Shown: positions 1 through 19,514 of the stretch, in pieces | How the letters are laid out: each line of letters opens with the position of its first letter | Numbering within the stretch: the stretch's first letter is position 1 | IMG/VR virus record: IMGVR_UViG_3300035499_000465 | Span: 64,001-83,514 of that record | Reading direction: 5' to 3' (one strand) | Length of the DNA: 19,514 bases | From: a virus | Position numbers and translations under genes: made by a program | Notes under the pieces: model-generated | What the model was told of the DNA's origin: nothing | Database searches by the model: none | The model's input: the letters and a program-made list of their open reading frames with translations, nothing else

Positions 1-69
1 CGCAGTATTCGTAAATAATATATCTTGATTAGCTGCTACTGTTTGAGCTGTTGTCGCAGTAATTTCCAT
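1..69 (-). CDS. hypothetical protein, N-terminal fragment only; the gene runs off the left edge of the window
   Basis: ATG at 69..67 on the minus strand, with GGAG (83..80) about 10 nt upstream. The frame stays open to position 1 and translates by hand as MEITATTAQTVAANQDILFTNTA. It is co-directional with all other genes. Confidence 0.35.
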   Translation of the reverse strand, partial: MEITATTAQTVAANQDILFTNTA

Positions 70-96
70 AAATACAAATCTCCTTTACTTATTTAC

Positions 97-813
97 TTAA
101 CAACTACATCCATTAGAATAAGCTGCATATGGACTACATGTCAAATATGCAGGAACCGGACATGGACGAAGTTCATTTACTAAGTAAGCGTTCTGAGCGC
201 ATTGAGATAACTGGAAGTTAGCTGACTGTAGCTCATTGTTCTTAGCTTCTAATCTATCACGTAACTCTTGCATTGTATTAGCATTGATTAAAGCTCTTGT
301 TTGCTCAGCTTCTTCTCTAATAGCTTGAGTTATTTCACAAGTATTTCGAGAATTATCATATCTAACTGCATCTATATTGCGGTTTGTATCACAGCAACAA
401 GACTGCATTGCATAACGATTATCAGCTAAGTTAGCGTTTACTGTATTAAATCCTTGTGCGACAGAACTAAATCCTGTACACAAATCACGTTGCACATTAC
501 CAAAATTGGTTAATAGAGTTGTGTTGTTAGTATAGAATCCATCACAAAGTCCTTGCTGAATTCCTCTAACACCATTTTCTACATTCTGGAAGTTTAAGTC
601 TTGACTTAAATCTGCTCTAGTTAAGGCGCCCTGAGTTGCAGCTGAATTAGCTCCATTACCCCAGTTGCCTCCCCAACCTCCGCCCATAAAGACGAATAAG
701 AATAGGATTATAATCCACCAAGCTCCCATGCCATCTGTCCAGCCAGTTTCTCCACGATTTCCAGAAGCAGCTGCAATGTCTGATAATGAATATCCTGAAC
801 CCTGATTAAACAT
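97..813 (-). CDS. 238-aa membrane protein: one TM helix (GAWWIIILFLFVFMGG), then a Gly/Trp/Asn-rich stretch (GGGWGGNWGNG), a coiled-coil-like middle, a CCC triplet and a Cys-rich C-terminal tail (CPVPAYLTCSPYAAYSNGCSC). Function unknown.
   Basis: The ORF track gives 97..879, but the ATG at 813..811 is preceded by a perfect AAAGGAGG (829..821) with a 7-nt spacer. The upstream ATG at 879 has no RBS and lies inside the preceding gene, so the start was moved to 813. TAA stop at 97..99. Confidence 0.6.
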   Translation of the reverse strand: MFNQGSGYSLSDIAAASGNRGETGWTDGMGAWWIIILFLFVFMGGGWGGNWGNGANSAATQGALTRADLSQDLNFQNVENGVRGIQQGLCDGFYTNNTTLLTNFGNVQRDLCTGFSSVAQGFNTVNANLADNRYAMQSCCCDTNRNIDAVRYDNSRNTCEITQAIREEAEQTRALINANTMQELRDRLEAKNNELQSANFQLSQCAQNAYLVNELRPCPVPAYLTCSPYAAYSNGCSC

Positions 814-832
814 ATTGGTTCCTCCTTTTAAA

Positions 833-1072
833 TTACCTGAGACCAAGCATTTGTTTAAAATTACTAAATTCTTGGTCAAAATCTACACCTCTTTGTTGGC
901 ATAAATTTCTAGCTAATTGTTCAATACCTTTTGTATCATTAGCTTGCGCCATGCTTAAGAGGTTGTTACCCATAGGAGTTCCCTGCATTTGGCTTAAAAG
1001 ATTCATCATTAATTGTTGTGGATTTCCGCCATTTCTAATTAATTGAATAAACTGCATAGGATTAATATTCAT
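833..1072 (-). CDS. hypothetical 79-aa protein, Gln/Met/Asn-rich, no TM helix
   Basis: ATG at 1072..1070 preceded by AAGGAGGT (spacer about 6 nt). It is tightly packed with its neighbours: its last codons overlap the RBS of the downstream gene. Confidence 0.55.
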   Translation of the reverse strand: MNINPMQFIQLIRNGGNPQQLMMNLLSQMQGTPMGNNLLSMAQANDTKGIEQLARNLCQQRGVDFDQEFSNFKQMLGLR

Positions 1073-1084
1073 TATATTACCTCC

Positions 1085-1543
1085 TTAAAAGTTTAAATTT
1101 AATGGCTCTTTTGATTTTTCTTGTTCAGCTTTTTGCGGTTGCGGCTCGCTCATCGGGGTCGTCGATGCCGTAGAAGGTTGACTTAAAAAACTTTTTAATT
1201 GAGTCATAGCTATCTCAAATTCTTCTCGTGTTACATAAGCAGAACTATTCAACGGTGGTTCAACAGGCATTTCTTTTAATTCGTACATGTTTAGTGTGGC
1301 TGTGCCATCCATATTTATCTGCTTTGTGTAAATTTTTTTATTTGCCAAATCTGGAAAATAAAAAATCGAACCATCAAAATCTATTGTAGCAGCTCTCGCT
1401 TCTTCAATAGATGATACAGGTCTACCTTTTACAGTCGCCATCATCTGAGGACGTATCATCGAAGAAGGACTCTGCATCTGATTTTGATAGTATTGAGTTT
1501 GAGGTTGCATTTGGTTATAATAGCTATTATTTGTAGGATACAT
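1085..1543 (-). CDS. hypothetical 152-aa protein. The N-terminus is Q/N/Y/P-rich and low-complexity; the central segment is more ordered (VKGRPVSSIEEARAATIDFDGSIFYFPD...).
   Basis: ATG at 1543..1541 with GAAAGGAAG about 9 nt upstream. It is the first gene after the 237-nt AT-rich intergenic region and terminator. Confidence 0.6.
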   Translation of the reverse strand: MYPTNNSYYNQMQPQTQYYQNQMQSPSSMIRPQMMATVKGRPVSSIEEARAATIDFDGSIFYFPDLANKKIYTKQINMDGTATLNMYELKEMPVEPPLNSSAYVTREEFEIAMTQLKSFLSQPSTASTTPMSEPQPQKAEQEKSKEPLNLNF

Positions 1544-1585
1544 AAAAAGTATACTTCCTTTCTGTAAGAAAATTTTTCTCTCTTT

Positions 1586-1620
1586 CTTACATTATATATT
1601 GATTTTTGAATGGGCAAAAT
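1586..1620 (-). promoter_or_regulatory. candidate sigma-A-type promoter for the 152/79/238-aa gene group. On the minus strand there is a perfect TATAAT (-10; plus coordinates 1591..1596) and a weak TTGCCC -35 (1612..1617), but the spacer is only 15 nt.
   Basis: Hexamers read directly from the sequence. The 1563..1799 spacer holds several other AT-rich near-matches, e.g. TATAAT at 1754..1759 with TTGTTT 16 nt upstream. This assignment is weak. Confidence 0.2.
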
Positions 1621-1779
1621 TTTAAAACAAAACCCTAAAATGTTGCATAAACTTTTCTCAAAAAATTTTAAATATCTTTATAAAATTTATACAAAAGTAT
1701 CAAATCGATCGGTTTAACGCGTTATATATTTTGTACACTTTGAACAAAAATATATTATAGATTTTTGTTAAAAATAAAC

Positions 1780-1811
1780 AAAAAAAAAAGGAACCTCAAT
1801 TAAGAGGTTCC
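1780..1811 (-). terminator. rho-independent terminator closing the radical-SAM cassette. The 8-bp stem ggaacctc (1790..1797) pairs with gaggttcc (1804..1811) across a 6-nt loop, and a run of 10 T follows on the transcribed (minus) strand (A-run 1780..1789 on plus).
   Basis: Perfect inverted repeat plus a U-tract, read directly. The TAA stop (1800..1802) and the last three codons of the 135-aa gene lie inside the hairpin. Confidence 0.7.
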
Positions 1812-2207
1812 CTTATTAACTTTTTGTTCATTTACTGTTGCTTCAATCATATTAGTAATATATATATCTAAATCTCCATAGGCTTCTTTAAGATAATTTT
1901 TAGCATCATCATTTAAAATACTTAATACTTTAGATAAGGTCTCTTGAAAAGCCGCTTCTTGAGCTTCTTTATCAAATGAGCCTTGTTGTTTTAAGCTATC
2001 TACATATGTTTGGTTTGTTGCAATTACGCAAGTCGTAATTGTATTGGTTAACATATCTGTATATTTTTTAGCTAATGCAGAATCAGATTCTGTATTAAAA
2101 GCTTCATTTTTAGCTTGAATGTATTTAACTAGATAAGTAGTTAAAACTCCAAGAAGAGGAATAATACATACCTCAAAAATTTTAGTTAATAATTCTAACC
2201 AATCCAT
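1800..2207 (-). CDS. 135-aa single-pass membrane protein. It has an N-terminal TM helix (LLTKIFEVCIIPLLGVLTTYLV) and a charged, helical C-terminal domain. It could be a holin-like protein or a cassette accessory or immunity protein.
   Basis: ATG at 2207..2205 with TAAGGAGT 5 nt upstream. It is the last gene before the terminator. The RBS overlaps the stop codon of the 317-aa gene, which suggests translational coupling. Confidence 0.6.
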   Translation of the reverse strand: MDWLELLTKIFEVCIIPLLGVLTTYLVKYIQAKNEAFNTESDSALAKKYTDMLTNTITTCVIATNQTYVDSLKQQGSFDKEAQEAAFQETLSKVLSILNDDAKNYLKEAYGDLDIYITNMIEATVNEQKVNKGTS

Positions 2208-2217
2208 TTTTTACTCC

Positions 2218-3171
2218 TTAATCCATAGAATAATAATTTTTAGGTGTATCAACTATTCCAACTCGAGAAGAATTTTTATCATTAATAAAAATTCCGTCTT
2301 GAGAAACAATTAAAGATAATACTTCAGCTTGACATTCTGGCTTAATAAAATAATATAAATATAATCCTAATAAATCTGAAGATGGAATAGTTCTTCCCTC
2401 TAATTTAAAATATTTATATCCCATCTTATTATATTCTTGCATTTCAGCTCTTGTTAAATTATTTCCTTTACCAAGAACGGAGGGGTGAGTAATATTCTCT
2501 TTAATTTTACATACACCTAAAACATTATAAGTATCTCGTAAATATGTAAGCTGAGCGATTCCAGTTTTTGCATAATGAGTTTTTCTAAAAGAGCAATTTG
2601 AACCGCAAATAGCATTACTTAAAAATTCGCATTTTCCACGCTTCTCTTTTGGAATTGCTTCCAATAATTCCTTATTTTTATTTAAATCATAATCTAAACA
2701 TACTTGATAATAATCTTTATCTAATTCTGCTAAGAAATCAGTAGGATTCGTTAAACGTTTAGTTGTTGAACTAATAATTTTATATCCAGGATAATTTTCT
2801 CTAATATATTGTTCCATAAGAGGAGAATTTACTACAACTTCATTACGGCCATTATCACAAACTTCTAACATTAAATTACCAAATCTGTCATCAAGATGCT
2901 CTTCTGTAATAACTGGATTAGTAAAAATTAATCTTAAAGCTACATTTCTATCTTTATAATCATTAACAACTTCTTCCATATATTCTCTAGTGCAATGCTC
3001 ATAACGAATAAAATTTCGTCCTCCATCCCAAATACAATAATGAAAATTACCAAAACAAGAACTAAAAGCTACATCATCATAAAAAAAATCTCTATGCTGT
3101 TCATATAAATTTAAAAAATATAAGTTCAAAGGTAAATGATCACTCGGTCCAGGTATATTAAAATATAACAT
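2218..3171 (-). CDS. 317-aa cytoplasmic protein, a paralogue of the adjacent 290-aa protein. It has a Cys-containing N-terminal segment (SSCFGNFHYCIWDGGR...EHC) and a C-terminal Cys cluster (CEFLSNAICGSNCSF...C). It may be a degenerate radical-SAM/SPASM-like auxiliary protein or a novel enzyme.
   Basis: ATG at 3171..3169 with AAGGAGG 9 nt upstream. It starts 2 nt after the stop of the 290-aa gene. The N-termini of the two proteins can be aligned (FNIPGP... versus YIIPNFF...). Confidence 0.65.
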   Translation of the reverse strand: MLYFNIPGPSDHLPLNLYFLNLYEQHRDFFYDDVAFSSCFGNFHYCIWDGGRNFIRYEHCTREYMEEVVNDYKDRNVALRLIFTNPVITEEHLDDRFGNLMLEVCDNGRNEVVVNSPLMEQYIRENYPGYKIISSTTKRLTNPTDFLAELDKDYYQVCLDYDLNKNKELLEAIPKEKRGKCEFLSNAICGSNCSFRKTHYAKTGIAQLTYLRDTYNVLGVCKIKENITHPSVLGKGNNLTRAEMQEYNKMGYKYFKLEGRTIPSSDLLGLYLYYFIKPECQAEVLSLIVSQDGIFINDKNSSRVGIVDTPKNYYSMD

Positions 3172-3172
3172 A

Positions 3173-4045
3173 TTATTTATCCTCCTTAATTGCGTTTAAA
3201 ACATCTTCATAAAATTTATAATATTCTATTTCAACATCTCTATTTTGTTCAAGTCTTTCTTGCGCCAATCCATTATGATTTGTGCTAAAACTATTTCCAG
3301 GAATTCTATCTTTCATTGCGGTTCCAAATAAAATATAGTCAGCATTATTTTTAACATAATTTATTTCAGCTATTGCCGTATCTACATCTTTTAGAGTTTG
3401 ACAATTCGGGCAACTAGAAAAAACACTTTGCTCTGAAAAATTTAATGTATTATTATTTTCAAGTTTTATACATCTTTTTAAATTTTTGCACTTATGGCAT
3501 ATTGCCATAGGAGAAAGTAAATAACATTTAAAGATATTTTTATTTTTTAATCCATAACAAGGATTTACATCTGTAGTAATAATACCTTTAATATTATTTG
3601 GATATTGGCTAATTAAAGAATTGATATCTTGAACAGAATGAAACATTGTATAATTTTGATGTAATACGATTTTAATTTTTGGATAAGTTTGTACTAAGTA
3701 TTCAATATATTCTGGAACACTGACTTCCCAATAAAAACGCGAATCTGTTGAAAATTTTTCTAAAATAACTTTTGCCATACAATTTTTGTAATCTGCCGGA
3801 ACAATATTCATATTACCATAATCTAATAAAATCATATCATCAATAATTTTATAAGCTTCCGCTCCGGCAATAAAATCTGGGTATAAAGAAATTTTTTCTC
3901 CTCTAATATTATTTAAGCTACCATTAAAATAAGAAAAAGAATATGTTCCTTGAACTCCAGCAAACTCATGAACTTGAATAAACTCATTAATTAATGCCAT
4001 ATTATATACATAGCTATCAAAAAAATTTGGTATAATATATTTCAT
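3173..4045 (-). CDS. 290-aa cytoplasmic protein, paralogue of the 317-aa protein. It lacks the CxxxCxxC motif but has a C-terminal Cys cluster (NPCYGLKNKNIFKC...CHKCKNLKRC...CPNC) that partially resembles a SPASM/twitch motif.
   Basis: ATG at 4045..4043 with GAAGGAGA 5 nt upstream. Sits immediately downstream of the internal promoter. The Cys spacing was read from the translation. Confidence 0.65.
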   Translation of the reverse strand: MKYIIPNFFDSYVYNMALINEFIQVHEFAGVQGTYSFSYFNGSLNNIRGEKISLYPDFIAGAEAYKIIDDMILLDYGNMNIVPADYKNCMAKVILEKFSTDSRFYWEVSVPEYIEYLVQTYPKIKIVLHQNYTMFHSVQDINSLISQYPNNIKGIITTDVNPCYGLKNKNIFKCYLLSPMAICHKCKNLKRCIKLENNNTLNFSEQSVFSSCPNCQTLKDVDTAIAEINYVKNNADYILFGTAMKDRIPGNSFSTNHNGLAQERLEQNRDVEIEYYKFYEDVLNAIKEDK

Positions 4046-4075
4046 AATAATCTCCTTCTTTTATATTATGAATAT

Positions 4076-4104
4076 ATTATACCAAAAAAAAGTTATTTCG
4101 TCAA
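4076..4104 (-). promoter_or_regulatory. internal sigma-A-type promoter with an extended -10. On the minus strand: TTGACG (-35; plus 4099..4104), a 17-nt spacer, then TGGTATAAT (extended -10; plus 4076..4084).
   Basis: Read directly from the 68-nt gap between the 233-aa and 290-aa genes. The -10 is perfect with the TG extension, the -35 matches at 5 of 6 positions and the spacing is ideal. It would drive the 290/317/135-aa genes. Confidence 0.45.
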
Positions 4105-4113
4105 GTTAAGTGC

Positions 4114-4815
4114 TTAATCAGCAAAATTTAAAGCTTCATCACCTTTGGTTAAAAGACCGCTATTAAAATCACCTTGAGCAAAATCTTGTAAATTTTCATC
4201 ATGAAGTCCTCTTTCAAGGGTATGATCTATAATTCTATTAATACAAACAAATAATTTATCTTGTTGATATAAAGACAATTCTGAACAATCAGTTAATCCG
4301 CAATAAAGTAAAACTGCGATTATCTCAGTATTAAAAATCCTATCTTCAGAAGATACAAAAAAATCATTTAAAATTTTTACAGCTTTTTCTGTTGTTGCTT
4401 CTGGAAAAGGAATTTCTTGTCCAATATAATGTTTAAATATTATATTTTTACAGACTTTAAATAAAGTTTGCTCATAAGTATCTTCTTCTTCAGATTCTGT
4501 TCTAACTTTTAATTCTTTTTCGATTGACGGATCATTATAAAAGCTATTAACAATATGAGCATTATATAATGAAATAAAATTTCTAAAATCAATAGAACGA
4601 ATTCTATCTTCTGGAGAAAATAATATGTAATAAATATAATAAATTAAAATTTCATTACATGGATGTAATACATCAATTACATATCCACTTTGAATAGAAC
4701 CTTTTAAATAAGATTCTACTTGTGGAATATATGAATAATTTTTATCCTCTATAATTGATTTACACATAGAATATAAAAACATATCATCAGAGCGTTGATA
4801 AGACATTTTTGACAT
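4114..4815 (-). CDS. 233-aa acidic cytoplasmic protein of unknown function, part of the radical-SAM cassette
   Basis: ATG at 4815..4813 with GAAAGGAA about 10 nt upstream. It overlaps the 3' end of the upstream radical-SAM gene by 29 nt, suggesting translational coupling. No recognisable motifs. Confidence 0.6.
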   Translation of the reverse strand: MSKMSYQRSDDMFLYSMCKSIIEDKNYSYIPQVESYLKGSIQSGYVIDVLHPCNEILIYYIYYILFSPEDRIRSIDFRNFISLYNAHIVNSFYNDPSIEKELKVRTESEEEDTYEQTLFKVCKNIIFKHYIGQEIPFPEATTEKAVKILNDFFVSSEDRIFNTEIIAVLLYCGLTDCSELSLYQQDKLFVCINRIIDHTLERGLHDENLQDFAQGDFNSGLLTKGDEALNFAD

Positions 4816-6157
4816 TTTTAATGTATTCCTTTCTCTCTTGATTTATTTTATGACTTTTTGCGACAATATCATAACAGTTATATTTTAATGCTACCTCATG
4901 GATAGATTTATAATAAACTTTATACATCTCACAAATTGTATCATTAGCTGTAAATAATTCTCTTTCATTTTCAAATTGAGATCCTAAACATCCTTTAGAA
5001 CAGAAAGATTTTAATTTACAAGCTGCACATTTCATAGTTGAACGATTTGGATTTAAAGTTTTAACTTTAAAAGCTAACATAGGTTTTTCAGCCTGCACCC
5101 CAGTAATTTTAGTATGATCTTCATCTGTTATCAATCTACCAAAAACAAAATTTTCATAACTAGTCCTATGACATGGAACTAATGCTAAATCTCCTAATCT
5201 CCAAATAGGTCCATTTTGAATAGAACAACTCATACTATGAACTGGACTAGGATAATCCAAAAGATCTGGTTGAATTCCTCCATGTTCAGAAAGAAACTGT
5301 TGCGGTCCACCAAACATTCCCAATGTGAAATCTTCAATATCTCCATGATAAATATCTTTAATATTTTTTTCTGCCATATATAATAAGAAGTCATGAAAGC
5401 TTTGAAGATTTTTTTCATCCCATTCATAAGGATCTCTTACATATAAGAACATTGGTAAATCTAAAACTTTTTTTCCATCTGGTCTAGTAATATACATATC
5501 ATATTTTATAATATTGTCAATCCACCAATCATAATTTTCTTTATAATTACGAACAAAATCAGCGGCAACCATAGGATGAAAAGTAAAATCATGTTTTTTA
5601 GCAAATTTAAAAATATTATCATAAAATTCATCAGACTTTCCATTACCATGATGATCTGGTCTAGTAAGCTCTTCCAAATTATTTGGCCCATCGATTGAAA
5701 AACTTAAATATAATGGACATTTTATTTTTTGTAATTTTTCTAACCAAATTTCAACTCTTTGAGTTTTTTCTTCATCTTTAATAAAAGTTCCATTTGTTGG
5801 AACTGAAATCTCTCTATATACATCTGGATAATGAGTTACTTTAAAATCATAAATAATTTGTAAAATGTCCTCCCAAAAGGGAAGCGCAAAAAATTCTCCT
5901 GAAAAGATATTAAAAGTGGTGTAATCATATCCTTCATCATATAAATATTGTAATAATAATTTAAAATTTGTCAAAATTAAATCTTTTTTATTATACTGCG
6001 GTGGATATAATTCTTTACCATGCTTCATTAAATAACAATATTCACATTTTTGATTACAACTTGAAGAAATAATAAATTCTACCATTGGAGCATTTTTACA
6101 ATATCGATCTAAAAAACTATTAAATAAAATATTTTGTTCTTCTTGATAAGTTGCCAT
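4787..6157 (-). CDS. radical SAM enzyme with a C-terminal SPASM domain (456 aa); a peptide/protein-modifying maturase of the anSME/sactisynthase-like family
   Basis: The [4Fe-4S]/SAM motif CNQKCEYCY (CxxxCxxC) lies near residue 34 and a GGE-like SGE is downstream. The C-terminus carries the canonical SPASM signature CAACKLKSFCSKGC (Cx2Cx5Cx3C), with an upstream C..G....C segment and a trailing Cys. ATG at 6157..6155 with AAAGGAGG upstream. It starts 1 nt after the stop of the 480-aa gene. Confidence 0.85.
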   Translation of the reverse strand: MATYQEEQNILFNSFLDRYCKNAPMVEFIISSSCNQKCEYCYLMKHGKELYPPQYNKKDLILTNFKLLLQYLYDEGYDYTTFNIFSGEFFALPFWEDILQIIYDFKVTHYPDVYREISVPTNGTFIKDEEKTQRVEIWLEKLQKIKCPLYLSFSIDGPNNLEELTRPDHHGNGKSDEFYDNIFKFAKKHDFTFHPMVAADFVRNYKENYDWWIDNIIKYDMYITRPDGKKVLDLPMFLYVRDPYEWDEKNLQSFHDFLLYMAEKNIKDIYHGDIEDFTLGMFGGPQQFLSEHGGIQPDLLDYPSPVHSMSCSIQNGPIWRLGDLALVPCHRTSYENFVFGRLITDEDHTKITGVQAEKPMLAFKVKTLNPNRSTMKCAACKLKSFCSKGCLGSQFENERELFTANDTICEMYKVYYKSIHEVALKYNCYDIVAKSHKINQERKEYIKNVKNVLSTL

Positions 6158-6160
6158 GTA

Positions 6161-7603
6161 TTATAAAACCTCCTTTACTTTGTATTCTCTTGCCACTCTA
6201 TCCAGCTCTGAAACAACTATATCCATTGCCCCATTATAAAAAAGTGGAATTTCTAGACAATTTCTAGTTGTCCAAGAGCCATTCATAATATAATTATCTT
6301 GTAAGCAAATAGAATTTTCCATAAAGGCAGGAAGTGTTTTTTCTATTTCAGCAATAGATGTATATTTAGGATCGATTAATCCTGCTTTTGCATATTCTCG
6401 AACAAATAAAATTAAATCTGTATATAAAATTTGATTTGGAGAAGTTTCAAAAGGAACCATCATATTATGTGCTTGGCGCATTTCTTCTGGGGTATATAAC
6501 CAATCTTTTGTATTATGCGCTCCGAAATATTTATCTGATAATCCATTTATTGAACCTTGTTTCTGAACATTATTAGCATATTCAACATATTCATCAAATA
6601 ATCCTCTGTGACACATAGTAAACATTCCTTTTGGAATTGGAACTATATTTCCAGTAAAAGATCCACATCCTCCACCACATTTAGGGTTACGATAACTTTT
6701 TCCTGCTTCTTCAAGGCTTCTATCCACTTGTACAGTTCCACAACGTTTACAAGAACTACGAGAGCTTAAACTTGTTAACCCGGTTATCGCAAGAGGAATT
6801 AATGTAACATCAGATCTCCAACTTTCACAAGTTTCTTGGATATATTTTTGACTATCTAAAATATTCTGATTAATTTTAGCATATGTATAGCCATCTTCTT
6901 TAGTCCATTCTGATGGACTAGCACAATTAAATACACTATTATGATAATTCCATTTTGCATTATTTTCTTTTTGCACTTGATATAATTCAGTGTCAAAAAA
7001 TGTATACCATTTAATACATTTTTCAGGCGTATCTAGAAAATGCATTGTTTCTTTTGATAAAGTTGGTTTAGTATGAACTGATAATATAATTTTTGAAGTA
7101 TCATAATCAATATCACATAAATCTCTAAAATTTTTTAAAAATTTTTCAGTTGTACCTTTACCTCTACCGAAATCATTCATTTCTGGATAGCCATCAATGG
7201 AAATTTGTAAATCAAAATTAAAATATACATTTCCATTATAATATTTCCCAATTTCTTTTAATAAATGCTCAATTATTTTAGCTTGATTTGGGATTGTAAA
7301 ATTAGTAGAAGTCATAATTTTATTAAAATTTGGAAATGCATCAAAATAGGCTTTTATATGGTCTGTAAAACGCTCCATATGTAAAAATGGTTCTCCTCCC
7401 CAAAGAGTAATTCCGTCTATTGTATTTCGAAGCTCTGGATCATAATCTAAAACTTGTTTAATATATTGATCATTTGCAAAATCTTGCTCAAGATCTTTAT
7501 CGATCTGAGCAAGTCCACCTGCGGCATCTTTGCAAATATAACAATATCCACAATTTAAATTACACAAAGCTGTTGTAAATAAAGTCATATTAGAAAAATT
7601 CAT
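6161..7603 (-). CDS. second, distinct radical SAM enzyme (480 aa) with a SPASM/twitch-like C-terminal Cys cluster; partner maturase
   Basis: CNLNCGYCY (CxxxCxxC) at residues 14..22 closely resembles the CNLKCTYCFY-type signature of anaerobic sulfatase-maturase-like SPASM enzymes. The GGEP motif LWGGEPFL is present. The C-terminal half has clustered Cys (C...G....C, CKRC, CGGGC, CHRG). ATG at 7603..7601 with AAGGAGA 5 nt upstream. Confidence 0.85.
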   Translation of the reverse strand: MNFSNMTLFTTALCNLNCGYCYICKDAAGGLAQIDKDLEQDFANDQYIKQVLDYDPELRNTIDGITLWGGEPFLHMERFTDHIKAYFDAFPNFNKIMTSTNFTIPNQAKIIEHLLKEIGKYYNGNVYFNFDLQISIDGYPEMNDFGRGKGTTEKFLKNFRDLCDIDYDTSKIILSVHTKPTLSKETMHFLDTPEKCIKWYTFFDTELYQVQKENNAKWNYHNSVFNCASPSEWTKEDGYTYAKINQNILDSQKYIQETCESWRSDVTLIPLAITGLTSLSSRSSCKRCGTVQVDRSLEEAGKSYRNPKCGGGCGSFTGNIVPIPKGMFTMCHRGLFDEYVEYANNVQKQGSINGLSDKYFGAHNTKDWLYTPEEMRQAHNMMVPFETSPNQILYTDLILFVREYAKAGLIDPKYTSIAEIEKTLPAFMENSICLQDNYIMNGSWTTRNCLEIPLFYNGAMDIVVSELDRVAREYKVKEVL

Positions 7604-7650
7604 ATTAATCTCCTTTTTCTCTTTTTATTTATTTAATTAATTATTTATTT

Positions 7651-9075
7651 TTACATATCAATACCTTCAACTTTAAAGGAATCGTAAAAAGTAACAAAAA
7701 ATCCACTAAAATTAGTTGGACAATGCGCTGACTTATTGCTTCCAAAGAAAGTCCCAAAATATGTAGTACAATAACTTCCAAAAGTATAATTTACTGCGGA
7801 ATGATATGTACTAAAAGTTGTAGTTGCAAAATTACTACAATTTCCAGCAAAATTTGTCGTACAAAAATCTCCATAAGTATAATTAACATTTGTAAAAAAT
7901 GTAGCATACTTAGGACTACAATAACTACTACAATGAGTTGCAAAAAAAGTATAATTTACACCATTAAAGAAAGTAGCATATCTAGGATTACAATAACTAC
8001 TACAATGTGCTGCAAAATAAGTATAATTTACACCATTAAAGAAAGTAGCATACTTAGGATTACAATAATTACTACAATGAGTTGCAAAATAAGTATAATT
8101 TACACCATTAAAGAAAGTAGCAAAATTTGTTCCAAAGTTAGTTGCATTTTTAGAAGAGTGAAAAGTTGCATTTTTAGAAGAATGATTTGTGTTACAAACT
8201 GAAATATGATTCGTATCATCTCTGCGGCAACTACTACTATAACTAAAACAATTCCATACTCCAGAATAATAAGTAGAATTTTTAGATTTAAAAAATGTTC
8301 CATGAAAAGTTCCATGAAAAGTAGCATGCTTAGAAGAATGTAATGTATTACAAAAACCACAGAAATTCCCGCAATGAGCTGCAAATGTATAATTCACTCC
8401 ACCAAAAAATGTATTACAAAAACCGCAATAATTTCCACAATGAGCTGCAAATGTATAATTTACTCCACCAAAAAATGTACTATAATTTCCTGTGCAATAA
8501 TTTGAACAAAGAGCAGCAAATGTATAATTTACACTATTAAAAAAAGTAGCATAACGTGCATCACAAAAGCTACTACAATGAGTAGCAAAAAATGTTGAAT
8601 CATGACTACTAAAATAAGTATAATTAACACTAGAGAAAACTGTTGTACATGTTTCTGTAGTGTGACTAGTATTAAAAGCTCCAAAATAAGTCGCGCAGAG
8701 AGGAGTATTCTGCCTATAAGATGTGAAATTATTTGAATTATAAGATCGACAAAGGCTCTCCATATACCCAATCGTTTTTTCAATTATAGAAACATTAGTA
8801 TATGCATTAATAACAACTCCTGCAGTAGCAGATGGCGTTCCAAAAGTTGTAATATTAGCACTATTTAAAAAAGATACTTTATCTTTAGTGTCACTAATTT
8901 GACTAAAAACATTAGTAACTCCAGTTGCAGGGGTAATTGAACTCCCCTGCAAACTTGGAACAGTTAATGACGCAACTCCAGCTGTTGAACGCATTGTATT
9001 TAATCTATTATAAAAATCTGAAATAGTGGACGCAGTAATTGAATTACCTTTATAAAATACTGTTCTTGTCGCCAT
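7651..9075 (-). CDS. 474-aa Cys-rich tandem-repeat protein. It has 26 Cys, 17 His, and many Tyr/Phe/Asn/Thr. About ten 24-aa repeats of the form TFFNGVNYT[YF]FA[AT]HC[SG][NS][YF]C[NS]P[KR]YA follow a 108-aa Ser/Thr-rich, Cys-free N-terminal region. It is the putative substrate or precursor of the adjacent radical-SAM enzymes.
   Basis: ATG at 9075..9073 (RBS GAGAGGG, spacer about 10). The repeats and residue counts were read from the translation; three consecutive units (aa 319..390) are nearly identical. No N-terminal hydrophobic signal. It lies immediately upstream of two radical-SAM/SPASM genes in one operon. Confidence 0.75.
   Translation of the reverse strand: MATRTVFYKGNSITASTISDFYNRLNTMRSTAGVASLTVPSLQGSSITPATGVTNVFSQISDTKDKVSFLNSANITTFGTPSATAGVVINAYTNVSIIEKTIGYMESLCRSYNSNNFTSYRQNTPLCATYFGAFNTSHTTETCTTVFSSVNYTYFSSHDSTFFATHCSSFCDARYATFFNSVNYTFAALCSNYCTGNYSTFFGGVNYTFAAHCGNYCGFCNTFFGGVNYTFAAHCGNFCGFCNTLHSSKHATFHGTFHGTFFKSKNSTYYSGVWNCFSYSSSCRRDDTNHISVCNTNHSSKNATFHSSKNATNFGTNFATFFNGVNYTYFATHCSNYCNPKYATFFNGVNYTYFAAHCSSYCNPRYATFFNGVNYTFFATHCSSYCSPKYATFFTNVNYTYGDFCTTNFAGNCSNFATTTFSTYHSAVNYTFGSYCTTYFGTFFGSNKSAHCPTNFSGFFVTFYDSFKVEGIDM
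7743..8628 (-). repeat. in-frame tandem coding repeats with a period of about 72 bp (24 codons) inside the Cys-rich gene. The most conserved block is 7906..8121.
   Basis: Recurrent DNA strings such as gtataatttacaccattaaagaaagtagcata recur at about 72-bp spacing. These explain the spurious repetitive antisense ORFs at 7801..8202 and 8343..8540. Confidence 0.7.
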
Positions 9076-9100
9076 TCTGGCTTAGCCCTCTCTTTCTTTT

Positions 9101-9424
9101 TTAATAAGTAAATACAAAATTTGGATATGGTTCACTGTACTCCTCTGCAGTTGTCATTCTCATCGCAATATTATCTAATCTAGTATATTTACTACTGTTA
9201 AAAATAATCCTTCCATCTTCTTCAATCACTTGAATAGATGAAATAGAATCTTTTACAAAATAAGGAACAAATTTTTCTACAATTTCTAGATTATATAAAT
9301 CTGCACCTACAACTGTTAGTATAAATCTAACCCCTTTTTCTGGTTCATCTGGGGCGATCCTAATATCTTCAGCGAAGTTGCGAATATTAATAATTAATTC
9401 TTCATTATTAAGATTTAATATCAT
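9101..9424 (-). CDS. 107-aa acidic hypothetical protein. It is the first gene of the cassette and may be a small accessory or chaperone-like protein.
   Basis: ATG at 9424..9422 with GGAGG 7 nt upstream. It sits directly downstream of a strong promoter-like element and 25 nt upstream of the repeat-protein gene. Confidence 0.55.
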   Translation of the reverse strand: MILNLNNEELIINIRNFAEDIRIAPDEPEKGVRFILTVVGADLYNLEIVEKFVPYFVKDSISSIQVIEEDGRIIFNSSKYTRLDNIAMRMTTAEEYSEPYPNFVFTY

Positions 9425-9450
9425 ATTAAAACCTCCATTGATTTATTTTT

Positions 9451-9479
9451 ATTATATCATAAAATTTAGACAAAGTCAA
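9451..9479 (-). promoter_or_regulatory. sigma-A-type promoter with an extended -10, in the gap between the tail-fibre stop and the 107-aa gene. On the minus strand: TTGACT (-35; plus 9474..9479), a 17-nt spacer, then TGATATAAT (TGn + TATAAT; plus 9451..9459).
   Basis: Read directly. The -35 matches at 5 of 6, the -10 is perfect with the TG extension and the spacing is ideal. It would give the cassette transcription independent of the late structural operon. Confidence 0.45.
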
Positions 9480-9483
9480 ATCT

Positions 9484-12400
9484 TTATTTAACTTTAATCC
9501 AAATACGACCATTAACTTTTATATTTCCAGTGCCCCAAACTTTATAATCTGGAATTTCAGACACCGTACCAATAATACGATCAGGATATTCTTTAATTTC
9601 TTCTCTTGTCATTAAAGAAACTGTTCCATCAGGACCGGAACAAACCGCATCTCCTGGTTTATATTTTTCTTTATCTTCATATGGATAAGCTAAAACTCTT
9701 CCCGATACAGCCAAAGGAGTTTTACATCGATTAGTTTCTCCAATAGCAAAACCATAAGTATCAGATATAATATTTGCTCCAGGCTGAAGTCTTTTTGTTG
9801 AATATTTAAGAGCTCCATGTCCAGTTTCTATTACACATCTTCCCGCTTCATCTTTAGCTTCAACATATCTAAACTCCGCATAATCATTCCATACTGCTCC
9901 ATATACTTTACTACCAGTTATTGTTCCACTAGCAGTTATATTAGATGAAGTATTCATAGTTCCATTAAAATAACTTGTACCATTTACATATAATTTATAA
10001 CTTGGAGTAGTTCCACTTGAAACCAATTTATTAATATAAACACAATTACTCTTTATCTGTAACGCTGGATTATCAGATCGTGCATTACCATCACTATCAA
10101 GATACCATTGACTGCCACCTTCAACTCTATTTCCAGTCCAGAAAATAAATGATGTAACAGATTGATTATTTACAAAGTTTAAAGCTTCATTACCACCGGT
10201 TCCATAATAAATATATGAATTATATGTACTTCCAGAAGGTCTAAATTCAATAGCTCTTATATTAGATGCATATATGGTTGTATTTGTATAATATGAGTAT
10301 CCGCTAACTTGTAAAGAAGGGACTATTGTAGTTTGAGTATTTGAAGAAGTTGTAATCAAATATGGCGAACTTAATGAAGTTGTGTTAATACCGATTTGAC
10401 TACTTGACATATAAATTGAGCCTGCTGCAGATACTGCATTTACTCCACTAAAATAAGCAGCTCGATTTGCAGTTCCACTATTAAGCGTTGAACTTAATGA
10501 ATAAGAACATTTTGTAATAGTACCAGAACTTAAATACACTGGGGCTGTACTAGATCCAACTGTTGAACTACTTTCTGTTGGAACTCCTGCACTTAAATAC
10601 CATAACTTTGTCCCACTACCTTTGGTCGATGTATATGCGCTAACTGTGGTTCCTGCAGAATAATAAGCTAATGAATTAACAGCTCCACTATTGACAGTTG
10701 CATTTAAACTATAAGTGCAAGCTGTTGGAACTCCTGCATTCCAATAGATTGGATTTGTAGCACTTCCATAAGAATCTGCTGTTCCAACATATAATTTACT
10801 CCATCTGTTTCCGCTTACACCAAGACTTTGAGCATTTGTATTTGTTGCTTCAGCTTTTATAGGAACTATATTACCAGATGTAGTTATTTGAGCACCAATT
10901 CTATTGGCGATAGTATCTGCATTTGCTTCTAAATTTATCGAGCCGTCAGATAATAAATATAGTGTTTCAGTTCCCGCGCTAACTAAACTTTGCATATTAC
11001 TAGCACTTTCACCTGCTCCGACTATAGTCATACCACCACCGCCGATAGAAATTCCATTTCCATAAGCATCAGAAGTATTATCCATAAATCGAATCATAGA
11101 TAAATGTGCATTTGTTCCATAATAATAAATATCGCCTTTTAAAGCAGTAGTACCATTAACATATAATTTATATCCTGTTACTGATCCGCCAATCATCAAG
11201 TTACTTGTTACTTGTAAATATCCACTTGATGATTCAATAATTCTACTTGTATAATCAGATGTACTATTACTAAAATGAAAATCTATATATGGGTTTGGGG
11301 CAGATAATTCAATGAAACCGCTTCCAACATATGTTCCCGCTACTCCGGAAACTCCTGCGGATGTAAAACTTGTACTACTAGAAACAAATAATACATTTGT
11401 ATATGTATTACTCCAATGTAAACTAGCTGTTCCTAAGGTATAACTACCATTACTAGCTGGCTGAATTATTTGTGAAGTTAAAGTATTATTTAATGTTTTA
11501 GCTCCATAAATAGTTTGAGTAGTATTAGTAATTAATCCTGTATGAGAAGAGTCATGAGCTGGAATAGTAACAGTTGTTATTTCTGAACCATTTTTAGCTT
11601 TACCATTTACAATTAAACTTGTTCCATTTGAAGTATTCAACCCTAATGTTGCAATATATCCTGCAACAATACTATTTCCATTAGCATCATTTGTTGCTCT
11701 ATCAGCTAAATAACTTCTATATGCAATATTTGTATTTGATATGGTCTGAGTTATAGTTCCAAGAGTTGTTGTAAATCCAATGCTCCATCCAGTCGCCCAT
11801 TTATCTTGACTATAATTAGTGTATCCAACAGTAAGATCTGAGATAGAAACCTGCGGATAATTCCATGTAGTTGTAGATTCACCAATATAAATTGCGCATT
11901 TACTTCCATCATGTCCAAATCTAACATTTAAATTACTTAAACCATATTCATATTTACCAATAGCTTGCGCAAATACGTTATACCAGCTTGGACTATCACT
12001 ACTATTATAATTATATCCACCAACTAAATATTCCACAGATCTTCCAGTTGAATAATCATAAATAGATACCTTAAAACGCATCATAGTACTAGTCCATGAT
12101 TGCGGCAAAGTAACTTTTAAGTATCCTGTTGCTGTTGAAGAAGTTGTGGCATAACTTCCGCCATCTGGAAAGGCAATATAATAATTAGATTTTCCGACTG
12201 CGGTTGTAGTTAAGTTACCATTTAACCACATTTTACCACTTGTGTTAATAGAAGCAACTCCACCAACACTGTTACGTCTAAATACCCATCCTCTATTATC
12301 TGTATTGCTCATGGTTATATAAGTAGCCCAATCGCCAGTTACATATCCATGTGTACCTGCGCTTGAAGTTTGTCTAAAAGTAATACCATAGTTTATAGGA

Positions 12401-14847
12401 TCATCAGAACCATATAACCCAATACCATAAGCACTTCCACTACCAGTCGTATTTACATTTAGTTGATTTTGAAGTTTTAAACTACATAAATAGCTAGTTC
12501 CAGTATTTATATAGTAAGAACCTGCAGATCCAACATAAATGGTTCCACCTTTAACCTGAAGATTTCCTCCAGTATATACAACTCCACCATTATTATTCAA
12601 ATAAAGTGTACTAGTAGTGGTAGCACTTGCTTTAGCCATAATTTCATTTCCATCTAAAGCTAAATGTGTTCCAGAAATATCTCCAATTAAAACCACTCCA
12701 GATCCGCTCGTACTTGCCTCTGCATCAGTTGTATTACTGAATATTGTAACACCAGAAAAAGTTTTCTTTCCTGCAAAAGTTTGTTCTCCAGTAGAGATTA
12801 AACCTGCGGCACTTGAGGTTGCCATTGGAATTGAAATGGTTGCTTGAACACTTCCACTTGCATATTTACTTTGAATCTTATATGTCGTTCCTGTGGATTC
12901 AGATTGCGCGATTGATGTTAGATATTTGCCATCTGCTGTACTTTTACTATATATATAATCAGTATAATTTCCAGAATGTAATACGGTATAATTAGTTGCT
13001 GTAGAACCCCATGTACGATTGGGAGTAAAATATAATACTCCAGTATTCGCCCACAAAGAATCTACCGTAGTAGAAGTATTGTAGAATTGAATACCTTCAG
13101 CAGCCGAATCACACAAATCTCCAAACTGAATTTGGTTTACATTATAAATATTACTGTTGTTAGCATTAAGTGCTCCACTATTTAATGCATCTGTATATTG
13201 ACTACCTTTTAAAGAGATAACCCCTGTCATCGTTCCGCCTGCAAGAGGCAAGAATGAAGGTTTTATAGTAGTCGTAGTTCCAGTTGCACCGGATTCGCTA
13301 TATCTAACTAAATTAATTGAGGTTCCCGCACTATCAAGAGTAATTGTAGTATTTGGTCCAAGAAAACTTGGTTTTCCAGTGATATTAGACCAAGCTACTG
13401 AAGCTGCAACTCCAGCCGCAAATACTTCATAACCATCTTCGCTTGTTAATTTAGTTTGATCTTTTACAAAGTACATTTTATTGGTTGATGTAACTTTAAC
13501 CACATCACCATTTTGAACACTTGATGTAGTTAATGCCAGACGAGCTGTGTCATCTGCAACTACAACTAATCTTTCTAATGCACCCTGTGGAATATATTTT
13601 ATATCAATTAAATTATTTGAATCTAATGGGGCAAATTTTCCAATAGTAGTTGTAGTTCCATTACCAGTTGTTTGCTCTAATTGGTATTCAGTTCCACTAG
13701 AAATTTTAACACTTTTTAAATAAGTTGATGTAATTGTATTTCCTGAAGCATCTGCAGTTGCCTTAGCAGCAGTTCCTGAGATACTAATACCCCAAGTTCC
13801 AGAGGCTCCAGTTCCATCTTTTTTAACTGTATAAGAAGTATAATTATTTGAAGTTAATAAATGCTCCCAACTTCCCCAAGTTGTATCTCCAGTTGATGTA
13901 CGATGATGTAAACCGTTTGAATCAAAAGCCAATTCATGGGCTGGGCCGCCAGTCCAGTCAGATCCAGAAGCATAAGGTCTAAAAGTCATAACCCCAGAAT
14001 AAGAGCTAGATAAACCTGTTACACTTGCCGCTTTAAAATTAAATTGTATGCCATTTGTTTTTGCATTTAAGCTACTAGGATTAATTACATCATTTCTAGT
14101 ATCTGGACATATTAAATAAGAAGCATAAGTCGCAGTATCTGCATTACCATTTAAGGTTGCCTTAATAGTAGAAGGTAATTTTAAAGTTACATTTGCACTA
14201 CCATTTACTCCAACACCAGAACTAGTATTACTTGCATCGCTATCTTGAATATAAAATAATCTACTTGTAGCCCATGTGCTTGCGGTTGATGCATTTCCCA
14301 CAAAAGTATTTGCAACAACTTTACCATTGTCTCTAATCGCCATTAAGGTTGTCCAAGAACTACCAGAATCTTCGCTTTGTTGAAATTCAAAAACTGAATC
14401 ATCAGTTGTGCTATTATCTACATTTATAATTCTTTGCCAATATAAACCAGAATTCCATGTAATTCCGCTTGCCGTTCCATCAGCAGAGAACTTAAGAGGT
14501 CCACTAAGGGTACCTCCAGTAAGTGCCAAATCTTCGGACGCGTGTCCTGTTAAGCTAGCTTTTATAGTAGAAGGCAGTTTTAAAATAACGTCATTAGTAC
14601 CATTAACTAATGTCGATGGCCCAGAGTTAGTTCCACTATTATCTTTAACAGTGAAATTTCTTGCCGTTATCCATGCATCTGCTAAAGTGCTCATTTTTAC
14701 ACGAGTGTTTGAATCTGTATCGAAATAAATAGAGCCCGTATAACCAGAATTACTGTCTCCACTAATGGCAAAATATACTTTACCAGCTTCTTTAGAACTT
14801 GGTAATTTTGACTCTAAACCTGTAGTAAATTTTACATTATTAGCCAT
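9484..14847 (-). CDS. giant tail fibre / receptor-binding fibre protein (1787 aa). Low-complexity S/T/G/N/Y-rich beta-type composition, with internal modular duplications and a non-repetitive C-terminal globular domain.
   Basis: A single uninterrupted ORF in structural-gene context, with the composition and length typical of phage fibres. Internal duplications: ...ILKLPSTIKASLTGHA versus ...TLKLPSTIKATLNGNA, GYKLYVNGT twice, and AGVPT.C.YSL..T.NSG modules. ATG at 14847; GGAGG upstream with an unusually long spacer of about 14 nt. Confidence 0.8.
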   Translation of the reverse strand: MANNVKFTTGLESKLPSSKEAGKVYFAISGDSNSGYTGSIYFDTDSNTRVKMSTLADAWITARNFTVKDNSGTNSGPSTLVNGTNDVILKLPSTIKASLTGHASEDLALTGGTLSGPLKFSADGTASGITWNSGLYWQRIINVDNSTTDDSVFEFQQSEDSGSSWTTLMAIRDNGKVVANTFVGNASTASTWATSRLFYIQDSDASNTSSGVGVNGSANVTLKLPSTIKATLNGNADTATYASYLICPDTRNDVINPSSLNAKTNGIQFNFKAASVTGLSSSYSGVMTFRPYASGSDWTGGPAHELAFDSNGLHHRTSTGDTTWGSWEHLLTSNNYTSYTVKKDGTGASGTWGISISGTAAKATADASGNTITSTYLKSVKISSGTEYQLEQTTGNGTTTTIGKFAPLDSNNLIDIKYIPQGALERLVVVADDTARLALTTSSVQNGDVVKVTSTNKMYFVKDQTKLTSEDGYEVFAAGVAASVAWSNITGKPSFLGPNTTITLDSAGTSINLVRYSESGATGTTTTIKPSFLPLAGGTMTGVISLKGSQYTDALNSGALNANNSNIYNVNQIQFGDLCDSAAEGIQFYNTSTTVDSLWANTGVLYFTPNRTWGSTATNYTVLHSGNYTDYIYSKSTADGKYLTSIAQSESTGTTYKIQSKYASGSVQATISIPMATSSAAGLISTGEQTFAGKKTFSGVTIFSNTTDAEASTSGSGVVLIGDISGTHLALDGNEIMAKASATTTSTLYLNNNGGVVYTGGNLQVKGGTIYVGSAGSYYINTGTSYLCSLKLQNQLNVNTTGSGSAYGIGLYGSDDPINYGITFRQTSSAGTHGYVTGDWATYITMSNTDNRGWVFRRNSVGGVASINTSGKMWLNGNLTTTAVGKSNYYIAFPDGGSYATTSSTATGYLKVTLPQSWTSTMMRFKVSIYDYSTGRSVEYLVGGYNYNSSDSPSWYNVFAQAIGKYEYGLSNLNVRFGHDGSKCAIYIGESTTTWNYPQVSISDLTVGYTNYSQDKWATGWSIGFTTTLGTITQTISNTNIAYRSYLADRATNDANGNSIVAGYIATLGLNTSNGTSLIVNGKAKNGSEITTVTIPAHDSSHTGLITNTTQTIYGAKTLNNTLTSQIIQPASNGSYTLGTASLHWSNTYTNVLFVSSSTSFTSAGVSGVAGTYVGSGFIELSAPNPYIDFHFSNSTSDYTSRIIESSSGYLQVTSNLMIGGSVTGYKLYVNGTTALKGDIYYYGTNAHLSMIRFMDNTSDAYGNGISIGGGGMTIVGAGESASNMQSLVSAGTETLYLLSDGSINLEANADTIANRIGAQITTSGNIVPIKAEATNTNAQSLGVSGNRWSKLYVGTADSYGSATNPIYWNAGVPTACTYSLNATVNSGAVNSLAYYSAGTTVSAYTSTKGSGTKLWYLSAGVPTESSSTVGSSTAPVYLSSGTITKCSYSLSSTLNSGTANRAAYFSGVNAVSAAGSIYMSSSQIGINTTSLSSPYLITTSSNTQTTIVPSLQVSGYSYYTNTTIYASNIRAIEFRPSGSTYNSYIYYGTGGNEALNFVNNQSVTSFIFWTGNRVEGGSQWYLDSDGNARSDNPALQIKSNCVYINKLVSSGTTPSYKLYVNGTSYFNGTMNTSSNITASGTITGSKVYGAVWNDYAEFRYVEAKDEAGRCVIETGHGALKYSTKRLQPGANIISDTYGFAIGETNRCKTPLAVSGRVLAYPYEDKEKYKPGDAVCSGPDGTVSLMTREEIKEYPDRIIGTVSEIPDYKVWGTGNIKVNGRIWIKVK

Positions 14848-14940
14848 TACTTACTAAGCTACCTCCTTTTCGCATTTTATTTTCTTTGTCTATAAGATAT
14901 AAAATTTTAATAATATTTATTTATGCCTTTTGGCCAAAAT

Positions 14941-14979
14941 AAAAAATAGGGGAGAGTATAGTTTCCTATACTCTCCCCT
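14941..14979 (-). terminator. rho-independent terminator between the 195-aa gene and the tail-fibre gene. A perfect 14-bp stem (aggggagagtatag, 14948..14961) pairs with ctatactctcccct (14966..14979) around the loop tttc; a T-rich tract follows on the minus strand (plus A-tract 14938..14947).
   Basis: Inverted repeat read directly. It lies 5 nt downstream of the 195-aa stop codon. Confidence 0.6.
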
Positions 14980-14984
14980 TTATA

Positions 14985-15572
14985 TTATAACGTTATCCAA
15001 TAAACGTCATCTTTAGAGATTGCATCAATTCGAGCAAAAATTTCTGCGCTTATAGAAGCTAAATGATCTTCTTGCTCATCAAATTCAGTGTCTTGGTCAA
15101 TACCATGTAATACTTTACTTACAGAAGTAAGAGTCCCCAAGCTATATTCAAATTTTCTACCGGAATCGTTTAAACGATAAAATTCAATAGAATATTGAAC
15201 GTCTCCAGAAGCCTTAGTTACGTCTCCATCAATTACCCAAGGAATAATCATTTTATTCTCGTCAGATAATGTATCCACATCATAGTATGGAACCGCAAAA
15301 ATTCGACCTTCACCTTTTGCATTAATATATTTAATAATGCAAGTAGTGGTAGTTAAATCTACATGATCAAAATATCTATTTACTTTAAAGAAAATAGTTT
15401 CTGCGCGATGGTCCTTTTCAACGCTTAAAAACTCGGGCGCTGCAATCGTACGAGTATTTAAATCAATATCATAGATTGTTTCAGTGCTAGGAAGTAAAAC
15501 GGCTATGCTTGGAGCATTTTCATCTTGAATTCTATAAAGCAAATCATAGTATTCTTTAGATGTTGTAATCAT
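14985..15572 (-). CDS. 195-aa putative tail/baseplate-associated protein. It shares a roughly 150-aa domain with the N-terminal part of the upstream 643/665-aa protein.
   Basis: ATG at 15572 with AAGGAGG 9 nt upstream. Paralogy visible by eye: ...TETIYDIDLNTRTIAAPEF...IIPWVIDGD...GDVQYSIEFYRLN...FEYSLGTLTSVS versus ...DEDVFEINANDRSITVPASF...VSVPWVKDIE...GTIQFAVRFYNYD...LNYSLSTLTCSA. Confidence 0.65.
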   Translation of the reverse strand: MITTSKEYYDLLYRIQDENAPSIAVLLPSTETIYDIDLNTRTIAAPEFLSVEKDHRAETIFFKVNRYFDHVDLTTTTCIIKYINAKGEGRIFAVPYYDVDTLSDENKMIIPWVIDGDVTKASGDVQYSIEFYRLNDSGRKFEYSLGTLTSVSKVLHGIDQDTEFDEQEDHLASISAEIFARIDAISKDDVYWITL

Positions 15573-15607
15573 TAGCCCTATCCTCCTTTTAAAATATCAA
15601 GCTTTTA

Positions 15608-17539
15608 TTAAGCGTCAACGATACTAAAGAATGGAGAACATCTCTTGGCCTGAGTGTCATTATAGGTATTAGTTACTTCACAGAAGTAATAACCATCTTC
15701 ATCTGGAATAAATGATTTCTCATTTGCGCCTTCAATCTTAGTATCACCGTGGAAGTAATATTCACCATCATTTGCCTTTTGGAAATCATCTTCAAATACA
15801 TTTCCACCAGTCACATATTTATACCACTGATAAGTTACAGAGTCTTCATCCTGTCTTTGGATAACTTCTCCGCTACCTTCTGGCCAGCTAGCTACAATAA
15901 CGCAGCCATTACCTCTTTTAACTTCGTCTAAAGAGAAATACTGTTTAGAAAGTGTTGTATTAATTTGAACTTTTAATTGAGTTGCAGGATGAGTTACACG
16001 ACAAACTCCACTATCAGTAGAATCAATTTCTTTATTCAAATTATTAGTTACAATAACTTTATAGAATCCATCGCCTTCGCCACCAGATTCTTCACTTTCA
16101 TCTGCAGAACCTTGAATTAAATAAGTCGCTTCAGTTGCTCCTTCAATTTCTTCAAAGTCATCTGCACCAGGAGCTTTACGTAACCACTGATAAGTAATTT
16201 TACCTTCATCATCAACGCTAGCTTTGATGGTTAATAATGTCTCATAATCATCAGCGTTAAGATAGCCTCTTTCGCTAAGATCTTTATTAATATTAACTTT
16301 TAATGGACGAGGTACAATACAAACTGTACTTTCTGTCTCAGCTGTACTTTGACGTACACGGTTTTTAGCTACAACAACATATTTACCAACAGAGTTGAAA
16401 ATACCTGTAGAAAACTTCTCATAAATTTCAAGCGTTGGATCTTCTGAAGGAATATCACCTGTATAAAGCTGATATGATGGATTTACCCCATCTGAGCCAC
16501 TTACCATTGTATAATAAAGTTTTCCAGTTACTCTTGTTTCATCAGCTGAAATCTTAGACATTGTTACTTCATAAGGCATTGCACCTTCTTCAAGAAGTCT
16601 GTCATTTGTATCAATATCATATTTTTTCCAAACATAAGTCAACTGACCTGCATCAGGCGCATAAGCCTGAACATTATAAGCTTTAAGTCCATTGTCATCA
16701 AGAATAAGTCTTGAAACAAGATCCTTGATAAAGATTGGTTTTTCAGCTTGAACAGTTCCAGAAGCAAGTTGAGAATCAACAAGTCTATCATGTAATAGAG
16801 TTGTAGAATCATCAATTTGGGTTCCATCAAGAATAATTCCTGGGATATCAAAATCTAAGCCTGGTTTAATAGTTGCTGAACAAGTCAATGTTGATAAACT
16901 ATAGTTAAGAGTTTTAGTATCTTTATCATAGTTATAAAAACGAACAGCGAACTGAATTGTACCTGCGGCTTGAGTGATTTTAGAAGATAGAGGCCAACCA
17001 AAAATGATATAGCCAGGATCACTTTCAATATCTTTTACCCAAGGAACAGAAACGCCTTCAATGAAATTACCATCTTCGTCCTGTGCGGCAGATTTCCACT
17101 GAATATAGATATCTTTTGTATCTAGGTCAGTAGAGTCGTAGAATCTAGCAATACGGAAATAAACGATTTCAGAAACTTCGTCTCCTTGTACACTAATACC
17201 ATTTTTCTTGAAAGAAGCTGGTACTGTAATACTTCTGTCATTTGCATTAATTTCAAAGACATCTTCATCTAATGGAAGAATAGTATATCTACGACTAATG
17301 TTATTTAATTCAACGATATAAGAAAAGTATTCATCAAGAGAGCTAAGAGATTGCATTTTAATTTCCTGGCCATCTTCATCATAGACTCCAGTTCCGATCG
17401 CACTATCAGGAATTACTGCTGAAGAACTACCTTTTTCAACTTCATTACCTGCTGTATCATGCGTCTGCAAATCATTAAAAGCTTTTTCAAATATAGCGGA
17501 ATACTTATCTGAATTTGCTGCATTAACATATGTAATCAT
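15608..17539 (-). CDS. 643-aa tail/baseplate-like structural protein (the ORF track gives 665 aa from a TTG at 17605). The N-terminal third is paralogous to the 195-aa protein; the C-terminal part is acidic and beta-rich.
   Basis: The in-frame ATG at 17539..17537 (MITYVNAANSD...) has AGAAAGGA upstream with a long spacer of about 13 nt. The TTG at 17605 has no RBS and would place the intergenic hairpins inside the coding sequence. The start is uncertain. Confidence 0.6.
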   Translation of the reverse strand: MITYVNAANSDKYSAIFEKAFNDLQTHDTAGNEVEKGSSSAVIPDSAIGTGVYDEDGQEIKMQSLSSLDEYFSYIVELNNISRRYTILPLDEDVFEINANDRSITVPASFKKNGISVQGDEVSEIVYFRIARFYDSTDLDTKDIYIQWKSAAQDEDGNFIEGVSVPWVKDIESDPGYIIFGWPLSSKITQAAGTIQFAVRFYNYDKDTKTLNYSLSTLTCSATIKPGLDFDIPGIILDGTQIDDSTTLLHDRLVDSQLASGTVQAEKPIFIKDLVSRLILDDNGLKAYNVQAYAPDAGQLTYVWKKYDIDTNDRLLEEGAMPYEVTMSKISADETRVTGKLYYTMVSGSDGVNPSYQLYTGDIPSEDPTLEIYEKFSTGIFNSVGKYVVVAKNRVRQSTAETESTVCIVPRPLKVNINKDLSERGYLNADDYETLLTIKASVDDEGKITYQWLRKAPGADDFEEIEGATEATYLIQGSADESEESGGEGDGFYKVIVTNNLNKEIDSTDSGVCRVTHPATQLKVQINTTLSKQYFSLDEVKRGNGCVIVASWPEGSGEVIQRQDEDSVTYQWYKYVTGGNVFEDDFQKANDGEYYFHGDTKIEGANEKSFIPDEDGYYFCEVTNTYNDTQAKRCSPFFSIVDA

Positions 17540-17571
17540 TAATATAGTCCAATCCTTTCTATAATATTTTC

Positions 17572-17618
17572 GAGGGTGACATTTGCCACCCTCTTGTTCT
17601 TTCAAAATATTTTGAAAG
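17572..17618 (-). promoter_or_regulatory. two adjacent palindromes in the leader of the 643-aa gene. The first is a GC-rich hairpin: gagggtg (17572..17578) pairs with caccctc (17587..17593) around an 8-nt loop. The second is a perfect 20-bp AT palindrome, ctttcaaaatattttgaaag (17599..17618).
   Basis: Read directly. They are not followed by a U-tract on the minus strand, so they are more likely an operator or RNA-structure element than a terminator. Confidence 0.3.
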
Positions 17619-17636
17619 TATTATTATTTATAATAA

Positions 17637-17858
17637 TCATTTTTGACCAGTAAGAGGGTCTTTAACCTCTTTCCACTGATCAACTTCATCTTCTGGAACC
17701 ATAACTGTTGTAAAGAAATTTTCTCCATCTTTTGTTAAAGTTTTTCCTACATCAGCTCTTAAAGAATATTTACGAGTATAATAAATATCTTCAAGATGAA
17801 CGGGACTAGTAATAGTCCCGTTTGTTCCAAGATATGTATAATATACAGTCTTAGTCAT
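17637..17858 (-). CDS. hypothetical 73-aa protein
   Basis: ATG at 17858..17856 with AAGGAGGGG upstream (short spacer). Its RBS overlaps the stop of the upstream LRR-protein gene. Confidence 0.5.
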   Translation of the reverse strand: MTKTVYYTYLGTNGTITSPVHLEDIYYTRKYSLRADVGKTLTKDGENFFTTVMVPEDEVDQWKEVKDPLTGQK

Positions 17859-17869
17859 CTTGCCCCTCC

Positions 17870-19514
17870 TTAAGCCATAACTACACTAACGGTTCCTTCA
17901 TATTCAACTCCATTATCAATTAAGTTGATTAAATCATCAGAAATGCCTCCATCAGTGGTATAAATAACAACATTTTCAATCTTAGATCCACTATTCTGAA
18001 TAAAAGCTTTAGTTCCATTACCAAGGATAGTAATTTGAGTTGGATCTCCAGGACCTCCAAACTGAAGTGTTGAGATACCTCTCATATTATCATTGTAAGC
18101 AAAAGCATTGTTACCAATTTCTCTTACTGTGCCTGGAATTCTAAGTTTTTCAGTTTTTGTAGAAGAATTAAATGCCATATTGAAAGCAACTTCACCAATA
18201 TAACATAAAATATTTCCAAAATCGAATAATTTTAACTGATCGCATCCTAAGAACGCATAATTAGTAATATATCTAACTGTTCCTGGGAACTGGAAATAAA
18301 CTAATTTTTTACAGTTATTAAATGCGTTACTACCTATACATACTACCTGTGGAGTTCCATACCAATAAACATGAGTAATATCCATTGAGTTAAAATCTCC
18401 AACCGTAATTACTGGTTGTCCTTCATATTCAGTTGGTAAAGTAATTTTACCAGATAATGAATATCCATCAGCTGGTCTTACCATATATCCAACAGCGCTA
18501 TAAGAACTATCATATGGATCGTCATAGTTTATTTTTGAGAACTTTAAGTATTTCAAATCTGTAGTAGAAGTAAATACTGATTCTTGAGTAAATACTGCAT
18601 AAAAATCTGTATCCTGCGTTGAAAGCATATTGGTTACAGATGTTAATTTAGCTGTATCTGCGCTTGCCGCAATTACATTTGCTAAATTCTGAGTATAACC
18701 TAAGAACTTATATCTTTGATCATCAGGTAATGCGCTTTCATCCATTGTAGCTAATACACTTGGAGTATAAAGAACATCTCCATGAGGAACTTGATATTCA
18801 GCAATTAATGTTAAATTATCAGCTTTCGTACCAGATAAGAATCTGATATTCCATTTATGGATAGTAAACACTGCATAGAATGTATAATCATATACATTGC
18901 TGTCTAATGTTAAATCATCCCAAGCCGCTTGCTGTTCTTCCGCAGTAGCATCTGCACTTGAAATTAAACCTGTTGTATCATTAGTCGTTGACCAACCATG
19001 GAAATCGTAGTTGTCTTTTACTGGATTGTACATCTTATATGGATTTGTAAAGAATCCAGAAGAAACCTTCTGAACACTCTTCTCAGTTATTTTCGTATCT
19101 GCATGATCTACATAAGTGTAAGTTCCATCATCCTCCTGGATAATGAATTTAGCAGAGTAAGCTTTGATTACATTCTTAAAGAAGAATGTTAAACTTGGGA
19201 ATGCTTTTACAAGAGTATCTTTAATAAAGAGCTCTCCTAAAGCGGTATCATTATTAACATAAATAATACCTGTCAAGTTCGGAATCGTACTTCCTTCTGC
19301 GGTTCCAGTGTATAATCCATTCTTGATGAATTCTTTTAGCATATCAACATCTGCAATTTGATTAATATCTTCTTCTGGGATTGAAGAATCAAGCTTATAA
19401 AGTTCTCCATTCAGCACTTGAGTCTGGAATGTTGCTGCATTATAAGTATATTTATCAAATCCATAGTGACCATTATCAATATAATAAGCATCAGGACTAG
19501 AAGTATCATAAGAA
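17870..19514 (-). CDS. tail-associated receptor-binding-type protein with a C-terminal BspA-type leucine-rich repeat (LRR_5-like) domain. It is 5'-truncated by the right window edge; at least 548 aa are visible.
   Basis: The ORF-track start at 19417 is a GTG with no RBS. The frame stays open through to 19514, so the gene continues beyond the window. The C-terminal region (about 18000..18340) carries repeats matching the BspA-type pattern: IGSNAFNNCKKL, ITNYAFLGCDQL, IGEVAFNMA, IPGTVREIGNNAFAYN. Stop at 17870..17872. Confidence 0.75.
   Translation of the reverse strand, partial: SYDTSSPDAYYIDNGHYGFDKYTYNAATFQTQVLNGELYKLDSSIPEEDINQIADVDMLKEFIKNGLYTGTAEGSTIPNLTGIIYVNNDTALGELFIKDTLVKAFPSLTFFFKNVIKAYSAKFIIQEDDGTYTYVDHADTKITEKSVQKVSSGFFTNPYKMYNPVKDNYDFHGWSTTNDTTGLISSADATAEEQQAAWDDLTLDSNVYDYTFYAVFTIHKWNIRFLSGTKADNLTLIAEYQVPHGDVLYTPSVLATMDESALPDDQRYKFLGYTQNLANVIAASADTAKLTSVTNMLSTQDTDFYAVFTQESVFTSTTDLKYLKFSKINYDDPYDSSYSAVGYMVRPADGYSLSGKITLPTEYEGQPVITVGDFNSMDITHVYWYGTPQVVCIGSNAFNNCKKLVYFQFPGTVRYITNYAFLGCDQLKLFDFGNILCYIGEVAFNMAFNSSTKTEKLRIPGTVREIGNNAFAYNDNMRGISTLQFGGPGDPTQITILGNGTKAFIQNSGSKIENVVIYTTDGGISDDLINLIDNGVEYEGTVSVVMA

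What the first reader, a model, noticed from the sequence alone, without database searches (positions are those of the whole stretch)
1780..9479. Self-contained radical-SAM cassette inside a phage structural module
The cassette sits between the tail-fibre gene and a terminator. It is an eight-gene, co-directional unit:
- a 107-aa protein
- a 474-aa repeat protein with 26 Cys
- two different radical-SAM enzymes, both with CxxxCxxC plus a SPASM-type Cys cluster
- a 233-aa protein
- two paralogous Cys-cluster proteins (290 and 317 aa)
- a 135-aa membrane protein.

This is the architecture of a RiPP or protein cross-linking pathway (sactipeptide, ranthipeptide, streptide, triceptide, QhpC-like, anSME-like), but several things are unusual:
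- the substrate is very large and repetitive
- two distinct SPASM-type radical-SAM enzymes are paired
- three unrecognisable partner proteins are present
- there is no leader peptidase or ABC exporter
- the whole thing is embedded in a phage late region, where lysis could replace export or the product could be virion-associated.

I cannot assign it to a described family.
Basis: partly seen in the sequence, partly recalled or inferred. Interest (0 to 1): 0.85.

Follow-up and report, generated by a model that had tools for sequence, protein, structure and literature searches.

The report
Phage cassette that cross-links a repeat protein
A phage of gut anaerobes carries a movable seven-gene module. 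Two dedicated radical-SAM enzymes and two iron-sulfur-type helper proteins appear to chemically modify one large, fast-evolving repeat protein; the module is an undescribed relative of a bacterial anti-phage system and is widespread in gut phages.

Summary
The genes are real and co-directional on the minus strand. The unit is seven genes (2218-9424), not eight: the 135-aa membrane protein is the phage holin.

**What the cassette contains**
- The 474-aa protein has a conserved ~110-aa N-domain, a hypervariable repeat region rich in aromatic residues, Ser, Thr, Asn and Cys, and a conserved C-terminal tail.
- rSAM456 has a full 7-Cys SPASM motif.
- rSAM480 has only three family-conserved auxiliary Cys (twitch-like).
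- p290 and p317 are divergent U32-fold proteins with conserved Cys, resembling UbiU/UbiV.

**Conservation**
- The trio of precursor, rSAM-A and rSAM-B is conserved in 35 of 41 fetched loci. These come from 80-200 kb phages and prophages of gut Clostridia, at different genome positions.
- Distant homologues of the enzyme pair sit in a bacterial operon with bona fide HxsB and HxsD. They also sit next to HxS/YxS-repeat precursors and TatA/TatC.

**Interpretation**
- It is most likely a phage-borne, distant variant of His-Xaa-Ser-type systems, in which radical-SAM enzymes mature a repeat protein.
- The product is probably a cross-linked protein, not a small peptide.
- Cys is not the conserved target.
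- The chemistry and the biological role (superinfection exclusion, virion component or toxin) remain inferred.
- No description of this cassette was found in the searched literature.

The parts
9451..9479 (-). Promoter-like site (TTGACT-17-TGnTATAAT, 11 of 12) in the 59-bp gap between the 1787-aa gene and p107. Possibly the cassette's own promoter.
   Evidence: This is a consensus match only; promoter-like sites are not enriched overall (76 found against 61 +/- 9 in shuffles).
9101..9424 (-). p107: small Cys-free, beta-rich protein that precedes the precursor in most related loci. Candidate partner or chaperone.
   Evidence: Homologues of 105-148 aa sit at the same position in L001-L012, L016, L027 and L046. 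No Pfam, NCBIfam, PHROG or PADLOC family matches.
8740..9075 (-). Precursor rep474, N-terminal domain (aa 1-112). This is the conserved recognition or 'leader' domain of the precursor family.
   Evidence: An HMM of this domain hits 35 loci plus the window, always on the same strand and next to the rSAM pair. It hits 26 clusters among 1.84 billion representative proteins. No known family matches.
7693..8739 (-). Precursor rep474, repeat region (aa 113-461). Composition: F 53, T 52, N 42, S 42, Y 33, C 25, H 17. Nine 22-24-aa repeats; presumed site of modification.
   Evidence: Aromatic-x-Ser/Thr motifs number 46 against 26.4 expected, with 0 of 1000 shuffles reaching that count. This is the most variable part of the cassette among 12 closely related phages: 82.5% identity against 93-97% elsewhere.
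7651..7692 (-). Precursor rep474, conserved C-terminal tail (…FYDSFKVEGIDM) plus the stop codon.
   Evidence: The tail motif (F/Y)(K/T)VEG(I/L/V)D(F/M) is kept in P0242, P0247, P0262, P0263 and the L001 group, at 96.9% identity within that group. A related 'T(V/K)IDI' tail occurs in a second subfamily.
6161..7603 (-). rSAM480 ('rSAM-A'): radical-SAM enzyme with CxxxCxxC (C14, C18, C21). Only three auxiliary Cys are conserved across the family (C313, C331, C433), so it is twitch-like.
   Evidence: The best partial HMM hits are GggB at 54 bits (cut-off 650), PapB at 43 bits (cut-off 340) and the twitch subfamily at 36 bits (cut-off 170). It has a full-length homologue in an HXS-type operon: 22% identity, E 2e-20.
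4787..6157 (-). rSAM456 ('rSAM-B'): radical-SAM/SPASM enzyme with an invariant CNQKCEYCY motif and seven invariant auxiliary Cys (C311, C329, C377, C380, C386, C390, C409).
   Evidence: A family profile hits the SPASM domain of CteB (5wgg, 2e-6) and ChlB (9gm3). There are 140 homologous clusters at E <= 1e-10.
4114..4815 (-). p233: protein of unknown fold that overlaps the end of rSAM456 by 29 nt. A small protein always follows rSAM-B in related loci.
   Evidence: Positional conservation holds in phage, archaeal-bin and bacterial loci (97-233 aa). The sequences do not align convincingly, so homology is not established.
4076..4104 (-). Second promoter-like site (TTGACG-17-TGnTATAAT) in the 68-bp gap before p290.
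   Evidence: consensus match only.
3173..4045 (-). p290: divergent paralogue of p317 (U32-like) with a Cys cluster at C183, C186, C192, C212 and C215.
   Evidence: It aligns with p317 family members, sharing the two invariant Cys. Homologues of 263 aa sit at the same position in L001-L012.
2218..3171 (-). p317: U32-fold TIM-barrel protein with invariant C189, C193 and C221 and polar residues. Candidate Fe-S enzyme (hydroxylase-like) or peptidase.
1800..2207 (-). Holin. It is adjacent and probably co-transcribed here, but it is NOT part of the cassette.
   Evidence: phrog_13712 holin, E 4.5e-32. It has one hydrophobic segment. In L001-L012 it directly follows the large tail-fibre-like gene, with the cassette elsewhere.
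1787..1814 (-). Terminator-like hairpin (11-bp stem, 5 GC pairs) followed by a T-run, overlapping the holin stop codon.

Best explanation
Positions 2218-9424 (minus strand) hold a self-contained, movable seven-gene phage module. It post-translationally matures one protein, rep474.

**Shown**
- rep474 belongs to a precursor family with a conserved ~110-aa N-domain, a hypervariable low-complexity middle and a conserved C-terminal tail.
- Across phages, this precursor is always encoded beside the same two dedicated radical-SAM enzymes: a twitch-like 'A' and a 7-Cys SPASM 'B'.
- p290 and p317 are U32-fold paralogues with conserved Cys.
- Distant homologues of the A/B pair are embedded in a bacterial operon with bona fide HxsD and HxsB and an HxsA3-like substrate. 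Another pair lies beside HxS/YxS-repeat precursors and TatA/TatC.

**Inferred**
1. The N-domain docks the precursor on the enzymes, possibly with help from p107 or p233, as HxsD helps HxsC.
2. rSAM456 abstracts a hydrogen atom and makes side-chain cross-links in the repeats. The most likely products are carbon-carbon (cyclophane-type) links on the enriched aromatic-x-Ser/Thr motifs and, in this Cys-rich lineage, thioethers as well.
3. rSAM480 adds a second, HxsC-like modification.
4. The U32 pair acts as an accessory Fe-S enzyme, hydroxylating residues without oxygen as UbiU/UbiV do, or else as a processing peptidase.
5. The product stays a protein. I think it most likely acts at the cell envelope in phage-phage or phage-host conflict, for example as superinfection exclusion, by analogy with HxsA blocking DNA entry. 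Attachment to the virion is the closest alternative.
For: **Enzymes**
- Searches give the family matches and Cys motifs described above.

**Linkage and mobility**
- Searches show the conserved cassette. One search shows the N-domain in 35 loci, adjacent to the pair and on the same strand.
- The cassette sits at different genome positions.
- Its GC content is 0.24-0.30 against 0.33-0.37 in the flanks.

**Precursor anatomy**
- define the three parts.
- A natural fusion of a Laminin_G_3 lectin domain to the precursor lies in the same gene context. This argues that the product is a protein rather than a released peptide.

**Motifs**
- Aromatic-x-Ser/Thr is enriched in the window protein: 46 against 26.4 expected, 0 of 1000 shuffles.
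- Pooled over 33 precursor repeat regions, FxS occurs 127 times against 73 expected and HxS 69 against 42.

**U32 fold**
-.
- UbiU/UbiV are a U32 heterodimer that carries Fe-S clusters and hydroxylates without O2 (PMC6747719).

**Link to HXS**
- In L042: HxsD 59 bits (cut-off 50), HxsD_rel 65 (cut-off 41) and HxsB 507 (cut-off 370), followed by homologues of rSAM-A and rSAM-B.
- In L050: TatC, TatA, a precursor with 'SHLSGHLSGYLSSH' repeats, then the pair.
- The HXS system matures a repeat effector with two adjacent radical-SAM enzymes and blocks phage DNA entry (PMC13128918).
Against: - No chemistry has been observed. Every HMM hit to a characterised maturase is partial and far below its cut-off.
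- Neither Cys (0-25 per repeat region) nor aromatic residues (5-28%) are universal in the precursor family. No single target motif explains all members; L018 shows no aromatic-x-Ser enrichment.
- Internal repeats inflate the shuffle statistics.
- The window has no HxsD, HxsB or HxsC orthologue and no signal peptide, TM segment or exporter for the product. An envelope role in a Gram-positive host therefore needs lysis or an unknown route.
- The U32 pair is absent from several related loci (L030, L034, L036). Its Cys spacing is not the canonical U32 CX6CX15CX3/4C.
- Homology among the p107 and p233 families is weak or unproven.
Confidence: 0.6

Rival explanations
1. Virion component. The modified rep474 is a structural protein, such as a fibre, decoration or adhesin, hardened by radical-SAM cross-links. 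The hypervariable middle would act as a host-range or immune-evasion surface.
For: - The cassette directly follows the largest putative fibre gene in the window and in GCA_016648615, and follows a tail-fibre-like gene next to the endolysin in L030.
- One relative is fused to a ConA-like lectin domain, which is typical of receptor-binding proteins.
- The N- and C-termini are conserved while the middle evolves fast.
- An intein in the rSAM-B of L037 suggests the gene is important to that phage.
Against: - In L027 the cassette lies among replication genes (gyrase, ligase, DnaB, RecJ), and in L001-L012 it is co-directional with dUTPase and RNR genes.
- Homologous enzyme pairs occur in cellular chromosomes with HxsB/HxsD or Tat genes.
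- No structural-protein family matches the precursor.
Confidence: 0.25
2. Classical multi-core RiPP. The repeats are many copies of a small core peptide. The radical-SAM enzymes cyclise them, the U32 'peptidases' cut them out, and holin-driven lysis releases an antimicrobial or signalling peptide.
For: - The tandem units are near-identical: three 24-aa units in the window and five exact 12-aa units in L038.
- The U32 family is formally a peptidase family.
- The cassette is adjacent to the holin.
- L027 has a core of only ~40 aa.
- The closest HMM families are RiPP maturases.
Against: - The conserved C-terminal tail and the lectin fusion imply that an intact protein is the product.
- The U32 genes are missing in many loci that keep the precursor and both enzymes.
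- Characterised U32 members with conserved Cys are Fe-S hydroxylases.
- Repeat units are not conserved even between near-identical phages.
- There is no immunity or export gene.
Confidence: 0.12
3. Ordinary auxiliary metabolic genes. The two enzymes would be housekeeping-type radical-SAM enzymes (anaerobic sulfatase maturase, HemN-like or MoaA-like), unrelated to the repeat protein.
For: rSAM456 has a partial hit to the anSME model (46.8 bits), and both enzymes have weak MoaA or viperin core hits.
Against: - All such scores are far below the cut-offs (46.8 against 349).
- Linkage to the N-domain precursor is conserved in 35 loci.
- rep474 contains no sulfatase gene and no C-x-P-x-R motif; it has C-x-P-(K/R)-Y instead.
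Confidence: 0.02

Closest known systems
His-Xaa-Ser (HXS) system: HxsD-HxsB-HxsC-HxsA (TIGR03976-03979). It is an anti-phage defence that blocks DNA entry (PMC13128918).
   Same: - Two adjacent radical-SAM genes, one of them SPASM-type.
- A small partner protein.
- A protein substrate that combines a non-repeat domain with short aromatic/His-x-Ser repeats.
- The product remains a protein effector.
- Homologues of this window's enzyme pair lie in one operon with true HxsD and HxsB and an HxsA3-like substrate.
- 9 of the 17 His in the rep474 repeat region are in H-x-S.
   Different: - The enzymes are not HxsB or HxsC orthologues: 14.6 and 18.5 bits against cut-offs of 370 and 268.
- There is no HxsD.
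- The precursor N-domain is a new family with no peptidoglycan-binding domain or signal peptide.
- The repeat region is 360 aa rather than five repeats.
- A pair of U32-fold proteins is added.
- The cassette is carried by phages of Gram-positive Clostridia rather than by Pseudomonadota chromosomes.
Triceptides: three-residue cyclophane-forming radical-SAM/SPASM enzymes (XyeB, GrrM/OscB, FxsB, YhhB, ChlB).
   Same: - rSAM456's best NCBIfam hit is YhhB (E 1.5e-12), and GrrM, XyeB and FxsB are also listed.
- Its best PDB sequence hit is ChlB.
- The substrates are repetitive and rich in aromatic-x-x motifs, including F-x-S, the FxsA motif.
   Different: - The matches cover only the radical-SAM core and score about a tenth of the family cut-offs.
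- The substrate is a 474-aa protein with a 110-aa N-domain.
- Some family members have almost no aromatic residues.
- A second dedicated radical-SAM enzyme is always present.
Sactipeptide and ranthipeptide maturases (CteB, PapB, GggB) and QhpD/QhpC protein thioether cross-linking.
   Same: - The SPASM domain of the rSAM456 family matches CteB (5wgg, 2e-6).
- rSAM480's best hits are GggB and PapB.
- The window substrate has 25 Cys in its repeat region.
- QhpD is a precedent for a radical-SAM enzyme cross-linking a protein subunit rather than a peptide (from general knowledge).
   Different: - Cys is not conserved in the precursor family; L023 and L038 have none in the repeat region.
- No RRE domain was detected.
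- Scores are far below the cut-offs.
UbiU/UbiV and other Fe-S U32 proteins (RlhA, TrhP): O2-independent hydroxylases.
   Same: - U32 fold.
- Two adjacent paralogues, like the UbiU-UbiV heterodimer.
- Conserved Cys: one N-terminal plus three around residues 189-221, reminiscent of UbiV's CXnCX12CX3C.
- Anaerobic hosts.
   Different: - The sequence is barely detectable as U32 (15.4 bits against a cut-off of 22.4).
- The Cys spacing differs: C189-x3-C193-x27-C221.
- The substrate would be a protein.
- No Fe-S binding or activity has been shown.
Proteusins and other NHLP/Nif11-leader RiPPs.
   Same: A very long (~100 aa) conserved N-terminal region precedes a hypervariable, Asn/Ser/Thr/Gly-rich modified region, and radical-SAM tailoring enzymes are present.
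   Different: - There is no sequence similarity to NHLP or Nif11 leaders.
- A conserved C-terminal tail is present.
- No leader protease or exporter is encoded.

Membership tests
Radical SAM superfamily (PF04055) | CxxxCxxC cluster motif and a Pfam score above the gathering cut-off | tested here: met
   Both enzymes score about 37 bits against a cut-off of 29.5. The motif is invariant or nearly invariant in both family alignments.
SPASM subfamily (TIGR04085 / PF13186) | Seven-Cys auxiliary motif (C…C, then CX2CX5CX3C, then C) binding two extra clusters | tested here: met
   rSAM456 has C311, C329, C377-x2-C380-x5-C386-x3-C390 and C409, all invariant in 12 diverse homologues. The TIGR04085 HMM scores only 23.8 bits against a cut-off of 27. 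The motif is therefore met while the HMM score is just below cut-off.
SPASM subfamily (TIGR04085 / PF13186) | The same seven-Cys motif in the second enzyme (rSAM480) | tested here: not met
   Only C313, C331 and C433 are invariant across the family. There is no SPASM HMM hit, but there is a partial hit to the twitch subfamily (36 bits against 170). This lineage has extra Cys at 285, 288 and 309, whose role is unknown.
His-Xaa-Ser (HXS) system | HxsB orthologue (TIGR03978, cut-off 370 bits) | tested here: not met
   rSAM456 scores 14.6 bits.
His-Xaa-Ser (HXS) system | HxsC orthologue (TIGR03977, cut-off 268 bits) | tested here: not met
   rSAM480 scores 18.5 bits.
His-Xaa-Ser (HXS) system | HxsD small partner protein (TIGR03976 / PF27806 / NF038315) | tested here: not met
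   No hit for p107 or p233 in Pfam or NCBIfam at E <= 0.1.
His-Xaa-Ser (HXS) system | Substrate with His-Xaa-Ser repeats | tested here: inconclusive
   No HxsA model hit. However, 9 of the 17 His in the repeat region are H-x-S and 13 of 17 are H-x-[ST]. Aromatic-x-[ST] is enriched. The cellular relative L050 has explicit HLS/HRS/YLS repeats.
His-Xaa-Ser (HXS) system | Two adjacent radical-SAM genes next to the substrate gene, and a genomic tie to true Hxs genes | tested here: met
   The adjacency holds in the window. Homologues of both enzymes lie in one operon with HxsD, HxsD_rel, HxsB and an HxsA3-like protein in L042 and L043.
Triceptide (3-CyFE) RiPPs | Maturase scoring above a family cut-off (YhhB 445, XyeB 450, GrrM 310, FxsB 370) | tested here: not met
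   rSAM456 scores 47.1, 23.2, 33.1 and 16.3 bits respectively, covering the N-terminal core only.
Triceptide (3-CyFE) RiPPs | Aromatic-X-X motifs in the substrate, joined by a C-C cyclophane link | not testable with these tools
   The motifs are present and enriched. The cross-link itself needs mass spectrometry or NMR.
Sactipeptides / ranthipeptides | Conserved donor Cys in the substrate family and a maturase above cut-off | tested here: not met
   Family repeat regions have 0-25 Cys. PapB scores 43 and 40 bits against a cut-off of 340; GggB scores 54 against 650.
Anaerobic sulfatase-maturating enzyme | TIGR03942 at or above 349 bits, and a C/S-x-P/A-x-R target | tested here: not met
   Scores are 46.8 and 27.6 bits. 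rep474 has C-N-P-K/R-Y, not C-x-P-x-R.
Peptidase U32 family (PF01136) | U32 TIM-barrel-like fold | tested here: met
Peptidase U32 family (PF01136) | Pfam gathering score | tested here: not met
   p317 scores 15.4 bits against a cut-off of 22.4. 4 of the 120 listed homologues carry a precomputed PF01136 hit.
Peptidase U32 family (PF01136) | Four conserved Cys binding a [4Fe-4S] cluster (CX6CX15CX3/4C or the UbiV-like CXnCX12CX3C) | tested here: inconclusive
   Three Cys are invariant (C189, C193, C221), plus a mostly conserved C46, with different spacing. Cluster binding was not tested.
Phage holin (phrog_13712) | HMM match and a hydrophobic segment | tested here: met
   E 4.5e-32 over residues 8-131. 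The maximum hydropathy (1.92) is at the N-terminus.
Diversity-generating retroelement target | A template repeat nearby and variation confined to adenine-derived changes | tested here: not met
   No second copy of the variable region lies within the held flanks, up to 10 kb each side, in the window, L002, L019 or L036. Third-codon-position changes are as common as first and second. A reverse transcriptase was not searched for beyond the loci held.

The most novel reading that the evidence does not exclude
Phages of gut anaerobes carry their own version of an HXS-like 'matured repeat protein' weapon. The phage would make a protein whose binding domain is coupled to a long array cross-linked by radical-SAM enzymes. 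The U32 Fe-S pair might also hydroxylate that array without oxygen, giving a DOPA-like, adhesive or protease-proof polymer. The phage would deploy it at the cell wall or on the virion to block rival phages' DNA entry or to armour the particle. This would be the first radical-SAM-matured protein effector encoded by a virus, and the first protein substrate for U32 hydroxylases.
Probability: 0.2. Interest if true: 0.9.

Novelty: new variant of a known kind. Interest (0 to 1): 0.72.

Why it matters
- **Protein-sized substrates in viruses.** It would show that radical-SAM RiPP-type chemistry is applied to whole proteins by viruses, not only to small peptides by bacteria.
- **A testable link to a new defence system.** It connects the just-characterised HXS anti-phage system to a large, unstudied set of phage cassettes in the human-gut Clostridia virome. 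The link is directly testable because the two systems share enzyme-pair homologues.
- **A clear experimental entry point.** The cassette offers one substrate, two enzymes and optional accessory proteins, including a U32 pair whose family has very few known functions.
- **A role for a fast-evolving phage gene.** It may explain a conspicuous, fast-evolving gene in many 80-200 kb gut phages.

Tried and rejected
- **GenBank phages.** Nucleotide and protein searches with the whole window, rSAM456 and rep474 found nothing at E <= 1e-3. Relaxed searches found only unannotated human-faecal contigs for p317 and weak radical-SAM-core matches in jumbo enterobacterial phages.
- **rep474 in the 5.8-billion-protein index.** One hit only.
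- **p317 folded without an alignment.** The model was useless (pLDDT 36). It was repeated with a 58-sequence alignment.
- **AlphaFold-database fold library.** Not available.
- **Profile-to-PDB searches.** Nothing was found for the U32-like family or the N-domain.
- **DGR hypothesis for the hypervariable region.** Rejected.
- **Housekeeping reading (anSME, HemN, MoaA).** Rejected on scores and conserved linkage.
- **PADLOC.** Only generic viperin-core hits.
- **Large repeat proteins P0261 and P0265.** They matched the N-domain only through low-complexity artefacts.
- **The 'small protein after rSAM-B' and p107 as families.** Attempts to align them gave no convincing homology.
- **Rfam.** No RNA family in the window.
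- **Literature.** Searches on phage RiPPs, U32 with radical SAM, YcaO in phages and SPASM in virions returned no description of this cassette.

Full report
**Observation**

All long ORFs in the window lie on the minus strand. From 9424 down to 1800 there are eight tightly packed genes of 107, 474, 480, 456, 233, 290, 317 and 135 aa. They follow a 1787-aa gene (9484-14847). A terminator-like hairpin with a T-run overlaps the last stop codon (1814-1787). Strong promoter-like sites lie before the first gene (9479-9451) and before p290 (4104-4076). The block has a lower G+C content (0.24-0.30) than its flanks (0.33-0.37).

The 474-aa protein has 26 Cys. It contains nine 22-24-aa repeats anchored on 'VNYT', and these are visible at the DNA level as arrays of 72 nt and 66 nt. 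The description is therefore accurate in outline.

**Gene identities**

- **The two enzymes.** Both pass Pfam Radical_SAM and are unrelated to each other beyond the CxxxCxxC motif.
  - In an alignment of 12 diverse homologues, rSAM456 has an invariant CNQKCEYCY motif and seven invariant auxiliary Cys in the SPASM pattern.
  - rSAM480 keeps only three auxiliary Cys across its family, which makes it twitch-like.
  - NCBIfam lists only partial, core-region hits to RiPP cross-linking maturases: YhhB, anSME, PapB, DynA and GrrM for rSAM456, and GggB, PapB, twitch and CefB for rSAM480. All score about a tenth of the family cut-offs.
  - The rSAM456 family profile matches the SPASM domain of CteB, and the single sequence matches ChlB.
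- **The 135-aa protein.** It is a holin (phrog_13712, E 4.5e-32).
- **p290.** It is a divergent paralogue of p317 that shares the invariant Cys pair.
- **p107, p233 and the 474-aa protein.** They match no family in Pfam, NCBIfam, PHROGs or PADLOC.
- **The 1787-aa 'tail fibre'.** It has no family match. Only its C-terminal ~150 aa are conserved in the large, variable proteins that precede the holin in related phages.

**Related loci**

IMG/VR holds 25 loci with homologues of rSAM456, in viral contigs of 15-196 kb, most of them 80-196 kb. In every one where the sequence is available, a homologue of rSAM480 lies immediately upstream.

In thirteen phages at about 50% identity (L001-L012 and L024), the order is p107-like, precursor, rSAM-A, rSAM-B, a ~225-aa protein, U32a, U32b. 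This is the window's seven-gene order. There, however, the cassette lies elsewhere and on the opposite strand. The large fibre-like gene, the holin and the three genes that follow the holin in the window are contiguous in those phages. The holin is therefore not part of the unit, and the seven genes move as a module.

Other contexts were also found:
- The window's arrangement recurs in a GenBank metagenome contig.
- In L027 the cassette sits among gyrase, ligase, DnaB and RecJ genes.
- The species-representative genome collection places relatives in gut Clostridia bins (Roseburia, Lachnospiraceae, Oscillospiraceae, Faecalibacterium). One lies in a 429-kb contig of the isolate Clostridiales Family XIII bacterium PM5-7.
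- GenBank 'Bacteriophage sp.' contigs from human faeces carry p317 homologues.

**The precursor family**

Proteins upstream of the enzyme pair share a ~110-aa N-terminal domain. An HMM of this domain finds it in 35 of the 41 loci fetched up to that point. It is always on the same strand as the pair and adjacent to it. The exceptions are truncated contigs, one divergent precursor placed after the enzymes (L030), one locus without a precursor (L034) and one spurious hit.

After the N-domain comes a low-complexity region of 40 to 360 aa. A short conserved C-terminal tail closes the protein. In the window's subfamily it reads (F/Y)(K/T)VEG(I/L/V)D(F/M); in another subfamily it reads T(V/K)IDI.

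Among 12 closely related phages the precursor keeps exactly 413 aa. Its middle region is the most variable part of the cassette, at 82.5% mean identity against 92.7% for the N-domain, 96.9% for the tail and 94-97% for the enzymes. This is not diversity-generating-retroelement mutagenesis: no template repeat is present, and synonymous third-position changes are equally common.

Pooled over 33 precursors, the variable regions contain S 16%, N 15%, T 11%, G 9%, F 8%, H 5%, Y 4.5% and C 3.5%. Cys ranges from 0 to 25 per protein and aromatic residues from 5 to 28%. Cys cannot therefore be the family's conserved target.

Spaced motifs are over-represented: F-x-S (127 against 73 expected), H-x-S (69 against 42) and N-x-S/T. 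In the window protein, aromatic-x-Ser/Thr occurs 46 times against 26 expected, and none of 1000 shuffles reached that count. Internal repeats inflate these statistics.

One relative, P0263, fuses a Laminin_G_3 lectin domain to the distal part of the N-domain, a W/S/N/C-rich repeat region and the 'FTVEGLDF' tail. A p107-like gene lies upstream of it and rSAM-A downstream. That fusion, together with the conserved tail, argues that the end product is a protein and not an excised peptide.

**Accessory genes vary**

- U32-like genes occur in 0-3 copies.
- YcaO (PF02624, E 1.7e-30) is present in L019, and similar genes lie in L015 and L037.
- GT2-like glycosyltransferases occur in L013, L031, L035 and L037.

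The invariant core is the precursor, rSAM-A, rSAM-B and a small downstream protein. That small protein is conserved in position but does not align.

**Link to a known system**

The rSAM456 family has 140 homologous clusters at E <= 1e-10, including members on cellular contigs.

- **L042 and L043.** On a 539-kb bacterial contig, one tightly packed operon encodes the following, in order:
  - HxsD (59 bits, cut-off 50);
  - an HxsD-like protein (65 bits, cut-off 41);
  - HxsB (507 bits, cut-off 370);
  - a TPR protein;
  - an HxsA3-like protein that is membrane-anchored and rich in H, Y, N, D and G;
  - full-length homologues of rSAM480 (E 2e-20) and rSAM456 (30% identity);
  - a 167-aa protein.
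- **L050.** On a 291-kb cellular contig the order is TatC, TatA and other small ORFs, then two precursors, then rSAM-A fused to a GT1 glycosyltransferase, then rSAM-B. One of the precursors carries 'SHLSGHLSGYLSSHLSGH…YDSSYDSSY' repeats.
- **L044.** A contig binned as Thorarchaeota, which looks viral, has two Y/D/T/G-rich precursors before the pair.

The His-Xaa-Ser system was shown in 2026 to be an anti-phage defence. HxsB, HxsC and HxsD mature the repeat protein HxsA through N-terminal processing and a +8 Da modification on an SHRSS motif. The matured protein blocks phage DNA entry from the periplasm (PMC13128918).

The window's enzymes are not HxsB or HxsC orthologues (14.6 and 18.5 bits), and the window has no HxsD. 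This is a relationship of kind and of genomic association. It is not membership of the HXS family.

**Mechanism**

*Shown:* a movable seven-gene module; a dedicated precursor and enzyme-pair association; the SPASM and twitch-like Cys patterns; the U32 fold with conserved Cys; and a hypervariable, motif-rich middle region between conserved ends.

*Inferred from the properties of these families:*
1. The N-domain serves as the docking element.
2. rSAM456 forms side-chain cross-links in the repeats. These would be cyclophane-type links on aromatic-x-Ser/Thr motifs and, in this Cys-rich lineage, possibly thioethers.
3. rSAM480 adds a second modification.
4. The U32 pair is an accessory enzyme. It would either be an Fe-S hydroxylase like the UbiU-UbiV heterodimer (PMC6747719) or a processing peptidase.

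None of the cassette proteins has a signal peptide or TM segment. In this phage the product could therefore leave the cell only at lysis, which the adjacent holin would provide, or by assembling into particles.

My estimates for the biological role are:

| Role | Probability |
|---|---|
| Envelope-acting conflict effector (superinfection exclusion or similar) | ~0.35 |
| Virion-associated component | ~0.25-0.3 |
| Released peptide antimicrobial | ~0.1-0.15 |
| Something else | remainder |

**Novelty and verdict**

Six full-text searches on phage RiPPs, U32 with radical SAM, YcaO or SPASM in phages, and triceptides in phages found no description of this cassette. The library searched is limited to open-access papers and bioRxiv.

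The cassette is best filed as a new, phage-borne variant of radical-SAM systems that mature repeat proteins. It sits between the HXS system and triceptide or sactipeptide RiPPs. Its distinguishing features are a new precursor family, a constant two-enzyme core and an unusual U32-fold pair.

The gene count, the emphasis on Cys, the 'both SPASM' statement and the late-region context do not.

Noticed in passing
L027, L046, L015, L037, L038 (related loci): Cassette genes in several related phages are interrupted only by in-frame TAG codons; the L027 rSAM-A has 13. Where the window protein aligns, it has Gln at those positions. These phages therefore appear to read TAG as an amino acid. The window itself uses the standard code.
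   Followed up: partly
L037:8729-11200: The rSAM-B homologue is 823 aa instead of about 470. An insertion that looks like an intein ('C|LTGDTEILL…') begins immediately after the CxxxCxxC cluster motif.
   Followed up: no
window 7624-7650: A (TTTA)x6.8 microsatellite fills the 47-bp gap between the precursor gene and rSAM480. Such tracts can change length and alter downstream expression.
   Followed up: no
window 97-1543: No recognisable endolysin follows the holin. Instead there is a conserved trio of unknown function (152, 79 and 260 aa; phrog_21718 and phrog_16490) that accompanies the holin in related phages. The 260-aa protein has a hydrophobic segment, a Gly/Trp-rich stretch and a Cys-rich C-terminus.
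   Followed up: partly
window 9484-14847: The 1787-aa putative fibre has no Pfam or PHROG match. Only its last ~150 aa are conserved (56-77% identity) in relatives, whose corresponding proteins range from 650 to 1670 aa. This pattern suggests a modular, exchangeable receptor-binding protein.
   Followed up: partly
window 14985-17605 and 17870-19417: p195 and p665 share a ~146-aa domain (30% identity). p665 has weak Hoc-like and Ig-like head-decoration hits. p515 carries BspA-type leucine-rich repeats (PF13306, E 3.8e-15).
   Followed up: no
window 7801-8202 (+), 8343-8540 (+): The antisense ORFs inside the precursor gene, which are rich in I, T, S, K and C, are mirror images of the repeat codons. 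They are almost certainly not genes.
   Followed up: no
L026, L048, L049: Three independent assemblies of the same or a near-identical phage break inside the repeat gene. The repeats evidently defeat short-read assembly, so this gene family is probably under-represented or truncated in metagenome catalogues.
   Followed up: no
L050:4488-6980 and L050:1614-2666: In a cellular relative, rSAM-A is fused to a GT1 glycosyltransferase and TatC/TatA lie just upstream. Together with the GT2 genes in several phage loci and the excess of N-x-S/T motifs, this hints that the repeat region is also glycosylated and, in cells, exported by the Tat pathway.
   Followed up: partly
Erwinia, Salmonella and Cronobacter jumbo phages (e.g. 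NC_019929, NC_021531): These jumbo phages carry one or two annotated radical-SAM genes that weakly match the core of rSAM480 (about 27% identity over 180 aa). It was not checked whether they sit beside a repeat protein.
   Followed up: no

Follow-up and report, generated by a model that had tools for sequence, protein, structure and literature searches.

We analysed a window of 19,514 nucleotides of viral DNA (positions 64,001 to 83,514 of IMG/VR record IMGVR_UViG_3300035499_000465), in which two adjoining minus-strand ORFs encode proteins of 290 and 317 aa, both as described in an earlier note on this DNA. We refer to them as U32A (3173..4045) and U32B (2218..3171), the latter a TIM-barrel protein of the U32 fold. 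U32A starts with an ATG at 4045, preceded by the SD sequence AAGGAG at 4057-4052, and ends with a TAA at 3175-3173; after a single nucleotide, U32B starts with an ATG at 3171-3169. The SD sequence of U32B, AAGGAGG (3181..3187, minus strand), lies inside the 3' end of U32A, and this placement together with the 1-nt stop-start gap suggests that the two genes are translationally coupled. A holin gene just downstream of U32B (1800..2207, minus strand; phrog_13712, E = 4.5e-32) is probably part of the same transcription unit, and a terminator-like hairpin of the intrinsic type, with an 11-bp stem and a T-run (1787..1814, minus strand), would mark the end of this U32A-U32B-holin unit.

Upstream of the pair, also on the minus strand, lie the gene of a 233-aa protein (4114..4815), which overlaps its radical-SAM neighbour by 29 nt, two radical-SAM/SPASM maturase-like genes of 456 aa (4787-6157) and 480 aa (6161-7603), each matching Pfam Radical_SAM with E about 4e-9, and the gene of a precursor-like repeat protein of 474 aa (7651..9075). 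Within the window, the pair sits in a late or structural-lysis module, with tail-fibre genes on one side and the holin gene on the other.

The pair had been credited with its own internal promoter. A candidate extended -10, σ70-like element, TTGACG-17-TGgTATAAT (4076..4104, minus strand), recognized by its consensus match (11/12 positions), is located in the 68 bp that separate the 233-aa gene from U32A. It recurs in the closest relative (L005) as TTGACA-17-TGgTATAAT, but is absent from more distant cassettes, where this spacer measures 1-31 bp. Promoter-like matches in this AT-rich region do not exceed those in shuffled sequences (68 versus 58±7), and we therefore treat the candidate promoter as a sequence signal that does not imply function.

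A divergent pair of U32-type proteins

Neither protein has a hydrophobic segment (maximum Kyte-Doolittle value <0.9 over 19 residues), which fits the cytoplasmic location assigned to them earlier, and the CxxxCxxC motif, noted as lacking from both, was found in neither. Compared directly by BLASTP, U32A and U32B match only marginally (E = 0.11), over the N-terminal 130 residues. Alignment of the two family profiles with hhalign spans 280 columns (probability 100%, E = 1.5e-43), and in exhaustive HMMER searches, which with the U32A family returned 930 representative clusters, the U32A-family profile matches members of the 317-aa family at about 1e-30. Therefore, the paralogy that the earlier note had read from alignable N-termini is real and extends over the full length of the proteins.

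The checks proposed in the earlier note included profile-profile comparison, structure prediction and a fold search. For U32B, structure prediction and fold search gave a U32-type barrel: the AF2 model has a pLDDT of 96, and its fold matches are U32 proteins and generic TIM barrels, with no radical-SAM enzymes among them. The AF2 model of U32A, in contrast, is poor (pLDDT 51, from a 12-sequence alignment), too poor for a fold search; its beta/alpha alternation parallels that of the U32B model. U32A has no match to PF01136, and most of the barrel-face residues that are invariant in the U32B family are lost in the U32A family. Judged from these sequence comparisons, U32A is a degenerate, full-length U32-like paralogue of U32B.

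U32B itself scores 15.4 bits against PF01136 (E = 0.012), below the gathering threshold of 22.4 bits, while two relatives (P0114 and P0115) exceed this cut-off with 23.1 and 23.3 bits, and 7/24 members of the U32B family match with E<=0.01. Since the scores of the relatives straddle the threshold, the U32B subfamily is at the margin of what the Pfam model covers. The best match in BFVD is a phage 'peptidase' (OLB35). PDB sequence searches with both proteins and with the 317-family profile returned no matches, and the 317 family showed no significant hhalign match to E. coli UbiU or UbiV taken as single sequences. Mk0906 (PDB 5D88), a U32 peptidase domain from Methanopyrus kandleri, shows only 14% identity and, unlike the phage pair, is a single-copy archaeal protein of unknown function. 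The invariant residues of the U32B family stand just after predicted strands (R52, R80, S134-S135-T136, K138, D160, N164, E182, R196, Y200, K256 and R260), and ~15 invariant polar residues line the mouth of the barrel at the C-terminal strand ends.

The two genes adjoin in all 55 pair loci, which represent 24 lineages after dereplication at 90% identity, and the U32A and U32B trees branch congruently. One in-frame U32A-U32B fusion protein (P0155) was found on a single contig with 2.8x coverage; a 1-nt assembly error may explain the junction, TTTATAATAATGATT. No GenBank phage matched the region in a Megablast search, and tblastn matched only three unannotated human-faecal phage contigs. We conclude that the two proteins form a strongly diverged pair of the 'peptidase U32' TIM-barrel type, specific to phages and similar to UbiU/UbiV.

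Conserved cysteine and histidine residues as candidate ligands

U32A contains eight Cys residues (C89, C163, C174, C183, C186, C192, C212 and C215) and U32B ten (C39, C46, C60, C105, C158, C181, C189, C193, C221 and C280). The patterns reported earlier for the 290-aa protein (C-x10-C, CxxCx5C and CxxC) are all present, as is CEFLSNAICGSNC...C in the 317-aa protein, but the N-terminal spacing of the latter is C-x6-C, not C-x7-C. A subset of these clusters is conserved as a candidate ligand set, whereas C163, C174 and C215 of U32A and C39, C60 and C181 of U32B vary across relatives, C181 being kept in only 47/118.

The ligand motif of U32A is C183-x2-C186-x5-C192-x19-C212 (3410..3499, minus strand). 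Its four residues are invariant in an alignment of 12 sequences; in 24 sequences, C183 and C212 are kept in all, C186 in 23 and C192 in 22, the other two having His; and among 128 representatives the counts are 123 for C183, 93 for C186 (with variable spacing), 124 for C192 and 125 for C212. In U32B, the motif C189-x3-C193-x5-H199-x21-C221 (2509..2607, minus strand) consists of three Cys and one His and follows E182-F-L-x-N-A-I; each of the three Cys is present in 118/118 sequences and H199 in 117/118. H199 shares its alignment column with C192 of U32A, a Cys/His swap within one column. Both motifs follow strand beta7 at corresponding positions within the signature region of U32, and in Pfam profile coordinates C189 maps near C169 of UbiU.

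The PROSITE signature of U32 proteins reads ExFxxG[SA][LIVM]Cx4GxC. The canonical four-Cys motif of the family, CX6CX15CX3/4C (PMC6747719), was found in neither phage protein; their spacing is different and one ligand is His. Chance clustering of Cys residues was rejected, as the ligands are invariant though the mean column identity of the families is 44-51%. We infer that each family carries a ligand set of the metal-cluster type, and cluster binding is predicted for both proteins. The earlier note had named, as an outcome that would speak against its own reading, clear homology to a known enzyme family with no Cys conservation; homology to U32 is clear, but the Cys ligands are conserved.

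The cassette and its distribution

The pair belongs to a cassette with the order repeat protein, two radical-SAM/SPASM genes, ~230-aa protein, U32A and U32B. Peptide-maturase models of NCBIfam (YhhB, PapB, GggB and anSME) all score far below their cut-offs on the radical-SAM genes. The gene of the ~230-aa protein evolves fast and is always found between the second radical-SAM gene and U32A; the 233-aa protein of the window has no Pfam or NCBIfam match above threshold. The first 100 aa or so of the repeat protein form a conserved N-domain, which is followed by hypervariable N/S/T/G/aromatic repeats, which in the 474-aa protein of the window also contain Cys. Every cassette inspected has a homologous N-domain with variable repeats upstream of the first radical-SAM gene, and these precursor-like proteins, of 170-490 aa, adjoin tail-fibre genes; one of the shorter homologues, that of L030, has 168 aa. 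With its conserved N- and C-termini, the repeat protein resembles a structural protein rather than a leader-core peptide. We presume that the 474-aa protein is the substrate of the cassette.

Upstream genes could be assessed in 20 of the 24 pair lineages. The co-occurrence with a radical-SAM pair that the earlier note had proposed to check was found in every one of them: a precursor-like repeat protein and twin radical-SAM/SPASM enzymes are encoded shortly upstream of U32A and U32B in 20/20 lineages, the gene order is always the same, and the paired form was found only in this cassette. The pair is missing from at least nine cassettes for which >4.9 kb of sequence is available downstream, and is therefore an accessory module. 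Cassettes with and without the pair show no clear difference in the aromatic, N/S/T or Cys content of their precursors. Solo homologues of U32B form a clade in DNA-metabolism or bacterial contexts, with neighbours in other phages that include genes for DNA methylase and helicase, and the U32B family is therefore not intrinsically tied to the cassette.

Two related loci carry additional genes beside the pair. In L030, a bona fide DAHP synthase (NF006421, 391 bits) is encoded two genes downstream; no further DAHP synthase gene was found in about 140 loci. In L061, an aldo-keto-reductase/ferredoxin-like gene lies directly upstream of U32A.

Proposed function of the pair

UbiU-UbiV (YhbU-YhbV), which hydroxylates ubiquinone independently of O2 in Proteobacteria, is likewise encoded by two adjacent genes for U32 paralogues of ~300 aa. 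The two subunits show a similar asymmetry, the first lying near the family consensus and the second having diverged from it (PF01136 scores of 228 bits for E. coli UbiU versus 38 for UbiV), there are four conserved ligands per protein, as there are four candidate ligands in each phage protein, and UbiU-UbiV work in anaerobiosis, as we propose for the phage pair. UbiU-V form a heterodimer in which each subunit has one [4Fe-4S] cluster (PMC6747719). O2-independent hydroxylation, in which prephenate is the oxygen donor, requires them (PMC6747719, PMC10990095), but their direct hydroxylase activity was not reconstituted in vitro (PMC10990095). However, no similarity to the phage pair is detectable pairwise, and the ligand spacing differs (CX3CX5HX21C and CX2CX5CX19C in the phage versus CX6CX16CX38C and CXnCX12CX3C in UbiU/UbiV). 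The phage pair also differs in having one His ligand, in being without a UbiT/SCP2 partner (the scanned cassette proteins gave no SCP2-like match) and in being phage-encoded, in a protein-maturation cassette instead of a quinone pathway.

RlhA and TrhP, of the same superfamily, hydroxylate aromatic (hetero)cycles without O2 and are linked to Fe-S and prephenate; they form ho5C2501 in 23S rRNA and ho5U34 in tRNA, respectively (PMC10990095, PMC11574389). Unlike the phage proteins, they are single or internally duplicated, have the canonical CX6CX15CX3/4C motif and are products of housekeeping bacterial genes with RNA substrates. The accessory oxidases and hydroxylases of RiPP clusters (triceptide, ranthipeptide and darobactin-type) resemble the phage pair in being an optional module after radical-SAM maturases and a precursor, but RiPP precursors are short peptides, whereas the phage 'precursor' is a protein of 170-490 aa near tail-fibre genes. 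In the literature searched on U32 in RiPP, radical-SAM or phage contexts, no U32 protein is described in such clusters.

The paired form occurs only beside the twin radical-SAM cassette, and it therefore probably serves a further modification of the repeat protein. This strict co-location with precursor and radical-SAM genes fits the earlier suggestion of a new enzyme pair that tailors the repeat protein. On balance, and by a narrow preference, we favour a UbiU/UbiV-like U32 pair that performs O2-independent oxidative tailoring of the repeat protein of the cassette. U32B, with its polar residues and C189/C193/H199/C221, would be the catalytic subunit, and U32A, which has the four-Cys set and has lost the barrel residues, would be a [4Fe-4S]-bearing partner in electron transfer or scaffolding. 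The two would form a heterodimer, to which the gene coupling and the fusion protein point indirectly; the pair is an optional add-on to the repeat protein, the two radical-SAM/SPASM enzymes and the ~230-aa protein. Their reaction in the anaerobic gut host would most likely be an O2-independent oxidation, probably a hydroxylation, of the repeat protein. If UbiU-V, RlhA and TrhP are a guide, an aromatic or other activated carbon would be hydroxylated with a prephenate-type oxygen donor; the DAHP synthase of L030 and the gene upstream of U32A in L061 are hints of such chemistry. More tentatively, we speculate that the pair could be the first protein-acting U32 Fe-S oxidase, with a site-differentiated 3Cys-1His cluster in the catalytic subunit, hydroxylating residues of a radical-SAM-crosslinked virion repeat protein without O2. 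Tyr/Phe/His rings, or positions required for ether links, may then be the targets, and the DAHP synthase of L030 would feed the prephenate-type donor. Speaking against a protein substrate, no U32 enzyme is known to modify one.

Alternative explanations

The pair could instead be a redox relay, an Fe-S conduit that feeds electrons to the radical-SAM/SPASM enzymes, or draws them off, without itself acting on the repeat protein. What U32A and U32B have both kept is limited to the cluster-type ligands, the gene adjoining the pair in L061 is aldo-keto-reductase/ferredoxin-like, and an optional pair is what would be expected of a reductant system that the host can replace. We nevertheless consider a mere relay unlikely: the invariant polar residues at the U32B barrel mouth go far beyond the needs of a ferredoxin-like protein, and radical-SAM enzymes are normally served by a host flavodoxin or ferredoxin.

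A role as processing peptidase, which would cut off the conserved N-terminal domain or trim the repeat protein after radical-SAM modification, we regard as rather improbable. It is suggested by the family name (historically 'U32 collagenase/PrtC') and by one source annotation, 'collagenase-like PrtC family protease'; RiPP-like pathways usually require a protease, and profile searches made no other one visible in the cassette. Yet we know of no catalytic nucleophile or metal-protease motif defined for U32. Cassettes without the pair would be equally in need of processing, and the structural-protein-like precursor is unlike a leader-core peptide. What is invariant in the phage proteins is a cluster motif of Cys and His, which recalls the Fe-S oxidases of the U32 family (PMC6747719, PMC11574389).

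Still doubtful in our view is an RlhA/TrhP-like pyrimidine hydroxylation in host or phage RNA or DNA, to which we give little weight and in which the proximity of the radical-SAM genes would be incidental. The characterised U32 enzymes outside quinone synthesis do target rRNA and tRNA (PMC10990095, PMC11574389), and the solo U32B homologues lie among phage DNA methylase and helicase genes; against this stand the confinement of the paired form to the radical-SAM cassette in constant order and the position of the pair in the window between tail-fibre and holin genes. Finally, the earlier reading of the two as degenerate radical-SAM/SPASM/twitch-like scaffold or recognition proteins, prompted by their Cys-rich C-terminal halves and the adjacent radical-SAM/SPASM genes, is rejected as highly improbable, since neither protein or family matches Radical_SAM, Fer4_12 or SPASM profiles, the fold is a U32 barrel with the conserved ligands after strand beta7 and not in a SPASM-like C-terminal extension, and several Cys behind the SPASM-like pattern are variable.

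Implications

The U32 'peptidases' are a large, mostly uncharacterised family whose known reactions are limited to the hydroxylation of quinones and RNA, and in the literature searched no in-vitro activity or holo-structure is reported for it. As a UbiU/UbiV-like oxidase, the compact phage pair would extend U32 to viruses, probably to protein substrates, and to a Cys3His ligand variant. With a candidate substrate encoded in the same cassette, and with cassettes in nature that have or lack the pair, it would offer a tractable system for O2-independent oxidation. Our findings suggest that the cassette in this window is a pathway of several enzymes for the maturation of a hypervariable repeat protein of anaerobic gut phages.

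Results

The minus strand carries every gene of the window, in the order tail fibre (1787 aa), 107-aa protein, 474-aa repeat protein, two radical-SAM (rSAM)/SPASM proteins (480 and 456 aa), 233-aa protein, the 290-aa and 317-aa proteins that we call U32A and U32B, and, directly after U32B, a holin (phrog_13712, E = 4.5e-32). The ORFs of U32A (3173..4045) and U32B (2218..3171) lie exactly where an earlier note on this DNA had placed them. The two genes are predicted to be translationally coupled: U32B starts one base past the U32A stop codon, and its Shine-Dalgarno sequence, AAGGAGG, sits within the 3′ end of the U32A gene, whose own is AAGGAG. The internal promoter claimed for the pair corresponds to a σ70-like site (TTGACG-17-TGgTATAAT; 4104..4076, minus strand) in the 68-bp gap before U32A, a consensus match only. 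The closest relative (L005) shares it; in more distant ones the gap measures 1–31 bp, and the site is therefore lineage-specific. A strong terminator-like hairpin (1814..1787, minus strand) lies beyond the holin gene.

The 233-aa protein (4114-4815, minus strand) has no family match; the last 29 nt of the 456-aa rSAM gene lie within its own gene. It may serve the cassette in recognition or as a chaperone; its slot is filled in all cassettes by a 120–230-aa protein, with divergence too great for jackhmmer linkage. A 260-aa phrog_16490 protein (unknown function; 97-879 in the window and L012:12996-13766 in a related locus, both minus strand) combines a hydrophobic segment rich in Gly and Trp (AWWIIILFLFVFMGGGWGGNWGNG) with a C-terminus that is rich in Cys and ends in CSC; relatives keep it near the holin, and it may belong to the lysis module.

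U32B matches the Pfam model Peptidase_U32 below threshold (E = 0.012). A word-indexed search returned 174 homologues. Nearly all lack annotation and come from phage contigs of 50–200 kb and metagenomes of the human-gut type; PF01136 is assigned to a few, and one bears the name 'collagenase-like PrtC family protease'. PF01136 is matched by 7 of 24 representative family members (best E = 1.3e-5), and two family members pass the gathering score of 22.4 bits, at 23.1 and 23.3 bits. Structure prediction and fold search, proposed in the earlier note as a check, gave a very confident eight-stranded β/α barrel (AlphaFold2 with a 118-sequence alignment; pLDDT 96.1, pTM 0.93), whose closest PDB structure by both methods is 5D88, Mk0906 of Methanopyrus kandleri (Foldseek E = 3.5e-7, the sole match below 1e-3) and, to our knowledge, the only solved U32 domain. 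In a viral structure library, the top match was a 'Peptidase' of Escherichia phage OLB35 (E = 1.2e-11). Together, the PF01136 matches in relatives and these fold matches assign U32B to the U32 superfamily as a divergent protein at the margin of the Pfam model. Profiles and fold contradict the earlier suggestion that the proteins are SPASM/twitch relics, which we consider very unlikely.

U32A alone matched nothing besides itself in the word-indexed search. A 263–290-aa gene precedes the U32-like gene in every relative's contig, its product sharing 28–44% identity with U32A, and a subsequent profile search recovered the U32A family. At E ≤ 1e-3, exhaustive HMMER searching with the U32A profile yields 930 representative clusters, 317-family members (~1e-30) among them. 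Paralogy of U32A and U32B is not evident from pairwise BLASTP alone (E = 0.11); profile–profile comparison of the two families (100% probability, E = 1.5e-43, 280 columns) indicates that they are paralogues, as had been claimed, and that the relation spans their full length. The AlphaFold2 model of U32A is poor (pLDDT 51), but the strand/helix order of its residues 72–201 resembles that of the U32B model.

Neither protein has a CxxxCxxC motif, as previously described; both also lack a hydrophobic segment and a signal-like N-terminus, which fits the cytoplasmic location proposed for them. The quoted Cys patterns are present in both, except that the N-terminal pair of U32B is C39-x6-C46 rather than x7. 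Four putative ligands are conserved in each family. All 118 sequences of the 317 family have C189, C193 and C221, and 117 have H199; C181, with which the earlier motif began, is kept in only 47, and the remaining Cys are variable. In the 290 family, C183, C186, C192 and C212 are invariant in 12 sequences, at 22–24/24 in a wider set, and kept in 123, 93, 124 and 125 of 128 representatives, the spacing of the second Cys being variable. Profile alignment pairs H199 with C192, and the two sequences in the set of 24 that lack this third Cys have His in its place, an interchange that points to a metal ligand at this position. The resulting motifs, CX3CX5HX21C in the 317 family and CX2-3CX5CX19C in the 290 family, follow strand β7 and come after E-F-L-x-N-A-I, which resembles the U32 signature of PROSITE; U32A of the window has lost the E and N ahead of the first ligand Cys. 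The motifs lie at the profile position of UbiU C169; their spacing is unlike the canonical CX6CX15CX3/4C (PMC6747719).

Further invariants of the 317 family (R52, R80, S134-S135-T136, K138, D160, N164, E182, R196, Y200, K256 and R260) are all positioned just after β strands of the U32B model. The C-terminal strand ends of a TIM barrel are its usual active-site face. Most of these residues are not kept in the 290 family, so the pair resembles a catalytic subunit with a degenerate partner. A similar imbalance separates UbiU from UbiV, which score 228 and 38 bits, respectively, with PF01136. It is possible that the pair is instead an electron relay for the rSAM enzymes, but this leaves the richly conserved barrel face of U32B unexplained.

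We surveyed 42 viral loci (U32B profile), 6 MAG contigs, 80 loci found with the rSAM-480 profile and several metagenome contigs, scanning with family HMMs and reading through TAG where needed. Adjacent U32A-U32B pairs occur in 55 loci, or 24 lineages at 90% identity. Twin rSAM genes lie just upstream in 20/20 lineages with enough upstream sequence, the other four being truncated contigs. Twin rSAM genes without a U32 pair occur in at least nine loci whose sequence continues for more than 4.9 kb downstream. The cassette can thus do without the pair, whereas the pair depends on the cassette, as would be expected of a tailoring enzyme. Peptidase activity, which the historical name of the U32 family would imply, leaves this optional presence unexplained and has no catalytic motif behind it; we consider it unlikely.

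The presumed substrate of the cassette is the repeat protein (474 aa; 7651-9075, minus strand), upstream of the rSAM pair and next to tail-fibre genes. In every cassette inspected it lies directly upstream of the first rSAM gene (homologues at L012:4459-5700, L006:4271-5731, L008:5063-5758, L030:5326-5832, L048:4117-4974 and L025:11386-12195). A conserved N-terminal domain of ~100 aa (W..LY..LN..R...) is followed by hypervariable repeats abundant in N/S/T/G and aromatic residues, with N-x-S/T-like and aromatic-x-N/S triplets; Cys-rich repeats occur only in the window's version, and close relatives share a C-terminal 'Y/K-V-E-G-I/V-D-F/M' tail. Its make-up suggests a large precursor that would be crosslinked by rSAM enzymes at many sites, perhaps in triceptide fashion. 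A 133-aa antisense ORF inside its gene (7801-8202, plus strand) most likely arises from the repeats and is no true gene.

Some cassettes carry extra tailoring genes: a radical-SAM/glycosyltransferase-family-2 fusion of 653–689 aa (L008:2717-4678, L030:2324-4393), a YcaO-domain protein downstream of the U32 pair (L008:12504-13862), and a third U32-like copy (L030:1423-2310; also L032 and L089). In L026, L028, L029, L032, L036, L061 and L062, TAG is the only in-frame stop in U32, rSAM and adjacent genes (e.g. L061:8138-9190), indicating that their late genes are amber-recoded; in the window, table 11 gives clean reading frames.

A 'solo' U32B clade (viral loci L035, L037, L039-L047 and L051; L059/L060:2261-3205) has the same C/C/H/C motif (C-x3-C-x5-H-x~20-C) but lacks both partner and rSAM genes. 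Its members in large phages lie among DNA methylase, ICEA-like and UvrD/PIF1 helicase genes, and one member has a bacterial-like TrkH/TrkA/NUDIX neighbourhood beside a prophage. Hydroxylation of RNA or DNA would fit this clade, but is at odds with the strict cassette linkage of the pair, for which we consider it unlikely.

Discussion

UbiU and UbiV form a U32 heterodimer in which four conserved Cys of each subunit bind a [4Fe-4S] cluster, and both are required for O2-independent hydroxylation (PMC6747719), with prephenate as oxygen donor (PMC10990095); the U32 proteins RlhA and TrhP are linked to RNA hydroxylation (PMC10990095, PMC11574389). By this analogy we infer Fe-S cluster binding, dimerisation, substrate and chemistry for the phage pair: U32A and U32B would form an Fe-S heterodimer carrying out O2-independent oxidation, most likely hydroxylation, of the rSAM-modified repeat protein.

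Several observations are weakly consistent with such a heterodimeric oxidase, among them the translational coupling and the congruent branching of the A and B lineages. Another is a single in-frame U32A-U32B fusion (P0155, 595 aa; L063:2733-4520), followed by a third U32B-like gene (4501-5400), on one contig of only 2.8x coverage, where misassembly by 1 nt over TAATAATG could explain the junction TTTATAATAATGATT. Two neighbouring genes are likewise weakly consistent. In L030 only (IMGVR_UViG_2940228231_000002, 114 kb), an unambiguous DAHP (3-deoxy-7-phosphoheptulonate) synthase gene lies two genes 3′ of the pair (11499-12317, plus strand; NF006421 391 bits, TIGR01361 350 bits); this enzyme is the entry to the shikimate pathway, which leads to prephenate, and a link to shikimate/prephenate supply is possible. 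In L061, a 189-kb phage contig, the gene directly upstream of U32A (8138-9190, plus strand) encodes an aldo-keto-reductase domain fused to a 2x[4Fe-4S] ferredoxin-like CxxCxxCxxxCP segment, a candidate redox partner.

Our literature search found no U32 protein described in RiPP, rSAM or phage structural contexts, and PHROGs gives no function for the pair, nearly every homologue being unannotated. U32 Fe-S proteins with UbiU/UbiV-like pairing are an already known kind; what would be new here is a phage-borne, Fe-S oxidase-like U32 pair with an altered (Cys3His) ligand set, probably directed at protein.

Follow-up and report, generated by a model that had tools for sequence, protein, structure and literature searches.

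What use a phage makes of a 474-aa repeat protein whose gene adjoins two radical-SAM enzymes is the question raised by the locus analysed here, a window of 19,514 nucleotides (positions 64,001 to 83,514 of the virus record IMGVR_UViG_3300035499_000465). In bacteria, peptides matured by radical-SAM enzymes are familiar; for a full-size repeat protein, to our knowledge, the same has been demonstrated just recently, and only in the HXS defence system. We consider it probable, if by no wide measure, that the 474-aa protein is the multiply cross-linked substrate of a phage-borne radical-SAM protein-maturation cassette and is made late in infection.

The gene occupies 7651..9075 on the minus strand, as do all features placed below unless stated otherwise, with an ATG start and the stop codon at 7651–7653. 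Its product, the presumed radical-SAM substrate, contains 14.6% Thr, 12.2% Phe, 12.0% Ser, 10.5% Asn, 7.8% Tyr and 5.5% Cys (26 residues). As the earlier note had it, the first 108 residues are free of Cys (the first is residue 109) and a signal peptide is lacking, there being no hydrophobic N-terminus; the highest Kyte–Doolittle hydropathy over 19-aa windows is 0.92, and no transmembrane segment was found with these windows. A strain variant (L001, 97–99% identical) has 22 nucleotide differences over the first 776 nt that change only 4 residues, a pattern indicative of purifying selection. Because of this selection and the existence of homologues, we regard the gene as real and rule out a non-gene or a repeat assembly artefact, while the plus-strand ORFs inside the repeats (7801–8202 and others) are by-products of the repeat sequence.

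The tandem units described in the earlier note are present, although they number nine, each anchored by VNYT, rather than about ten; they are 22–32 aa long, and exactly 24 aa only in units 5–7. Block A (units 1–4, aa 145–243; 8347..8643) includes two 22-aa units with HCGN[YF]CGFC; identity between units 3 and 4, both 22 aa long, is 91% and 90%, and Tandem Repeats Finder reports here a 66-nt period (×2.8, 85% matches, 8342–8529). The His-rich centre that had been placed between the repeat blocks is indeed there (aa 244–319; 8119..8346), with 7 of the 17 His residues of the protein, short FHG and HSSKNAT repeats, and 12-nt and 24-nt repeats at the DNA level. It also contains the central aromatic element of the family, YYSGVWNCFSY, at a position taken by an H-x-Y-W-[LV]-F-[HN] element in homologues. 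Block B (aa 320–391; 7903..8118) consists of three 24-aa units, TFFNGVNYT[YF]FA[TA]HCS[NS]YC[NS]P[KR]YA. These, units 5–7, are the three near-identical consecutive copies already recognized, the coordinates first given for them being one residue off; pairwise, they are 83–87% identical in protein and 91–95% in DNA, with 3–4 codon differences per pair, all of them nonsynonymous. The proposed tandem-repeat check returned a 72-nt period (×3.5, 89% matches) at 7873–8122. Degenerate units 8–9 follow (aa 392–464; 7684..7902).

In contrast to this core, which is hypervariable and unalignable between homologues, both ends of the protein are conserved, a layout that supports the idea of a leader-like N-terminus. 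The N-terminal domain (aa 1–118; 8722..9075) is conserved and is predicted to form a bundle of helices that closes with the near-invariant E106...C109; conservation is 90% or more at R24, E99, E106 and C109, and the domain is homologous to that of the L033 copy (hhalign probability 96.5%). In the AlphaFold2 model built on a 41-sequence alignment, its helices span residues 15–31, 49–66 and 91–123 at pLDDT 70–95, and comparison of the predicted fold with others gave no informative match. The C-terminal strand (aa 465–474, ...FKVEGIDM; 7654..7683), in which V469 and E470 do not vary across the alignments, reaches pLDDT 88. Residues 468–469 and 5–6 are the sole predicted strands and, since no other strand is predicted, most likely pair with each other. 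Thus, the N-terminal domain and the last 10 residues are modelled with confidence, and the core has a pLDDT of about 35; a model built with 6 sequences (pLDDT 33.8) was unusable.

Members of the repeat-protein family share the helical N-terminal domain and a C-terminal FKVEG[IV]D strand, are 278–474 aa long, and have hypervariable cores rich in aromatic residues, Asn, Ser and Thr. The family is small, with 44 clusters among 1.84 billion representatives. It was revealed by a full HMMER scan; a word-indexed protein search, in which repeat words saturate the candidates, gave 1 and then 5 relatives. The cassette itself was recovered from over a dozen loci, the majority on phage contigs of 100–250 kb, and is nearly absent from 185,579 cellular genomes, where the sole match with the cassette is a Clostridia MAG contig carrying phage genes; the system is found almost only in phages. 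Searches of 50,697 GenBank phage records with the 474-aa protein and the second radical-SAM enzyme (tblastn) or with the whole window (megablast) gave no match, single-protein scans of IMG/VR (with the repeat protein, a two-sequence alignment or the first enzyme) returned only a truncated 98% identical copy or nothing, and in the literature on phage-encoded radical-SAM/SPASM precursors we found no description of the cassette.

The gene order pointed out in the earlier note, a small protein, the repeat protein and two radical-SAM enzymes (rSAM-1 and rSAM-2), recurs well beyond the window. The first three genes keep this order in every relative examined, and rSAM-2 comes next wherever the contig continues: L002 shows the first three, and L007–L013, L019 and L033 all four, while rSAM-1 identity across these syntenic loci falls from 62% to about 28–30%. 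Because this order recurs in all relatives examined, the adjacent radical-SAM pair very probably has the 474-aa protein as its substrate, as had been supposed. The full cassette continues with a protein of about 230 aa and two U32-like paralogues of Fe-S type, and distant branches have the first four genes only. These three further conserved downstream genes, the U32-like pair among them, had been overlooked in the earlier note.

The first cassette gene encodes a small 107-aa protein (9101..9424) whose position is taken in L002, L007–L013 and L033 by a gene of 104–124 aa. It shares 43% identity over 44 aa with the L002 copy and has no match in Pfam, NCBIfam, PHROG or PDB, searches with the family profile included. 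The 233-aa protein (4114..4815), with an invariant YYIYY, has orthologues at the same position in L007–L009, L012 and L013, and searches of the family databases and a profile search of PDB gave no match. Its homology to a 113-aa gene after rSAM-2 in L033 was considered and not confirmed by hhalign (E 0.76).

On the upstream side, the gap between a 1787-aa fibre-like gene and the cassette holds a promoter-like site (TTGACT-17-TATAAT with an upstream TG; 9451..9479) that agrees with the consensus at 11 of 12 positions and is joint best in 1500–9700, a consensus match in a region where the total of such sites is not above chance. Directly downstream of the cassette lies a holin (1800..2207; phrog_13712, E 4.5e-32), with a terminator-like hairpin at 1814–1787, and a holin of the same family follows the cassette in L007. 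The holin is probably part of the same late transcription unit and lies outside the maturation machinery. Position, together with the promoter-like and terminator-like sites, suggests late expression. Phages of about 195 kb, however, keep the cassette among replication rather than structural or lysis genes, which makes the timing and the site of action uncertain.

Of the two enzymes, rSAM-1 (480 aa; 6161..7603) has the CxxxCxxC motif (C14/C18/C21) followed by the invariant C313, C331 and C433 in a twitch-like arrangement, matches the Radical_SAM family of Pfam (E 4.5e-9) and has homologues in 77 clusters. In rSAM-2 (456 aa; 4787..6157), CxxxCxxC (C34/C38/C41) is joined by a full seven-Cys SPASM motif (C311, C329, C377-x2-C380-x5-C386-x3-C390 and C409) that is invariant in 10 relatives, and the TIGR04085 domain model, with a cut-off of 27, falls slightly short at 23.8 bits. 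An N-terminal recognition domain (an RRE in the case of rSAM-1) is absent from both, and PADLOC gave only generic viperin-core matches to these enzymes. Their best profile matches are to maturases that cross-link peptides or proteins (YhhB, DynA, PapB, GggB and QhpD), at scores that lie 5–10 times under every family cut-off and cannot separate cyclophane-forming from thioether-forming enzymes (YhhB, 47.1 bits versus 445; GrrM/OscB, 33.1 versus 310; XyeB, 23.2 versus 450; FxsB, 16.3 versus 370; PapB, 43 and 39.7 versus 340; GggB, 54 versus 650). Likewise, all 41 rSAM-1 relatives scanned match peptide-maturase models, and all do so far below the cut-off.

Triceptide systems, whose cyclophane-forming enzymes (3-CyFE) include XyeB, GrrM/OscB, FxsB, YhhB, HaaB and HtkB (PMC11499958), resemble the cassette in their repeated aromatic-x-x core sites, their SPASM maturase and their leader/core organization with a hypervariable core, and the models of the cyclophane formers YhhB, DynA and AmcB weakly match most or all family members. 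Unlike them, the cassette is phage-encoded, has two maturases that score far below the cut-offs and has a substrate of 278–474 aa whose N-terminal domain (about 118 aa) is folded and whose C-terminal strand is conserved; here, the cross-link is a candidate only. A different precedent is offered by QhpD, the SPASM enzyme that makes several intramolecular cross-links in QhpC, the gamma subunit of quinohemoprotein amine dehydrogenase, a protein that is retained. The QhpD model matches 10 of 10 rSAM-2 relatives via the SPASM region, and QhpC exemplifies an uncleaved cross-linked protein; its links, however, are Cys-to-Asp/Glu thioethers in a small subunit, whereas Cys and acidic residues are scarce in most cassette substrates.

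The family cores bear on which residues these enzymes would modify. The core of about 350 aa is nearly without acidic or aliphatic residues, and period-2 alternation is evident in the cores, with NxS, SxN, SxF and TxF enriched and SxS, FxF and NxF depleted, a pattern that plain beta-strand repeats could produce as well. The earlier suggestion that aromatic-x-x spacing points to cyclophane formation fits the enrichment (enrichment, not modification, is what is seen) of [FYWH]-x-S, with 327 observed versus 217 expected across 33 cores, and of N-[FYWH]-[ST], with 156 versus 51. The latter exceeds z of 2 in 20 of the 33 cores, N-x-[ST] (471 versus 271) does so in 21, and Ser at +2 from an aromatic residue in 7 of 8 proteins, z-scores that are all inflated by repeat units within a core being duplicates of one another. 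N-[FYWH]-[ST] is the feature conserved family-wide, and it anchors every repeat unit of the 474-aa protein in the form of VNYT. N-glycosylation was rejected as the cause of the N-x-S/T excess, every cassette copy being without a glycosyltransferase.

Other motifs stand out in the 474-aa protein itself, where composition-preserving shuffles of the core served as expectation: the nine H-x-S triplets highlighted in the earlier note (1.9 expected), four of them H-C-S within duplicated Cys units; three C-[NS]-P-[KR]-Y motifs, likewise described before (CNPKY, CNPRY and CSPKY; C-x-P-[KR], 3 versus 0.0 expected); and six HCxx[YF]C, nine VNYT and seven C-x3-C (1.8 expected), none of these counts representing independent events, since the repeat units arose by duplication. 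With its 26 Cys residues and this wealth of Cys motifs, and with PapB and GggB among the top profile matches of the enzymes, one might suppose that the conserved chemistry joins Cys in thioether cross-links, as in sactipeptides or ranthipeptides, with HCxx[YF]C and CGFC as the sites. Across the family, however, Cys is not conserved, making up 1–7% of the cores and 1–3% in most homologues, Cxx(x)C spacing is not enriched in the 33 cores (19 versus 13 expected), and the Cys motifs are specific to the lineage of the 474-aa protein. Relatives with almost Cys-free cores (P0079 and L009) keep the same enzymes; therefore, thioethers would be at most a lineage-specific addition, and we consider them unlikely as the conserved chemistry. 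It is more improbable by far that the C-x-P-[KR] sites become formylglycine through an anSME-like enzyme, as in sulfatases: the anaerobic sulfatase maturase is indeed the second-best model for rSAM-2, but its 46.8 bits are far under the 349-bit cut-off, the sulfatase motif whose resemblance had been remarked on ([CS]-x-[PA]-x-R) finds nothing in the 474-aa protein, and C-x-P-[KR] occurs at 4 sites in all across the 33 cores, being confined in this protein to the three recently duplicated units.

Membership of the HxsA family had also been proposed, and the likeness to the His-Xaa-Ser system (HxsA/B/C/D; TIGR03976–03979; PMC13128918) is real: both join two radical-SAM enzymes to a small protein and a repeat protein longer than 200 aa, and in both the substrate is of protein size rather than a short peptide and has His-x-Ser-type sites. 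A phage-encoded counterpart could be a radical-SAM-matured His-x-Ser effector at the cell envelope that blocks incoming phage DNA, in other words a means of superinfection exclusion. Apart from the same four-part architecture (PMC13128918) and the H-x-S triplets, this reading draws on the SHRS repeats of the distant relatives L010/P0121 and P0122, which recall the modified SHRSS site of HxsA, and on weak matches to HxsB or HxsC models in 7 of 10 rSAM-2 and 20 of 41 rSAM-1 relatives. Nevertheless, no NCBIfam (E<=0.1, in a library confirmed to hold TIGR03977 and TIGR03978), Pfam or PADLOC model matches the 474-aa protein, and the enzymes reach 18.5 bits with the HxsC model (cut-off 267.9) and 14.6 with that of HxsB (cut-off 370), below many other maturase models. 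HxsA is defined by a signal peptide and a peptidoglycan-binding domain (PMC13128918), and by hydropathy and Pfam the 474-aa protein has no signal peptide and no detectable domain of this kind; nor does the 107-aa protein contain the LYW and LLNDYxLRE motifs of HxsD (TIGR03976) or give an NCBIfam match. The usual Hxs gene order is D-B-C-A, unlike that of the cassette, which adds up to three conserved genes, the U32-like pair included. The HXS core has basic H-x-S repeats, whereas Phe, Tyr, Asn, Ser and Thr predominate in the cassette core, which is just weakly basic (pI 8.3), and H-x-S is enriched in only 6 of the 33 cores. Finally, HXS is 99.7% confined to Pseudomonadota, as opposed to a phage family whose one cassette-bearing cellular match is the Clostridia contig with phage genes. 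The cassette thus appears to resemble the bacterial system without belonging to it, and we regard an HXS-like role as decidedly unlikely. Very unlikely, too, is a low-complexity or beta-rich structural protein (an accessory fibre or adhesin, for example) that stays unmodified while the radical-SAM enzymes act elsewhere. The gene directly follows fibre-like genes in the window, L002, L012 and L033, beta strands typically show the kind of period-2 alternation that its Asn, Ser, Thr and aromatic residues display, and more distant relatives have fibre-like features (for example, the S74-type chaperone end of the L029 protein). Yet the gene still adjoins rSAM-1 in cassettes relocated among replication genes, prediction gives the core no confident fold, and the cassette holds no other conserved candidate substrate.

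The U32-like pair consists of a 317-aa distant member of the peptidase U32 family (2218..3171; invariant C46, C158, C189, C193 and C221) and its 290-aa paralogue (3173..4045; invariant C183, C186, C192 and C212), the two families aligning in hhalign with a probability of 96.8% (E 2.8e-10, 214 columns). PF01136 matches 4 of 5 orthologues of the former (best E 1.3e-5), with the window copy, at 15.4 bits, under the cut-off of 22.4; a Pfam scan of the 290-aa family and PDB profile searches with both families gave no match. Two adjacent paralogous U32-like proteins of about 290–320 aa with invariant Cys residues call to mind UbiU and UbiV, U32-family proteins that each bind a 4Fe-4S cluster via conserved Cys and form a heterodimeric O2-independent hydroxylase (PMC6747719) with prephenate as the oxygen donor (PMC10990095). 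The sequence signal for the cassette pair is, however, very weak, and the pair goes with a protein substrate and radical-SAM enzymes, whereas known U32 proteins go with quinone, tRNA and rRNA pathways.

Returning to the cross-linked substrate that we favour, maturation could proceed as follows. The N-terminal domain, probably clasped by the C-terminal strand, would act as a recognition handle in the role of a RiPP leader, and the 107-aa and 233-aa proteins possibly assist in its recognition. With a presumed single auxiliary cluster in rSAM-1 and two in the SPASM enzyme rSAM-2, the enzymes would abstract hydrogens and tie side chains along the repeats together by many short-range cross-links. 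Family-wide, the best-fitting chemistry would be aromatic-to-side-chain links of the cyclophane type at aromatic-x-Ser or N-aromatic-S/T sites; in the Cys-rich lineage of the 474-aa protein, HCxx[YF]C sites may additionally receive thioether links, and in the one branch that has them the U32-like proteins could contribute a further oxygen-independent modification, possibly aromatic hydroxylation. Given that the cassette encodes neither a protease nor an exporter and that the protein is conserved at either end, the product probably stays full-length and heavily cross-linked. The matured protein would be produced late, from a gene lying between those for the fibres and the holin, and would act on the virion or, after lysis, outside the cell. 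A bolder version, which strikes us as rather doubtful, is that this is the first virus-encoded pathway to turn a whole protein, under anoxic conditions, into a densely cross-linked and possibly hydroxylated aromatic polymer by means of two radical-SAM enzymes and a UbiU/UbiV-like pair, yielding a protease-resistant adhesive, fibre or barrier for the virion or for release at lysis.

If the polymer reading were true, the N-aromatic-S/T chemistry would be unlike that of any characterized RiPP class. The cassette would bring radical-SAM maturation of a full-size repeat protein into phages, with a substrate of unusual, clasped architecture and on a scale of at least 77 enzyme clusters, 44 substrate clusters and contigs of up to about 250 kb. 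The U32-like pair of the one branch would tie oxygen-independent hydroxylase-type proteins to protein modification, and the cassette could serve as a compact seven-gene operon for new cross-linking chemistry, its hypervariable cores being a natural library. It also raises the question of why large phages of anaerobes spend about 7 kb on one modified protein. In keeping with an anaerobic setting, phage contigs that carry the cassette also encode NrdD, the anaerobic ribonucleotide reductase, adjoined by a small radical-SAM protein that is presumably its activase.

The 474-aa repeat protein encoded at 7651-9075 on the minus strand has no match in Pfam, NCBIfam, PHROGs or PADLOC, nor among GenBank phages, and is very probably a radical-SAM substrate in a conserved cassette essentially confined to phages. 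Thr, Phe, Ser, Asn and Tyr are abundant in its translation, and the earliest of its 26 Cys is residue 109. The earlier note described it correctly except in details: nine VNYT anchors define nine units (22-32 aa each) instead of about ten copies, and the proposed length of 24 aa is exact for units 5-7 (aa 320-391, positions 7903-8118), not for the others. Protein/DNA identities in this layout are 83-87%/91-95% among units 5-7 and 91%/90% between units 3 and 4 (22 aa each); Tandem Repeats Finder confirmed the arrays. Codon differences among units 5-7 (3-4 per pair) are all nonsynonymous, with 0 synonymous, which hints at unit diversification, about five variable codons being too few for significance. 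H-x-S (9 occurrences), C-x-P-[KR] (3) and HCxx[YF]C (6) exceed composition-preserving shuffles, as does N-x-[ST] (21 observed versus 12.7 expected), but these counts are not independent events, because the motifs were inherited by unit duplication. In a strain variant on a 76-kb IMG/VR contig (97-99% identical), 22 nt but only four residues differ over the first 776 nt, so purifying selection acts on the reading frame.

A first protein search returned a single relative, P0001, whose 4.5-kb contig carries, in order, a fibre-like gene, a 112-aa gene, the repeat protein and a homologue (49% identity) of rSAM-1, the 480-aa radical-SAM enzyme of the window (6161-7603, minus strand). Searching with rSAM-1 itself gave 77 clusters, many on 100-250 kb contigs, and all contexts examined contained the cassette: a small protein of 104-124 aa, the repeat protein with 170-422 aa, rSAM-1 and then rSAM-2, the SPASM enzyme (456 aa in the window; 4787-6157, minus strand), to which nearer relatives add three proteins (about 225, 260 and 320 aa). 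In ~195-kb phages, the cassette lies among NrdD, dUTPase and RuvC genes, away from fibre genes, so the adjacency of repeat protein and enzymes outlasts relocation. Scanning all 1.84 billion cluster representatives with HMMER gave only 44 clusters of the repeat protein, and in 185,579 cellular species genomes a full-length rSAM-1 relative turned up just twice (30% identity), each time on a small MAG contig. One of the two contigs, from a Clostridia MAG, has fibre genes and the four-gene core, followed by transmembrane proteins and a GH25-like lysin. The system is thus essentially specific to phages. Throughout two of the loci, L010 and L012, nearly all genes have in-frame stop codons under table 11, and the database translation of the L010 repeat protein, P0121, reads Gln at them; these phages therefore use a recoded stop codon.

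Across the family, alignments reveal a conserved N-domain (K-T-V-x-[YF], D-F-Y-N-R-L-N-x-x-R and I-E-K-x-I-G-x-L-E-x-x-C) and C-terminus (H-S-x-F-K-V-E-G-[IV]-D), enclosing a core that cannot be aligned from member to member. Cores are rich in aromatic residues plus His (15-29%), Asn (12-18%), Ser (10-17%) and Thr (7-14%), and nearly devoid of Asp, Glu, Leu, Ile, Met and Gln; the share of Cys is 1-7%, the window protein being highest. Repeat types vary, from T-F-H-S-[SA]-K (locus L007) and N-R-S-x-[FY]-T...N-x-S-N-F-S-G (protein P0079) to N-Y-A-N-K-S (the Clostridia MAG) and S-H-R-S (P0121). When 33 cores were pooled, the most consistent features were N-x-[ST] (471 observed versus 271 expected; z>2 in 21 of 33), N-[FYWH]-[ST] (156 versus 51; z>2 in 20 of 33) and [FYWH]-x-S (327 versus 217). 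H-x-S totalled 93 versus 52 expected and was individually significant in only 6 cores, three of the four C-x-P-[KR] motifs belonged to the window protein, and Cxx(x)C was not enriched over the 33 cores. The VNYT anchor of the window protein is one case of the family-wide N-aromatic-[ST] site.

An AlphaFold2 model built with a 41-sequence alignment gave a confident three-helix N-domain (pLDDT 70-95) and final decapeptide (pLDDT 88), but left residues 119-463 without a confident structure (pLDDT about 35). The only strands predicted, both short (residues 5-6 and 468-469), suggest a C-terminus docked onto the N-domain. Fold searches found generic helical bundles only.

Both enzymes carry CxxxCxxC near their very start (C14 in rSAM-1, C34 in rSAM-2), so that neither could accommodate a peptide-recognition (RRE) domain at the N-terminus. 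All seven Cys of the canonical SPASM motif are present in rSAM-2 and do not vary among ten relatives; rSAM-1 retains only three additional invariant Cys and matches twitch-domain models. Their profile matches are peptide- or protein-cross-linking maturases throughout (YhhB, DynA, PapB, GggB, QhpD and anSME), scoring 20-54 bits where the cut-offs are 170-650; scans of 41 rSAM-1 and 10 rSAM-2 relatives did not separate cyclophane-forming from thioether-forming enzymes. Downstream, the adjacent 290- and 317-aa proteins (2218-4045, minus strand) have four or more invariant Cys each and are paralogues (hhalign probability 96.8%). The latter is probably a distant peptidase-U32 relative, matching in 4 of 5 orthologues (best E 1.3e-5) with the window copy below the cut-off. 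UbiU and UbiV, both of the U32 family, form a heterodimer in which each binds a 4Fe-4S cluster, and hydroxylate without oxygen, using prephenate as oxygen donor (PMC6747719, PMC10990095). The phage pair, attached to a radical-SAM protein-maturation cassette, resembles them as two U32-like paralogues with invariant Cys and might, by analogy, act as they do. The 107- and 233-aa proteins match nothing in Pfam, NCBIfam, PHROG or PDB profile searches.

The earlier note saw a resemblance to the bacterial His-Xaa-Ser (HXS) system. The four-part logic is indeed shared, and HxsA too is a protein-sized substrate (PMC13128918), but these defining features fail: the 474-aa protein lacks an NCBIfam profile match, the signal peptide and the peptidoglycan-binding domain, the HxsB, HxsC and HxsD equivalogs and motifs were not found in the cassette, and gene order and taxonomic range differ. 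The suggested likeness of C-[NS]-P-[KR]-Y to sulfatase sites, and with it an anSME-type reaction, did not survive, because the sulfatase motif is absent. Triceptides (PMC11499958) are nearest in substrate logic; the window enzymes fall outside all characterised families of three-residue cyclophane-forming enzymes. The cassette is therefore placed outside every named family, and appears to be a new variant of radical-SAM protein or peptide maturation. The conserved chemistry may, tentatively, be cyclophane-type linkage at the aromatic-x-S or N-aromatic-S/T positions, and thioethers are a possible addition where, as here, the lineage is rich in Cys. Candidate roles for the product are a cross-linked material, on the virion or outside the cell, and an HXS-like exclusion factor. 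The best explanation as a whole, combining substrate, cassette, cyclophane-type links and inferred fate, we consider slightly more likely than not.

All long ORFs of the window lie on the minus strand. In transcription order, genes for 515-, 73-, 665- (15608-17605; weak matches to Hoc-like/Ig head-decoration proteins) and 195-aa proteins precede those for a 1787-aa fibre-like protein (9484-14847; no PHROG match) and the 107-aa small protein (9101-9424); then follow the repeat gene, the two radical-SAM genes, the 233-, 290- and 317-aa genes, a holin (phrog_13712, E 4.5e-32) and three further small genes. Two promoter-like sites, each with 11 of 12 consensus positions plus a TG extension and among the region's strongest sigma-70-like matches, occupy the intergenic gaps before the 107-aa gene (9451-9479, minus strand) and the 290-aa gene (4076-4104, minus strand), a strong 11-pair hairpin with a T-run marks the end of the holin gene (1787-1814, minus strand), and a (TTTA)x6.8 tract (7624-7650) fills the 47-nt gap between the repeat-gene stop codon and the rSAM-1 ribosome-binding site. 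Both the window (1085-2207, minus strand) and L007 (14218-15197) carry the phrog_13712 holin and a phrog_21718 protein after the cassette, so that the block conserved between these phages, otherwise unlike in gene context, is larger than seven genes. A lysin lies within a few genes 3′ of the cassette in L010 and the Clostridia MAG, and position by holin or lysin, together with the promoter-like and hairpin sites, tentatively suggests late expression in these lineages.

Seven more distant IMG/VR phage loci (L026-L032) place one or two radical-SAM enzymes beside small proteins. These have an I-x-A-x-D-I-x-x-L...I-N helix, and S-Y-[ND]-G, C-x-C-N or His-x-x repeats are abundant in their tails; they may represent a much wider class of radical-SAM-modified phage proteins. 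This class may also include A0A8S5UTL8 of BFVD, a 200-aa uncultured-myovirus protein annotated 'Six-cysteine peptide SCIFF' that gave a non-significant fold match (E 5.0). One of the seven loci, L029, encodes a 222-aa protein whose end is an S74-type intramolecular chaperone, a sequence typical of tail fibres.
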